Shown here: positions 1 to 64,000 of the stretch, one piece after another
Layout of the letters: each line of letters starts with the position of its first letter
How positions within the stretch are numbered: position 1 is the stretch's first letter
NCBI RefSeq assembly: GCF_000143415.4
Contig: NW_003314309.1
Coordinates: forward strand, 766,936 to 830,935
Reading direction: 5' to 3'
Source: Selaginella moellendorffii
Taxonomy: Eukaryota > Plantae > Lycopodiophyta
DNA length: 64,000 bases
Notes under the pieces: model-generated
Database searches by the model: none
What the model saw: only the letters and a program-made list of their open reading frames with translations
What the model was told of the DNA's origin: nothing
Made by a program: the position numbers and the translations under genes

Positions 1-408
1 TTCTTTGGCGGTGGAAGTCGGTGATACCCTTCGAGTATGTCGACCACATTCAGCAGTGAAGGATCGTGCTCCTTATCCACCTCTTTTATCGGAATTGGAT
101 TATCATCCTCCTTGTCAACCTTTGGTATCTCGTGCTTATCCGGAGTTAGATCATCCTTTTTGTCAACTTTTGGTAACGGAGTTACGTGATCTTTTCCATC
201 GAGTTTCTTCCTCTTGAGGCTTGGAATCGCGTTGTAAAGCACTGGAAAGGAGCGAAAAAACACTTAAAAGGAGCCAAATTCCACCCAGAAAACCTGCTTA
301 CGTCTAAACGGATTAAACGATGGCTTCCTCTCATTCTCCGCCTTGGCCGTCTACACGAAAAACAACTTGAGAACGAGGCAACGAAAAGAAAGCATAGAAC
401 GTTACCAT
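1..408 (-). CDS. 5' part of an unknown protein gene running off the window (exons ~408-406, 350-302, 241-1)
   Basis: ATG|gtaac and two GT-AG introns join in frame to MTAKAENERKPSFNPFRLLYNAIPSLKRKKLDGKD...; PKVDKxDD occurs twice; KRKK is NLS-like; frame stays open to the window edge. Confidence 0.5.
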
Positions 409-522
409 CGCCAACCTACAGAAGAACACAAAACCACAGAACTACAAAACCTAAGCCCCCATATATAGTCTAAAACTTGATTTCATCTTATTAAAAGGAA
501 GAGAGTTTTTAGAACCACGGAG

Positions 523-3016
523 TTAGAGAGTGATCACCCAGCTGGGCGCATCACTTCGGCACCCAGCCAGCGTCCTGTACGCATACAACTTCTCAACCGG
601 CTCGCTGCAATCCATGACAAGCTCCCCGCCACCTTTCTCGCCACCTTCGCCACCTTCAGCGTCACCTTGCTCGCGGATCACCTCGACGTTGAGCCTGGGC
701 ATCGCCCCCGCCAGCCAGCCGCAGCCGGCGAGGCTCACCCTGCAAGCCGACATCCACAAGAACCTCATGGACTCGTACTGGTGAAGCCCGGCTAGCAGCG
801 CCGAGTCTCCGAACGGGCTGTCGCGGATCTCCAGCTTCCGGAGCCTCGGGCAGCCGCTGAGTACGTGCTGCATGGCCGCGTCCGACTCCCCGGCGAAGGC
901 CACCGAGAGCGTCTCCAGCTTCTTGGCGTAGTGGCCGATGTACTCGAAAGCCCTGTCCGAGAGCCAGCCCGAGACGGCGAGGCGCGACAAGTTCTTGCAG
1001 TTCTTGACGATGGCGCCGAAGCCTTCGTCCATGGTCTCGCCGGTGATGTAGTCGCGCTGCCGGGGGGTGATGATGCACAGGCGGAAGCGAGTGAGCATCG
1101 GGCAATTGGTGGCGACGGTCTCGATGGCCTGGTTCGTGCACTGCTTGCAGAAGTAGAGCACGGAGGAGAGGTTTGGACAGCCCTGCGAGACGGCCACCAG
1201 ACCGGCCTCGGTCACCGAGCCCTGGCCACCGTGATCGGTCGGGAAGACGCGGAGTTCCACCAGGTTCTTGCAGGTCTCGCCCACGGTTTGCAAGCCCCGG
1301 TCCTCGACGGAATCCAGAACCTGTCACACAAAAGTCTAGTTATGAGTTTTCGGAATGGGATGATAGGAAGCTTGGAAACTTTGTAAAAAATGAATTGTGA
1401 CAAAGTTCCTGGTAAGAAGAGTCAAGGATAGGTGATACTGGTGGTAAGAAGCTTGCAAACTTTGTCAAGGATGAAGCATGGAAACTTAGTGGTAAGAAGA
1501 TTAGAAGCTTTGTCAAAGAGGGAAGCTTGAAAACTTGTAATACCGTGCAAACTTTGTCAAGAATGAAGCGTGGAAACTTAGTGTGGTAAGAAGATTGGAA
1601 ACTTTGTCAAGGAGAGGAGCTTGAGAATGGCATTGGCAACTTTGTCTTGGCGAGCAGCTTGGTAGAAGGAAGCTCGGAAGCTCCTGGAGGGAGGGTGTGT
1701 TTCAGGCTTGGAAGAGAGAAGCTTACCCAGAGAGTCTCGAGCTTGGGACAGCGCTGGATGAGCTTGGCAAACTCGGTGGCCCGGATGGTGGCGTAGCTCA
1801 AGTTGAGCGACAGGAGGTTCTGCGCCAGGGGATAGATCAGCGGGATGAAGATCGGCTCCACCATCCAGAAGCCCGAGAGGTGGCGGAGATCCTTGCAGTT
1901 TGAGAGCGCGGTGCGGAGCTCCACGTACTGCGACCAGTTTTGCATCTGCGAGTAAGTCCCGGTGCCGAGATCGGTGAGCTGCGGGGCCTTGACGAGGAGG
2001 CGCAGGAGCTGCTCCAGAGTGACGCCTTTGTTGAGGTTGAGCTTCTTGAGGGAGCGGCAGCGCGAGACGAGCTTCTCCAGGCACTCAAAGTTGACATCGC
2101 TCTCCAGGCACGAGAAGTTTAGAGTGACGAGCGTGTTGCAGCTCTCCGGGAAATAGCTTAGCCACTCTCCACCGCGGTCGTCTACCAGGCACTCCTGGAG
2201 GTCTAGCTCTTGCAAGTACCTGCGAGTATGACGAGCATAGCGGTCAGCAACCACCACCAAAGCTAGCTGGCCGCTCAATCCTACGAAGTTCGAGAGCTCT
2301 ACAGCTGAAAACTCGCTCGCTAGCCGTGCTAGAGACGTGCACGACTGTCAAACAATGATCTCTTGAGAGACTTCTCAAAAAGAAAGAAGAAATGACTGTA
2401 AACTGATGATCTCTCGAAAAAGTTCTCACAAAGAAAGAATGAAACGAAGAGCTAGAGAGAGAAGAAGCTTGAGTTACCTGCAGTGGCTGGTGATGGCTGC
2501 AATGCCCTCGGTGCTAAAACCATCGCAGTTGACGAGGTTGAGAGCTCGAAAGTTTGGCAGCAACTGCGAGATCATGAAGAGGCTCTCGTCCGACACGGTC
2601 ATGCGCTTGAGCCTGAGCGCTTCCAGCCACGGGTAGCTCTCCACGATGACGGGCATCCAGGGGTGGAAGAAGGCCCCCCAGTTTGGAGGAACCAAGCTAA
2701 AGTCGGCGAAGCGAGGCTTCCCCTTGAGAGTCATCGACTTGAGCCGTGGAAACCTCCGGGTGAGAATGTCTGGAGAAACCGCGTAGCAATTCCCGATGAA
2801 CACTGCTTCTCGGTTCCACCCCTCGGCCTTGTACCACGCCTTGCAAACCACGGACACGGCGTTTCGATCCTTGTGTCCCGTGACGAACTTTAAGACGTTT
2901 TCCAAGACTTCGTCTGGGAAAGTTGTAAGCCTCCCTTCTTCCTCGTCCTCCTCTTTCTCTTGTTCGAGCTCCATGAAACTATCCTTGTGCAACACTACCT
3001 CGTCTTCCCTGATCAT
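523..3016 (-). CDS. TIR1: TIR1/AFB family F-box LRR auxin receptor (exons 3016-2478, 2219-1727, 1320-523; alternative start 2974)
   Basis: F-box FPDEVLENVL; IGNCYAVSP, KGKPRFADFSLVPPNWG, LETLSVAFAG, KLEIRDSPFGD, YRTLAG motifs; three exons join in frame at canonical GT-AG sites. Confidence 0.95.
1365..1660. repeat. Degenerate minisatellite in TIR1 intron 2
   Basis: Recurrent gaagcttggaaactttgtcaa / ggtaagaag units. Confidence 0.6.
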
Positions 3017-4449
3017 CTCCTTCTCCCCTCTCGATCGACGCAAACTTAGTAGCGACTACCACTTGTGTGAATATAACTCCAATTCTTCTTCGAGCACCTA
3101 CACAGCAAAGACAGTTGCTGGTGTCAGTTCCTTTCCCCTCCCCACGGACGAAGGATGATTCCTCTCACAACTTTGCAGGCAAAAGAGAGCGAGCGTTTTT
3201 AAGTCCCTCCGGAATGAACAAGCACAAAAGAAGGAGAAAAAAAGGAAGAACAAAATAAAACAACTTTAAAGAAGAATTCCAAGTCGCACACACACTTCAT
3301 TCCACAGTGAGTGAGAGTACCTCTTCCGGAAGAAATAAGTGAGAGAGGGAGAAGGAAAAAAAGGGATGCATGGCCAAGAGGTTGGAGTGAACAAGACAAT
3401 GCCACGACTCTCCCGTGAAGGGCCACCGAGGAACAATCAAGAGGGAGGAGACGTGGATAAGAAACTACGAGCAGCTATGGAGGAGCAACAGGGCAGTACA
3501 AGTCTAGAAATCCAAAGCAGAAAAAGCAAGCACGCACCAGCCAGCCAGCCAGCAAAGAAAAACGCAAAGAACAAGAGCACCAAAACAAGCAGCGAGCGTG
3601 CACTAGTACCACAGCGATGGTGTCTTTAGGCAAAGGGAAATCAAAGGTAAAATAAATAGCAAGGCTGAGGATGACAGACCAGCAAAAAGAACTCGCGGGA
3701 AAGACGAGAGAAAACGAGAAATCGGGCGATGAGATCAATCAGAGAGCCGTGCTGACCGCTTGGTGAAAATTGAAACCACTCTCAGAATTCAAGGGTGGTA
3801 GTAAAGAAAAACAATTAAAAAAGAAAAAAGAAGAAGAAGACTACGAGGAAAAAACACCAAAAGCAAAAGCTGTAAAAATCAAGAGACGATTCTTTCGGCT
3901 CTCACTCGCTCAAGCTTTGCGTTGGATTTCCACGCACAGAGACAAGCAATCAAAGCGGTGGAGACAATAGACTTTTCCCTCGCTCATTGTCAGCCCTGTT
4001 GATACTGATGTGACCAAATATCTCTCACGTCTTCTAGCCCCCACTCTTTGAGCAAGCACGCAAAAAAAGAAGGAAAAAAAGAGAAGAAAAAGAGAAACGC
4101 CATGTTCTTCAGTCGCAACTCTCAAAACCCAAGAAAAACAAAACCAAAACCAAACCCATCCGATACCAGGGAGGAGAAGTCTTACCTCTTCAAGGACGGA
4201 CAAATGCCACGGCTGGGCATTTTGCTGTTGGGCAGCCAGTACAGAGTGAAAAAGCTTCGTGTCACTGGAATGGGGGTCCAGCATCGCGCTTGTTCCTTCG
4301 CTTTGTAGCCTCTTTTACCACCACCATGGCCTTCAATCCCGGGAACCCAACACGGATAAGATGAATCGGCCGCGAACCCACATCTCAGATTTGCGAGGAG
4401 GCAGCCTGTGCTTTCGATTCTTCCCTTGACACAGACTAGGGGAGAGGAG

Positions 4450-4452
<3 letters not shown>

Positions 4453-4486
<34 letters not shown>
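4453..4486. repeat. (GA)n microsatellite, CT-rich on the TIR1 sense strand; probably near the TSS/leader
   Basis: Perfect GA run; a (TTGC)n run follows at ~4597-4628. Confidence 0.85.
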
Positions 4487-4490
<4 letters not shown>

Positions 4491-4597
4491 CAAAGGGGAA
4501 AAGGAAGATAAAATGCTGCCCCCCAGAAATGTGTAAACTAAAGGCCCAGGAAAGGAAACATTGTATAAAATTTATATATGTGAGATACTTTGGCTGG

Positions 4598-4628
<31 letters not shown>

Positions 4629-7566
4629 CCTTTGTCTTGCTGGTTGTTTGCTTGGCTTGCTCTCCTATGGTCTCAAAGACATTGGGCTACTAAAACTAAT
4701 CATTCATGTCAGCTCCTACTAGAGAGAAAAGGAGGAGGAACACAAATATTTTGTGGAGATGGCCCATGAGATTTTGGAGATGTACAGCTGCCTACTTGTT
4801 GGTTTGGTGCTGGCTCTTCTGTTCCCAGTTGAAACAACCAGACCGGGTTAGTGGAGAGAGAGCATAAACAAAACAAGCTTTTGGTTTTAACTTGCTCTCA
4901 TGTTGGCTTTGTCCTAAGTGGGCTGCTTTGCTTATATCTGTAACAAAGAATGTGTAAGTGAGTAGTAGTGATTACAGGAGGAAGGTGTGGAATCAAAACA
5001 GATTGAGAAGGGCTTTTGTCAGAGGAATCCCAGGAGAAGACTGGTTCTTCCCCCTAATAAATAATGTTAGAGAGAGAGAGGATAGAGGTCATCTTTCGAG
5101 ATAGAGAGAGAAAAAAAGAGGAATAGAGAAATGATGCCTTGCCAGATCCATCCAGTGCCTGCCCTGCCCCGTTTGGGGGCTATAACATGGAGTTTTTGAT
5201 CATTTTCCAGGCCCAAACAAACAAAGCTCTGCTCACCAGCCAGGGAATGCAGAGACCCAACTCTTTTGTGTGTGAGAGAGACTCTGTGCATGAGAGGGAG
5301 AGTTTGTGTGTAAACACCAAGGGGGACTGATTGCTTCCCCAAAGCTTCCAGTTTCAAAGTGTTTGTTAAGATTTTGGTGGGAATATCTTTCTCCTCTCTT
5401 TTGCTTGTTTCTAGGAGGAGAGGAGAGCTCAGAAGAGGTTGCTTCAGAATCTTTGACCAGCTAGGAAGAATAAATTTCTGCACCCAGAGGCCATAAACTG
5501 ATGACTCTCCTCTCCCAATGTCATTTGCACTCCAAGGCCAGCCAAGAGGGATGAAAGAACAAGGATGAAGGAGGGAAAGATCTCAGCTCTTTGTGTCTGT
5601 CAGTACCTCCTACCTAGGTACAGCCAAAGGGCAAGATTGCAATTGCCAAATGCCAGCCCACAAGAGAGATGAGGTGATGCATATATTTCTCAAGAAATAA
5701 ATTTGGTTTTTTTTTCTTTATGAGTGAATAGGGGCCACTTTTCTGGAGCCGGCCTGCCTCTGCTGCACTTCTGCCCTGCCTTTTCTCTGCTGCACACAAG
5801 TCCCAGGAAGAGGCATTTGTGGTGCTGGTTATTTGTTAGGTGGTGTCTTGGCTTGGACCATGATTTCAGTTATTCTATCAACTAATTTTGTTTAGTGTCA
5901 AATTGGCTAACATTTTCCTCTTCCACTTTACAGACAGGAGATTGCACAAATGATGAAACTAATTTTTACGAATCATTCTGTGGATCATGGGCAGACAAGG
6001 ATACTTTTGTATTGTTTGCTGGTTTGCAGTTTTCTGTTCTGGATTTCACGGATAAACAAGAAATCTAGCAAAGTAAGCACATGAATATTGGCAGATACTT
6101 GAAGCTATGGACTTTCATAAAAGAAAAATATAAAATATAAATGTGTTGAAGTGGACAGTATATGTTTTGATTCTATAAAATTTATAAACCAAAGTGTATG
6201 GTCTAGTGGTTTATATCTCTTTCAGATATTATTGTAATTTACACTATAGTTTTTGTAGGCTCTAGGTTGTTAAATTTATCAATGATTATTTTATTAGATA
6301 ATGATGCAACTTTTTTATTGGAGCTTTTCAAAAAGTATACACAGAAAGAAAGTCTTGGAGCTCAAATATTCTTTGACTTTTAGTTTAAGAATTACAAATA
6401 GAAAATAGAGGATGAGGGCTTGGGGACAATCGGTGTAGAGTGATGCAATTGTACAGACTAGCTAGCTCACAACGCAAGAAGATTATTTTCGTAGCCACTT
6501 TTGATACGCATTCTACCAGGTCAAACAGGCCAACCTTATCTACTTCGTGTTCCCGAGTTTTTCCGTTTTCTTTTATCTCCTTGAAGTGCTCACTAAAAAG
6601 ATGGCTATAGGTGATGCTTCCTTGCTCCTTTGTTTGTTTGCTAGTTTGTTTCTATGGTACCTCTTAAAGCTAAAGGTCGGTGGTCTCATTTTTTATGCTC
6701 GTTGTGGGCCAGTGTGCCTCTGTTGCATATGTTATATATATGTTGTAGAGTGGATGTGATGTTATTGTGTTGTGGTATGTGCGTTTACACTCTTAAAAAT
6801 GTAGTATTCCTATGGTGGAAAGATCTTGTACCTCATTGTAACTTTCTTCTCTCCTTCTTTCTAGATGGTGTCTCTCCACCTTCTGGGCAAGAGATGTCAT
6901 TGTCGTGTGAAATTGTTGGGAACTTAAGGATTGAAATCCAAGGCCTCAAGCATTGAAGAAAAAGAAGGGGAGAAGCGTATAAAGGAGTAACACTCTCTTA
7001 TACTTGCATGCGCAGTATGATTCTTTGTCTCGCTCTTTCCGAGCAGTCCTATGTAATGCAGGCATGTCAAGCTTGTACACAAGCGCTCTAGGAGATGCAA
7101 CAAGATCGTTTTCTTTGATATTCACGTCTTATTTCTTTCTCTTTCCTTACCTTTTTTCTTTTTTGTCATGGAGAAGCCAAAGAGCTCTCTTTGTTGGTTG
7201 GCTTGTTTGATTGAGAACTTTCAAGGCAGCGAAAGTCTTCACATGTTAAGATCCATTGAAGGAGTCCAGATGAGTTTGAAAGTTGGACGTTGAAGCCTCA
7301 GAAGCACATGGTTTTCTCCCTCTCTAGTGGAAAAATCTCTGCAGTGAGTTTGGTGGTAAATCCATCCAAAAGTCCGTGGATAAGGCTGATTGCCAAACAC
7401 CAGTTGGAGTATTTCTTTTCAGTTCATCCAGATAATCTCATTTCATAGTTCATTCCAGACAATCTCAACATGAGGATTAAATTGGTGGTCAGGAGTTTTA
7501 TTGTGAAACCCAAAATAAACAAACCAAACCTTGCAACGCAACCTTATTCTAATGAACTAAATCACT

Positions 7567-8685
7567 TTAGGTGCATTTGTAGGCTTCAATAACAACTTGC
7601 AGGTCATTGGAAGAGGTGAGACTCAAGCTTATATTCGCAAATCCCTCTGAAGCTAGCAGTTCGTTCCATTCGTTTTCACTCCTCTCTTTTCCTCCAATTG
7701 CAGCTAGCATGAGAACGTCCATGTCAACTGGCCTTTTCTCGGCTGGGTCTAACACCTCCTCCACAACAACAAGCTTCCCATTTTCCGGAAGTGCCTTGTA
7801 GCAGTTTTGAAGAATTCGCTTGCAGTTTTTGTCGTTCCAGTTGTGAAGAACAGCCTACAGATTAGACACAATCTAATTAGCTAAATTACAAATGCTTTAA
7901 GATTACAGTACCTTCATGAAAATAGCATCTCCAGAAGGAACACCTTTGAACATATCACCACCAACATGCTCAATTCCTGCATTCGGAAAACACGAGTTGC
8001 AAGAACCACGATAGGAGTCATTTTCGTTACCTGGATATTGTGGAGCAGCCGCAACAACATCAGGAAGATCGAAGTTAATTCCCTTGAGATGTGGATAGTC
8101 TTGGACAATCTTGTGAACACAAGCGCCATGCCCGCCACCAACATCAACGATCACACCTTTGATACCCTCAAACGCTTTGCGAGCCTCCTTAATCGCAGCT
8201 CCCATGAAACGCTCAGACGTCTCCGAGATTGCCGCTCTAAACATCTTGCTGAAGCCCAAATTATGGCTTGCATACTGGTACAAGCTCTTGCCTTCATTTG
8301 CCACCTCAAACGCACTCTCATGGGATCCTCCAAGGGCGAGCTTGTGGATCTCCGAGTAGGAAGCCACCATTGGCTGAGACGTCTGGAGCATCACCATTGC
8401 GTGGATGTTCTTGGAGGAGACAAGGGTGGACGAGAGATTGTTGTGGCTGAAGAAACCGCTGGGATCCTCGCAAAAGATCTTGTTCCTCACTAGAGATTGT
8501 AGGATCCTCCGCACAACGTCCGGGTTGGGGTCACTGGGATTGATCTTTGCGGCGATTTGATTGTAGTGGAGCGGGGATTCACGACCCAGAATGTCTGGAA
8601 TGCCCAAGCAGATGACCGCTTTGAGGAGAAATGGCGTGGTGATGGCGTTTGAGATGGAAGCCATTTCCAGATCATAGTCTTGCAT
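7567..8685 (-). CDS. SAM-dependent O-methyltransferase, COMT-like class (exons 8685-8031, 7976-7912, 7854-7567)
   Basis: Dimerisation domain; VDVGGGHG, FDLPDVV, GGDMFKGVPSGDAIFMK|AVLHNW, GGKERSENEW motifs; in-frame GT-AG junctions. Confidence 0.93.
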
Positions 8686-8912
8686 GCTTGAAAATCTTGT
8701 GATATAGGAAGTGCTGGAACCAAATGCATGATATATATATGCTCCATGAATGTCCTTCGCCACAGCGTCAGCATTGTTGAAATCTTTAACGAAGTTTCCA
8801 CAAGTTTTTGACTTGGCATTGTAAAAGTTTGGTAGATTTAAAACGTAGGCACTGACTTCCTTTCCAAAGTATTGAATGGTATCATCGAGGAAAAAAAGCT
8901 CTCGGCTTCGTG

Positions 8913-10949
8913 ATGCAAAAATTCCAGAAATCGTCTTGTCACAGTAGAGATACTTGCGCTGCAATCGCTCACGAGAATCACTGGGGCAAAAACTCCGCCA
9001 AAATTTCCAATGCGGAGCTAAAGCTGAAGCAGCTTGTGGCAAAAACTCTTGGCTCCCATCCCGTCACCCGAGTCTCGTACGGAAGCCTTCTCCAGGCGTG
9101 CGGCGAGGCAAAGATCCTGGCGTACGGAAGGGTCGTCCACGAGCACATGTCCGCCGCCAACATGGACACGGGCAGCATATTCCTGGGGAATCATCTCGTG
9201 CAAATGTACGGGAGGTGCGGCAGCGTGGACGAGGCCGCCGCAGCATTCGAGCGAATGGGCAGGAGGAACGTTGTCTCGTGGAGTTTCGTCATCGCGGCAT
9301 TTACCCAGAACGGGCATCACGGCCGAGCAATGCGATTCTTCCAAAGGATGCTCCAGGATGGATTCGAAGTGGACAGGATTCTGATTGTCACGGCTCTTGG
9401 GTCGTGCATGGATCTGAAAACCGGGAGAGAGATTCACGAGCTCGCCCTCGAGTGTGGATATGGAAACGAGACGGTCGTGTGTACGGCGCTGCTGGGCATG
9501 TACAGCCGGTGCGAGAGCCTGGGCGATGTCGAGACAGTGTTTCTTGGGCTCCAAGAGAAGGATGTTGTGTCCTGGAACGCGATGATCACGGCCTTTGTAG
9601 AACTCGGCAAGAAACAATCTGGAGTGAGCATAAAGGTGGTTTGGATGTTTCGAAGAATGCTGCTGGAAGGGATGAAGCCGAGCCGGGTGACATTCATATC
9701 CACTCTTGGAGCCGTGGAGAGCAAGGAAGAATGTGTGTGGCTTCATGAAATTATCCGACAGAGCGGGCAAGAGCACGACGAGTTTGTGGCAAACTCTCTC
9801 GTTACTGCGTATGGCAAGAAGAACAGCATTGTAAATGCTCGACAAGCGTTTGATGCTGCTTCAGATGCCTGTGTTGGAACATGGAATGCTATGATCGCGG
9901 CATATGCCCATTGTGGGCATTTTGAAAAAGCTTTAGAGACCTTTATGTCTATGCTGGAAAGTACCATTAAGCCAGATCAGATCAGTTTTGTGAACGTCCT
10001 GGAGGCGATCACTGGGCCAGAACTTTTAAGAGATGGCGAGTTTATACACAAGAGTGTTGTAGAAAACGGGTTTGAGAACGATGGGATAATTGGCAGTGCT
10101 TTGCTTGGCATGTACTCGAGGTGTGAGAACTTAGAGAAAGCCGAGGAGGTTTTTGCCCAGATTGGACGGCCTTATCACAGTGTCATCGCATGGAACTCCA
10201 TGCTTGCAACTTACACAGCGTTTGGGCGATGCAAAGAAGCCATCAAACTTTTCATGGACATGCAGCAAGACGGAAGCAAAGCTAGCGAGGCAACATTTGC
10301 AACGCTTCTCGCTGCCTGCGCGGGCGCATCCACTCTAGCTCAAGGCAAAATGGTGGTTTCGTGGATCAACGAATGGCTTATGAGCCACACAATCAGTGCC
10401 TGTAGCTATCTCGTAATCCAGAATGCGACGATCAACATGTATGCAAAGTGTGGGAGCCTCGACCTCGCGCTCCAAACCTTCAATTCGATGCATCAGAGAG
10501 ATGTGACATCGTGGAACTCCGTTTTGGGAACGCTTGCACGGCATGGCATAGGCAAGGAAGCAGTCATCTTTCTCAAGAGGATGCACTTGGAAGGTGTGAG
10601 ACCGGATGATATCACGTACACTCTCGTTCTCACTGCTTGCAGCCACCATGGGCTCTTCAAAGATGGCCGAAAGTGTTACGAGTTTATGACCAAAGTTCAT
10701 GGCTTGGAACCCACGCTTGTGCACTATGGGTGCATGGTTGATCTTCTGGGACGCGGAGGCTGGCTGGACGAAGCCGAGGATCTGATAAGAGAAATGCCAA
10801 TGCCGGCGGATTCAACAGTGTGGATGGCGTTGCTTGGGGCATCAAGAATGCATGGCGATCTTGCCCGCGCAAAGCTGGCAATGAAGCATGTCTGTGAGCT
10901 TGAGCCTGATAATCCATCACCTTACCTTCTCATGTCAAATATCTCTTAG
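8913..10949 (+). CDS. PLS-class pentatricopeptide repeat protein with truncated E domain, intronless
   Basis: Alternating P/L/S motifs (MYGRCGSVDEA, DVVSWNAMI, LTACSHHG, HYGCMVDLLGRGG, VWMALLGA); ends PYLLMSNIS*; no DYW. Confidence 0.93.
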   Translation: MQKFQKSSCHSRDTCAAIAHENHWGKNSAKISNAELKLKQLVAKTLGSHPVTRVSYGSLLQACGEAKILAYGRVVHEHMSAANMDTGSIFLGNHLVQMYGRCGSVDEAAAAFERMGRRNVVSWSFVIAAFTQNGHHGRAMRFFQRMLQDGFEVDRILIVTALGSCMDLKTGREIHELALECGYGNETVVCTALLGMYSRCESLGDVETVFLGLQEKDVVSWNAMITAFVELGKKQSGVSIKVVWMFRRMLLEGMKPSRVTFISTLGAVESKEECVWLHEIIRQSGQEHDEFVANSLVTAYGKKNSIVNARQAFDAASDACVGTWNAMIAAYAHCGHFEKALETFMSMLESTIKPDQISFVNVLEAITGPELLRDGEFIHKSVVENGFENDGIIGSALLGMYSRCENLEKAEEVFAQIGRPYHSVIAWNSMLATYTAFGRCKEAIKLFMDMQQDGSKASEATFATLLAACAGASTLAQGKMVVSWINEWLMSHTISACSYLVIQNATINMYAKCGSLDLALQTFNSMHQRDVTSWNSVLGTLARHGIGKEAVIFLKRMHLEGVRPDDITYTLVLTACSHHGLFKDGRKCYEFMTKVHGLEPTLVHYGCMVDLLGRGGWLDEAEDLIREMPMPADSTVWMALLGASRMHGDLARAKLAMKHVCELEPDNPSPYLLMSNIS

Positions 10950-11135
10950 TTCTTGCGAGACCTGTATCCATACCTCATTTGTTTGAGCGCAACAATACGT
11001 CCAGTCTAATCTACAGTAACACCTCCTCTAAAATTTGGAGGATTGTGGATTAGCATCTTTGAAACCCATAGCCGGAAGTTGTCGTCACCCGGGAATCAAC
11101 ATATCGATGTCCTGTTCAAGATAGATCTTCTTCAT

Positions 11136-12296
11136 ATGGCAGAAGAAGAAGATGACTTGATCTCAGGTCTCCCAGGTGAGCTAGTTCTTGTTCACGTTTT
11201 TTCTAGGCTGCCTTGGTACACTCGTCCAGTCTGCAGATCTGTTTCCAAACGATGGAAACAGATGATGGATACCAGGAATCATCTTGTCGATATTGCAACT
11301 CGCAGGTTTCAGCTTCCACTGCTCCAAGGTGTCGCTTTGGTGTGTTCTTCAGCTCCATATAAGCCTCCAAGATCACACTCGTCTCACCATGAAAAGTACC
11401 CTGAAAAGATCTTCCTCATTCAGGACAAGGAAACCTTGCAGTGGCGAAGGCTTCCACCCGTATCTGGCTTTCAAAGCTATCAAGTTGGACAAGTCCGTGT
11501 GTACAAAGCAAGGCTTGTTGCAGGATGTGGAGCGGTCTATGCTTGGACAGTTGCCCCCACTCAAAGCTTTGGGGCTCCAGAAGGTAGCTTCATATTCAAA
11601 CTGGACATTGGTCGGGGAGATTGGATCTGGAAGAGAGTCCCAGCTTCTCAAGTTAGTCGCTGGTCCGAGCCAGTGTTTTTCAATGGTAAGATCTACTCGC
11701 TACTACCAGGCTGCCAACCACGGCGGAGGATATGTTCTTGTTTCGAAGTCATGGAGTATGATCCCGAAACAGGCTCCTGCCATATGTCCAACAAATGGCC
11801 CTCCAAGAACGTTGGTGTGATCCTGAGCTCTTCTTCGCCACAGCAACAGCTCTATGGCGTAGTCCGCACGTTGACCAACGGTCAACAGCTAATGGTCAAC
11901 GAGGGCGGGTCGTGGCAGCTACATCGGGAGTTGCCTGCCCTGCCGGACGACCGGGTGTTCAAATTTAAGCTGGTCAATGGCGATTGCTTCGAGCCTGCCG
12001 TGGAGGGCGGGGTCAACGTACTTGCCATCTTGCTCAGCCACCGGGATGCAGTGGTCTATTGGTTCAACACAGAAGTCAACGGGGCAAACTGGGTAGCAAT
12101 CGAGCATCAGAGCCAACCTGGAAATGTGACACAATGTGTGGCTGTTCAAGGATCTTTATATGCAATTTCAAGGAATTTTCCAAGGCTTCATTATAAATTG
12201 TGGAAGGGGACCATCAATGTGGCAGAGAGGCTTCTTATTTGGGAGCAAAGGCAAAGGCTCCAAGTTTCATTGTCTTGCTTCACCTTGATGGCATGA
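11136..12296 (+). CDS. F-box protein with divergent kelch-like C-terminus, intronless
   Basis: LISGLPGELVLVHVFSRLP...RSVSKRW F-box; WRRLPP and FFNGKIY beta-propeller-like segments. Confidence 0.8.
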   Translation: MAEEEDDLISGLPGELVLVHVFSRLPWYTRPVCRSVSKRWKQMMDTRNHLVDIATRRFQLPLLQGVALVCSSAPYKPPRSHSSHHEKYPEKIFLIQDKETLQWRRLPPVSGFQSYQVGQVRVYKARLVAGCGAVYAWTVAPTQSFGAPEGSFIFKLDIGRGDWIWKRVPASQVSRWSEPVFFNGKIYSLLPGCQPRRRICSCFEVMEYDPETGSCHMSNKWPSKNVGVILSSSSPQQQLYGVVRTLTNGQQLMVNEGGSWQLHRELPALPDDRVFKFKLVNGDCFEPAVEGGVNVLAILLSHRDAVVYWFNTEVNGANWVAIEHQSQPGNVTQCVAVQGSLYAISRNFPRLHYKLWKGTINVAERLLIWEQRQRLQVSLSCFTLMA

Positions 12297-12350
12297 AATA
12301 GCTTCCAGTATATCCATCTTTTAGAAGATTTTAGAATCAAATAATATAAT

Positions 12351-13035
12351 AATTTGTTGTAGTAATGCTTAGTTTGGATAATTATTCCTACTTATCAATC
12401 CAATTGATCAAATAAAGTTTATAATTATAAGCATGTTTGTAATTTATAGATGCAAGATTAATCTTATTGCATATCAACCCTTAGATGGTAGAATAAAATA
12501 GAATATATTAAAAAGTGTTTAATTTTTTGGTTTGCTTAAGCAAACCTATAGGGGGACTGGGATGGTATTGAATATACCTAGAATATATTTGGATATTCTA
12601 GGATATTCTACCATCTAACGGTTGTTATTCATTTAGATTAATTTTGTATTTATAATTTATAAACATGTTTATAATTTATAAACTTTCTTAAACCTTTTCT
12701 AGTATATTCTTTTTAATTCTACCATCTAATGGTTGATATGCAATAAAATTAATCTTGTATATATGAATTACAAACATGCTTATAATTATAAACTTTATTT
12801 GATCAATTGGATTAATAAGTAATAATAACACTAGTATTAAGCAAACCAAGCGTTGCTACATGCAACGCGTAGCAATTTATTGTTTATTTTATAAATTATA
12901 AACATGTTTATAAATTATAAATATAAAATTAATTTAAATGAATAAAAACCATTAAATGGTAAAATATCCTAAAATATTCAAGTATATTTTAGATATATTC
13001 ATTCATCTCAGTCCCCCCTTAAGCAAACCAAAAAT
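12351..13035 (-). mobile_element. Older antisense copy of the same element, split by the inner copy (12351-12520 + 12884-13035)
   Basis: 12401-12515 is the reverse complement of 12694-12819; 12525-12685 is the reverse complement of 12888-13035. Confidence 0.65.
12523..12880 (+). mobile_element. Non-autonomous DINE-1/Helentron-like element (inner copy)
   Basis: 13-bp subterminal IRs ttggtttgcttaa (12527-12539) / ttaagcaaaccaa (12837-12849); 5' palindrome ggtttgcttaagcaaacc; 3' GC stem-loop 12850-12875; T-rich flanks. Confidence 0.6.
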
Positions 13036-13133
13036 ATTGTGTTTGTTAGAATGTTCATTTATCTTTAGAGAATATTCTATTAGTTTCGATCATTTAAACC
13101 CTTACGCGTTTAAACCCTTTAGGGCTTTTTGGG

Positions 13134-14181
13134 ATGGGCATTCACAAGCTCTATGGCGTCAAGATCGCGACGGCCTACTCCTGCCCTGCTCGGCCGACAC
13201 CTCGATCGGATCACGGCAGCGGCGGCGGCAGCTCGTATGTGTTCTTAATCTCTTCCCGATTGCGATCTCCTCGAAATCTGGCGCTTCCCGTCTTGCATTT
13301 TCACGGTTTGTCGTGATTCGCTAGCAGACTGCTGGGATCCGGTGATTTGGAGGCGACGCAGCAGCAGGAGGAGTGGTGCTTGAGGTCTCTATGGGAGCGC
13401 CGGCCAAATTTCTTGCGAGCGTTCCATTCTTCACACAGAGGTATTATAAACTAAGTTTTGGATCATAGCTTGAGAGAAAAACTCCCAGCAGGTGATAGAA
13501 ACCTCGTGGAAACTGTTATAAACGTTGCTACTTCGTTGCCGTTTGTTTTGATTGGGATCCAAATGCCAAGGTATGAGCAGCATTGTAATTCTTCCTTCCA
13601 GATTGTTCTTTTCTTCTTCCCCTTTACAGGCAAAAGCCGCTCACTAGACTATATGCTGATTCTTTGATCGGTGTCGGCCTCGCGTCAACTTTGTTTCACG
13701 CATCGCGTGGAGAGGCTCGAAAGTATTTTCGATGGGGAGACTATACCATGATCGCTACTTCAACTCTGGTACCAACAATCTTACAATGTTTTCGATCTCT
13801 TTAAAACGTTTTCCTATAGTGCCTGTCAAGAGCTCTACAAACGGACAGCTCCAAAGCTTTGTACTGCGCTTCAGCGATGCTACTTCCCTTTCAGCCGTTC
13901 GTCGTCGCGGCCTGTCACACCGGACTTATGGAGGTGTGTGGACGGACTTAGTTTTCCCTCATGGTTTTGTTTTGCTTTGTTTCCAGGCTGCTTTTGTTCG
14001 CCGAGCTCTCAAACAGCCTAGCCTACAGAAAGCTTACACCTTACACACCATTTCCACGGTTGTGGGAGGAACGTTATTTATTGCCGACGATATGTATCCA
14101 GACACGCCCTTTTTGCATGCTGCTTGGCACATTGCCGCGGCAGTGGGCGTGACAACATGCAACAAGCTCCTGAATTCTTAA
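13134..14181 (+). CDS. CREST-superfamily (ceramidase/PAQR-like) membrane hydrolase, multi-exon
   Basis: Spliced product contains GDRNLVETVINVATSLPF, GLASTLFHASRG (SxxxH), WGDYTMIA and FLHAAWH (HxxWH); several TM segments. Confidence 0.75.
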
Positions 14182-14297
14182 GTATTTTATTGGTAAGCTT
14201 GCTGGTCTTATTTGAGATAGAGTATACGAAGAGTAATCGCATCGCGAAGCAAGGACTCTACACAGTTGTGAAGGCAGCATCAATATCTCCTGGAACT

Positions 14298-17248
14298 TCA
14301 AATGGAGGTACTGTTTGGTATCCCTCTACCTGTTAATCCCGGGCCGGAGCTTGGAAACAGGAGGGTGTATGGAATTTGCACTGGTCCTGTCCGGTTCTTG
14401 AGTTTCGTGTCCTTGTTCCTTGTCTGGATGAGTTCTTCTACTGCCTTGAGTTTCTCAGAAAACTTGGTGAATGCACTCTGAGCTGCTTGGTTGTTGGTCC
14501 AGTTCTGGATTATTCTTTGTCCCAGGTACTCCTCGTCTGCTGAATGAGTTGCCAGAATTTCTATCGTTGTCATAACTGACGTTGCTTCTGCCTTTGTGGA
14601 CACTGCAGATAAGAAGAAGTTTTCCGGATCCTTAAGAAGCTGCTTGTGTTCCTCAGAGCCTTCTCGTGGGATTTCCCTGTGCGTGGCTGTTGGGTGATTG
14701 GGCATGTAACCAGCGTAGGCGTACTGTCCAAAGTTTACGGCAGCATGGTGTGCAGATGCCAACCAGATCACAGTTGTGAGCACGCTTACCAGGTTCGGCT
14801 TGCTATTCATTTCCACCCACCATGTCTCGTCTTTCTTGTCACCGTGACCAACGTTAACAATTTCCGTCCACCATGCCTGTAGTTCCTTGTCACTCTCTAT
14901 GTCTGCGTCATCTTCGTAGCAGCTATCTACATATTCCTGTGTCCACCTCTCAATTGCATCCCAAATCTCCAAACCGTCTGCTGCATATGGATAGTCGTTG
15001 ATAGCCAGTTTGAGGCCATGCTTTGAGTTTGCATCTGGAGTTGCCATTCCCCTGGAAAATGTTCGAACTTTTAGATTGTTTTACATCCCTTGCGATGCCT
15101 ACCTTTTCAGTAAATCTGCAGGAAGTCCTTGGTCGTCGAACCTCCATGTCCTATAGACAACGGAGCTCAACTCCATTGAGTACCTCCTTGTTGAGAAGCA
15201 TTTCTCTATTATACCATCAGCATTTATCAGTGACTGCCTGGCTCGAGCGTTGATTGACATTGTGTTCTTGAAGTGTGGAACCAGGAACGGATTCAAGGGA
15301 TGAAGCGCACTCAGGTTTCGATGTGTCGCAATGATAAAAGGTTCCAGGCAGGCATGAGTTCTTAAACTGCAGAGGAAAAACATGTCAGGTATGAGAGACG
15401 GCATTGTTGACAGCTTACAAGTGACTTATGAGCTGGTGATATCCTGAATCATTTGTAGTTACGTGTGCTTTTGCGAGATGCCATAACCAATCCTCTGTTC
15501 CTGGTGCAGGTGGAAGAAACACCCTTTTGTTTTCTGACTTGGAGGAAGAATCCGGTGGCAAGCTCAACTCGATGGCAATAGGCTTTAGAGTTCCATCCGC
15601 TTTGAGGTACAGTAGAGTTCTGGATGCGTAAGCGTGGATTTCCTTGATGCTGTTGATTTTGGTCAAGTAAGGCAAGTATGCATCATGGTAGTCTAAGATG
15701 AATAGCTTCTTGTTCTCAAGTGCCTGCTCATATGAGTCAGTAAAAATCGTCACCAAGTTCCATTTTTCTTACTTGCTGGACTGTGTTTCCTTCAAGCTGA
15801 GAGACAATATGTTCTTCTGTAATGGCTGACTTTTGTGTTCCGTATACTGCTGGGTCCAGCGTGCTTTCTGGTGGAAAAACCTGCATACAGCGGGTCATTT
15901 TTCTTACCAGCATTTTGAAACTAGATTACCTCTAGTAGCTGAATCGCCATGGGGTTTAGTCCGCTGATCATCTGCCTTGCGAATTCGGCGTCGGACATCC
16001 ATCCTTTCTCGTTGGCTGTAGAAATCAGTTTTCGCATCAGAAAAATCGCAGAGGTGAACTTACTAATTACCTTTGATAACCGTAGGTATTGGATACATCA
16101 GCAAGCTTCCACTGTCTCCAGTCGACAGGCTTTGGACAACCTCAGCTGGATCAAGAATGTCGTCGTCTCGTTTGCACTTGCTCATATCAACTCCTTCCAC
16201 GTACAGATTTTGCACTTCACCAAAGCTATCAAACGTTTCATCTGCTGTGAATGTGCTTTCCAGGTTTGGGATCAGGCTCTGTGCCGCGGCTTTTATGGCG
16301 GCCGTTAGGAAGTTGGACTCCTTAGTTGTGCCAAATCGTTCATCACTCGGTATGTAGTAATTCCCTGCTGCCTGGCTCTCGGTAGCTTTATCTGGAAAGC
16401 AGTGCTTAGCACAGCTATTAATATTACTAGTGTAAAGCACTCACCTGTTTCCTCTGGATCTCGTCCAGTTCGACACCGTCGTGGATACGGAAATTCTGCA
16501 GAACCCCCGAGTGTAGGCCGCTGGAGGGACTTGTCAGTATCCGGTTTCCCAAGATCATTGTAAGTGGCGTAGTCATATATTCGTTCCCAGACTTTTCTTT
16601 CACCTGTTCCATTGCCTCTCAGGTTCAAAAGCTCCTGATTCCGAGCGTCAACAAGGCCGGCCGGTGTGTCCTTGGGAAGAGTCAGCTACGCGCACAAATG
16701 AAGATGGAACATTAGTACCCTGTGACGGCGGACGAAAGAATGAAACTTACGTGGTTACTGAAGAAGATGCGGTCGTTTGGATACCGGGACACATTGTACA
16801 CCCAGGAATTGCAGGGGAATTCTATAACTTGTTGCTGAGGCAGCTCGAGTGTTAGAGATTTGAGGTAGAACTCGTTCGGGTGCTTGTTTCTGATGGTGAA
16901 GGCACCGGGAACTCCAAAGTCGTCGCCGATCTCGAACTTAACATTCAACTCGACATCTTCAGTTGCCCGCAATCCTCCAGACACCAGCCAGCCGCCAGCA
17001 GCAGCTCGTTTGGACAGTGTTAATTTCTTGGTTCCTGAATGAAGGCACGCTTGAATTGTGCTTGCTGAGCAGATGAGACACTACAGACCTGGATTGATCT
17101 CGGTGCTGATGAGCTGCAGCGAGATGTTCTGGCCGAACAAGTCTGAAGCGACATCCACCAGGTGAGCTCCTATGTCCGTTAAGCTGAGGAAGTTCTTCCT
17201 GTGTACAACGAGCGTGCCATCGAAACTTACTGTTTTTACCGTCGCCAT
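14298..17248 (-). CDS. LOX: Lipoxygenase, multi-exon
   Basis: PLAT domain ([26 protein letters not shown]); [46 protein letters not shown]; C-terminal GIPNSTSI*. Confidence 0.96.
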
Positions 17249-17655
17249 TGCAGATGATCCCTCGAGAGCTTGCACGAGGTCGCTTTTAAAGTTCTTACGG
17301 AGGCGGCAGAGAAGTCTCAATGAAAGTCTCAACACGGTAAAGCAATAGGACTCTTTCTGCGGTCCTTTAACTCAGTTTAGCGCTATGGACCACAAGAAAT
17401 CACTCGTTTTGCCATGGTTGTTACATGTTTGTTGTATCTTCCGTAAGGACTTTCATCACTGGCGACTAGCAGAGAGCGGCACGTCGGTTCCACCTCCCAA
17501 TCCGAGAGGTAAGTCTATATACGCACTCTGAAAAACGCTGATTTTCTATTTTCTTGAGCAGCACACGAAGCACAATCCCTCGCCGGGTTTCAAAGTTGGT
17601 GTTTCGTGGAAATTCAGCCAGAGATATCCTTCAAATCTTCAATGCTAGGAGGAAA

Positions 17656-19293
17656 ATGGAGAAAGTGGACCTGACTCTCGGAGAGGGACGGACGATCAGG
17701 AAGTGTTTGTGGCTCTCATACAAGATGAGAAAGCGCGGAGGGGGAGTTAAATTCCTTGGTCAGCAAATGCCAGTCTTGGACGCGGAAATGCCGTTCAATC
17801 CATTCGTCAACCGGCACGTCTCCATCAGTAGCAACTACGAGCTCACAAAGACGCTACTTTTGCTGCCACTCTTCGTCTTCCGGGTCTCCGTCTTTATCCT
17901 GCTGCTCGTCGTCGGCCTTGCCCTCACCAAGCTAGCTCTCCTCGGTGCTCGGGAAGTTCTCAATGCTCCACTGCCATTTTGGAGGCGCAAGCTTCTGTGG
18001 CCAGTCCGGTACCTTGCAAGATGCCTCCTCTTCTTCTGCGGTTACCACTGGATCGGCGTCAAAGGCAAGCCGGGCAGGAAAAGAGACGCTCCAGTTCTCG
18101 TCTGCAACCACGTAACTTTCGTGGATCCAGTCTACATCTTCTACAAGCACTTGCCGGTGATCGTCACGGCGGAGGAGAACCTCAACTATCCTTTCATGGG
18201 GACGATCATCAGTGCCATGCAGCCGATCACCATCCGGAGAGAGTCCCAGGAATCCAGAAACAAGGCCGGGGTTGAGATACGCAAGCGGGCAAAGTCTCCG
18301 GAGTGGAAGAACTCGCTTATGATCTTTCCGGAAGGGACGACCACCAACGGGAAAGCTATGGTGTCCTTCAAGAGTGGAGCGTTCTCTTCGAGCTCGCCCG
18401 TCCAGCCGATGGTGGTGAGATATCCCCACGTCCACTTGGACCCGTCCTGGGTGGCGGACGGGCCCTCGGCCTACGCGCTGCTCTTCCGGCTCATGACGCA
18501 GTTCCACAACTACATGGAGATCGAGTACCTCCCGGTGATGCGTCCCAGCAAGCAGGAGAACCCACGCAGCTTTGCCGAGCGCGTCCGGGCGGAGATGGCG
18601 CGAGCTCTCAACGTGGTGGTGACGGAGCACACCTTCGACGACGTGAGCATGGTGGACGCAGCTCGGGGTGCCTCCTCCAAGCTCGATCTTCTCGAGTTTG
18701 GGAGGTTCGAGAGGCTCTACAGGGTCACGCCCAAGGAGGCCAAGCGTTTCTTCCGGAAGTTCCGGGCCCTGGACGTCCAGAGGAACGGTGTGGCGAGCGA
18801 GGAAGATCTGGCGGACTATCTGGATCTCCCGAGCTGCGAGGCAGTGAGCAAAGTCTACGAGCTCTTCGACTCCAAAGGCTGTGGCTACTTCAGCTTTCGC
18901 CAGTACGCGGCGGGGCTGCTGTTCATCTCGAGGCACGAGAGGTTCAGGGAGGCAGCCGAGGCGGTGTTTGAGAGGCTGGACAGGGACGGAGATGGTTTGC
19001 TGAGCTCGAGCGATTTCTCTGCCGGACTGAGCGAACTGGTCCCGGGAACCAGCCGGGAACACGCGAAGGCGCTGTGGGATAGAATCAACGCCAAGCAAGG
19101 GAGATTCGTCCACCGGATCGAGTTGCTTACGTTTCTGGACAGGAATCCAGAGTACGTAGCAGTGTTTTTGTTTGGAGCTCCGAGGTTGCTGTCGAATGTG
19201 AAGGCCGAGACAACCATCCTGGAACCGAGCTCGACTGACCAAAAGAACTTTACTGGATTTACTACGGATGCTTCTCCAGGGCCATCAGTTTGA
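17656..19293 (+). CDS. Lysophospholipid acyltransferase with C-terminal EF-hands (LPEAT2/LPCAT-like), intronless
   Basis: NHVTFVD (HxxxxD), IFPEGTTTNG, FKSGAF; EF-hands DRDGDGLLSSSDF and DSKGCGYFSFRQY; start codon uncertain. Confidence 0.9.
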   Translation: MEKVDLTLGEGRTIRKCLWLSYKMRKRGGGVKFLGQQMPVLDAEMPFNPFVNRHVSISSNYELTKTLLLLPLFVFRVSVFILLLVVGLALTKLALLGAREVLNAPLPFWRRKLLWPVRYLARCLLFFCGYHWIGVKGKPGRKRDAPVLVCNHVTFVDPVYIFYKHLPVIVTAEENLNYPFMGTIISAMQPITIRRESQESRNKAGVEIRKRAKSPEWKNSLMIFPEGTTTNGKAMVSFKSGAFSSSSPVQPMVVRYPHVHLDPSWVADGPSAYALLFRLMTQFHNYMEIEYLPVMRPSKQENPRSFAERVRAEMARALNVVVTEHTFDDVSMVDAARGASSKLDLLEFGRFERLYRVTPKEAKRFFRKFRALDVQRNGVASEEDLADYLDLPSCEAVSKVYELFDSKGCGYFSFRQYAAGLLFISRHERFREAAEAVFERLDRDGDGLLSSSDFSAGLSELVPGTSREHAKALWDRINAKQGRFVHRIELLTFLDRNPEYVAVFLFGAPRLLSNVKAETTILEPSSTDQKNFTGFTTDASPGPSV

Positions 19294-19530
19294 AGAACTT
19301 GGTTATCAGAGAAGAAACTCTGAGAGCTGGGATTAGAAAATCGTGTCATCACTGGCCCCAAAGATCTATGCTCTATCCAAAGGATGAAAGAAGAAACCAT
19401 CAGTGCTTTGCCTCTATCAAAGAATGATCTCTGACCGCTGAGTTTGTAAGAAGCAAAATCCATCACTATGCCCGAGACCCTAGCCGCCACAGTAAATATC
19501 CTAGACCTAAACGAATATCCTTATTATAAG

Positions 19531-19690
19531 AGAATATCCTTTCCTTTATCCCACTAACACGCATTGAGATAAAGGGCAGGATATTCTCTTAGAATAACGA
19601 TAAACGAATATTCAAGTACATTTATTTCTATTCATGAAAAAGTTACAAGCCAAGAGAATATCCTTTTCTTTATCCCACTAACACGCATTT
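19531..19690. repeat. Short local direct repeat (~35 bp) with a partial inverted copy
   Basis: agaatatcctttNctttatcccactaacacgcatt at ~19531 and ~19655. Confidence 0.6.
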
Positions 19691-19769
19691 TGCTAGCAAC
19701 TTACATTTATTTCTATTCATTCGAAAAACTATTATCATTGATAAAAAAGTTTAGAACAAACCCACATTT

Positions 19770-21033
19770 CTATGGATACACATAATAGGAGCTGTAAGAA
19801 TTCGAGGGGGTGTAAGGGGTGTAATAGGGGTACCACGGATCGAAAATCTCGGCATAGTAATTGAGGCTGGGATCGTAGTAATCGGCAGGCATCGAAAGCA
19901 TGGGATCGTCACCCACCTCTGGCAGTATAGCAAAGCAACGTAAGAGGAGTGAGATTCGGAGAAGAATGGAAAGCGATGGAAACATACCCGAGTAATCTCT
20001 AGGCCAAGATGGCAAACGATAGTGCTTGAGGTGTTCTCGCGGCCGCCACTTTGCATCCAGGCACTTGCATTTGAATCCCTCGTAGTAGGCGACGTAGTTG
20101 TGGACTAGACACCGGCATCGCCACGAGAATGGCAGCGGCCTCAGGCCCTTGAGCAGCGAAATCTCGGAATGGAAGATGATCTCGGCTACCATCTGCCAAG
20201 TGAACAAGAGAAGGGCTTAGAAAACGCGAGGGAGAAAAGCCCAGCAGGACGAAACCTGGGTGGCGGTTTCGTTGCGCTGCTCTTGAGCGATGAGATCCTG
20301 CTTGAGCCTGTATCCAAGGGTGAGAGGAACCGGCAAGGCGATCGCAAACGCACGGAAGAGAGGCCGGATGACACTGTCTCGCGGATGGCTGATGTTGTCA
20401 ATGCGATCGACGGCGAGAGCCAAGCCGTGGTAGAAGGTGGTGAGCTCGATGGAGCTATGGTGGATGTCGAGGTGCTGGTTTGGATTGGTGACGATCATCT
20501 GGACCTCACAGATGTAGTTTAGCTTGAAAGCGTAGTAGTTCCCTTTACCTTCCTCTTGCTGGCGCCGGATCACCTCGGGCTTCACCTCGGAGAGCCGCGA
20601 GATTCCCATGGAGACGGACTTGACATGGACGATCGGGAGCACTGGGCGCTCATGGAGATGGACTCCCAGGAGGACGAGGCAGAGAACAAGGCTAGCTGCG
20701 AGAAGGCTCCCTCCAACGATGGCTACCGCGTAGAACAATCTGGTGCGCGTGGTTGATGAGAATTTCTTGAATCTGCGAAACTCCATGAGGTTGAAGACGA
20801 GGAGGACCGGAAGATCGGGGCGGTCGCTGAGGCCCAGCCCATGGTAAGGATCATAGTAGTCGTCTTCGTCCCACAGATCTTGATCCGGGACGCCAGCATC
20901 GGCGCCGGCACTGCTGCTCGGTCCTAGATCTTGCCCCCGACTGGCGGCATCGGATCCGCCTACCTGTAAATTCTGCTCGATGTCGAACGCTACTGCTCTC
21001 TTGGCGCCGATCGTCGGCGCTTGATCGTCCATC
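19770..21033 (-). CDS. LEA_2/NDR1-HIN1-like membrane protein with Tyr-rich tail (introns ~20255-20193 and probably 19987-19919)
   Basis: TM helix followed by PIVHVKSV...VQMIVTNPNQHLDIHHSSIELTTFYHG (LEA_2-like); in-frame GT-AG junctions; 5' end uncertain. Confidence 0.6.
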
Positions 21034-21184
21034 ACTCCATCTCCCACTCGGCGCTTCCATGATCGAGCTCCCGAGAGACCTAACCCTTCGACCAAGAACC
21101 CTAAATCCCCAATCTAACGGCATGAATTCAAAGAGCTCCCGCCAATTCCGACGGCCTAGATAAGTTTCCATTCTCTAAAGCTAC

Positions 21185-22450
21185 TTAGACAAGGATGTCG
21201 AGCCTGGGCTCAAAGGATATCCCATCGATGAGCCCATCGATGAGCCGCTCGTCCGGTAACGTACAGTCCGGAACCCTACTCCACTGCCGCTCGGCTAGGT
21301 CGTACAGGAGCATCGGCATATCCCTCAGCCCGCCACCAATGTAGAGCAGCACCACATCGTTGGTCCCTACGCACATAAAATACGTACGATCTCCCAAAAA
21401 CTCCTGGCACAAAGATTCCGGCATCTTGTCCACCTCCACCCACTCCATCCTCTCCACGTTGAGCAGCCACACGCATATCGCGCTGGTAATATTCCCCTCC
21501 TGGAGCCCGCCCACCATCATGATCCTGCCCCGGGATTCCAGGATCGTGTTGCTCACCAGGGAATCCGGCGTGGGCGTCTGGATGAGGCTCCACGTGTCCT
21601 TGTACGTGTCGTAGGCGACAAGCCCGTCGGGGTCGCAGCACCACGAGTAGAGAACGCCGTTGCAAGTGATGGTACCGAGCAGCGGGTCCGCACCGCGCGG
21701 CATGCTGCTCGTCATCCGCCACGTGTCGAGCCCGGACTCGTAGACCTCGGTGGTGATGTCGTCCACTGAGATCTCGTGGTTCCCCGCCACCACGACTTTG
21801 TAGAGGCCGGTCCCCTTGTCCACCACCATGCCGACCGTCTCTAGATAGGTCGGGTTGTTGTTCATTGGCGGGAGCTTGCGCCAGGTGGCGGTGATGAGGT
21901 TGCACACCGCGAAGTTTTTCTGGCCGTCGGTGGAGGCGCAGAAGCAAATGAGGCCGCCGGCGGCGGCCACCGGGATGTAGCGCTCGTTCACCGGAAAACT
22001 GGGCAGTGGGATGTGGTGCCACGTGTTGGATATCGGGTTGAATGTGGAGCCGTCCTTGTAGTCATGGTTTGTGAACATGAAGAACCAGGGGCCCTGCGGC
22101 GAGATGGAGCTGTAAGATTCCAGGAATCCGTCGGAGCAAAGAAGGGATCTCCAGGCCCGGCATACGGTCCGGAATTTGAGGAGGCTCGGCAGGGGTAGCC
22201 GAAGCAAGACCCTCTCCAGGAGATGCTCTGGGAGTGTGCTCCACAGCAGGGAATCCATGGGTGTTTGATCCATTTGGTGGCGCCGCTGGTGCTGGGCGGT
22301 GCAGTAGGATCGCCGCCGCTGCCGGGTGCCATAGCTTCCCTGCCCAGGGTCTTCTTCTTCTTGATCCTCCTCCTCTTCCTCCTCTTCTTCCCCCTCGTCC
22401 TCCTCCTTTCCAGTGGCCATGGGTTTTTTCAGAGAGGCGCTTGCGCCCAT
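21185..22450 (-). CDS. F-box/kelch-repeat protein, intronless
   Basis: WSTLPEHLLERVLLRLP F-box; AAAGGLICF, VCNLITATWRKLPP, TEVYESGLDTW; C-terminal FEPRL. Confidence 0.92.
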   Translation of the reverse strand: MGASASLKKPMATGKEEDEGEEEEEEEEDQEEEDPGQGSYGTRQRRRSYCTAQHQRRHQMDQTPMDSLLWSTLPEHLLERVLLRLPLPSLLKFRTVCRAWRSLLCSDGFLESYSSISPQGPWFFMFTNHDYKDGSTFNPISNTWHHIPLPSFPVNERYIPVAAAGGLICFCASTDGQKNFAVCNLITATWRKLPPMNNNPTYLETVGMVVDKGTGLYKVVVAGNHEISVDDITTEVYESGLDTWRMTSSMPRGADPLLGTITCNGVLYSWCCDPDGLVAYDTYKDTWSLIQTPTPDSLVSNTILESRGRIMMVGGLQEGNITSAICVWLLNVERMEWVEVDKMPESLCQEFLGDRTYFMCVGTNDVVLLYIGGGLRDMPMLLYDLAERQWSRVPDCTLPDERLIDGLIDGISFEPRLDILV

Positions 22451-22648
22451 TCATCCCTTCATCAAAAGCGCGTCGATCGCCGTCACTTCCATCTCCATCT
22501 CTCCACTTTTTGATCCATCCGATCCAGTCGATCGCTCAATCGCGGCTGGGCTTCCAAATCCCCAAATTGCTCGATCGAGAGAGGAACGACCAGCTATGGC
22601 GGAATGAAGGGGTTTCTCTGTCCGTGGACTAGGGCTTTTTAACGAACT

Positions 22649-22658
22649 GACACGTGTC
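22649..22658. promoter_or_regulatory. ABRE/G-box palindrome in the divergent promoter between the F-box/kelch gene and KOBITO1
   Basis: gacacgtgtc; telo-box-like tttagggttt at ~22766; motif match only. Confidence 0.35.
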
Positions 22659-22910
22659 CGAGTGAAACCAACGATATGCCACGTTAGCGTCGATATCTTT
22701 TATTTGCTGCTTTTCTATTTGTACAATATTCTTTTCCTATTTCATGCTCTACACGCCTTCGAAAATTTAGGGTTTATGGGTCGGGTGGGATCCTCGGCGC
22801 TGTCGCTGTCGTGTTCTTGGCAAAGATTTTAGGTCGAGGAGAGCGGATGTCCCGGTGGATCTAGGTCTGGATGATCCGCGGCTGAGGAGGCGCGGGGCGA
22901 GAAGCAAGGT

Positions 22911-24461
22911 ATGGCGGGATCCAGGCTCCAGGGATCACAAGTCTCCTCCAGCTCCTCCGCATTCTCGACGCCGCGGATTCTCATCCTCCTCACGCTGATG
23001 CCCCTGGGATTGGCTGCCTTCGCGTTCGTACTGCAATGGCGGGGCGAGGTCACGGATCCGATGCGCCTGGGCGTCGATCGCTCCAGATTTCCAGGGTTTC
23101 CAGGGAGCTCCCCGATTGGGAGCACTAGTGGCGTCGACTGTGGTGGGCAGCAGCGAGGGCTCAGCGCTTTCATCCATCATCCGGGGTGGAAGTACGCGAT
23201 CCCAGAGAATGGAAAGCCAAAGATTTGCGTGACAACCAGCACGGCCGGGGGTTTAGAACAGATCCTTCCATGGCTCTACTATCACAGGGTGATCGGTGTC
23301 ACGAATTTTCTCCTCTTCGTGGAGGGGAAGGCTGCGACTCAAAACGTTACCGCGGTCCTGGAGAGCATCCCTGGCGTGAGGGTGGTGTATAGAACCAAGG
23401 AGCTGGAAGAACAGCAGGCCAGGAGTAGGATCTGGAACGAGACTTGGCTCTCGAGCTTTTTCTTCCGACCTTGCAACTACGAGCTCTTCGTCCGGCAGTC
23501 TCTCAACATGGAGATGGCGATCGTCATGGCCCGCGAGGCCGAGATGGACTGGATCATCCATCTCGACACGGACGAGCTCCTCTACCCGGCAGGATCGCCC
23601 GAGTACTCCCTCCGGAAGCTCCTGGGCGACGTTGCTCCGGAGGTGGACATGGTGATCTTCCCGAACTACGAGAGCGCCATCGAGCGAGACGACGTGGTGG
23701 ATCCTTTCAGCGAGGTGACCATGTTCAAGAAGAACTACGATCACGTCACCAAGGAGACGTACTTCGGGCTCTACCGAGAAGCGACGCGGGGGAATCCAAA
23801 CTACTTCCTCACGTATGGAAACGGCAAGGCCGCGGCCAGGATCCAAGACCATCTTCGTCCAAACGGAGCTCACCGGTGGCACAACTATCTCAAGGCGCCG
23901 AAGGAGCTCAAGTTCGAGGAGGCGGCTGTTCTTCACTACACGTACTCCAAGTTCTCGGACCTCACCTCCCGGCGCGATCGATGCGGGTGCAAGCCCACCA
24001 AGGACGACGTGAAGCGCTGCTTCATGCTCGAGTTCGATCGAGCAGCGTTCATCATCGCGTCCACGGCGACGCGGGAGGAGATGCTGCGGTGGTACCGCGA
24101 GCACGTCGTGTGGACGGACCGGGAGCTCAATCTCAAGCTCCTCCGGAAGGGACTGCTCACTCGGATCTACGCTCCGCAGCTCATCGTCCAGGGGCTGCGG
24201 CAGTCGGGGGTGCTCAACAACGCTCTAGCGGCGGGACAAGAACAGCTCGAGAGATTGAAGACGAGGGATAAGTTCCTCTCGGCGGTTTCCACCAGGAACT
24301 CTTCCTCCTCGGAGCTGGGATCAAAAGACAGCAAAGATGATCATCGCTTGGCCTCCTCGTCGAGGAGGCTCATGGATTTATCGAGCTTGAGTTCTTCGGC
24401 GATGGTGGTGGAGGATGATCCATTCGCAGCAGTGCCACCATTGCCACCTCCGGTACTTTAA
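22911..24461 (+). CDS. KOB1: KOBITO1/ELD1/ABI8 glycosyltransferase-like protein, intronless
   Basis: N-terminal TM; [10 protein letters not shown] (DxD), [42 protein letters not shown] motifs. Confidence 0.92.
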
Positions 24462-24736
24462 GTTCGATCGATCGATAAGTTTACTCACACTCGCAAACAC
24501 TTACTTGTGCTTGTGAATTTTACTAGAGATGAACAAAGAAGAACACGCTGCTACTTTTTTTTCCAGATCTCTCGATTCTTACAAGTGATCGTCGATCAAT
24601 GAAGTTTGTACTTTGATTGTTTTTTTTTTTGCTTTACAACCATAGCTCGAGATGGGCTGCTCGAAAGAATTGAAGGAATGAAAGAACGATGGAATGGGTT
24701 TCTTTCTTGCAAGAAACCTGGAGTGTTACTATGGAT

Positions 24737-25141
24737 CTATCGAAACCCCCGGAGCAAGAGAGCGGCCTTTCGATCGTCTGTGGATCTGAGCTCGAAGCTG
24801 CTGCTCCTGGAGATGGGCGGAGGGTGGGAAGAGCAAGAAGAGAGCGGCGACGCTGGCGGCGAGAGTGGGAGCGAGAGGCTCCTGGAGAGAATCCCTGGCG
24901 GCGGCTGGAAGAAAGAAGTGATGTCTTGGAGAGGGAATCGAGGGATCGGATCTGCCGATTCTTGCCACCAATGCGCCATCGCCGCGCCCGCGGTTCTTAC
25001 GCCGGCATTGGAGGACGCCGCTGCCTCCGCCGCGTTCTCACCCTGGCCGCCATCGTCCGTGTGGAAGACCTCGCCCTCGCCGAGCTCACCATCGCCGCCA
25101 GGGATCGATCCGGAAGAGGAGGGCAGCATTGCCATGGCCAT
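24737..25141 (-). CDS. Small disordered protein resembling UVI4/OSD1-type APC/C inhibitors
   Basis: GQGEN (GxEN-like), PRFPLQDIT (D-box) and C-terminal LLRGFR*; 134 aa; single exon. Confidence 0.55.
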   Translation of the reverse strand: MAMAMLPSSSGSIPGGDGELGEGEVFHTDDGGQGENAAEAAASSNAGVRTAGAAMAHWWQESADPIPRFPLQDITSFFQPPPGILSRSLSLPLSPPASPLSSCSSHPPPISRSSSFELRSTDDRKAALLLRGFR

Positions 25142-25567
25142 TGCGGATTCCTCGAGCGATCGAGCCTGAAAATCCCTAAACCAAGATCTGGCGCGCGCGC
25201 GCGATCGATCCACAAACGCGGGCCTTCGAAATGTGCCCCCCTCGCGAAATAAATCTGGCAAAACATAGCGCCAAGAGTTCAAAATTTTCGCGATCGATGG
25301 CGGCGATGGACGGCCAAGATTGGCGGGATTTTGAATTTGGAATCCCACTCATTATGCGATTAGGGCTGACCAGGCCTGGTTTAAAAGCCAATTTTTTCCC
25401 TCCCATTTTTTGGGGGGCTAGGGTTTTCCAGGGATTTTGGAGCGCGGAGAGCACTTGCGCGCCAAGAGATCCAAGTCGCCATCAAGAAAAGGTGTGTGTG
25501 GCTCCTCTCGCGGCCTCTCAATCGCCGCGTAGATCTGCTAGGCTTCATCGGGATCTAGATCTCTGCG

Positions 25568-26705
25568 ATGGCGCGGCTTCGCAAGGCGACCGATTCCTGG
25601 TGTGAGCCCTTGCTAGAGGCCGACCAGTGCCCCTGCGAGCGCCTGCCAGATGTGGTCCTCTGCCGCATTTTCATGCTCTTGCCGCCTCGATTGGTCGCCA
25701 GGGTGTGCTCCTTCGTCTGCCGCTCCTGGCGAGATGTGTCACTGGATCCCTCTCTCTGGTCTTACTACTGCCAGAACACCGGGCTTCGCTCAGCTGACGA
25801 GATCAAGCTGAGTGGCGGCTGGAGAGCACTTTTCATCGCGGTCTTTGGTCCCAATCTCGTTGGAAGCCCCTGTTTCAGACCCATCGAGCAGCTAGAGGTG
25901 GATCAAGCCAAGAGCAAAGCTCCCGGGCCTTGGGAGCCTAAGCACAGGGTCATACTGGATAGGATCGCGGTTCTCGACGACGTAGAAGAGAACTACCATA
26001 GCTACTCTCACTGGGGGGTGGAGGCTGGGTCGCAGTTCCATCGAGGTGGTGGCGATGGCGTGGTACGAGAGAATCCTCCAGTGGACTGCTCTCCTTGCCC
26101 GTCGGTTCCACTCGAGAGTGTGATCGCTACTTCGCATGATTGGGGACGACTCCAGCACTACATTGGCTTCCAGACTTTTTCCAACAAGTTCCTCGATCAG
26201 AGCCCGCCGTTTGTTCTCACTGCCTGGTTTGCGGCGCGGAGAGGATCGCCGGGGCTTTTCAGGATCAACTTGCTGCTCAGGGATGATCTCAAGAACTGCA
26301 AGAGTGTCTGGTATGTAGATGTTTTGTTTGCGAGTTTTATCTGACTTTTTCCTTGCTGGTTTCAGGGACTCTGGGATTTTAAATGCGAAGGATGAGTGGC
26401 AACAAGCCAAGTTCATTATCAAGGACTACAACAAGGTTAGAACTTTAGCATTTGGTTCTCCCAAATTCATTTTTACTTGGGAGCAGGGAGTGAGGTCCGT
26501 TATGGTGAAGCTTGCTGGGAAGTGCACGACCGGGGAACGGGGTTTCTACGGCACAAAATTTACGGACGTGAGGCTGCATTTTATCCCGGTTTGTGAGGTG
26601 CGTAGTGGCTTTCCTTATCGTCTTCTCAAACGTTTTCTTTTGCTTTTCTAGATTAAAAACTATGCGGACTTTGACGAGGGTGTATTCTTAGATACTGTTG
26701 CATAA
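25568..26705 (+). CDS. F-box protein with FBA (Fbs1/FBXO6-type) domain (exons 25568-26310, 26366-26435, 26487-26597, 26652-26705)
   Basis: LPDVVLCRIF..VCRSWR F-box; NLVGSPCF, IATSHDWG, WFAAR, DYNKGVRSV...GFYGTKF resemble the FBA domain; in-frame splice junctions. Confidence 0.75.
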
Positions 26706-27224
26706 ATTTGCAACTTGCTACGGTCTGTTCGGCCAGGTTTCTTATTCATCCCCTTTCTTCTGTTTGTAATTGAAAAGGACACTGCAGATTATTTCTTGAC
26801 GTTGCTTCTTAGCTCAGGTTCCTGCACTCGTATCAGGCCTGCTGCCAAAATTCTATGGCAGTACTGCTTTTCGCGGAGTGCCAGAGCATGCTTTTGCTTT
26901 TTTGTGTACCGTTTCGGTGCTTGATGCTCTTTCTCGCCAGCACTGACTGTTACAAAAGCTACAGTGGATTTCTATTCGGTACATTATCAAGTAGAGGGGT
27001 TCTTACATTGAAAAGTTTTGCTTCAGCATACGGTATTTACAGATTTCTTCGTGGTTTAAGCCTTTCCACAGCACAGAAAACTTGGACATCGAAGAAACTA
27101 AGCAAAGACAGCGAATTTTACCAGTAAGCATCTAAGCTTGTCCTCACGTCTAACTTGTTGTGAAGCAGGACTTTCTCTCCATCTCCTCAGAAGCCTCATC
27201 GCCTTCTAAACGGCAAAGCTTTCT

Positions 27225-28013
27225 TCATCGTCTTCTAAACGGCCAAGGAAAAACTCTGGAAGAACCTCTTGAAGACGACGACGATGGCGATGGCGCTGCC
27301 GAGGGGACCGGATTCCTCCCAACGTCATACCGGCAAACCGGGCACGTCCCATGGAGAGCCAGCCAGGGAAGTATACAGTCCTGGTGATAGACGTGCTTGC
27401 AAGGCATCTGTCTAACTTTGTTTCCCACAGCGTAGTCATCCTTGCAAACCGCGCAGCTCGAGAACTCGTCGTTGCGAAGATGATCTTTGGAGATCGTGAT
27501 GGTCGGCATCGAGTCGATCTGCTGCCTGCTTGCCGGAGGAGCTCCGCCGCCGCCAGCGTCGAGCTCCATGAGCTGCTGTATCAGCCGCTCGAGTCCCATG
27601 CCGTCGGGTCCAAACCCAGGGGAAGGATCGCCGCCGTGGAAGTACCACCGTGGTGGCATATCCCCCCCGCGGAAGACCACCATGCCGCCACCACCGCCAC
27701 CGCCGCCACCGCCGCCGCCGCCGCCCCCGCGAGATGGGAAGAATGGCGAGTCGTCTATCTCGAGATCTTCCACCATGAAGTGCTGGAAGGGATGGAAGGG
27801 GCGCGGCCGCGGCGAGTTCCTCCTCATGGCCGATGCTACTGCGTCAAAGATATCGAGGAGGTGTGGAGGATTTGCCTCTGGAGACCATCTTGGAGCTGGA
27901 GCTTGCTCGAGGAAGCCATCGCCGCAGCAGGGGCAAGCTAGAGCAGTGCTTGGGGACTGGACGAAGACGATGTGCTCGCATTTGTGACACCAGAAGGAGC
28001 GAGATTCGTCCAT
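27225..28013 (-). CDS. RING-H2 E3 ubiquitin ligase with N-terminal zinc ribbon (BTL/Rabring7 type)
   Basis: FWCHKC...CPCCGDGFLE zinc ribbon; poly-Gly; GAPPAS; CAVCKD...MPCKHVYHQDCILPWL...CPVCR. Confidence 0.93.
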   Translation of the reverse strand: MDESRSFWCHKCEHIVFVQSPSTALACPCCGDGFLEQAPAPRWSPEANPPHLLDIFDAVASAMRRNSPRPRPFHPFQHFMVEDLEIDDSPFFPSRGGGGGGGGGGGGGGGMVVFRGGDMPPRWYFHGGDPSPGFGPDGMGLERLIQQLMELDAGGGGAPPASRQQIDSMPTITISKDHLRNDEFSSCAVCKDDYAVGNKVRQMPCKHVYHQDCILPWLALHGTCPVCRYDVGRNPVPSAAPSPSSSSSRGSSRVFPWPFRRR

Positions 28014-28656
28014 GGAAGCTTGCTTTCTAGCACTGCTCTTGTGAGAATTCTTCTAGAGCTTGGAGTACCTGAATGTAAGAGAGAATTTGGAGCAGCAACT
28101 TGGAGTAAATAATCCAGCACTGGATCGAAACGTTGTTACCTGAGAAATAGGAGATACCCTGGGCGTGTCGGTTTGAGCATAGCTCTAGCCGTGGGGGACG
28201 CGTATGGCGTGTCTGCCTAGAAGGCACTCGTCAAACAAAGAAAAAGTTATAATAAGAACAACCCACCAAAAGGAAGGAGAAAATTATCAAGCACGAGAGA
28301 GGACGAATGCGCACCTCGAAGTTCCTGTAGCGAGGGAGACGAAAGAAGAAAAAGATAAAAGCTCGCCTGGCATCGCCATTGTCGGTCCCATTGATGAGTC
28401 AGAGCTAGCGTAATCGGATTAGCAAAATCAATCCTAGCTACAAGAGAGGAGAAAAATCAAGGAAAAATCAAGAACTTATCTATACGTACAATGTTGTACA
28501 CGAAAACACTGACCAAAACAGTGATCAATCTCTGCAACTTGTAAGTGCCCGTGAGCTCCAGAAGGAAAAAAAAAAAAAAAAAGTCTCCTCTGAAAACTCG
28601 CGAGAGCTTACTTCTGGGAAGAGACGCCGGTGTTTTTGAGAAGCTCCCATCCAGCG

Positions 28657-29892
28657 TCAGGGAAGATCTTCCGGCAGTGGCACCATCTGGGCTCCGTATA
28701 CCTCCATGGTCGATGGATTCTGGAGGAAAACCACTGCTCCACACTTGGTCCGGTTGAAAGTGTCCCAGAGCGGAAGCTTGAAGTGTTCCCGGACAGTCTT
28801 CCGGGCGGGCCAGTCGTGTAGAGTCGCTGCTTTGGCAATGCTTCTCACCACGAAGTCGTTTGTGAGGATCCGGCCCTTGTTCTCGCCCTTTTGGCAGTTG
28901 GTCACCAGGCCATTCTCGTAGAGCGCCACCATTATGTCTAGCGTGAACTTGTCAACCTTGAACTTGATGATGGCTTCCATTGTCGTGTCTAAGACGCGCT
29001 CTGGCTCGGTTTCGAGCTTGAAGGAGATCTGCAAGAGGAAGTTCTTGAAACTATAAGCGAGAAAAAACTAAAACTTGCTGGAAGTTTGAATCATGCGGGA
29101 GAAATTCTCGGATCTAGACGACAAGAATCTGTTTGGTTCAACCAAAGACAGGACCAGCGGGAGAAATTCCTGGCAATGAAAGTCACATCCTCACAGACCT
29201 TCACAGAACACGACGAAGTCACAAGAAAACACGCAATGAAACCAGGAGAGAAAGCAGCAAATTCTCGTGGATCGAGCAAGATCACATGGACGACAAACAC
29301 GAAAAGCACGAAAAGGACCAAAAAAAAAAAGACGAGGAAGAGAGAAACTTACAGTGATGTCTGGCGCAGCAAATCTGGGAGCTTGATGGATGAGCGCTAG
29401 AATGGGCTCCAAGCTGGAAGCAATGCAGTGGGATCGCCCTTGGACAACCACCTCTGGAGTGTAAATGCTGTCCTGCTGGAGAGCCTGCCCATAATTCCTC
29501 TGCCGTAGCGTCCAAGTGCTGTTAGCGAATGGATCCTTCCATCCCATAAAGTCCCAGTACTCGACGTGAAAGCCAAGGACAACGATGGGCACCTCCAGCG
29601 CCACATCCGAGGATTTGGCTTGCCCAAGCTGCGAGATCAAGAGATCTGCCGGAGGACACGAACTACAGCCCTGGGATGTGAAGAGTTCCACCAGCACGGC
29701 GCTCTGGGAGGATCCTCCCCCTACCTTGGGGCCACGCGGCGCAGAGGATTTCTTGCTCTCCGGATCCAGCTGCTGCGGCTCCTCCTCATCTAGCTCCTCG
29801 ATTTCCTTGGCGTCGGGATTGCTGTCTACCTTTGGGGATCTGTCGCAGGAAGCTCCGGCCCTAGAGAAGCACGCGATGCAGCGGCGAAGCAT
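28657..29892 (-). CDS. DUF1223 thioredoxin-like fold protein (exons 29892-29353, 29028-28657)
   Basis: VLVELFTSQGCSSCPPAD, FHVEYWDFMGWKDPF, YTPEVVVQG, GENKGRILTNDFVVR. Confidence 0.9.
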
Positions 29893-31774
29893 GATCTAGA
29901 TCTTGCGCTCCACGGCGGCGGAGCTGAGCACGGGGGAATTCCACAAAGATCGATTGGAGACTGCCGCATTCCAGTGGTGGAGAATCCCTCGCTGCCCCCC
30001 CGAATATATTTTAGGGTTCTTGGCGCGCGAGGATTTTGGTGTCGAGAGGGGAGAAATGGAAGGAACCGCACGGAGCACGTCATGACGTGTGTCCTGAACG
30101 TCACACCCGTCAAATTTTAAGAGCATATTTTAGAATATTTTTTAATTAAAGCAACGAAAACAGCTTAAAGTCCATGACCTCGTCACACGAATCCCCTCCT
30201 CTGTTCTGGGAAAGGAACTCCCAATAAAATTCGCGAGCAAGTCCATGGATTAGATTTGTCTATTTCATTCATTCAATCTGTTCCCACTAAGGAGTTCTTG
30301 ATGGATTGAGCCCCAATCTCGTGGTCTGATCAAAGCTTTTTGCCAGCAGGTAGATTACTTGAACGAACAGCTCTAGATTACAACTTGAGGAGCAAACTAG
30401 TCGAAAAATGTCAACAATTTCAAACCAAAAGTATATAACACATTGTTCCAGTAGAGAGTTGTGCCAACCATTTATATGCATTCCCCCTCTTTTTTGAATG
30501 AAATATCACCTTTATACTAAAGTTACTATTTTGTAAATCCCATGTTACCACTTTGATTTTTAGGTTATTCCATTGTGGCTTTCTTTTTGCAACTTTTGTC
30601 TAAATCTCTGTCGAGCTTTGTGAACTCTTCTAAGATGAGTAGTGCCATATCCCCATTGCAGATGAGAGTGTTTAGTGAATTGATTTTGTCAACAAATTAG
30701 CAATAGCCCAACTAACTTTCCAGCCTCTGAATGAAGTAAGTATTATTGATAAAATTTTGTCATAATCTTCTCAATCAAACACAAAAGACTTATTTATTTC
30801 AATAATCCTATTATAACTCCTTTGGTATTACAAATCCAATTCTCCCATAGTGTTTGAATGTAAATTGTTGGTAGAATATAAGCTTTTATTTAATATATTT
30901 TTGTGCAAACTAATAAAGGAGGAGGAAAGAAAAATTAACTTAAAATATTTTAATTAGTTTACCATAAAATATAAGTGCTATCTACAAGTATAAAATAAAA
31001 TTTAAATCAATCACTTATGCTTTTTAATTTAAAAAAAGCTAATAAACATACTATATTTCTCATACTTAAAGTTTTTATTTCAGATGAAATAATTATTTTT
31101 AATTTTTTAATTATAGTAAGAGTTATTCAGTTTGTCTTCTATATACTAAATAGAACACTAGATTTTTAGAGATGACTATTATTTGTGAAGAGTAGAATAT
31201 CATCTCTAAGTTTTTATACTAGCATAAATTTTCACCAAACTATCTTTTACTCTACTTTATATATGCAAGCCTTTTGTTGTCAGTTATATATTTTTTTTTC
31301 TGTGAATATTATCAAACTAGAAAATGGGCAATTGCTTGATGAGAAAGCCCTAACCACAAATCATAGTTAAAATGAAATACAAGACAAATGGGAGTTACAA
31401 TAATAAAATTCATTTCCACTCTAAATTCACTCCATTAATTCACAACATAAACATTTTATAGCCACTCTATTAATCCACTTGATATCACTTCACTTTAACA
31501 TCCACTTTAGCAACCACTATATACATTACTCCACTTCTTGTACTTTAGTTTGATGACCATAGGATAGGCATCAATTATTAAAACTACAAAACACTAACCA
31601 TATCTGCCACATCACTATTGCCATTTAACATGTCAAGCTTTTAGTATTTAGTTAGGGTTTACAATTGGTGAGACTCCAGAAAAAAGACTATTACAAGATA
31701 AGAGTGTACATAGCCACACATGAGAATGAAAATGTGCTAAGAGATAAAAGATAGGCAATTTCACCATTAAAATT

Positions 31775-32190
31775 GGTGTGGATTGAAGTAAATTTTATTG
31801 CAACATAAGAACATCATAATACAAAGTCTTAGCTATAGAAGAATAATTGTTATGTTAACTTATATCTAACTAAGAGAGTTATCCCAAGGTGTCTCAAATT
31901 GATAATATAAAAAACCCATTGCATTATGGTGCATTGATACTAATAGTAATTGATGTGGATTGAAGAAGATGGAAATAATTTCCAGAAAATTTTATTATAA
32001 TGTGAGAATATTATAATGTAGAGTCCTATATATACTTTTAGGGAGTTGTAGAAAGTAGGATTTTGGGTTGGCTATAGAAAAATAACTGTTAAATTAACTC
32101 ATATTTACCTAAGAGATTGATTCCATGGTGTCTCAAATTGATAATATCGAAAACCCCATGGCATTATGGTGTATTAATACTAATAGTAAG
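31775..32190. repeat. Diverged tandem duplication (~180-230 bp) in AT-rich TE debris
   Basis: gtggattgaag...ggtgtctcaaattgataatat...gcattatggtg..tactaatagtaa occurs twice. Confidence 0.7.
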
Positions 32191-34552
32191 TGTTTATGTC
32201 TTTCTAATTATTGTTTAACAACTTAGTTTTGTGTAAGATTTTGCATTTGAATTTCTTGAGAGGTCATCTAACCTAGTATTACTTAAACCCAAGGATGTTT
32301 AACCTCAATTATCCTAAAACCCTTAATCAATTGCACTTTTGCTCATAGACCATTTCCTTCTATATTAAAACCTTTACAAATCCTTTCTCGAATCATTTCT
32401 TTTGGTTGCTTACATTTTGATTTTGGATGGCTTAATAGCCTTGGGGTCTATATTTACATGAAATTATTAACAAAAGTATATATATAAACTTACTCTTTTT
32501 ATGTATATGATATTACAAGCCCTTTTAGGAACCCATTATATAATAAGTATGCTTGTGTTAATAAACGAAAAAAGGCTAATAATATATAAGTAATGCTGCT
32601 TAATAGTTTTAAAATACAACTAAACCAAGCAAATGCATGGCAATTGGGTGGGAAAGTTCAGCAAAATCAAGACTTGATATAATCAATGTATAAAAGGGAA
32701 AAAAAAAGTTATATATGGGTCATCCATCCATAACTAAGTGTTTTTTGTAATACATTGTAGTATAATTCTCTTTTACTAAAGAATTAAGCACTTTTAGAGG
32801 ATATGGTACAAAGTCATATGGTATTTCAATACCATATTAACTCATCAATATATGCAATGAGTGGCAAGTGTATAGATTGAACAAGGTTATTTTTATAAGC
32901 TTTTTGCAATGACTTGGAAGAGCATATAAAGGCCTGAAATATATATATTGTGCAGATCATCACTAAAAAATATATATGTTTTAGTATAAATGTTCTAGCA
33001 TGAATATTTTAACTGAAGGAATGCAAGAAGAGGTATATAAACATATATTCAATAGTTTTTAAAATTGAGTTTATGTTGCAGTGCAACGGCACTACTCACC
33101 AACAAAGACATTGTAGAAATAATACACAAACTTTATCACAACCCCACTCCACATAACTTTTCAAGGTTTTCATCTTGCATAGAGTGCAATAAGTGTGATT
33201 GCCAACTAGTGTTTGTTTCCAGCCATTGTTGAAACTACAAGATACAACCTACAGAACATATATGCTATTAGAATTTTATACCTTACACCTTATGCCAATT
33301 GGCTAAAGAGGTGATCACTTGCTCTTTTTTATCTTATTATCTTTAGTGCTTAACATATATCACATTTAGAATTTGATAAAAAAAAACTGATGTATCATGC
33401 AATCATGACAGAGTTGTCTTAAATATATTGTGTTACTATTCTACTTAAAGAGTACTCAAGAGGCAATTAGTCCATTTACCAAAGCCTTGACAAAGCATAG
33501 ACAAACTTGTTTGTTCTTGCTTGAAGCTATATAATAATCCAAAAGTTATTGTATTCATAAAAAGCTTGTATATAAATTCATATTTACCACTGAAATCCAT
33601 TCAAAACTATTTAGAATTATTTTCATGACCTACCATTCTTTGCCACCTAAGTCCATTGAAAATTATATGTAAAATCACAACCTTATTTACCACTCAATGA
33701 TTATCATTGTGTTTCATTATGTACTAAAGCTTGTAGTCCAACTAGCTTTATACCTCTTGTCAAATTTAATCACCATATTATATGTAGACACCTTGGGCAA
33801 CTATAGCTCCATGCACACCATAAAAGAAAATTGGAAGTGCTCTAAAGTGACTTAGTGCTAAGAAGCAAGAGCTTGTGGTGAAATGGTGGAGCTTCTAGAG
33901 CTCCTTGGTTATTATTGTGTTAATTGAAAAAACTATCCATTTGTACACAAAAATGAAGATTATTGCCATTGCAAGTCATAAGCTATAAGCCAATATGTGA
34001 TTGTGAATTTGCCCAAAATCCTACTGTAGAAAATTATTTAAAATTTTATCAAGAACTACAAGCTACTACATACTCTCCATCTATTCTGTAATATTGGACA
34101 CATAACATGCTAAAGCCTTTACATAAAGTTGTGGCAATGGACTGCAATTCCATGAATAACACCTCATAAACATTACTTTGAATAGTTTGCTCTAGAGTGT
34201 CTTGGTAGTATGTGACCAGTTCAATCATCTCAAGAATATCCTTGTATGTGCATAAAGTGTCACTTTCCTTTGGATACTTCAGGTTGTCCTACTGATGCTC
34301 AACATCACTCCTATTATGCAAGAAGTCCAACTATGTGGCACATAGAGCTACAGGTCCCTCTCAAAAATCATCCATTAGGCCTCAAGGATATCTTTCTTTG
34401 TGAGGCACTCATTGCAAATGAAATGTAGTATTATAACTGTATAAGGGCAATTAACGTGGATGCTCGATGCAAATATATAAAACATGAGAATGCCAAGAAA
34501 GACTTATGATATAGTTTGATCAAAAGCCATCATTGAGAAAACTAGGTCAAGA

Positions 34553-34639
34553 TATGTCCAAGCTGGTCAACTAGACGAAGCGAAGAAAGTGTTCAATGCA
34601 ATGCCTCGTCGAGACATGACTTCTTGTAATCTTCTTCTA
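34553..34639 (+). pseudogene. Isolated PLS-PPR motif fragment
   Basis: Translates to YVQAGQLDEAKKVFNAMPRRDMTSCNLLL; no flanking ORF. Confidence 0.6.
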
Positions 34640-35049
34640 CCAACTATGGGGTCTCTATTCACCAATTGTTACCACTACTTGTTGAAAGAAACTCAAGAAG
34701 CCTCTTAGAGCCTACTTCCATGCTGCTTGGAGGGCTTGTATTATGGCCTTTAAGCATGGAGTGTAGATTGCTACCAAGCATCATTGGTTATATAAATGTA
34801 AGTTGTGGGAATAAGTTTTCCACCCCTTGGAAACAAGAGGAAAAGCTTATGAATTTTCCTCCATTATACTATTTATAAAAGGTGTTCATTCATTCATATG
34901 AACCACCTTGCACATATGTATTCACTCTATCTATGTTGCAAATTTCCATTAGTCTAAGTATCAGATGCCCTAGTATATTTCACCAAGCCCTTAGTAAGAA
35001 TATGCTCAAAAATCAAATTGTAGGACATGTAATTTTCACCCTTTACCCT

Positions 35050-35620
35050 ACGATGGTAACCAAGGAGTGGAACTTTAACCCTTGGATATGTGGGTCAAGA
35101 GTAGCAGAGTGGAACCCAAGTTCAAGGCCTTTAGCGATTAAACAAAGAGATGGAGCTAAACTCCCAATTATGTAACTAAGGAGTATAAAAAACTAGAGCA
35201 TAGAACAACTCCCGAGTATATAGCCTAATGAGTGAAGGGACAAGAGCACGAAGTGACTCTCAAGCGTATAACCCAAAGAGTGAAAGGATAGAAGTACAGA
35301 GTGACTCCCAAGTGTACAATCCAAGGAGTGAAGGGGTAAGAGTACAAAAAAACATTAAAGTAGTCCTAAAGCTTCTAGCATCCTAGTACTAGGACCAATA
35401 TGTAAAATGGAACTAAATAAAGTTTTGTGTTATTTCATGGCCTAATGCGAGGATATGGATCCTCCAGCTAGTATGGTATGAAGCTTATGCTTAACTAGAA
35501 TACACTTTAAATTGGTTGATTATGCCTAACTTACTTACTATCCCTAATATACATTTAGAATCCCCTATAGCCAGCGCCCCCCCCCCTTCTAGAGGAACTC
35601 ATGCTTTAGGCTTTCACCAC
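35050..35620 (+). mobile_element. Degenerate LTR-like repeat with ~48-bp tandem units (35160-35345)
   Basis: Inverted match to 52180-52680; ends in C-run + atgctttagggctttcacc, like the young LTRs. Confidence 0.55.
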
Positions 35621-37451
35621 AATCCCAGAAGTTAGTTTTTGGGATAATCATGAAAACTTATTAAATAAAGAATGATGCTAAATTACATATTTAGATGTGA
35701 GAACAACATCATTGTATTCAGGACAATCTCTACATTTCATAGATATGCTAAACTAACAAATCTAAACACTTTCCATAAATAGCCAAATGAAACTAACACA
35801 TTAGGGAATGATAGCGAGAGTGTCTTAGTGGACACAGTAAGCTATCCCTTAGCAAATATTAAGGATTAAATTTAATATCATAGGGGTTTTTGTCAAACTA
35901 ATGCAAGATAGAGCAAAAGAAAACTAAAAGCCAGACTGAGTATGCTCAATAAGAAACACATAGGAGTTTTTACTTTAGATAAATGGTTATATATAAGTGG
36001 TTAAATATAGATGCTAAACTCAATTTACTAACACTTAAATAAGGGGGATTGAAAAAGGAACCAACAATATCGATCTTTTGCCGTTGTGACAGTAAAAAAA
36101 GAATGTCTAAAAGAATGAACTAGCCAATAAGTTATTTTCCATACCCATAGTCATATTTGCCACACAAATGGCCATTCCATGGATCATTCCTGAGTTCATA
36201 TTATATCTATCACAATATTCTTCATATAGATATAATTGTTGTCCATTAAAAAAATTTGGGTCTAGGATTTGGTTTTGGCAAGGATGGGGCAAAAGTATCC
36301 TCTTTATACTATGTGGAGAGGAAAGAGAATTAGAATTTTTCACTATTAGAATAATATTATACCTATCTTCACACTTCATCTAGAACTGCCAAATGGAGGG
36401 GCCTCTACTCTAAGTATGAAGCACAATTATGGCTTTAGAAATGGTGCTACAACAATCACACACCACTCTAAAGACCTCTTTTGGATTGCCCTTTTCCACC
36501 ACTTTGACTAGCAATGCACTTAAAAGTATTCTAGTTAATAAGGAGTATGATGATTACTTCACAATGGAGGAAGATCTAGATGTCTAAGGGCAAAAGTATC
36601 CTTTCTGTTGCATTTTGTTGAATATGTAATTGACTTACTTAATGTCCTCAATTGGTGGAGGAAGTGTTATGACTTGCAAAACAACCGGTGAGATTTGCCT
36701 AAATTAGCAAAGGAACTACAATCACTTGTAACACAATAGAAGGCTAAAGACGTGCAACAACCTAGGTGTTGGAATTGGAGGTGGTGTATTTAGGAATGCC
36801 TAAACCATCATCGGGTTTGGCTTATATATATTCAATATAATGTAATTATCTGTCCGCATGAAGGTTGCAATTATGGCAGTAGAATACAATAAGACAGAAA
36901 CAAAAACACTATAAGTTTTATTTGTATTATTGCACTTACCAACATCAAATTATGTCCAAGTGACTTGATGTAATTGGTACTAGAAGCACATATGTGCCAC
37001 AAACTCAAATGCAACATGTTGTCCCTTGCTGATGTGATTGCCATTTGAATTCATAACTAGAAAAAAATACTATAAGAATTAATATTTAAGAAAGAATTTT
37101 TTTTTTTATGGATAACTTTACTTATAATTGGTTCTTACTTTAAAGCTTTCTACATGCTTGCCTCTTATAGATACTTAGATTCCTTTGTTGGGTTGTGCTA
37201 AAATGCTCTTTCTTATTACATTTTCACAGCAAAACACACTCATAATAATTTGTAGCTAATTAAAAAGTATCATAGCTCTAGCAATATTAAAATACTAAAT
37301 TATCTCTCAACATAAAAATGATTAATGAATTTCATAGATGGGATAAAAGAACTTATAAGAGAATATAATATTGAAACAATATCTTTAAATGTCACTTTAC
37401 AATTTTATGCTTTATTTATATACAACCTAAATTATTAGTTTTAACATATTT

Positions 37452-40400
37452 TATGAGTGCATGGAATATGGAAATGGAATACAAAAATGTGCATATTAAT
37501 TAGCCTAAAAACCTTAGCTTATATACAAAAGCAAATGGTCCAAATTGAAACCAATCCAATGGCTACCAAAATCCCACTATACTAATATTAATATACGGCA
37601 TCAAAGATATACACCTGAACCTCACATCATCCCCCCTTGGAACGATGGAAGATTATCAGAGTCCTCTTGTGGATAGGCCAGGATCTGAAGGAATATCAAG
37701 AGGAGGCATAAGTGGATCTGTAAGTGGCATTAGTTGTTTCTGATCCTTTTGTATGAAGTGTTTTAGTTGTTGCGCACAATTTTTAGAGGATTGGCCTAAT
37801 GAATATCATGCTAAACCTTATAAACTTATTGTCTAACTTACCACAACACCTAATATAGTCTTTTCCACTCAGCAAGGAACCTCTTAGATAAACCACATAC
37901 GATAAAATTGGGAAAATAAACTAAAACTAAATTATCCATTTTGTACTTTGCACGTGGACGATGATGGGAGTTGTAGCACTGTTATTGTCCCACTTATATG
38001 CAGCCTATATGTTTGGTAAACTCTGCTTAGACAAGTGAAAAAATGCTCATCAAATACTAATCTCACAACTTAGTTTTAGCACCTCATGACAATTGTGAAG
38101 GTAAACCCAATTCTGTTAGTAATGTTGGATCATGACCATATAGGAGTGTTTATGGTGAAACACCAATAAAACTTGCACCCTTATGACATATACATACTGT
38201 AGAGACAGTAAATAACCATCATAATTCGAATACTGAAAGTTCATATACTTTGCGATCATCTCTTTAAAGGTTTGAACAAGCTATTCCACCAAACTGTCTG
38301 ATTATAGATGATAAACATTTATGAAAGTGTGGCATATCCTTAATTGAGATGTTAGAATGTGAAATGCTTTAACCATAAATATGGGACTATTATCCAAGAG
38401 AACCCACTTTGGACAGGAATGTTGGAACACCACTCAATTGATGAGGAAGTATCCAAAAATAGTTGTAGACATGCTAGTAAGAGCACTGAATTCCACCCAA
38501 CAAGTAAAGTAATCAAAAGCAATATGACATACTCATTGTTAGTAGTCGATTATGGAAAATGCCCCATTAAATCAATTGCCACTAACTCAAATAGATGGGA
38601 AACTACAGTTAACTCCAACCATCCTTCTTTAGCACGACAGGGAGTATTACGAGCTTGGCACCAAATGCAACTATGCACATACTAGATAACATCACATCGC
38701 ATTTCTGGCTAATATTGTAGCGCATGTGATCATGGGATGAGATTTGGATATACTGTCACCGTGGATCCTTGGAACCTTGGGGGATAAATGGGGATAAAAT
38801 AGCCACTAAGGGCTCTCTCATCAAGCAATTGCCCCTTTTCCAGTTGGCTTAAGGGGAGAGAGATAAGGTGCGGTACAGTTGGTATCAGAGCAAATGGCAT
38901 GGGTTCGATTCCCATTGATTAGTGGCTACTTAAAGTATAATATACCCTTGAGCAAGGTATATTCCTACCCCTAAATTTGAAATTATATGTATTGGGCATC
39001 CATACGTACATCCTTCCTCTTGTGTGGAGTATCCACAGACGAAAGTATCCACTGTGAGACTGCGGTATGGTAAATTTGAAATTATATGTATTGGGCATCC
39101 ATACGTACATCCTTCCTCTTGTGTGGAGTATCCACAGACGAAAGTATTCACTGTGGGACTGCGGTATGGGTGGATGACTAGTTGCCTCACATGGAATAGC
39201 TAGTCTACACAATGGAAGGATTGGTAGATTAAGTGCGGAAATGGAAGTGCTGGTTCCCTTTGGCTCAGTAGGGGTTGTTAGTCAATAGTCAATGAGGACA
39301 TTGACATCTCTGAAGGGGGGGTGAGTGCTGTGGGACTGCGGTACGGGTGGATGACTAGTTGCCTCACATGGAAAATGGAAGTGCTGACATGGAAAATGGA
39401 GGTGCTAGTCTACACAATGGAAGGATTGGTAGATTAAGTGCGGAAATGGAAGTGCTGGTTCCCTTTGGCTCAGTAGGGGTTGTTAGTCAATAGTCAATGA
39501 GGACATTGACATCTCTGAAGGGGGGGTGAGTGCTGTGGGACTGCGGTACGGGTGGATGACTAGTTGCCTCACATGGAAAATGGAAGTGCTGACATGGAAA
39601 ATGGAGGTGCTGGTTCCCCTTGGCATTGACATCTCTGAAAGGGGGGTGAGTGCTGTGGGACTGCGGTACGGGTGGATGACTAGTTGCCTCACATGGAAAA
39701 TGGAGGTGCTGACATGGAAAATGGAGGTGCTGGTTCCCCTTGGCTCAGTAGGGGTTGTTAGTCAATAGTCAATGAGGACATTGACATCTCTAAAGGGGGG
39801 GCGAGTGGAACCTTGGGCCACTAAAATAGCCACTAAGGGAAATCCCCTTTTCCAGTTGGATTAAGGGGAGAGAGATAAGGTGCGCTACAAATATAAAGTT
39901 TTGCATAGCTTCTCGTCACACAACAATGTCATATGCCCGCCTAAAACATGAGTATGAAGAAAGCATGAAATAAAGATCGAAGACACCACCAACCATAAAT
40001 GATCATTAGGATCCGTCTTCACAAAATAAAGAAGATTGTTCTTAAGATGAATATTGAGAATGTAAATGCTGAAATGGCAAGTCATTAGCAAGTGATGTAA
40101 GATTCTCATACCTATTGCAAAGACTTCAAATCCACAACTCAATCTTTTGAGTTTTATGAACCTCATCAAGAGAAGGTAAATCTTGTTTTGCACTTTGTGA
40201 ACACTAAACATCAAGTATAACAACTGCTAATGGCACAAAATCTTTGTCTAAAAAATCCATAAATACTAAAATAATAGGTTTGTAAGAAATATGAAAAGAG
40301 AGGGAAGAAGGAAGAGGAGCTCAAAAAAGGGCATCAGCATTAGCTATAAAACTCCCTGGGTGATGAACAATATCAAAATCATATAATGGAAGTTTCAAAG

Positions 40401-43400
40401 CCCACTAAGCAGTACGACTAACTAAGTTCTTCCATTTTAACAATGAAGTAACTACAACATAATTACCTTCTAGTAATGTTTAAGAACTATGTAGATATGC
40501 ATGAAGTTTTTTGAAACTCCAAATTACTACTAAACACTCCTTCTCTATCGTGGAATAGTTCACCTCCGTTAGTTGTAATGTACAGTTAATATATACAATA
40601 GGATGGTGCTAATTAGGCACACTTGGGCTCTTTGGCATGAACACTTCTCTAAGATCGATATCAAAAGCATCCACGTTCAAAATGAAAGGTCGAGTGTAAT
40701 CAGGATATGACAAAACTAGAGGAGTCATCAATAGCACTTTGAGATCTGTAAACGCCCATTCACAATCCATATATTAGATAAAAAACAATATTAACAACTT
40801 TAGTAACACTTGCAATGGTGTAATGTGATAAAAAATCTGATCAACAAATTGACCAAGATATTACACCTTGCCTAGAAAGTGTTGCATATTATTCACACAC
40901 TTTGAAGAAGGGAACTTTAGAACAGCTACAAGTTTGTCATGATCAACCTGCAAACCCTCACAAGAAATATAAAATTAAGATAAGTCATGTTCTTGGACCC
41001 AAATACACACTTTGATACTTTAAACCAACTTTTTATAGCCAATTCAACACTTTTCAAACATCATGGATATGTTCCTCCCATGTCCCCTTTAAGTGGATTA
41101 AGACATTATTAATGAAGCCAACAGTCACTTCCGGCATGTTGTAAATAACCTCGTCCATCATCCACTAGAAAGTTGCTAAAACAGTATTCAAACCAAATGA
41201 TATCATCAAGAACTTGTACAAACCAAATGATGTACGAAAAGTAGTCTTTGGAATATCTTCTTTGGCTATTGGAACTTGTCAATACCTAAAAGTTAGATCT
41301 AACTTGGTGCACTAATGACTTTTTTTAAGAGATCAGTAGTGTGAGGAAGAGGATACATATTGAGGATTGTCACTTCATTTAATAAACGATAGTTAATGCA
41401 GAAATAAATACTCCCATCAAACTTTGTCATAAGATGAGGTTTACACATCTAAGGACTCCGCAATTTTCAAATAACACCTTTTTCTAACATTTCTTTAATG
41501 TTTGTATGTAAAATCTTCATCTCTTTTGATGATTGATGACAAATAAGAACCCTGATTAGACAAGTATCCCCAGTTGGAATAGGATGACATATTGCAATCT
41601 TAGCCCTAGATGACAGGTTAAATTTAAAGAGATCAACATACTCTTTCATGAGTCGATCAACTACTGCAACACAAAAACCATCAAAGGGATTAGAAGAGGG
41701 AATAGAGAAATAAGATGTACATATAGAAAGAAGTAATGGGGAGATAAAAGTGATGGAAGTAGATGTAGAAGTAGAGGGACAAAGAGGAATAAAAGTGAGA
41801 GGAATGGAAGAAATATAAAAAGTATGAGACAATGAAAAGAGGCTTTAAAGTCACATTTAACATGATTGTGTCGCAACTAATACATACTAAGGATGAGGTC
41901 AAAAGTTTAACTTGACACCATTTGCAATGACTACAGCTCAAGCTCAAGATTGCCCACACGCACAATTAGGTCTACTTCATTTTGTGCACATGCGTGTGTA
42001 TGGTTGTTGCCATACATAATGAAAACTAGCTTTGCGGCATAATGTAAATGTAGACGGCAACGTGTGGCAACAAGCCAAGCAATAAAAGATAAACTCGAGC
42101 CTGTATTAACCAATATAGAGAGAATAATAGGAGACCTCTTGTTTTAATAATGAGCTTGGAAAATAAACATTAGATGAATTGATGCCAAGTGAACACTTGA
42201 TAATACTTTTGAAAGAAAGATGAAAGTGTCACTGACTTATTTGCACAAAAACCCTCCACTACTCACCTAATTCCCAAAAACATCTTGGTGCCCAAACTTT
42301 ATACTGCAGCAACACCAATAGAATGTTGTTGATGCCAAAGTCTCCATCTAGGAAATGAAGGTCACTAATCCGGAAAAAGTTGACAACACCAATAAATGTA
42401 ACCAACTTCATTACACGCTTAGCAGTAGACATCATGGCCACGACTACATCCTTGACCTTGTCCTTGAACTCGGAATATCAACCTTTATTGGAATAAGACC
42501 ATCTCCCACAAGAAGTGGAGCTGAAAGTGCAAAATGGAAAAGGTGACATCTAAGTTTATGCATAAGTTCTACAAAATTTTGATGAAGTGCTAGCCACAAC
42601 ATTCTTAGCTTGATCCGCTCTGATATATTTGGCTTCATATGAAGAAAGAGGCTTTGGAAACAAATGCCAAATTGCATCACTAATTCAAATGGCCCTTAAC
42701 GAAGACAATGTAATTGTTGGAAGGCATCATCACAATTGTTAGCATGTCCAAATGTGTGTTTAAAGACATTTGGAGAATACTCCAATCGTCACAAGTGGCT
42801 ACGCTCAAACTATTATACCACTACAGTGCCGTCCTTTTGAAACACATAGGAAACTCATGTAAACATAGAGCATCATCCTAAGAATGATATGTGACAATCA
42901 CTATGAAGTGATTTAACCAATGATATGCATCATCCTCAAAATTCCCACGAAAGAATCCAGCCGAATGCAAGGATTGACACTAAGAGCAATAGAAGTTGTA
43001 CCATGTGATGTGAATGCTGCCATTAATTGAGTTTGGTTGTTCAACAATAATCGCATAGCATTAAGTAATTACACCAACTGCTATTCTAAAGTCAAAGGAG
43101 GAAGAGATTGCTGCTCTACCATAAAGATGAATGAAAAAGAAAAAGCAAAAAACAAAAAAAAATGAAAAAAAAATTAGAAAGAAAGGGAGATCTAAACAAT
43201 GCAAAAGTTAAATTCAAACCAAAATCTTGAAAAGAAAGAACAAAAGAAATGAAATGAAAAATGTTAAATCTAAATGATGCAAAAGTTAGATCTAAATCAA
43301 AATTTCAAATCCAAGCACTTATCAAGGACAATTAAAGATGCCCCCCACCTTTACCAATGTGAGTGCATAAAATATGGCAAAAGAATACAAAAAATATACA

Positions 43401-43534
43401 TATCAATTAGCCCAAAAACCCCAGCTTATATACAAAAGTGAGTAATTCGAATTGAAATCAATCCAATAGCTACTAAAATCCCACTACATTAATATTAATA
43501 TACAGTATCATAACAGTACACTTTGGACCTCAGA
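37452..43534 (-). mobile_element. Old degenerate Ty3/gypsy LTR retrotransposon; LTRs ~37452-37625 and ~43359-43534
   Basis: ~175-bp diverged direct repeats; PPT (ccccccttgg on +) at ~37630; decayed PBS ~43345-43356; relics of integrase (38.3-38.7 kb), RT/RNase H (40.5-41.5 kb), protease LVNTGSSLSFIA (~42.1 kb) and gag. Confidence 0.8.
38716..39889 (+). mobile_element. TRIM (miniature LTR retrotransposon) nested in the old gypsy integrase
   Basis: 5-bp TSD AATAT on both sides; ends TGTAGCGCA...TGCGCTACA; 5' LTR 38716-38877; PBS tggtatcagagc 38880-38891; PPT 39792-39805; deleted 3' LTR 39806-39889; non-coding. Confidence 0.85.
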
Positions 43535-43692
43535 TAACCAACAATTTTTAAAATTTAAAAGTAGATTGAAGTTTATATCTGAAAGCATAATTTTTCATTG
43601 CCCCATCGTTGTGTTTTAAGCTTCAGTTTCATTGGATCAAATTCTCCTTTTTTTTTCTCTATCTTGAAGAAGCATTTCTTGTTCCTATACAA

Positions 43693-45055
43693 TCACCGCT
43701 TGCTTGTCTCGAATCCCAGCTCTATGTCTTTGACAGGAGGAGCTCCTATATGCTCTTGGAAATCGCTGGCCTTGAGCAACGACACGTCTTCTTCGTCGCC
43801 AACAGTAAAAGGGTCGCTGCTGGTGTTGCTCTTGATGTAAGCCGGGGCTGCCGCTGCGGCCTTCTTCTCGGCCTCGGCAGCTCTTCCGTAAAAAACCATG
43901 CCAATCACCGTGATCACCATGCCAAGGATGTTCTTGGACGTGATTATGTCGTGGAAAAACAGCCAGCCCATCGCAAGAACACACACCGTTTTTATGTGTC
44001 CCAGAACTTGGAACGTCACGGCCGAGAATCGGCCAATGACGAGATACTGACTTACGTTGCAGCCCACGGCCAGGAGGCACGAAAGGCTGATGAAGAGCTG
44101 GAAACCACAAACAAAAGATAGTACCGAATGAGCAGTCGATCCAAGAGAAAAAAAGAGCAGGAACTTACAAATGCTGCCGTCGATAAGGTGTAGTTCAACA
44201 AGTAGTTCCCTGTCAAGGCAAAATCCATGAATGGTCCCAGAGGTAGCAGCGAGGCAGCCTGGATTGGAGCGGTCTTGCTCAGTAGCTCAAACGAGGAAAC
44301 GTTGTGCTTCTTTTGCAACGAACCGATGAACTGCGACAAGAGAAAAACGACGTCAGAGGCTTTGAAAGTCAGAAAGTAAAAGAAGAAAAAAAACGAAGGT
44401 TCCTTACGATCTGTTGCAATGCCGTAGCTAGCACGGCCATAACTGCAGCCATGAATCCTTTGAAGTTCACAGTCACATCTGTTACTGTGACAATGGCGAC
44501 GCCAAACACGACCATGATCACCGAGAGTATCACCGGTCTGCTGTAAGTTTTGGCGTTGAGCACTCTCTCCAAGACGCAAACCACTGGTATCATGCTCAGC
44601 TTCGCGATCTGGATCAAGCAAGCAAAAAGAGAAAGAAAAAAGAGAAAGTGAGAGCTCTGGACAGGAATCCTTGGAGACTAACCTGGTAGAAGCCGACCGA
44701 GTTGAGCAAAAGGCTAAGATTCATTCCCACAATGGAGACGTTCGCAACGAGCGAGAACCAAAAGAGATCCCAGAAAGGGATCGGCTTGAGCGTGGTGTAG
44801 CCCAGCGCCGCTGAGGCAAAGCCTGCGAGGGACGTGACTCCAAAATGGCACGCTGTGAGCGTCGTAGCTGACCAAACACCGCGAGAGAGATGAGCATCAG
44901 AAAATTCCCCCAAAGAATGCGGGCAACCCACCGAATCTAAAGCCATAGCTCGACATAACCACCTTGTTGACGAAGATCAAGCCCACGGAAGTGACGACAT
45001 TGAGCGCCCAGGATCCCACATCCCCCGCCAGCCTCTGCCTCTTCTCGCTCGCCAT
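43693..45055 (-). CDS. Nucleotide-sugar transporter, URGT (UDP-Rha/UDP-Gal) type, multi-exon
   Basis: [36 protein letters not shown]|[43 protein letters not shown]. Confidence 0.92.
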
Positions 45056-45884
45056 CGCTGCGATAAAATTCCGGGACGCGATTCACACCACCATGAGCTC
45101 CGGCGCGCAGGGTGTCCCAGATTTCCCCACCGATCCCCTCCGGAATCTACCCTACCGCGGGACCAAACACAAGAACCCTAATTTCCAAATCTAGCGCGCT
45201 GGGCGCTTCTTTTCCCCCTTTTCCTCCGGGCTCTATTTCTACCTTTTTCACCTTTTTCTCCGGGTGTTATGTGCGCCGTCCACGTGAGAGGTAACTTCGT
45301 ATTTACCCTGTCGGGGCAAGAAGATCCGACTCTGGCCGTTACCGGCGAATATACTCGATTACGGTGACGAATATCCCAGTAGCTCTGTCAATGTGGTTGG
45401 CACTGCAACCACTCTCCACTGGACAGCACAACAAACACTTAACTAAGATCGAACTTTAATTTTACAAGGTGAAAAAGACCTTCTTACCATCTTTTTTAAC
45501 CTCTTTACCAACTTTTTTTATCTGCTGGTATAGATCTCGTGAGCGCCAAACTTTTAGAAAAGTTTAGCGAGCGCTTTGCGTTGACAAACCCACACGCAAA
45601 TCCCCGCAAGGAGTTTTGTCACGCAAGGAACGCAAACTTTACGTAACCTGGGAGAGGCTTACTAGTTTTTATCGGCAAATCTTTCACAATGTCAAAACTT
45701 TGTATGGTTTTTCCAGATTTTTTTGCCTTGTTTGATATAGACCCTTCTCTCAAATCAAGTAGATCAAGCATGATAACGATCGCCTGAAATAAATTTCCCC
45801 GCCTATTATATACAAACCAGTTTCTTCGTTTCTTCTTCTTCTTCGTGAAACGCTCGCTTGGCGACGTTTTCCTTTTGTTTCGGC

Positions 45885-48808
45885 CTAAAACGAGAGACTT
45901 CGTCGAGTAGCAGCGGCTTTGAGCTGACAGAACAGCGCTGTGGACATTATGCTGCACAGAAACCACACCATTAGATGCTTTAGGAATCTCTTAGCAGCTC
46001 AAGGATGATGGCGAATAGTACCTCACTCCAGCAAGCGAGATGATATTCCAAAGGATCCCTGTCGATTGAATGGCACGGCTATACACACGCGATTGCACCT
46101 CTAGATACTTATGGTGCGCTGCAAAACGAAACTAGCAAGAGCTCTTAGAAACTTCCAAATGGAAAAGTTTATAGACGAACCAGGATTCACTGCAGCATCC
46201 ATCGGAAGAACGTTGCTCTGTTTGCAAGAGGTGCAGTGCCAGCCGGCTTCCGTGCTAGATGAACGCGACACAGCTCTGTTCCGTGCACGAGGCCCTTGAG
46301 CTTGCGTTTGCGGGAGAAATGCACTTTGCATCCACTTGCAAGAATTCTGAGGCACCTGTCTCAGCCTGCTCATCACAAAAAGTTAATCATCCAGCTCGAA
46401 CTTCACACTAGCTTACCGGCAAGTTTCCCAGATTCTTGCAAGAAGATCATCCGGAATGCTGAATGTGTTCTCGTCCGTCAAGTCCGAAGGAATGCCTGCT
46501 GGGAGCAAGTCATGCCTCCGAGATAGCGAACAGAGAGCCGATACCAGCTCCGTAAATTCTTCGTCGGAATATGTCTTGCTGCGGCACTCTGGAGTGGTCT
46601 CTTCACTGGAAAGCTCTGCACGGTCAAGTGACAAGTAAATCAAAAGCTTTTGAATTTTTGCGAAAGCCACATACCTGCCGAAGCATGAACGCAGACTTGA
46701 GAGATGCACAAATCTTGCAGTGAAGCAGCGGACTTTTTGGGAACCGCGTGACCATCGAGCAGCGCCATGGCTGCTGCGTCACAAGCCGATACATCACGCA
46801 AAACAATCCTGCTGAAACCAGTTTTAGTTGCGCGGCTAGCCGACGTTGAGAAAACGGGTCCACATGTTGGAGGAGGCTCTCGATTCACGGCAGCAGGCGT
46901 ACAGCTGAAACTTTCCGGAGCTGCTGCTGCCGCAGCTGCATCCACGTCTATAAGCTGGAAAAGCTCCCAGCGAGACGGAGCCAGCCTCACAGCTCTTAAC
47001 ACACCATTTGGCTCCGCACTTAAGTAGCGGCTGCAGAGTAGACAACAAGAAAAAGCCCTGTTATAACAAAAGAACGAAGACGGCAAAACAAGCTTACTGT
47101 TTCCCGTGGATCTTCCGAGCAGTCCGTATCGTGAAGCCAATTATGCTTGCGTTTCTACAAATGGTTCCGGGAAGTATGGTCGCGTTAGACACCGGTTTGA
47201 TCTCAAACAGAGAAGCAGAGCAGGGAAAGTGTACCGCTGGATCACTGGACTGAAAAACGATAGCATCAACAAAGGTTATCAGAAACTTGATGAGATAAAG
47301 AAATGATACGAACCTGATTGACACGACCGGAAGCGTCGACAAACATGTATACATCGGCTCGACGCTTTGATACAGTGGACAGAGATGTCAGCGTGTACAG
47401 GGAATCACCGTGAGCTCTCAGATGCCAGGCGCCAATTCCCTGCAAGAAATCCTTTTTCTCGCTAGAAACTATCCTGCATTTGCCGGTGTCTGTGCTTAAA
47501 AAACCGCCGTGAACGCTTCGGAGAAGGATACGTGAGCCGCTTGCAAGCTGGATATTGAACAAATCGTTGCCTCTCCTGAGAACCCTTTTGTATATCAACT
47601 GGCCAAACTCCACACTGAGATATCCCTGTGAATCCGACTCCGACGTTGCCTGTTCGATACTTATCTTGCTATCCGAGTGAAGCTGGATAGAAAACGTTTC
47701 TCGCCCTTGTGCATGATTGAGTCGAGTGGTAAAAACATTCCCATCCGGCTCAGCGCTCAGCTGTTCGCGCAGACAACAAACATGAGTCGCAAGAGATGGT
47801 TTTTGCAACGTAAGTTGGACAACATACCAAGCACGTCCCGTCGTTGGTACGAATGGTGCAATGCCTTGCCGGCTCACTGACAACCTCCGCCTCCTCCTCT
47901 TCCTCACCTCGCCCAAGCAAAGCTTGCCACAAACCTCTGGATTTCTGTGAAGGCTTGGCAGTCTCGCTCTTCGCAGCTGGAAACGACGAAAAGATTAAAT
48001 CGATCAGGAATTCCTCACAGCAACAAGGAGCCTGTAATGAAGAAAAGGTACGAGCAAAATCAAAACAACACCACGACTAAAAGCATGAACAACAACGTAG
48101 CAACAAACAACAACCGATACCTCCGCACGGGCGCTGACAACGTGTCTCGCAGCACATAAATATTTTTTGGTGCTCGCCTGCAACGTTACTCTCACTGGAG
48201 CCCGGACAATCCTGCAGCAAGGCGATCAGTCCTTCTCTCTCCAACACACCACGTAAAAGCTGCCAGACAGAAAAAAGAAGAAAACCCCTTACCACGGAGC
48301 AATCTTTGGAACGTCCTCCATAGCTCTTTCTACGAGCATAAACATCTCCCATTTCCTTGCCTTGGCCGTTCCTCCATACAAACGACCATGCCAATCACTC
48401 GTGAGATATCCAGCTTGAGATCCTCCACGAAAGCTAGCTCCTGCAAGCGAAAGAAAAAAAAGATGAGCAAAACTTTGACAGGAGATCATGGAATGAAACA
48501 CTACTTCCACTTTCGTCCATCTCTAGCGCGAAGAGCACGTCCTCGGAGCAGCATTCCGGGTCTCTCCGCGCACACCCAACAGCGCTATCGCGGCAGCACA
48601 AAAACCACGACGATGAAAACTGGAGCTTGTATCGCCCATCACCCTGAGGAAGCAAGAAAAAATCCGACGCCTCGGCCACTGTTCCAAAAAAGACCCTTTG
48701 ATCCGAAGAGCACGAAAGCCAGCGATCGCACCACGACCTCGCGCGATACGAGCAAACCGGCCCCGAGAAGGCGCACCTAGAAGCGTGTACCTCCTTGTGG
48801 CCCTCCAT
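45885..48808 (-). CDS. Multi-exon fascin-like beta-trefoil protein (~9 repeats) with BC-box-like motif and possible C-terminal TM anchor
   Basis: Spliced repeats such as GYLTSDWHGRL..RKWEMF, VTLQASTKKYLCAA, TIRTNDGTCLLSAEPDG..GRETF, LLRSVHGGFLST, RYLSAEPNGVL..SRWELF; AASLQDLCISQV; both termini uncertain. Confidence 0.6.
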
Positions 48809-51399
48809 GCCTGTTAGTGGCGAAGCATTCCTTCCACCGCCTAGAAAGAAAGATTGCCTCCACCCACGGGCTATCTATCTCACGAATGGAGCCTCGATTC
48901 TTCCTTGCCGATAGCGACAGGGAAACAATTATGGCTGGATCGTCCTAAATATCGCCGCAAAGCCCCCATATGTGTGATCACTTGTGATGAGAGATCGTGG
49001 ATTGATCCGCCACTACCTAAGAGAGATTGGGAGATGGATCTTGGAAATGCGCGGCAGGAAGAAATTTTAAGACGCAGGGCCGCCTGTGGATCCGATGCTC
49101 GACACCCCAGCATCGATCGAGGATACCAAGCGCCCTACATCTACATTTTTATGGATTACCCGCATCGATCATCGCCCAGGAGTGAGAGGAATGAAGCGAC
49201 AGCCTGGGGCATGAGAGAACTCATCGCCATAGCCGGGGGTATATAACACGGAGATGGAATATTCCTTAGCAAAGCGGCGATTAGGGTTGATGGTTTAAGC
49301 TTGGGCCACAAGCCTTTAACAAAATTGTTTTCTGGCAAAAAGGTGAAAAGAATTTCTTGATACAGACCTGCATAAGCTGAGTGACCGCCACATCAAACAA
49401 CAATTACAGCAGGTAATGCCAACGATGAGCAAGGCCGAAGGAAAAAAGTCCAGCTCGAACCGTTTGAGGTAACAAAGGTCTTCGTCCAAAGCCTGGGATC
49501 CAGAGTAGGCAGGCGCCAGTATTGTCTCCTTCCCGGCCCAGAGATGGTTTTTCGAGCAAGCCCTCTTTGATCGCGGTAAGAGGCCACAATAGAAAAAGGA
49601 AAGGAAAACAGAATCTAGGAGTTTGCCTTCAAGGATGCAGCAAGATTGCATAGGCATGACGAGCAACGATTTAAGTTTCACATATGACTTTGACATCCCA
49701 CATTCTAAAAGAACATGATCTTGATTGATCAGAATCTGACCACCATAAAGATAAAGAAAACATGTTTAGATTTGGTTAAATTTATTATAAAATCAAAAAA
49801 TATTTTGATGCATTTAGCAGCAATGCTTGGTTTGCTTTAAAATCAAGAATCTAATCCACCATCACAACTATATCTAACTGAGATTTATTTGGGATATTAT
49901 ATCTCATTATAATTATAAGATTAGAGAAAGTTTATGAAAGCTTAGTATAAGAAAGTCACAACAATTAGAATAGAAAATATTCTAGAATATAGTTTGGTGT
50001 TAGATTAGTTTTGAGTTTGGTAAAAAAAAAAGTAATATAAGTTTGTCTATATTGCAACTAAAATTGGTAATATTAGGTGTTATAAATTTTTATTAGTGGG
50101 GTATGTTGCATTTTGTTAAATAGAGTTGATATTTGATACTCACATAAACCTTTAAAGTAATAATGTAGATTTGCTTGTGGTGTTATTCAATTAATTATCA
50201 GGTTATTGTGATTTTTATATCATATCCATGTGAATGTGAGTAATATATTTACAAAGTTGTTTAATCAAACAATGATCAATCCCAAAGTGGTTGATAGTGA
50301 TCTTGCATGTTGTAACATTATAGTAACTTTGACTAAATTTTTGTTGGTGATCCATTTTATGCTAAGCTTGTGATGTTACTTTGGTTCTTTTTACTTATTA
50401 AATGTTAGAAAGGTTATAACATTCAATTGCTATAGCTTATTGATGAGTCTATTAGCATTTAAAGTAAATTATTAGATGGTGAAAATGTATACTTGAGGCA
50501 TTGTTATTTGGGGTGACGAGGATAACTTACTTAAAATCCTTTTGTGTTCTATCTTAAACTTATTTATTGATAATTTGGTCTTTAAGATATTATTGCCTCT
50601 AACTTTGATATTGTCCATCTATTAATCTTTTGGTTTAGGCCAGTATAGGTAGACTAGCTTCAACACTTCATATACATGCTAAAATCTTTAATCATGGGAT
50701 AGCTATTATCGATTAATCATATAACCCACCTTTTTCTTAATGTTTCTTATTCCATTAAAAAGTTGTGACCATGTAAACAACTCTAATTACTTGTTTATAA
50801 TAGTCTATCTAAACTTTATTGACAAGTTTGGTTTGTTTACTTAGGAGAGTTAAGGCCTTTAGCTTCTCTCTATATGTCATTTGTAGATAAGGGTATACCA
50901 TCTTTTGTAAACCGAATGACACTTAGATTAATAAGGATGACTAACTTTGTTGGTCATTTTCTTATCGGTGATGGCCAAAAGGTGTCTAAGTGGTAGCATA
51001 TTTGCATTAAATAAAGAGGTTGCCCTCTAACTTATTTAAGTTGGTGCATTTTTCACAAAATATGAATACCATGAATTTTTTTTTTAGTTATTTCCTTGAC
51101 AATGATCTAGATTAGAGTATACACCGATTGTGTGGACATCAATATTCCTTAAAGAGGGGAGAGTGTTGTGAATATGATTACAGGTATTGAAAGTTATTTA
51201 TCAGCAAGCCCTTTCATATATTCTTTCCTTACTACTATGACACCAAAAAATTGGTATTGCTAAACTAGGCATTTAGATTGTACTTAGATTGGATGAGCAT
51301 AAGGACAAAATTCCTATGTACTATTAGTTAAACATATTTAGCCCAGTAAAGAATTTCTGTTTCATTGTGTCTTGCATTAGTTAATAACAAAAACCCCAC

Positions 51400-52150
51400 A
51401 ATATTGAGCTTGGTCTCTTAATATTGATAGCTTAATATGTCTGCCAAGACACTCTCACTATCATTTCCCTATATATTGGTTCTATTTGGTCCCATTAACT
51501 ATTTATAAACATCCTATTAAACTCTTGTACTATCTAGAACGTCCTAAACAACCAATCCTTTGCAAAACTAATCCCATACTAAGCCCCTTTGTTTTGGAAA
51601 ATTATTGCGTGATATCCACTTCACAAATCTTAAAGTCTTATGTAACTCTTAGCTCCTTAGCTGCTTTTGCTATTTATTTCCATGTCTCCTTGTGCTACTA
51701 TCTTTAGTGTTCCACTCTCTGAGCATTTGTGGGTGTCCTCTACTTGGAATTGCTGCCCTACTGGTAGTCTATTTGTTGTTGCAAGGCATAACATATTCTT
51801 GGACTTCTTTTGGATTGGTGACTTCCAAAACACTTCCTTCTCAAACTCCTTATTAACCATTAACCCATTCTATACCTCTTTTACTTTGTATATGAAAAAC
51901 CATTTGCCCCTCATTGCCACACTGTCGAGTCCCAATCTAGATCCTTGATGAGTTTGTTGTGCCACCAAACCAACCGTCCCTTGCCCTCTAGCCAACATTC
52001 CGATTCTATGACATTTGTCTAGGCTGCTAATTTTTTCAAGTGTCTAAATTTGCTAGTGAGGCATATCTATAGAATATAGAGATTGTCTTGAATATGATAG
52101 TGTTGTTCTTGTGTCCAGATTCACAGTCTAACACTATTCCATATTTAGTA
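51400..52150 (-). mobile_element. Degenerate L1-like LINE relic (zf-RVT region)
   Basis: FWKSPIQKKSKNMLCLATTNRLPVG resembles the zf-RVT consensus (IWKxxxPxKxKxFxWxxxxNRLPT); boundaries approximate. Confidence 0.45.
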
Positions 52151-52179
52151 AAAAAATTTAATTGTCCCAAAGACTAAAG

Positions 52180-52700
52180 GTGAAAGCATAAAGCATGTGT
52201 TGCTAGAGGGGGGGATGTATAGTAAGGATAGTGGGTAGGTCAAGTGGAGCATAATTTAGCTCCAATTTATATGCCTATCCTTGTTTTGCGTCCATCTTAG
52301 GTTTAACCTTAAATTCCATATCATATTAACTAATGAAGTACTATTAGACCACCAATATGCTAAAATAATGCCAAACTCTATTTGGTTTTATTTTGCATGC
52401 TAATCCTAACATTAAGATCCTACATGCTCTAAGATTGTTTTTATATTATTCTATGCTCCTATCTTTTTGCTTTTTGGGTTGTACATTTGGGAGTTATTCT
52501 ATGCTTTTGTCCCTTCACTTTTTGGGTTATACATTTGGGAATTGTCCTATGCTTGTGGTTTCTTACACTCCTTGGCTATATGCTCAGAAGTTAAGCTTTA
52601 TACTTTCATTCAATGGCTCAAGACCTTGAAACTTGAGTTCCACTCTATTGCCCTTATCAACCGGGTTTTACTTATTTATTCTCTATAAAACCATAAAGTG
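52180..52700 (-). mobile_element. Degenerate LTR-like repeat, second copy of the 35.0-35.6 kb family
   Basis: Reverse-complement match including the 48-bp units (52450-52560) and the ggtgaaagc..G-run end. Confidence 0.55.
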
Positions 52701-52879
52701 TAGTTTTGACATGCTCGTTGTTATCTATGTGGTCAAAGTCCTTGATAGGGAATTTGAGGGACTCAAGGAGGTACACAATCTGTCACTCATATATAAGGAA
52801 CCAACTCGCCGAGGTGTCGTAGGCTAAAGGAACCCTGAAAGCATGACCAAAATGACAAAGAGTTCATCGGATGGGACCA

Positions 52880-53140
52880 AGTCAAAGATCGAGTCCAAGA
52901 CCGACTCTGAGACCGAGTTCGAGATAGAGTCCGGAATCGAGTCCGAGGCCGACTCGGGGACCGAGTTCGAGACCGAGTTCGAGACGGAGTCCGAGATCCC
53001 AAATCGGGTCCGAGACCGAGTCCGAGGTCGAGTCCGAGGTCAGGTCTGAGATCGGGTCCGAGATCGAGTCCGAGATCGAGTCCGAGACCGAATCCGAAGT
53101 CGGATCCGAAATCGAGTCCGAGATCGAGCTAGAGACTAAG
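52880..53140 (+). repeat. CpG-rich hexamer array (ccgagt/tcgaga/ccgaga) in the LTR, followed by G18 at 53193-53210
   Basis: Present in all four LTR copies with variable copy number. Confidence 0.9.
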
Positions 53141-53319
53141 TCCAAATACTAATATGGGTCAAGGGGTGAAAGCCCAAAGCGTGCGTCTCCCAGGGGGGGG
53201 GGGGGGGGGGTTCCAAAAGTATAGTAGGGATAGTGAGGTCCAGGAACCAGTTTTGAAAGGACTCTCCAGTGGGGCTTCCAAACCGACTTGAGGTTGAGAC
53301 TGGGACTGAGGGGCCTTGG

Positions 53320-53373
53320 TGTAAGCTCCTGGGCTGGGTGACCTCCCGGGAAGTCCAAACTCAGGAGCTTACA
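53320..53373 (+). mobile_element. 54-bp TG..CA insertion carrying a 5S rRNA fragment (Cassandra-like mini solo LTR)
   Basis: TSD CTTGG (53315-19 / 53374-78); 12-bp TIR tgtaagctcctg/caggagcttaca; tgggtgacctcccgggaagtcc matches plant 5S rRNA; absent from sister LTRs at ~54.76 and ~58.0 kb. Confidence 0.8.
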
Positions 53374-54635
53374 CTTGGGTGGGAGTGAGCATAGACTTGG
53401 TTGGTGCCGGAGGGGCCATCCAAGGAAGTTCTCAAGAGCAGCTCCCACTCCCGAAAGGGAAACCGATTGTAGTGCTCCTGGCTCATGTGGAGTGGTGCCC
53501 CACTTGAGTACCATGCGGCTCATTGGTCCTCGCCCTCCCTAGGGGCTTGGGCCTTCCTTCGGGATGGAAGTGGGGGAGTAAAGGTACCCATACCGGGCTG
53601 CTAGGCCACGGTGTTTCGCCCTGGCATCCCGAAGCAAGCGTTGCACTCAAGACTTGGGATTTAGAGGGTCCAATGATCAAGTCTTGTGGTACCAAAGGAT
53701 GTTAGGAACCTGGAAGCTTGGTGTGCTTGGCTGCTTGTGTTTACGGGGAGTGTAGCCGAACCTTAAGTCCAGTTTAACCCGGGGAGGGGGATTGGGAGTG
53801 ATTTGGGAATTCGTGGATGGATGGCTAACACTTTGTTGCTTGTGTAGTGAGTAGCTGAAACCAAGTAGGAGCTGGTACCATAGGCGAGAACCTTAGCAAG
53901 GGAACTTAGCAAAAGCCAAGACAGTGTTGGATAAATAGACGAGGTAAGCTGGCAAATTGGAAAGGAAAAATTTGTGGCTTACAATTTGGTATCGGAGCCT
54001 TTTCCTCAGTTCTAGCGAAGGATAGAGGCGGATTGCTGGGAGATGGCAAAGGCGGGGCGTAAACGAACCAAGGCGAAGACGGAACCTCCGCTAGAGCTGG
54101 AGCCTCTGGTCGAACAAGAGGCTATGGATGAGGAATCCTTTCATGAGGATCATATAAGCCACAAATTTTTCCTTTCCAATTTGCTAGCTTACCTCGTCTA
54201 TCCGTCTAACACCGCCTTGGCCTTTGCTAAGTTCCCTTGCCAAGGTTCTCGCCTATGGTACCAGCTCCTACTTGGTCTCAACTACTCACTGCACGAGCAA
54301 CGGAGTGTTAGCCATCCATCCACGGATTCCCAAATCACTCCCAATCCCCCTCCCCAGGCTAGACTGGACTTAAGGTTCGGCTACACTCCCCACAAGCACA
54401 AGCAACCAAGCGCACCATGCTTCCAGGTTCCTAACATCCCTTGGTACCACAAGACTTGATCATGGGACCCTCTAAATCCCAAGTCTTGAGTGCAACACTT
54501 GCTTCGGGACGCCGGGGCGAAACACCGTAGCCTAGCGGCCCGGTATGGGTACCTCTACCCCCGCACTTCCATCCCGAAGGAAGGCCCAAGCCCCTAGGAA
54601 GGGCGAGGACCAATGAGCCGCATGGTACTCAAGTG

Positions 54636-54735
54636 NNNNNNNNNNNNNNNNNNNNNNNNNNNNNNNNNNNNNNNNNNNNNNNNNNNNNNNNNNNNNNNNN
54701 NNNNNNNNNNNNNNNNNNNNNNNNNNNNNNNNNNN
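54636..54735. other. Assembly gap (100 N)
   Basis: Run of n. Confidence 1.
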
Positions 54736-55977
54736 CCCCAGTCAAGTCCATGCTCACTCCCACCCAAGGCCCCTTGGTCCCAGTCTCAACCTCCAGTCAA
54801 TTTGGAAGCACCACTATAGAGTTCCTTCAAGACTACTTCCTAAACCTCGCTATCCCTACTATGCTTTTGGAACCCCCTGCAGCCCCCCCCCCCCCCCCCT
54901 GGGAGACGCACGCTTTGGGCTTTCACCCCTTGACCCATATTAGTACCTTGGACTAAACCTTGGACTTGGTCTTGGACCCGATTTCGGATCTCGGACTCCG
55001 TCTCGAACTCGGTCTCGAACTCGGTCCTCGAGTCGGTCTCGGACTCGATTCCGGACTCTATCTCGAACTCAGTCCTAGAGTCGGTCTTGGACTCGATCTT
55101 CGACTTGATCCCATCCGATGAACTCTTTGTCATTTTGGTCATGCTTTCGGGGTTCCTTTAGCCTACGACACCTCAGCGAGTTGGTTCCTTACAACTCCAC
55201 CACCCATAGAAGAAGTTCGATGCCCACATCGAACGTCTCTTTTTATCCTACGACTTGTTGACCATGTCTCCGGGGGCATCTCCCCACTTAGTAGTGTGCC
55301 TAAGTTAGCCTCCCTGGCCAAGAGCCCATGATAACGGAATATAGGTGTCCCTATACTCTTCACCTCACCACGCCCTAGTATAGGGTCGAGACTTGAACTC
55401 AGCCTTGCTTTACTAGGGGGTCGGGACTCAAACCCAACCTCCGTAGAATACATCTACAGATTCGACATCCCCGCAGGGAGTCGGGCGTAGCTCCCTACGC
55501 CTAGTCGACCTAGCTAACCCATGCTAATTAGCTTACCTTCGGCGCGCCTTCGGGTCCCAACATATGCCATTGCTCAACTTCTGAAATTGATACTTTTAAT
55601 TGAACTTTGCATAAGTACATAGAGTTCTGCCATGCAGAAATTCCTCCACTAGATCTCGCGCGTTCGCTAGGTTCTCCTCCGGTTCCCATGTTGCTTCGCA
55701 GTGTGGAAATCCTTTCCACTTCACATGGAACTCTCTCACCTCGCGTCCTTGTCGCTTGCTCTTGCGCGCATTGAGGATGGCCTCGACTTCGTATTCCTCC
55801 TCCCCTTGGATAACCTCAGGTAAAGGTCTTACTTGGTCCTTGCGAAGCGGATCCTCAAAATACGGCTTGAGTAAGTTCACGTGGAACACGGGATGCATCT
55901 TCCTCATCTCTCGAGGAAGTCGGAGACGGTAAGCCACTTTACCGATTCGAGCCTCAATCTCGTAAGGCCCGGCGAAC

Positions 55978-56029
55978 CTGCTTAAGGAACTCAAGATCAA
56001 TTCATTTACAAGAATACATGCATTTTTAC
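55978..56029 (-). other. Candidate 52-nt spliceosomal intron in the integrase GPY/F module (homologue starts at 62768 in element 1)
   Basis: AG|gtaaaa...ttccttaagcag|G; removal restores KLTQRFAGPYEIEARIGKVAYRLRLP. Confidence 0.8.
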
Positions 56030-58541
56030 CTTTGGGTCAACTTCCGGCTGATCCCACTTGGTAGATGTCGCAAACGACTCTCTACCAAAGTTGCTCGTGT
56101 AATGAGTAACTTTGAGTTAGGGACTAGATCACATACCTCAATTTGGACTTCACTCGACTTGATGGCTATATTGGCTCTGGCCTTTTTCGGGTAGGGACAT
56201 TCCCTCGAAAAGTGTCCCGTTTCACCGTAGTTGTAGCATACGTTGTTTCCCACGCTGCTATATGACTTGACCTTCTTATCCATGGGTTTGTCTCTTTTCG
56301 CTTGACTGCCCCACGTACTCGCTCGTTGGCCACCAGATTTGCCTTTCTGGAACCCCGAGGACTCATTTTTAGAGAAACTCTTCTTGAATTTCCCCCTGCT
56401 ATACATTCCTCTTGGTTTGGCCCCTTTGCTAAATGTGGATCCCGACCCCGTCGTGTTCCCCTTTCGCAGGTTATCGTTGAAATGCACCTTGATGGCCGCA
56501 TCCAACGCTTCCTTGTAGTTGGTCGGGTTCTAGCGCATCACCTCACCGCGAGCCCAGGTTTGCAAACCTGATATAAAGGCATGGAACGCATCCATATCCC
56601 CCATGTCCGTGACAAGTATCCTCTTTGCCATGAACCCATTCACATATTCCTGGATGGTTCCAGTCTGCTTCAGCCTACTCAGCTCATCTCTCAGATGCAA
56701 AGTGGCATTCGGAGGAACGTATGTTGCGTAGATCCTTGCCTTCATCATGTCTCAGGTGGCCACCGGTCCTTCGTTGGCCTCCGTTGTTCTCCACCAAGAC
56801 TTGGCATTATCTGCCAAGTATGGTTTTGCACATGGGACATTCTCCGAGCTCGGTAACCGCAACGCTCGGAAGTAATCCTCCATATCGTAAAACCAATCCT
56901 CCACAACCTTATAGTCGTTCACTCCCTTGAACACCGGTGGGGGCTTTGGTTTGTACTTGGGAACTGCCTGAGGGACTGATTCCACTTCGGTCTGTTCGAC
57001 CTTGTCTGGTTTTGCCTCAGTCCCTGCCGAAGGGTCTGCACCTTCTGCGCTGCCAGCATCTGCAGTCTTTCGCTTTTTCTTTCGCTTCTCATCACGCTTT
57101 AGCTTGTGTACGAGAGTCTCCAGCAGGGCATTGGTCGGTGCCAACTGTCCTTCTAGCACATCCAATCGAGCCTTGGATGACCGAACCTCACCACCGGACT
57201 CCTGTTTGGAAGTTTCCTCACTGGAGTCCTCCTCATGCAAAGATTCCTCATCCATAGCCTCTTGTTCGACCGGAAGCTCCAACTCTGGTGGAGGTTCCGT
57301 CTTTGCCTGGGTTCGCCCTACCCTTGCCATCTCCCAGCAATCCGCCTCTATCCTTCGCTAGAACTGAGGAAAAGGCTCTGATACCAAATTGTAAGCCACA
57401 AATTTTTCCTTTCCAATTTGCCAGCTTACCTCGTCTATCCGTCCAACACCGCCTTGGCCTTTGCTAAGTTCCCTTGCCAAGGTTCTTGCTTATGGTACCA
57501 GCTCCTACTTGGTCTCAGCTACTCACTGCACGAGCAACGGAGTGTTAGCCATCCATCCACGGATTCCCAAATCACTCCCAATCCCCCTCCCCGGGTTAGA
57601 CTGGACTTAAGGTTCGGCTACACTCCCCGCAAGCATAAGCAGCCAAGCACACCAAGCTTCCAGGTTCCTAACATCCCTTGGTACCACAAGACTTGATCAT
57701 GGGACCCTCTAAATCCCAAGTCTTGAGTGCAACACTTGCTTCGGGATGCCGGGGCGAAACACCGTGGCCTAGCGGCCCGGTATGGGTACCTCTACCCCCC
57801 CACTTCCATCCCGAAGGAAGGCCCAAGCCCCTAGGGAGGGCGAGGATCAATGAGCCGCATGGTACTCAAGTGGGGCACCACTCCACATGAGCCGGGAGCA
57901 CCGCAATCGGTTTACCTTTCGGGAGTGGGAGCTGCTCTTGAGCACTTCCTTGGATGGCCCCTCCGGCACCAGTCAAGTCCATGCTCACTCCCACCCAAGG
58001 CCCCTTGGTCCCAGTCTCAACCTCAAGTCGGTTTGGAAGCCCAACTGGAGAGTCCCTTCAAAACTGGTTCCTGGACCTCACTATCCCTACTATACTTTTG
58101 GAACCCCCTGCAGCCCCCCCCCCCCCTCTGGGAGACGCACGCTTTGGGCTTTCACCCCTTGACCCGTATTAGTATTTGGACTTAGTCTCTGGCTCGATCT
58201 CGGACCCGATTTCGGATCCGACTTCGGATTCGGTCTCGGACTCGATCTCGGACTCGATCTCGGACCCGATCTCGGACCCGACCTCGAACTCGACCTCGGA
58301 CTCGGTCTCGGACCCGGTTTCGGATCTCGGACTCCGTCTCGAACTTGGTCTCGAACTCGGACTCGAACTCGGTCCCCGAGTCGGTCTCGGACTCGATTCC
58401 GGACTCTATCTCGAACTCGGTCCTAGAGTCGGTCTTGGATTCGATTTTCGACTTGGTCCCATCCAATGAACTCTTTGTCATTTTGGTCATGCTTTCGGGG
58501 TTCGTTTAGCCTACGACACCTTGGTGAGTTGGTTCCTTACA

Positions 58542-61500
58542 GATGACTCCAGTGAGGAAACTTCCAAATAGGAGTTTGGTGGCGAGGTTCGGTCGTCCAA
58601 GCCTCGATTGGATGTTCTAGAAGGACAGTTGGCACAGACCAATGCCCTGCTAGAGACTCTCGTATGCAAACTAAAGCGTGACGAGAAGCGGAAGAAAAAG
58701 CGAAAGACTGCGGATGCTGGCAGCGTAGAAGGTGCGGACCCTTTGGTAGGGACTTAGGCAGAACCAAACAAGGTCAAACAGACCGAAGTAGAATCAGTCC
58801 CTCAGGCAGTTCCCAAGTACAAACAAAAGCCCCCACCAGTCTTCAAGGGAGTGAATGACTATAAGGTGGTGGAGGATTGGTTTTACGATATGGAGGACTA
58901 CTTCCGAGCGTTGCGATTACCGAGCTTGGAGAAGGTCCCATGTGCAAAACCATACTTGGCAGATAATGCCATGTCTTGGTGGAGGACAACGGAGGCCAAC
59001 GAAGGACCGGTGGCGACTTGGGACATGATGAAGGCGAGGATCCGTGCAACATACGTTCCTCCGAATGCCACTCTGCATCTAAGAGATGAGCTGAGTAGGC
59101 TGAAGCAGACTGGAACCATCCAGGAGTATGTGAATGGGTTCATGGCAAAGAGGATACTTGTCACGGACATGGGGGATATGGATGTGTTCCATGCCTTCAT
59201 ATCAGGTTTGCAAACCTGGGCTCGCGGTGAAGTGATGCGCTGGAACCCGACCAACTATAAGGAAGCATTGGATGCAGGTATCAAGGTGCATTTCAACGAT
59301 AACCTGCGAAAAGGGAACGCGACGGGGTCGGGGTCCACGTTTCATAAAGGGGCCAAACCGAGGGGAACATATAGCAAGGGGAAATTCAAGAAGAGTTTCT
59401 CTAAGAATGAGTCCTCGGGGTTCCGGAAAGGCAAATCCGGTGGCCAGCGAGCAAGTACGTAGGGGAGTCAAGCAAAAAGAGACAAACCCACGGATAAAAA
59501 GGTCAAGTCGTTTAGCAGCGTGGGAAACAATGTATGCTACAACTGCGGTGAAGCGGGACACTTTTTGAAGGAATGTCCCTACCCGAAGAAAGCCAGAGCC
59601 AATATCGCCATTAAATCGAGTGAAGTCCAAAATGAGGTATGTGATCTAGTCCCTAGCTCAAAGCTACTTATTACACGAGCAACTTTGGTAGAGAGTCGTT
59701 TGCGACATCTACTAGCCCTCCGAGGGAAGCTCGGAGGTAGCTTTGTTAAGATCCTTATTGACATTGGTGCTTCGGATAATTTTGTGGCTGCAGACATAGT
59801 CCGGCAAGCCAGACTAACAGTGTAGCGGCTGGGCAAACCAAGGACTATAGAGTTTGTTCAAGGTAGCCAAAGCACCGATGAGGTACTTCGACAAGCAAGA
59901 GTCGAAGTAGGGACTTGGAAAGTAGACATGGATTTCACCGTGTTGGACATGGCGGGATTTGACGTGATCTTCGGGATGGATTGGTTCAATCGGTTCGTGG
60001 TAGCCCTGCATGGACAAGGTAGGAACCTTGTGGTACTAGCGAATGCCCAAGGAAGAAGATCCAGGGTGGAGGCCCAGGATCTAAAGGTAGGGCAATGCAA
60101 GGCCAAAGATTCGTGCCTAAACCTGGTGTCCACGAGAGGACAACTCACTAAAGGGACAAAGGCTGCATTTTTGTGCTTACTCTCGGTGAGAAGTGATAAA
60201 AAGACAGGAACGGAAGAAGTACCTTTAGTGATCCAGCAGGTGTTGGACCAATTCCAGGATACCATGCCAGAGGAGCTACCGGCGGGGTTGCCCCCCGCAC
60301 GACCGATAGAACATAAGATTGAGCTGGTCAAGGGTGCTGAGGCAATGGTTCGTCCACCCTATCGTTTGAACGAAAAAGAACTCGTGAAGCTCAAGCGCCA
60401 ACTAGAGGAGTTGGTGGACAAAGGGTATGTTAGGTTGAGCAAATCGCCGTATGAGGCGCCGGTCCTATTTGTGAAAAAGAAAGATGGATCTATGCGCATG
60501 TGCATAGACTACCGGTTGCTCAACAAATATACAAAGAAGAACAAGTACCCTTTGCCAAGGATTGAGGACCTGTTTGATAGGTTGGGAAAAGCAAAATACT
60601 TCTCAAGGATTGACCTAAGGTCAGGATACTACCAGATTAGGGTAGCAGAGGAAGATGTCGAGAAGACAACTTGTCGAACGAGGTATGGGAGCTTCGAGTT
60701 TTTGGTGATGCCCTTCGGGCTATGCAATGCGCCGGCAACGTTTTCGGCGTTAATGAACCATATCTTTGTACCCTATCTGGATCACTTTGTGGTCGTTTAT
60801 ATTGACGACATCCTAATCTATAGCGAAACGCTAGAAGAGCATGCCAAACATTTGACGAAGGTGTTTGAGAAACTAAGGGAACACCAGCTATATGCTAAAG
60901 AGAGCAAATGTAACTTTGCTCAGCAAGAGGTAAAGTTTCTCGGGCATGTGGTGGGCAAGGATGGGCTCAAGGTGGACCCTGAGAAGGTCCAAGCGATCCA
61001 GGATTGGGAGCGACCATCGAATGTACACGAGTTAAGGGCATTCTTGGGGCTATGCAACTACTACCGAAAGTTTATTAGACACTATTCGAGAGTAGCCCTG
61101 CCCTTAACAGACCAAACGGGAAAAGGGAAGATGGTATGGACAGCGGAATGCGAGGCGGCATTTGTCCACCTCAAAGGGAAATTGAGGAAAGCTCCGGTGT
61201 TGGCATTACCAGATTTTGGTAAGGACTTTGAGGTAGAAATGGATGCTTTGGACTTTGCGTTGGGCGCAGTTTTGAAGCAGGATAACCATCCAGTAGCATT
61301 CTTCTCGAAAAAGTTGGACAAGGCTCAACGGAAGTGGCCTGCCCATGAGAAGGAATTGTTTGTGGTGGTCAAGGCGCTCAAGGAGTGGAGACACTACCTT
61401 GGGAGACACTTCAAGGTTTATACGGACAATGTGGCAACAAAACACTTTTTGTCACAACCTGACCTAAGGGGGAAACAGGGTCGGTGGGCCAATGCTTTGG

Positions 61501-63128
61501 CCGAGTTTGATTGTGAAATTCTGTACAAGCCTGGGAAGAGCAACATCGTGGCGGATGCGCTAAGTCGAAAAGCAAGCTTGAAGTTGGCGATATCCAGCGC
61601 AACAGCAATATTTTGGGATGATGTGTGGACAACATATGAGAACGATGGTCTAGCACAAGAAGTGTTGCTGCAGAATCTGGAGGCACGGGAAGCTCACCAA
61701 AGGGGTGAGCTACCAACAGAAGAGAAAACGGGCTATGTGGAACGCAATGGACTCATCTATTACAAGCAAACGAGGGTGTATGTCCCAGAAGGGGAACTAA
61801 GGAAGGTAGCCTTAGAGGAGTGTCATGATGGACCTCTTGCGAAACACGGCGGAGTGCCCAAGACGATGGGCTTACTCAAGAGGAAGTATCACTGGCCAAA
61901 TATGGCTAAGGACGTCCAAGACTATGTAAAGACATGTCCAACATATGGTCAAAGATGTGACTAAGGCTACTGGGGGCTTGTTGCAAAATCCCAATTCCAG
62001 ATCGTCCGTGGAAATGTCTTACGATGGACTTCATCACGGGACTACCCCCAAGCGAGGGGTTCGATGCGATATTTGTGGTGGTGGATCGATTTTCGAAGAT
62101 GGCACATTTCATACCCACCACAACGGAAGTGGATGCGGAAGGTGTGGCGAAGCTGTTCTTTGAGCAAGTGGTTCAACTGCGGGGAAGGCCAGAAGAGATT
62201 ATCTTAGATCGAGATAAAATCTTCACCAGTAGGTTCTGGAGAACCCTCCTGGAACAGTATCGCACCAAGTTGAAATTTAGCATAGCCTATCACCCACAGA
62301 CAGGTATGGGGTATTAAGTCAAGTTGATGGCACTAACACTTCTTGACAGACGGACAAACGGAAAGGGTGAATAGGCAGCTAGAGGATTATTTGTGATGCT
62401 ATGTCTCAGGAGACCAGACCGATTGGGTAAGTCATTTGGGACTTGTGGAAATGTGTTATAACAACTCACCACATTCAAGCATCGGGGTGAGTCCATGGGA
62501 AGTCATCAATGAGCGAGCTATTGAAGGTCCTATGGAACTCGGCGTGGCCGAGTATCATGGAGAGTTACCCGCAGTGGAGGCATTCACAGCGGAAAGACTC
62601 AACATTTGGAATCTAGTGAGGGATTCCTTGGAACGGGCTCAACAAAGGCAAACCAAGTACGCGAACCAGAAGCGTCAGGACGTAGAGTTCCAAGCTGGGG
62701 AGAAGGTGTGGCTAAACACCAAGAACCTCAGGCTACCAAGTGGGATCAGCCAGAAGTTGACCCAAAGGTAAAAATGCATGTATTCTTGTAAATGAATCGG
62801 TCTTGGGTTCGCGGGGCCTTATGAGATTGAGGCTCGAATCGGTAAAGTGGCTTACCGTCTCCGACTTCCTCGAGAGATGGGGAAGATGCACCCCGTGTTC
62901 CACGTGAACTTACTCAAGCCGTATTTTGAGGATCTGCTTCGCAAGGACCAAGTAAGGCCTTTACTTGAGGTTATCCAAGGGGAAGAGGAATACGAAGTCG
63001 AGGCCATCCTTAATGCACGCAAGAGCAAGCGACAAGGACGCGAGGTGAGAGAGTTCCATGTGAAGTGGAAAGGATTTCCACACTGCGAAGCAACATGGGA
63101 ACCGGAGGTGAACCTAGCGAACGCGTGA
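58542..63128 (+). pseudogene. Disrupted gag-pol of element 1
   Basis: Stops at 58755, 59460, 59823, 62394 and 63126; frameshifts near 61945 and 61990; RT-RNase H open 59928-61964. Confidence 0.9.
62304..62349 (+). other. Candidate 46-nt spliceosomal intron in the integrase core
   Basis: AG|gtatgg...ctaac...ttcttgacag|AC; removal restores YHPQTDGQTERVNRQLEDYL in frame. Confidence 0.8.
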
Positions 63129-64000
63129 GATCTAGTGGAGGAATTTCTGCAAGGCAGAACTCTATGTACTTATGCAAAGTTCAATTAAAAGTATCAATTG
63201 GTGAAGTTGAGCAAATATGTTAGGACCCAAAGGCACGCCAAGCGTAGGGAGCTACGCCCGACTCCCTGCGGGGATGTCGAATCCGTAGACGTATTCTATG
63301 GAGGTTGGGTTCAAGTCCCAACCCCCTAGTAAAGCAAGGTTGGGTTCAAGTCCCAACCCCATACTAGGGCGTGGTGAGGTGAGGAGTATAGGGACACTTA
63401 TATTCCGTTGTCATGGGCTCTTGGCCGGGGAGGCTAACTTAGGCACACCGCTAAGTGGGGGGATGCCCCCGGAGACATGGTCAACAAGTCGTAGGATCAA
63501 AAGAGAGACGTTTGATGTGGGCATCGAACTTCTTCTATGGGTGGTGGAGTTGTAAGGAACCAACTCGCCGAGGTGTCGTAGGCTAAAGGAACCCCGAAAG
63601 CATGACCAAAATGACAAAGAGTTCATCGGATGGGACCAAGTTGAAGATCGAGTCCAAGACCGACTCTGAGACCGAGTTCGAGATAGAGTCCGGATTCGAG
63701 TCTGAGGCCGACTCGAGGACCGAGTTCGAGACCGAGTTCGAGACGGAGTTTGAGACCGAGTTCGAGACAGAGTCTGAGATCCGAAATCGGATCCGAGACC
63801 GAGTCCGAGGTCGAGTCTGAGGTCGGGTTCGAGATCGGGTCCGAGATCGAGTCCGAGATCGAGTCCGAGACCGAATCCGAAGTCGGATCTGAAATCGAGT
63901 CCGAGATCGAGCTAGAGACTAAGTCCACATACTAATACGGGTCAAGGGGTGAAAGCCCAAAGCGTGCGTCTCCCAGTGGTGGGGGGGGGGGGGGGGGGGC

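Follow-up and report, generated by a model that had tools for sequence, protein, structure and literature searches.

Two nested LTR retrotransposons of a single Ty3/gypsy chromovirus family, located in the window (the whole stretch of 64,000 nucleotides of Selaginella moellendorffii DNA submitted to the analysis), probably carry four spliceosomal introns, I1 to I4. Their spliced RNA, devoid of the primer binding site (PBS), would serve for translation only, and their unspliced RNA would be the only template copied into DNA. A probability of about two in three is assigned to this reading. In a broader and more tentative form, to which slightly less than even odds are given, the element would represent an LTR retrotransposon organized as a true split gene, in which a PBS-excising intron decides, all or none, whether an RNA is mRNA or genome and also acts as a ratchet retaining new introns in catalytic domains.

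Retroelements are expected to shed their introns, and retrotransposition reporter assays rest on that expectation. The relevant part of a 2025 review presents plant LTR elements as generally devoid of introns, with Ogre and EVADE as named exceptions (PMC12786077). The family described here, which comprises hundreds of copies, seems unable to make an integrase without splicing, yet it retains its introns. How one transcript is shared out between being translated and being copied receives here a compact and testable answer. The family further provides a natural example of recently gained introns, to be compared with relatives devoid of them, and transposition might be gated through host splicing. 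A warning is also given for families with "no intact copy" in short-intron genomes, which may be intact but spliced.

A preliminary description of the window had proposed four GT-AG segments of 46-72 nt, at U5/PBS, at the end of gag and twice in the integrase. All four are present in the sequence at these places. I3 measures 46 nt and I4 52 nt; the leader intron I1 measures 66 instead of 72 nt and the gag-end intron I2 measures 157 nt in the contig. The same description is borne out as to the coding capacity of the unspliced RNA, which cannot encode a complete integrase because I3 and I4 both contain in-frame stops. The region comprises two elements and not three, a pol-deleted copy being located inside the gag of a full-length, decayed copy.

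Organization of the elements and of their introns

The outer element, on the + strand, extends from 52792 to beyond the end of the window (64000), and the inner element, inserted in its gag on the minus strand, is flanked by a 5-bp target duplication matching at four of five positions (54148-54152 and 58542-58546). The LTRs of the outer element diverge by 3.9% over 435 columns and those of the inner element by about 5.8%. With its LTRs and PBS, the outer element displays the domain order gag-PR-RT-RH-INT, followed by SH3 and chromodomain, as identified with Pfam. The chromodomain at the C-terminus of the integrase (PF00385, E 2.7e-16) becomes continuous with the integrase only once I3 and I4 are removed in translation. 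The pol deletion of the inner copy was considered as a possible splice product and rejected, its joint being located at a 4-nt microhomology devoid of GT-AG. The features of both elements are collected in Table 1.

Table 1. Features of the outer and inner elements along the window.
Feature	Position	Strand	Remarks
5' LTR, outer element	52792..53983	+	1,192 nt; 12-nt repeat array and poly-G tract
Intron I1 (leader), outer element	53944..54009	+	66 nt: terminal 40 nt of U5, then spacer and PBS, with pyrimidine tract
tRNA-Met primer binding site, within I1	53987..53999	+	13 nt; from sequence
gag start, outer element	54043..54147	+	In frame with 58542 onward; interrupted by inner element
Inner element	54153..58541	-	pol deleted from gag end to integrase end; inserted in gag
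Last integrase exon, inner copy	55596..55977	-	SH3 PF24626 and chromodomain PF00385; 309-bp ATG ORF
Intron I4, intact 52-nt copy (inner)	55978..56029	-	Skipped in X1 and X2 contigs, CT..AC on + strand; 4-nt junction repeat
gag, inner copy, to I2 donor	56137..57330	-	ORFs; X1 contig departs at 56137, X2/X3 contigs stop there
Intron I1, inner copy	57364..57429	-	PBS 57386-57374; 66-nt CT..AC skip in X1/X2, retained in X3
5' LTR, inner copy	57390..58541	-	1,152 nt; TATA-like site 58094-58091
Remaining gag with zinc knuckle, outer element	58542..59636	+	Pfam PF03732, PF00098; stops from decay
Intron I2, 157-nt form	59637..59793	+	Protease catalytic motif inside; X1 loose end matches from 59794
pol to I3 (protease end, RT, RNase H, integrase zinc finger and core)	59826..62303	+	Pfam; decay frameshift near 61945-61990
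Intron I3	62304..62349	+	46 nt (47 in most X4 depth); in-frame stop 62315-62317; 5-nt junction repeat
Integrase exon between I3 and I4	62350..62767	+	Outer element
Intron I4, outer copy	62768..62806	+	13 nt short, acceptor lost
Last integrase exon, outer copy	62807..63128	+	SH3, chromodomain (Pfam); early stop from decay
3' LTR start, outer element	63551..64000	+	Cut by window end; purine-rich tract immediately before

I1, 66 nt long, starts 40 nt before the LTR end, continues through a 3-nt spacer and the 13-nt tRNA-Met PBS, and includes a pyrimidine tract; its outer and inner copies differ at a single position. The donor of I2 coincides with the end of gag (59637 in the outer copy, 56136 in the inner copy). 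I3, in which a CTAAC branch-like site is present, splits the conserved integrase motif HPQT/DGQTE, and I4 is located just before the SH3 motif. Upon translation, the removal of each of these two introns restores the conserved reading that its retention interrupts by a stop. Both integrase sites were subjected to 3,000 trial deletions each, scored against a profile of 35 homologous integrases. At I3, the top score of 222 bits (99 when unspliced) is common to six 46-nt cuts of equivalent register, the GT..AG cut among them; only 22 of the 3,000 deletions around this site are GT..AG, and the fit of the GT..AG cut is more than chance. At I4, the GT..AG cut scores 59.6 (-3.5 when unspliced) and ranks fourth of 3,000, tied for the second score, the best cut being a non-canonical one of 52 nt (61.0). 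The GC content of I1, I3 and I4 amounts to 31-41%, against 46-54% in their flanks; that of the 157-nt I2 is not below its flanks. According to the part of PMC6157073 devoted to intron lengths, those of S. moellendorffii fall in a cluster with 82% of fungi, unlike those of other land plants.

Additional copies were available in X4, a DNA-like run with a different organism code, whose contigs drop rare variants. Position +5 of the I3 donor is a T in all six X4 contigs at 62308, which makes a weaker donor than that of the window, and an X4 contig across the outer I4 carries the 13 letters that the window copy lacks there, including an intact acceptor. The I1 donor and the LTR end can pair in a small hairpin, by which the mRNA/genome switch may be held; this hairpin gives a z of -2.6 (4 of 200 shuffles) for a 41-nt segment picked post hoc, and of -0.2 to -1.0 for segments of 81 and 161 nt.

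By its host, sizes, ORFs, LTRs and PBS, the element matches the published description of SM1-Galahad and would belong to that family. As to the host, three of five window proteins that were looked up are present in the protein collection, each in a cluster with named S. moellendorffii proteins. As described in the relevant sections of Novikov et al. (2012, PMC3350952), SM1-Galahad occurs in S. moellendorffii in hundreds of copies, none of them intact; it measures about 7.5 kb, with poly-G LTRs of more than 1 kb (1,076/1,146 bp, as compared with 1,192 and 1,152 nt here) and a 13-bp tRNA-Met PBS. Its consensus comprises an ORF of 3,885 bp (1,295 aa) and, after it, two shorter ones of 316 and 309 bp, the latter a separate chromodomain ORF, whereas the sister SM2-Galahad consists of a single unbroken ORF of 4,731 bp. 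In the present element, the reading that begins at the gag ATG and runs to the I3 stop comprises 3,885 bp, or 1,295 codons, counting 7 letters carried by most of the X4 depth, and the ORFs that start with an ATG downstream of I3 and of I4 measure 318 and 309 bp, respectively. The agreement of both the end of the 3,885-bp ORF and the 309-bp ORF implies that the SM1-Galahad consensus carries I3 and I4 and that the breaks are family-wide. The published consensus breaks where these two introns lie. In the published account, the pieces are short extra ORFs and not exons, and the second ORF differs by its length (316 bp versus 318 bp here). Neither "intron" nor "splic" occurs in the main text of PMC3350952, and "intron" is equally absent from the text of its supplement. 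In a quick tree devoid of any named Galadriel/Galahad member, the element groups with 16 relatives (SH-aLRT 93), and the Galadriel/Galahad clade label is taken from PMC3350952 and not from the tree. No member of this family was found in the protein databases, where the best matches of separate searches show 48%, 51% (for retroelements) and at most 46% identity.

Splicing in contigs and reads, and introns in genomic copies

Transcripts were sought in the contigs of X1 and X2, two samples from one study, and of X3, from another study, the RNA nature of the three being presumed. One contig in each of X1 and X2 exactly skips the 66-nt I1 of the inner copy, and one contig in each exactly skips its 52-nt I4, with canonical ends in all cases. 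In X1, a contig departs precisely at the I2 donor; the part of it that hangs loose there aligns to the outer copy from 59794 onward, which gives an intron of 157 nt. The removal of this form, encountered in X1 only, eliminates the catalytic motif of the protease and shifts the frame, Gag stopping two codons later. The X2 and X3 contigs stop precisely at the I2 donor, which is what a branch would produce. I1 and I2 are both retained in X3, whose contigs read into I4 from either side. Leader and integrase splicing accordingly co-vary across the three contig runs, being spliced in X1 and X2 and retained in X3. Even if X1 and X2 were DNA, splicing would be implied anyway, since they would then contain a PBS-less processed copy.

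The preliminary description had suggested looking for junctions in RNA data, for the co-occurrence of leader and integrase splicing, and for intron-less genomic copies. Junctions were found in contigs for I1, I4 and the I2 donor; both kinds of splicing go together in three contig runs, two spliced and one retained, although no single contig joins I1 splicing to I3/I4; and the genomic search is reported below for X4.

Among the joints found in contigs, none occurs at I3, an intron absent from the inner copy. If I3 is spliced, two long X1 contigs lie 1 letter apart, as in a SNP bubble, against 48 letters if it is retained, an arithmetic which assumes that the contigs follow the outer copy without further indels; I3 is likely removed from the transcript. 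The acceptor that would give a 72-nt leader intron is not used in the contigs, the observed one giving 66 nt, nor are the two nearer I2 acceptors, one at 59691, which would give 55 nt, and the other at 59693, which would give 57 nt in frame; pieces as short as those left by the 72-nt leader and the 55/57-nt gag forms may go unplaced in contigs. A Pol-coding isoform is also absent from the contigs, the only X1 contig over I2 being the Gag-only form. As judged from length arithmetic, the X1 contigs run on through pol past the I2 joint, contigs being unable to show RNA ends.

The raw RNA runs X9-X11, each sampled for about 12%, yielded 12, 2 and 0 reads on 5 kb of the outer copy, too few for joints. 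Three raw RNA reads are located inside I4, on the strand opposite to that of the gag reads. The splicing of I3 would account for one read pair of X9, with 123 letters in the bin and a depth of 0 at both 62308 and 62323; little weight is given to it, the same bin total being equally obtained with an unspliced read starting at the first base of I3.

In X4, 1,248 contigs lie on the outer copy and cover I3 and I4. No intron-less joint at I2-I4 occurs among them, the only joint found in X4 being an unrelated CG..CC skip with a depth of 2.5. The X4 depth within I3/I4 ranges from 119 to 132, as compared with 321-361 at nearby exon sites and 89-140 at other exon sites.

Selection, origin and proposed mechanism

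Between the outer and inner copies, gag exhibits 88 differences, 51 synonymous and 37 others (pN/pS 0.20-0.28), and the exon after I4 exhibits 13, of which 7 are synonymous and 6 others (pN/pS 0.24-0.33; binomial p 0.044). At the level of the sequence, the latter values are taken to show purifying selection on the exon behind both stops, keeping in mind that they derive from 13 differences only and that the exon has its own ATG available. In the same exon, 6 of the 7 differences between the RNA contigs and the inner copy are synonymous, these forming a best-supported and not independent subset.

The comparison with 83 related loci of about 50% identity informs on the origin of the introns. The alignment extends across the I3 site in 65 of them and likewise across the I4 site in 65, and at either site 64 lack an insert of at least 5 aa. 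This absence of inserts in the relatives, together with the unbroken ORF of SM2-Galahad, designates I3 and I4 as gains of this lineage. Their junctions display direct repeats of 5 nt (I3) and 4 nt (I4), of the kind expected from an insertion that duplicates its target. With respect to I2, the distance from the zinc knuckle to the protease is 57 aa in 12 of the 13 relatives possessing both motifs (79 in the other one) and 75 aa here; if 57 nt were cut in frame from the I2 donor onward, it would fall to 56 aa, a spacing that supports a putative short insert at I2. The 57-nt segment, when retained, reads open in both copies. Of 39 PBS-like sites in relatives, one possesses both donor- and acceptor-like motifs and three a donor-like motif only, and the PBS-spanning intron was rejected as a trait common to the relatives. 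The short top protein matches P0002-P0006 were likewise rejected as intron breaks, the related loci consisting of a continuous integrase or of scattered frameshifts.

An RNA without a PBS cannot prime minus-strand DNA. The removal of I1, a deletion observed in the contigs, takes away the U5 end and the whole PBS, and no minus-strand priming would therefore occur from I1-spliced RNA. The unspliced RNA would be translated into a polyprotein ending inside the integrase core, and the removal of I3 and I4 would restore the conserved reading. Splicing from the I2 donor to the acceptor 157 nt further, found in one run, deletes the protease motif and ends Gag at about 400 aa, as in Copia/EVD. Since the fully spliced X1 RNA codes for Gag only, Pol needs a third isoform, and the full Gag-Pol of about 1,555 aa would come from an RNA lacking I3 and I4 in which I2 is either retained or excised in frame (57 nt). 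Splicing would be coupled along the transcript, I1 and the integrase introns being presumably spliced on one molecule, so that RNAs deprived of I3/I4 would be deprived of the PBS as well and have no descendants in DNA; all the introns would thus pass to new copies. Only unspliced RNA would be packaged, and transposition would be regulated by splicing. Either the removal of I3/I4 must almost always accompany PBS loss or the particles must exclude spliced RNA, because template switching would otherwise purge the introns. As to their origin, I1 and I2 would have been recruited from working sequence (U5/PBS and protease), and I3 and I4 would be insertions, posterior to the split from the intron-less relatives, tolerated through the coupling of splicing with PBS loss.

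That the introns are real and essential to the integrase, but that the genomic RNA is set apart by other means (second promoter, cap or export as in BARE), with PBS loss as a by-product or a second safeguard, is considered rather unlikely. The parts of PMC3735527 dealing with BARE1 describe an intron kept in this way, only unspliced TATA1 transcripts being replicated, and the all-retained X3 as opposed to the spliced X1 and X2 would fit two classes of transcripts. The precise removal of the PBS by I1 argues against it. The 5' ends of the contigs on the inner 5' LTR (58067 in X1, 58064 in X3 and 58007 in X2) also nearly coincide between X1 and X3, an argument limited by the fact that contigs cannot show starts and that the I1 joint is carried by an X1 contig other than that ending at 58067.

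Two independent inserts with canonical ends, whose removal exactly restores the frame and a conserved motif, the splicing of I4 at exactly those ends, and the purifying selection on the exon behind both stops (13 differences, own ATG available) make it improbable that the family lacks an integrase of its own. I3 and I4 would then have been fixed in a master copy spread by the integrase of SM2-Galahad or of another family, splicing being incidental or a host-imposed inactivation. Such a view would agree with the lack of any intact SM1-Galahad copy in the published family description (PMC3350952), with the defects of both window copies, with the absence from the databases of any protein of the family, and with the spliced X1 RNA devoid of PBS and protease, which has the expected look of inactivation. 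Very little credit is given to a loss of the introns in some copying rounds, with rare intron-less autonomous copies having been missed: contigs drop rare variants, and the I3/I4 depth is below that of nearby exon sites, but a joint of depth 2.5 was detected elsewhere in X4 and none at I2-I4. Moreover, the ORF of a copy devoid of introns would be intact, and Novikov et al. (PMC3350952) found no such copy in the assembly.

Comparison with known systems

The reading preferred here, of four introns with a PBS-less mRNA and an unspliced genome, finds no precedent in the accessible parts of PMC2864245, PMC7197481, PMC7730604, PMC5750206, PMC12477816, bioRxiv 2020.02.20.956714 and bioRxiv 2022.06.16.496473. 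In full-text searches of the literature, a scope that leaves aside subscription journals, Repbase reports and bioRxiv supplements, no intron inside the integrase of an LTR retrotransposon and no PBS-removing intron in a plant element were found. In foamy viruses, the major splice donor is located in R, upstream of the PBS. Their packaged genome is distinct from the spliced mRNA that yields Pol, and in this respect these viruses resemble the present element; however, their introns, in the relevant part of PMC7828637, are large, alternative, and coding or cis-acting, and differ from small inserts breaking a catalytic domain. Penelope-like elements also retain introns, and a 5'-UTR intron of Chlamys-3 spans the boundary between the terminal repeat and the body (Craig et al. 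2021, PMC8557442). As presented in the same source, they are not LTR elements, use no tRNA priming and possess no DDE integrase, and the significance of the retention is called unknown.

Among plant elements, the I2-157 form most resembles the splicing of EVD/Copia (Oberlin et al. 2017, PMC5580714), which spans the protease, shifts the frame and introduces a stop just past the junction to give a Gag-only RNA. The protease intron, the frameshift and the stop near the junction of Copia-type Gag-only RNAs are all found in X1, a single run. In contrast, EVD/Copia has one intron, its unspliced RNA codes for the whole Pol and its spliced RNA terminates early, and the authors of PMC5580714 detected no conserved splicing among Arabidopsis Ty3/Gypsy elements. 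Membership of Ty1/copia was rejected, the integrase being located after RT-RH, and the element works like Copia at this step only. BARE1 of barley (Chang et al. 2013, PMC3735527), with its separate RNA pools for translation and reverse transcription, its short Gag-only intron and its absence of DNA copies derived from spliced RNA, is comparable, but it is a Copia element whose pools, in the source's account, depend on two TATA boxes, the R region and capping instead of PBS splicing, and whose integrase has no intron. In sunflower, the relevant section of PMC7730604 describes spliced elements with two introns, whose short isoforms code for a truncated Gag.

Ogre and CRR, plant Ty3/gypsy elements with a spliced transcript, come close by their type, and Ogre needs splicing to translate RT-RH-INT (PMC6317226, PMC3735527). 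The Ogre intron, however, is located between ORFs and the splicing of CRR removes rt, and neither a PBS-removing nor an intra-integrase intron is described in the corresponding parts of these sources. The family is a known one with a new architecture, which combines obligatory integrase introns with a PBS-removing intron.

LTR and leader of the inner element

Most of the reads of the raw RNA run X9, together with the end of one contig of X1 (a contig set taken to be RNA), match a single piece of the 5' LTR of the inner, pol-deleted element (57565-57921). Since these sequences continue into unrelated sequence on both sides, the LTR fragment they represent lies at another locus and belongs to a different transcript. 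The LTR also contains, 5' of the 66-nt leader intron, a pyrimidine-rich acceptor-like site preceded by a branch-like CTAAC, at 53830-53849 (+) in the outer element and at about 57527-57545 (-) in the inner one; the contigs of X1 and X2, the companion set from the same study, read through this site and show no splicing there. The putative leader of 736 nt (58066-57331, -) comprises nine upstream ATGs, none of them located within the intron.

3' ends of the RNA-like contigs

The ends of the RNA-like contigs, at 55483-55649, fall 290-460 nt short of the 3' LTR, and two of them lie within the chromodomain exon. Low depth or early polyadenylation could account for these ends.

Surroundings and related elements

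Positions 1-30000 of the window correspond to a gene-dense host region, with ORFs whose motifs suggest similarity to a TIR1/AFB receptor, an O-methyltransferase and the end of a lipoxygenase, and others similar to database proteins named PPR, F-box and KOBITO1-like. ARAGORN detected no tRNA in the window. The AT-rich repeats have the appearance of MITEs or of DNA transposons in decay.

Other repeats of the window
Feature	Position	Strand	Characteristics
TRIM-like element	38770-39889	+	bounded by short terminal repeats; PBS for tRNA-Met at 38880; interior non-coding, carrying repeats of 99, 205 and 120 nt
AT-rich inverted and direct repeats	12382-13001; 35258-35435 / 52363-52540		

Many of the related retroelement loci L004-L083 belong to a single abundant, decayed and intron-less family with a tRNA-Met PBS, which stands among the closest relatives in the tree.

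Follow-up and report, generated by a model that had tools for sequence, protein, structure and literature searches.

Loss of introns upon copying is the classic signature of retrotransposition. In the available part of a 2025 review, plant LTR elements are described as generally intron-less, with Ogre and EVD as exceptions (PMC12786077). Ogre, in the available text, contains an intron between gag-pro and RT which is spliced in some transcripts and whose removal is needed for the downstream domains to be translated (PMC6317226). Splicing makes Gag in EVD and BARE1, the EVD intron removing the protease, according to the available portions of the reports (PMC5580714, PMC12786077). The available sections on foamy viruses place the major donor in the R region of the LTR, with Pol made from a spliced mRNA (PMC5035957, PMC7828637), and describe RNA structure that can block U1 (PMC3694450, PMC12789967). 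Penelope-like elements keep introns, and the 5′ UTR intron of Chlamys-3_cRei crosses the boundary between terminal repeat and body, as far as the available text describes it (bioRxiv 10.1101/2021.04.23.441226).

SM1-Galahad is a chromovirus of the Galadriel clade from Selaginella moellendorffii, present in hundreds of copies of which none was found intact (Novikov et al. 2012, PMC3350952). Its LTRs are longer than 1 kb and contain poly-G tracts and TG..CA ends, accompanied by a tRNA-Met primer binding site (PBS) and a polypurine tract (PPT) (PMC3350952). ORF1 of 3,885 bp ends in the integrase core and is followed by two short frames, the first of 316 bp and the second, which contains the chromodomain, of 309 bp (PMC3350952, section 2.1). 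The integrase frame was described by its authors as broken and an intron was not reported; the terms "intron" and "splic" gave 0 matches in the main text of that paper (PMC3350952).

The window (the whole stretch of 64,000 nucleotides that was analysed) was found to be gene-dense plant DNA containing PPR, F-box, lipoxygenase and other genes, followed from 52792 to its end by two members of a single Ty3/gypsy family, of which element 1 lies on the plus strand and element 2 on the minus strand. Element 2 is nested in the gag of element 1 between the halves of a 5-bp target duplication (54148-54152 / 58542-58546) with one mismatch, and both elements are decayed. The features are given below.

52792..53983, plus strand: 5′ LTR of element 1, 1,192 bp, with 12-bp tandem repeats and a poly-G tract; the first base pair is decayed and the LTR ends in CA
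53944..53982, plus strand: predicted LTR-terminal hairpin, donor positions +1 to +6 (53944-53949) pairing with 53977-53982
53944..54009, plus strand: candidate leader intron of element 1, 66 nt, or 72 nt with the TAG at 54015
53987..53998, plus strand: PBS, presumed tRNA-Met type
53999..54015, plus strand: pyrimidine tract and two AG acceptor candidates (54009, 54015)
54043..54152, plus strand: start of gag of element 1, broken by element 2
54153..55193, minus strand: 3′ LTR of element 2, with a 100-N gap at 54636-54735; carries the donor, GT at 54192
55978..56029, minus strand: predicted integrase intron 2 of element 2, 52 nt, GT-AG, inside K-L-x-x-R-F-x-G-P-Y
near 56061-56064: internal deletion of element 2, from the protease start to the integrase C-terminus
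57364..57429, minus strand: candidate leader intron of element 2, extending to 57358 with the second AG
57390..58541, minus strand: 5′ LTR of element 2, 1,152 bp
58547..63187, plus strand: remaining gag-pol of element 1, decayed, with stops and one frameshift
62304..62349, plus strand: predicted integrase intron 1 of element 1, 46 nt, GT-AG, with CTAAC at -14 and an in-frame stop, inside H-P-Q-T-D-G-Q
62768..62806, plus strand: predicted integrase intron 2 of element 1, its acceptor end deleted
63551..64000, plus strand: 3′ LTR of element 1, continuing past the window end, with a polypurine tract just before it

Element 1 was found to contain gag, zinc knuckle, protease, RT, RNase H and integrase domains and a C-terminal chromodomain, which is the chromovirus order PR-RT-RH-IN followed by a C-terminal chromodomain. 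Purine tracts precede 63551 in element 1 and 55193 in element 2. The PBS at 53987-53998 is taken by us to be of tRNA-Met type, as in the description of SM1-Galahad. Counted from the gag ATG, the first stop in integrase is reached after about 3,880 nt, and frames of 318 bp and 309 bp follow, PF00385 (chromodomain) being found in the last, 309-bp frame. We infer that the element is SM1-Galahad-like, both the name and the organism being taken from the match to the published description rather than from a sequence comparison; the Galadriel clade name likewise rests on PMC3350952. In an RT-RH tree the element grouped with plant elements (support 0.97), none of which bears a clade label, and its position was different in a midpoint-rooted tree. 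The family is high-copy, as 45,346 contigs of the DNA run X1 were aligned on a 2.9-kb stretch, a figure which is not itself a copy number. In protein searches the nearest family piece was a 156-aa gag fragment (P0162) and no family member was found to span either integrase junction. Among viral contigs a single-protein search gave no relative and alignment gave one distant locus, and a PBS-pattern scan of the same contigs gave 100 matches, none with RT. A pattern scan of genome contigs gave three matches, none with RT, which were rejected as chance, and Rfam and tRNA searches gave 0 matches.

Other repeats were also observed. A 54-bp insert at 53320-53373, present in the 5′ LTR of element 1 only, was found to contain 10-bp inverted ends with a TG start and a CA end, as in LTR termini, and is flanked by a 5-bp target duplication; it may represent a solo LTR from a tiny non-autonomous element that relies on the same integrase. 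A small element at 38755-39889, without a long ORF, looks like a TRIM: its terminal repeats are short, a tRNA-Met PBS is present at 38880, and tandem repeats of 99, 120 and 205 bp occur internally. Two decayed stretches (35258-35636 and 52200-52540) resemble the LTR poly-G region and each other (71% inverted match) and are read as an older related family. A decayed RT was found at 40267-41532 on the minus strand, and AT-rich nested inverted repeats with arms of 114-141 nt (90%) at 12382-13001 are MITE-like.

The integrase frame was found to be interrupted by two short inserts. Alignments obtained by tblastn with intact homologs break or contain gaps at both positions. The H-P-Q-T-D-G-Q motif is unbroken in 51 of the 80 related loci and in 63 of 120 homologous proteins, and the remaining loci and proteins may not reach the motif. 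P0312, the nearest relative of full length, reads as one frame of 1,578 aa. By frame logic both inserts would be introns. The in-frame stop of intron 1 comes ahead of the glutamate in the catalytic D,D-35-E triad, and no working integrase is therefore predicted from unspliced RNA. The inserts look family-wide, since three frames of matching size were found in the published reconstruction from many copies (PMC3350952). Because these GT-AG inserts lie within motifs that are continuous in relatives, a high-copy family must probably splice to make its integrase, yet it retains the introns. With an integrase that appears to depend on splicing, the survival of the introns needs to be accounted for; an intron which removes the PBS would be a simple answer, made plausible by their retention.

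Such an intron had been proposed for the leader by an earlier sequence-only reading, and the landmarks on which it relied were confirmed at their positions. The donor GAG|GTAAGC of element 1, with its GT at 53944, lies inside the LTR, which ends in CA at 53983. It is followed by a branch-like CTTAC with its A at 53981 (-29 from the acceptor), the PBS, a tract with 9 of 10 pyrimidines ahead of the CAG ending at 54009, a TAG ending at 54015 and the gag ATG at 54043. The same layout was found on the minus strand in element 2, with GT at 57429, AG ends at 57364 and 57358 and ATG at 57330, and the 3′ LTR of element 2 also contains the donor (GT at 54192). The signals of element 2 are not independent support, as both copies belong to one family. 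The donor GT, branch motif, pyrimidine tract and YAG occur in U2-type order and spacing, as judged by consensus splice motifs rather than a trained model. The candidate intron covers the entire PBS together with the 40 nt at the end of the LTR, and in element 1 no ATG was found inside the interval or between the acceptor and the gag ATG. The T content is 0.30 in the leader interval, 0.15-0.16 in its flanks, and 0.30 and 0.37 in the integrase inserts. The length of 66 nt, short like that of the integrase inserts (46 and 52 nt), was counted for a leader intron.

From the donor to the ATG, 1 of 105 sites was found to differ between elements 1 and 2 against 6.9 expected with methylatable sites allowed for (Poisson P 0.008). 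This conservation was counted for a leader intron, but it shows constraint rather than its cause, and a priming region is expected to be equally conserved. A separate acceptor-like site was found within the LTR at 53825-53847 (57548-57526 in element 2), with CTAAC about 21 nt ahead of the AG. It scores below the leader acceptor, has a possible donor at 53584 or 57789, and could belong to a further 5′ UTR intron removing upstream ATGs.

The chance occurrence of the leader signals was estimated with a donor threshold of at least 7 of 9 matches to CAG|GTAAGT and an acceptor threshold of at least 8 of 10 pyrimidines ahead of YAG, both set after the site was seen. Of 100-nt windows, 4-10% contain a threshold donor, as do 8.8% of 2,000 shuffled versions of the 100 nt preceding the PBS, and a threshold acceptor is present in 1-8% of matched windows; the presence of both in place is therefore an event of less than 1%, on post hoc thresholds. 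The 7-mer AGGTAAG is not enriched in the window (8 seen vs 6.95 expected). The donor at 53944 is the only one of threshold strength in 1.36 kb of LTR and leader, and the sense strand of element 1 contains only four acceptors of that strength, two of them at 54009 and 54015. The 16 control tRNA-Met PBS sites, 15 from the 80 related loci and one from the small element in the window, are few and several are kin; a donor was found in 0 of 16, an acceptor in 1 of 16 and both in none. The controls, all lacking the pair of signals, include L101, L102 and L109, kin elements of the same RT clade.

The core of the donor is not independent of a predicted hairpin, since GTAAGC at 53944-53949 is exactly complementary, in reverse, to the LTR attachment end at 53977-53982, which also contains the branch-like motif. 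This structure was missed by the sequence-only reading and offers a real rival to it, in which there is no leader intron at all. GTAAGC would then be the 5′ arm of a hairpin for primer loading or packaging, the pyrimidine run a stem arm behind the PBS and the resemblance to splice sites a by-product of the CTTACA end of the LTR, and the integrase introns would persist otherwise, for example through packaging of unspliced RNA only. This account is considered unlikely, though not lightly dismissed. The hairpin was predicted at -13 kcal/mol, with a z of -3.3 for the 56-nt fold (0 of 200 shuffles), and the pairs between donor and LTR end have a probability of about 1.0 in 60-nt and 300-nt contexts in every copy folded. 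The LTR end is paired as strongly in 2 of the 16 controls (L107 and L112) and partly in several others, so a hairpin of this kind requires no intron and is not specific to this family. The same pair of terminal motifs was found in the 54-bp insert at 53320-53373, with neither a PBS nor an acceptor role, and the sole contig crossing the leader site is unspliced.

The predicted hairpin could thus account for the donor core without splicing, but it leaves two signals unexplained. One is the exon-side AG of the donor, as its A and G are unpaired in the long-context folds (0.02-0.16), one 56-nt fold also taking the exon-side bases into the stem. The other is the acceptor 11 nt behind the PBS, which is stronger than the acceptors of both integrase inserts. 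The joint presence of donor and acceptor in 0 of 16 controls also argues against structure as the only cause, as do the partners of the pyrimidine tract, which is predicted to be paired but with partners that change between the two copies in 300-nt folds. The proposal that an intron excises the U5 end and the PBS therefore stands in part: the anatomy fits a short U2-type intron and the frame-breaking integrase inserts provide a motive, but the donor and branch bases are also the arms of a predicted hairpin. Splicing from 53944 to 54009 or 54015 is regarded as somewhat probable.

Reads were aligned on 55200-58100 from four (X1, X16, X22 and X23) of the 24 listed runs. From about 12% of each of the raw RNA runs, 63 reads of X22 and 27 of X23 were placed, most of them in a single LTR fragment and with zero depth at 57334-57527, and raw RNA depth over integrase intron 2 is below 1x. 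In run X16, which is RNA only by guess, one contig of 806 nt spans the donor, PBS and acceptor of element 2 unspliced. Two further contigs enter integrase intron 2, also unspliced, so that X16, which has no positive control, may represent unspliced RNA or DNA carry-over. In the DNA run X1, the 15 joints listed out of 86 include none at which the leader or intron 2 is exactly removed, a weak negative as some joints are uncounted. No spliced junction was seen in these reads, by which splicing is neither shown nor excluded. The LTR fragment, at 57566-57921, was covered at 10-20x by X22 and X23 reads flanked by unrelated sequence; splicing was rejected for it as its ends are not GT/AG, and it is read as an LTR piece within a transcript made elsewhere in the genome.

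The donor may also be read as a U1 site for poly(A) control or as a long-range splice donor, which is considered very unlikely. A donor in the LTR upstream of the PBS which can be buried by structure is found in foamy viruses, in the available part of PMC3694450, and the donor here is present in both LTRs. However, at 40 nt from the LTR end it more likely lies in U5, presumably downstream of the poly(A) site, and the single acceptor of equal score downstream in element 1 is in the 3′ UTR.

The interval 53944-54009 is best explained as a leader intron that is spliced from part of the RNA of an SM1-Galahad-like chromovirus and would sort that RNA into two pools, a reading given slightly less than an even chance. 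The spliced RNA would be without the primer site and the final 40 nt of the LTR. With the leader and the two predicted integrase introns removed it would serve as messenger only, encoding full Gag-Pol with integrase and chromodomain. The predicted hairpin would bury donor and branch point in other molecules, which would stay unspliced, keep the primer site and act as the reverse-transcription template, carrying all three introns into new copies. The intron itself was probably derived from the hairpin, because an LTR with a CTTACA end has GTAAG in its complement. That the leader intron acts as a lock on copying is likewise placed just short of evens. Coupling would be required for it, as molecules which retain the leader must retain the integrase introns too. 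The sequence-only reading had held that spliced mRNA cannot be copied; the interval does cover the PBS and the attachment end, but the statement was too strong, as it needs coupling to integrase splicing, and spliced RNA must also stay out of particles, where it could otherwise donate its joined exons by template switching. The buried donor speaks against tight coupling, since the leader would then be the least spliced of the introns, contrary to the need of a lock.

The same feature favours a reading in which the leader is spliced but is no lock, being an ordinary 5′ UTR intron for expression or export which is independent of the integrase introns, these being kept by selective packaging or by selection against intron-free copies. 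It is judged rather improbable. A donor buried in a hairpin predicts leaky splicing, and Ogre and EVD retain introns with partial splicing, no PBS removal being described in the available parts of the reports (PMC6317226, PMC5580714). Against it, uncoupled splicing should give integrase-spliced RNA which bears the PBS and hence intron-free DNA copies, and these are suggested neither by the published reconstruction (PMC3350952) nor, weakly, by the listed X1 joints.

The observation itself is thus confirmed, and its interpretation as a PBS-removing intron is plausible, though unproven and faced with a structural rival. In the wider picture, offered tentatively and with a little less assurance than the sorting of RNA, a tRNA-primed LTR element would be expressed like a normal gene. 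Its integrase would need two introns removed from the catalytic and C-terminal regions, and a third, made from hairpin arms, would strip the primer site and the attachment end from every translated RNA, the hairpin toggling between genome and messenger. If true, a hairpin switch would let a retroelement reach hundreds of copies with its introns intact. Annotation is affected as well, since a family published without an intact copy may prove intact when introns are permitted, and a like arrangement could be hidden in other "broken" LTR families. Even with a leader that is never spliced, an explanation would be needed for the integrase introns.

Two further donor-like sites were observed in the elements. 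GAG|GTATGT at 59637 (56136 in element 2) lies between the gag zinc knuckle and the protease in both copies, where the frame is continuous without splicing, and is a candidate donor for an EVD-like splice that gives Gag only. The site at 55536-55501 on the minus strand, in the 3′ UTR of element 2, is missing from element 1; intron loss was rejected as the cause, since the 38-nt deletion is not at GT..AG ends.

In the literature outside Repbase and subscription papers, no report of introns in the integrase or spanning the PBS was found for a plant LTR element, and no PBS-removing intron was found for any LTR retrotransposon. SM-Tcn1 was rejected as the identity of the element, being without a PBS in the available part of its description (PMC2864245). 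The available foamy virus reports share with this locus a donor that lies in the LTR ahead of the PBS and, as would hold here, Pol from a spliced mRNA and a structure able to block U1 (PMC5035957, PMC3694450). In these reports the donor in R joins distant acceptors, whereas the candidate here is 66-72 nt long, ends before gag and would leave the whole gag-pol frame; foamy viruses are retroviruses and the element a plant Ty3/gypsy, so the likeness is an analogy only. Ogre, EVD and BARE1 share the alternative splicing of element RNA (PMC6317226, PMC5580714, PMC12786077). In the available text the Ogre intron separates gag-pro from RT and that of EVD takes out the protease, whereas the candidates here lie over the PBS and within the integrase, positions not described in the available parts of those reports (PMC6317226, PMC5580714, PMC12786077). 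Penelope-like elements such as Chlamys-3_cRei differ in having no tRNA priming, no integrase and an unrelated RT class, and the reason for intron retention is stated as unknown in the available text (bioRxiv 10.1101/2021.04.23.441226). SM1-Galahad is matched in the LTRs of 1,192 and 1,152 bp with poly-G tracts, the TG..CA ends, the tRNA-Met PBS, the PPT and the three frame sizes, whereas here two introns are taken to cause the frame breaks of the published element, and an additional intron is proposed across the PBS.

Follow-up and report, generated by a model that had tools for sequence, protein, structure and literature searches.

A 46-nt segment in the integrase core of a Ty3/gypsy retrotransposon from Selaginella moellendorffii is almost certainly a family-wide spliceosomal intron, and we judge it likely that the element copies itself from unspliced RNA and makes its integrase from a spliced message. 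The preliminary description of the window (the whole 64-kb stretch of DNA that was analysed) had proposed this one intron, and our data support an extension to three, here called A, B (the 46-nt segment) and C, with A on weaker evidence. Introns B and C carry stops, shift the reading frame, are skipped precisely in assembled contigs and are retained in genomic copies.

Two nested copies of one family

The window has a compact land-plant genome setting with auxin-receptor-like, F-box, PPR and acyltransferase genes. The gene at 523-3055 (-), which we take from its translation to be a TIR1/AFB-like F-box LRR gene, has short tandem repeats in one intron. Other repeats comprise AT-rich nested inverted repeats at 12350-13040 (arms of 114-170 nt, MITE- or foldback-like) and tandem repeats of 99, 205 and 120 nt at 38970-39810 (93-99% identity), which are flanked by 46-nt direct repeats (38832 and 39844). 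Two diverged inverted matches (68-73%) lie in AT-rich DNA at 35100-35910 and 51370-52650; the inverted match near 52200 resembles the poly-G end of the LTR of the retrotransposon family and may be an older relative. From 52792 to its end, the window consists of two nested copies of one Ty3/gypsy family, elements 1 and 2, arranged as follows.

52792-53983 (+), 5′ LTR of element 1, with a poly-G tract
about 53985-53998 (+), tRNA-Met primer site of element 1, directly after the 5′ LTR
54043-54152 (+), gag start of element 1, ending where element 2 is inserted
54153-58541 (-), element 2, of the same family, inserted in the gag of element 1 in the opposite orientation
57390-58541 and 54153-55193 (-), LTRs of element 2, identical at 887/937 positions (94.7%)
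58547-62317 (+), remaining gag-pol of element 1: Gag, CCHC, protease, RT, RNase H, zinc finger and integrase core
63539-64000 (+), polypurine tract and 3′ LTR of element 1, the LTR starting at 63551 and running off the window

The Pfam domains of element 1 run in the order Gag, CCHC, protease, RT, RNase H, integrase and chromodomain, which is the Gag-PR-RT-RH-INT-chromodomain order of a Ty3/gypsy chromodomain LTR retrotransposon. Also present are direct LTRs, a primer site and a polypurine tract, and a 5-bp target duplication surrounds element 2 (GATCA at 54148-54152 and GATGA at 58542-58546), the only copy on which it can be scored, as element 1 extends past the window end. The two LTRs of element 1 are identical at 403/421 positions (95.7%, aligned part only). 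An inverted-LTR or Ginger-like reading was rejected, because the inverted matches are a nested same-family copy that lies in gag within this 5-bp duplication; such opposite-orientation nesting (54148-58546) mimics inverted LTRs. The LTRs contain a 12-bp tandem array beside the poly-G tract that varies in copy number (52875-53190, 58166-58460 and 63634-63970), and the 3′ LTR of element 2 contains a 100-N assembly gap (54636-54735).

Element 1, which bears the 46-nt segment, is dead: its gag-pol is broken by stops and by two small deletions near 61944-61987, and further in-frame stops lie in its middle exon (62394-62396) and last exon (63126). In element 2, an internal deletion that begins within intron A and reaches the middle exon removed the middle of pol together with the intron B site, so that, as the preliminary description had observed, one copy of the segment is visible in the window. 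The joint of this 3-kb deletion (window 56055-56065) lies at a shared CTAC (59709-59712 and 62733-62736 of element 1), a case of microhomology.

An intron before the catalytic glutamate

The integrase core of element 1 is split as follows.

61988-62303 (+), integrase core before intron B, carrying catalytic Asp residues one and two (MDF and DRD); Pfam rve
62304-62349 (+), intron B, 46 nt, phase 1, between HPQT and the catalytic Glu of the integrase
62350-62767 (+), middle exon, with the catalytic Glu (GQTE) and the rest of the integrase core; the published 'ORF2'

Intron B starts with GTATGG and finishes with TTGACAG, and it contains a CTAAC branch site 17 nt before the acceptor and a short pyrimidine run; it thus has the GT donor, branch site, pyrimidine run and YAG acceptor of a U2-type intron. 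A TAA lies in the upstream frame at 62315-62317, where the gag-pol frame of element 1 terminates, and all three frames across the segment contain a stop. All of the features that the preliminary description had listed for the segment are therefore in place. The segment splits an Asp codon in phase 1, leaving HPQT and a G on its left and AC followed by GQTER, in a different frame, on its right.

The canonical catalytic spacing of integrases is D(35)E. Removal of the segment rebuilds HPQT-D-GQTER, as had been claimed, and separates the second catalytic Asp from the Glu by 35 residues, a spacing that is obtained only without the segment. The upstream core aligns to residues 1162-1267 of Ty3 Gag-Pol (7q5b; E 4.8e-17), ending at HPQT, and in tblastn the alignments of 12/12 full-length intronless relatives stop at 62302 and restart downstream in another frame. 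The further claim that removal rejoins the downstream frame held for the middle exon but not for the GPY/F motif and chromodomain, which are set apart by a second, 52-nt intron.

The splice signals of intron B, taken alone, are modest. When the two strands of the window are scanned together, 434 of the 127,908 46-mers have GT..AG, and 4, intron B among them, have GTR..YAG plus CTRAY. Intron B rises above chance because it lies exactly at the homology break and because contigs skip precisely 46 nt. GACAG, which the preliminary description had noted, is indeed found at both ends (62299-62303 and 62345-62349). An intron and a 5-bp target duplication had been posed there as alternatives, a choice that does not hold, since the two are not exclusive and the repeat may mark the gain of the intron.

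The family and its published consensus

The window family is likely SM1-Galahad, a Ty3/gypsy chromovirus described from Selaginella moellendorffii (Novikov et al. 2012, PMC3350952), with the match made by frame lengths and features rather than by the consensus sequence. According to the available text of that paper, the SM1-Galahad consensus represents hundreds of copies at 95% similarity and has a 3885-bp frame without a chromodomain, behind which lie two short frames, the third frame being 309 bp long and encoding the chromodomain; the text reports that no intact copy was found, and that the sister family SM2-Galahad comprises hundreds of copies and has a single, unbroken frame (PMC3350952). 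In the window, the frame that opens at the gag ATG and closes at the intron B TAA measures 3878 nt, and 7 further bases, which other copies carry at two places, bring it to 3885. Therefore, the published main frame terminates at the stop of intron B. The chromodomain frame of the window is 309 bp long (62877-63185), equal to the published 'ORF3', and the second frame, published as 316 bp, counts 318 from its first ATG in the window. LTRs over 1 kb with poly-G and a tRNA-Met primer site are shared as well. In the paper, as far as its text was available, the three broken frames were treated as separate ORFs and no introns were seen; 'intron' and 'splic' have 0 occurrences in the available main text and supplement text of PMC3350952.

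Splicing and genomic presence of intron B

Splicing was assessed with contigs from four of six runs guessed to be RNA (X15, X16, X18 and X19), which were aligned to the window. These contigs give neither strand nor level, and because they are mostly 90-95% like the window, they derive from other copies. A 46-nt GT..AG skip with the joint 62298>62345 occurs in 3/4 of the runs, from two studies (run type guessed RNA), with junction sides of 82 nt in X15, 255 nt in X16 and a short 25 nt in X19; the junction that the preliminary description had called for is thus present with exactly the expected length. X18 retains intron B and X19 has both forms (one contig retaining it), while the bin depth of 6.15 in X16 equals 9.36 x 88/134 and leaves no room for the retained form among the aligned contigs. 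The raw RNA runs X21-X23 gave 12, 2 and 0 reads (about 12% of each run), too few for a joint to be listed.

A total of 55,202 contigs from run X1, whose type is guessed to be genomic, aligned to the window, and the summed depth inside intron B was 335,464. The segment is thus present in the genomic DNA of other copies. One extra base inside it (after 62323) was found in 16 + 19 of the X1 contigs, and 47-nt forms are common among copies. The 46-nt skip is not among the 15 best-supported DNA joints (depth 180-305) of the 101 in X1; as the comparison covers these 15 joints, rare intron-less DNA copies may exist.

The preliminary description had allowed that the segment might be private to one copy, with GACAG as the mark of an insertion. 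We considered a private insertion with a 5-bp duplication that killed the copy, as well as a recoding site (frameshift or readthrough). The GACAG repeat and the abundance of chance GT..AG 46-mers are compatible with such readings, but the segment lies in many genomic contigs and the published consensus frame stops at its TAA, the exact skip recurs in contigs of two studies, and a recoding site would tolerate neither the one-base length variation between copies nor stops in all three frames. The genomic contigs and the exact 46-nt skips refute these readings, to which we assign a negligible probability. Therefore, we are all but certain that the segment is a real intron, and we hold with equal assurance that it is family-wide.

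Introns C and A

Two further introns were located in the family, with the following features.

55978-56029 (-), intact intron C of element 2, 52 nt (a length not divisible by 3), GT..AG
62768-62806 (+), remnant of intron C in element 1, 39 nt, 13 nt having been lost with most of the acceptor
62807-63188 (+), last exon, with the GPY/F motif, SH3-like domain and chromodomain; Pfam SH3_Tf2-1, Chromo and Integrase_p58_C
59637-59793 (+), intron A, 157 nt, GT..AG, without a stop in the Gag-Pol frame and containing the protease DxGAS site

Alignment of element 1 with element 2 places intron C in both window copies, where it splits KLTQR from FAGPY just before the GPY/F motif, with a TAA right at its donor (62768) and AGGT at both of its ends. 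The joint 62766>62806 was found in X15 and X16, i.e., in 2/4 runs (type guessed RNA), and a single 1083-nt contig of X16 (record 12) bears both the B and the C junctions. A retained acceptor of intron C appears as loose ends in X18, and the acceptor is intact in 19 genomic contigs. Since introns B and C contain stops, unspliced RNA cannot encode an active integrase, and since DNA copies keep both introns, these must have been present in the RNA from which the genomic copies were made.

After removal of intron A, Gag is followed by a single residue and then a stop. In X16 and X18 (run type guessed RNA), contigs stop at 59636 and start at 59792, giving four breakpoints, and a 28-nt loose end on one X18 contig equals the upstream exon at 24/28 bases (by eye); no intron A joint is listed in the putative-RNA runs. 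Alternative splicing of intron A, which would end the frame right after Gag, is thus moderately shown. A nearer acceptor at 59691 (55 nt) had been considered from the sequence, and the contigs indicate 59793.

The skipping contigs could instead stem from intron-less DNA copies, produced when spliced RNA was reverse transcribed, in runs that are really DNA or contain DNA, in which case the genome would hold a mixture of copies and packaging would not discriminate. The type of runs X15-X19 is guessed, the comparison of DNA joints covers the 15 best of 101, and, according to the available text of a 2025 review (PMC12786077), introns are expected to disappear when an element passes through RNA. 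However, no skip appears among the best-supported X1 joints despite the depth inside intron B, both frame breaks stand in the published SM1-Galahad consensus as given in the available text (PMC3350952), and X18 shows the Gag-only junction, which would be lethal to a DNA copy. We regard this explanation as improbable, and even if it were true, the segment would still be an intron.

Relatives

No intron was found at site B in any of 80 related metagenome-contig loci (49-59% identity) when all 80 were tested for reading on: 79/80 read straight through DGQTE and the 80th carries a 2-nt frameshift. The exact DNA pattern across the intron B donor had 0 matches in metagenome contigs. At site C, 34/80 loci had both hits, 32/34 of them within -10 to +1 nt of uninterrupted spacing, and the two outliers are a partial hit and a mis-paired hit. 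Among 240 homologous proteins, a type of set that is biased toward open frames, 183/196 motif sites continue as DG[QL]xE, and the remaining 13 are variants or model ends. The middle exon has 3741 relatives at E<=0.001, and no protein of the family itself or of close relatives, spliced or not, was found, with best identities of 46% for the middle exon among the 150 matches listed and of 48-54% over PR-RT-RH among the matches listed. From these sequence comparisons, introns B and C look lineage-specific.

Proposed mechanism

Overall, we propose a putative mechanism in which the family, probably self-sufficient, keeps separate RNA pools. Unspliced RNA would be the packaged genome and, if translated, would yield Gag-PR-RT-RH and an integrase cut before its catalytic Glu. 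RNA that keeps A and has lost B and C would encode the whole Gag-Pol, including integrase and chromodomain, and RNA without A would supply Gag in excess. Packaging or reverse transcription would have to favour the RNA that retains B and C, because the introns would otherwise be lost in one cycle. As to origin, the GACAG repeat at B and the AGGT ends of C are compatible with an origin of the introns in small insertions, each duplicating a target that contains AG; such a duplication would make splicing seamless, so GACAG may record the gain of the intron.

Alternatively, the intron-bearing family may be a passenger that obtains integrase in trans from an intron-less helper, either SM2-Galahad or an unseen intron-less SM1, with splicing incidental to insertions that happened to carry splice sites. 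The lack of an intact SM1-Galahad in the published account and the one frame of the abundant SM2-Galahad (PMC3350952, available text) fit such an arrangement, the GACAG repeat resembles an insertion footprint, and BARE2 is described in the available text of PMC3735527 as parasitizing its sister family. However, it would require that each of two independent insertions be spliced out with single-base precision and that conserved motifs be restored in both cases. Moreover, the exons after intron B hold 32-40% identity to distant integrases, much like the upstream gag-pol (39-41%), and a single frame for Gag, PR, RT and RH is preserved in the family, along with an apparent Gag-making splice. We therefore consider a passenger unlikely and favour a self-sufficient family with separate RNA pools.

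A stronger version, which we put forward only tentatively and think somewhat less probable than not, is that the element is a self-sufficient LTR retrotransposon that cannot make integrase from its genomic RNA and that uses its three introns as a switchboard. A separate RNA molecule would then be needed every time as the source of integrase, and spliced RNA would have to be kept out of the particle almost perfectly. Splicing of A would give Gag, splicing of B and C would give integrase with the chromodomain, and the absence of splicing would give the packaged genome; splicing of B alone might give an integrase without the chromodomain and possibly a change in target choice. If this were true, introns B and C would be a natural, family-wide reporter of packaged RNA.

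Significance

An intron in an LTR retrotransposon is normally lost in one round of copying, and such loss is the classic proof of retrotransposition (PMC12786077, available text). Two obligatory integrase introns that persist in a family of hundreds of copies would imply strict sorting of RNA between translation and packaging, which has been directly shown in few elements. As introns B and C are shorter than 55 nt and have distinct junctions, sequencing of particle RNA or of extrachromosomal cDNA would allow this sorting to be quantified. The introns also explain an anomaly of SM1-Galahad that, to judge from the available text of PMC3350952, has been in print since 2012, namely three separate frames and no intact copy. 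Pipelines that call elements 'defective' on the basis of broken frames can miss families that are spliced and competent.

Comparison with known systems

Searches of openly accessible full texts turned up no account of introns within the integrase core of an LTR element, and PMC2864245, PMC12130899, 10.1101/2022.06.16.496473, PMC12477816 and PMC5014426 offered nothing pertinent in their available text. Among the texts searched, two name Galahad together with Selaginella. Introns do occur in fungal DIRS/Ngaro elements and in Ginger1. Ginger DNA transposons have gypsy-like integrases and move as DNA with inverted repeats (PMC6839031, available text), whereas the window element has direct LTRs, a primer site, a polypurine tract, RT and a 5-bp target duplication; a Ginger-type assignment was rejected, as RT is present and the inverted matches belong to the nested copy. 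Penelope-like elements also keep introns after retrotransposition (PMC8557442, available text), but they have neither LTRs nor a DDE integrase. In foamy viruses, Pol made from spliced RNA must likewise reach particles that carry the unspliced genome (PMC7828637, available text); however, that splicing removes gag to yield a separate Pol and is not known to cut small introns within the integrase.

Plant LTR elements are generally without introns, with Ogre and EVADE named as exceptions in the accessible part of the 2025 review (PMC12786077). In EVADE (Ty1/copia), as with intron A, splicing removes the protease and creates a stop right after Gag, and the same Arabidopsis study, in its available text, did not find conserved Gag-making splicing of this type in Ty3/gypsy elements (PMC5580714). 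BARE1 has a comparable Gag splicing, and BARE packages an unspliced pool and translates others, the unspliced RNA of BARE1 avoiding both splicing and decay by means of a separate promoter and an uncapped pool (PMC3735527, available text). The unspliced RNA of EVADE and BARE1, so far as these texts describe it, encodes the whole Pol, whereas that of the window family cannot encode an active integrase. Ogre of pea and Medicago (Ty3/gypsy, Tat lineage) keeps a stop-bearing intron in its genomic copies and splices it from a subset of transcripts to make the whole polyprotein, according to the available text of PMC6317226 and PMC12786077. In contrast, the window family is a chromovirus with two introns of 46-52 nt inside the integrase, one of them right before the catalytic Glu; an Ogre-type intron was rejected, because the introns lie in the integrase and Gag to RT is one frame. 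The window family therefore works like Ogre plus EVADE, yet it is neither.
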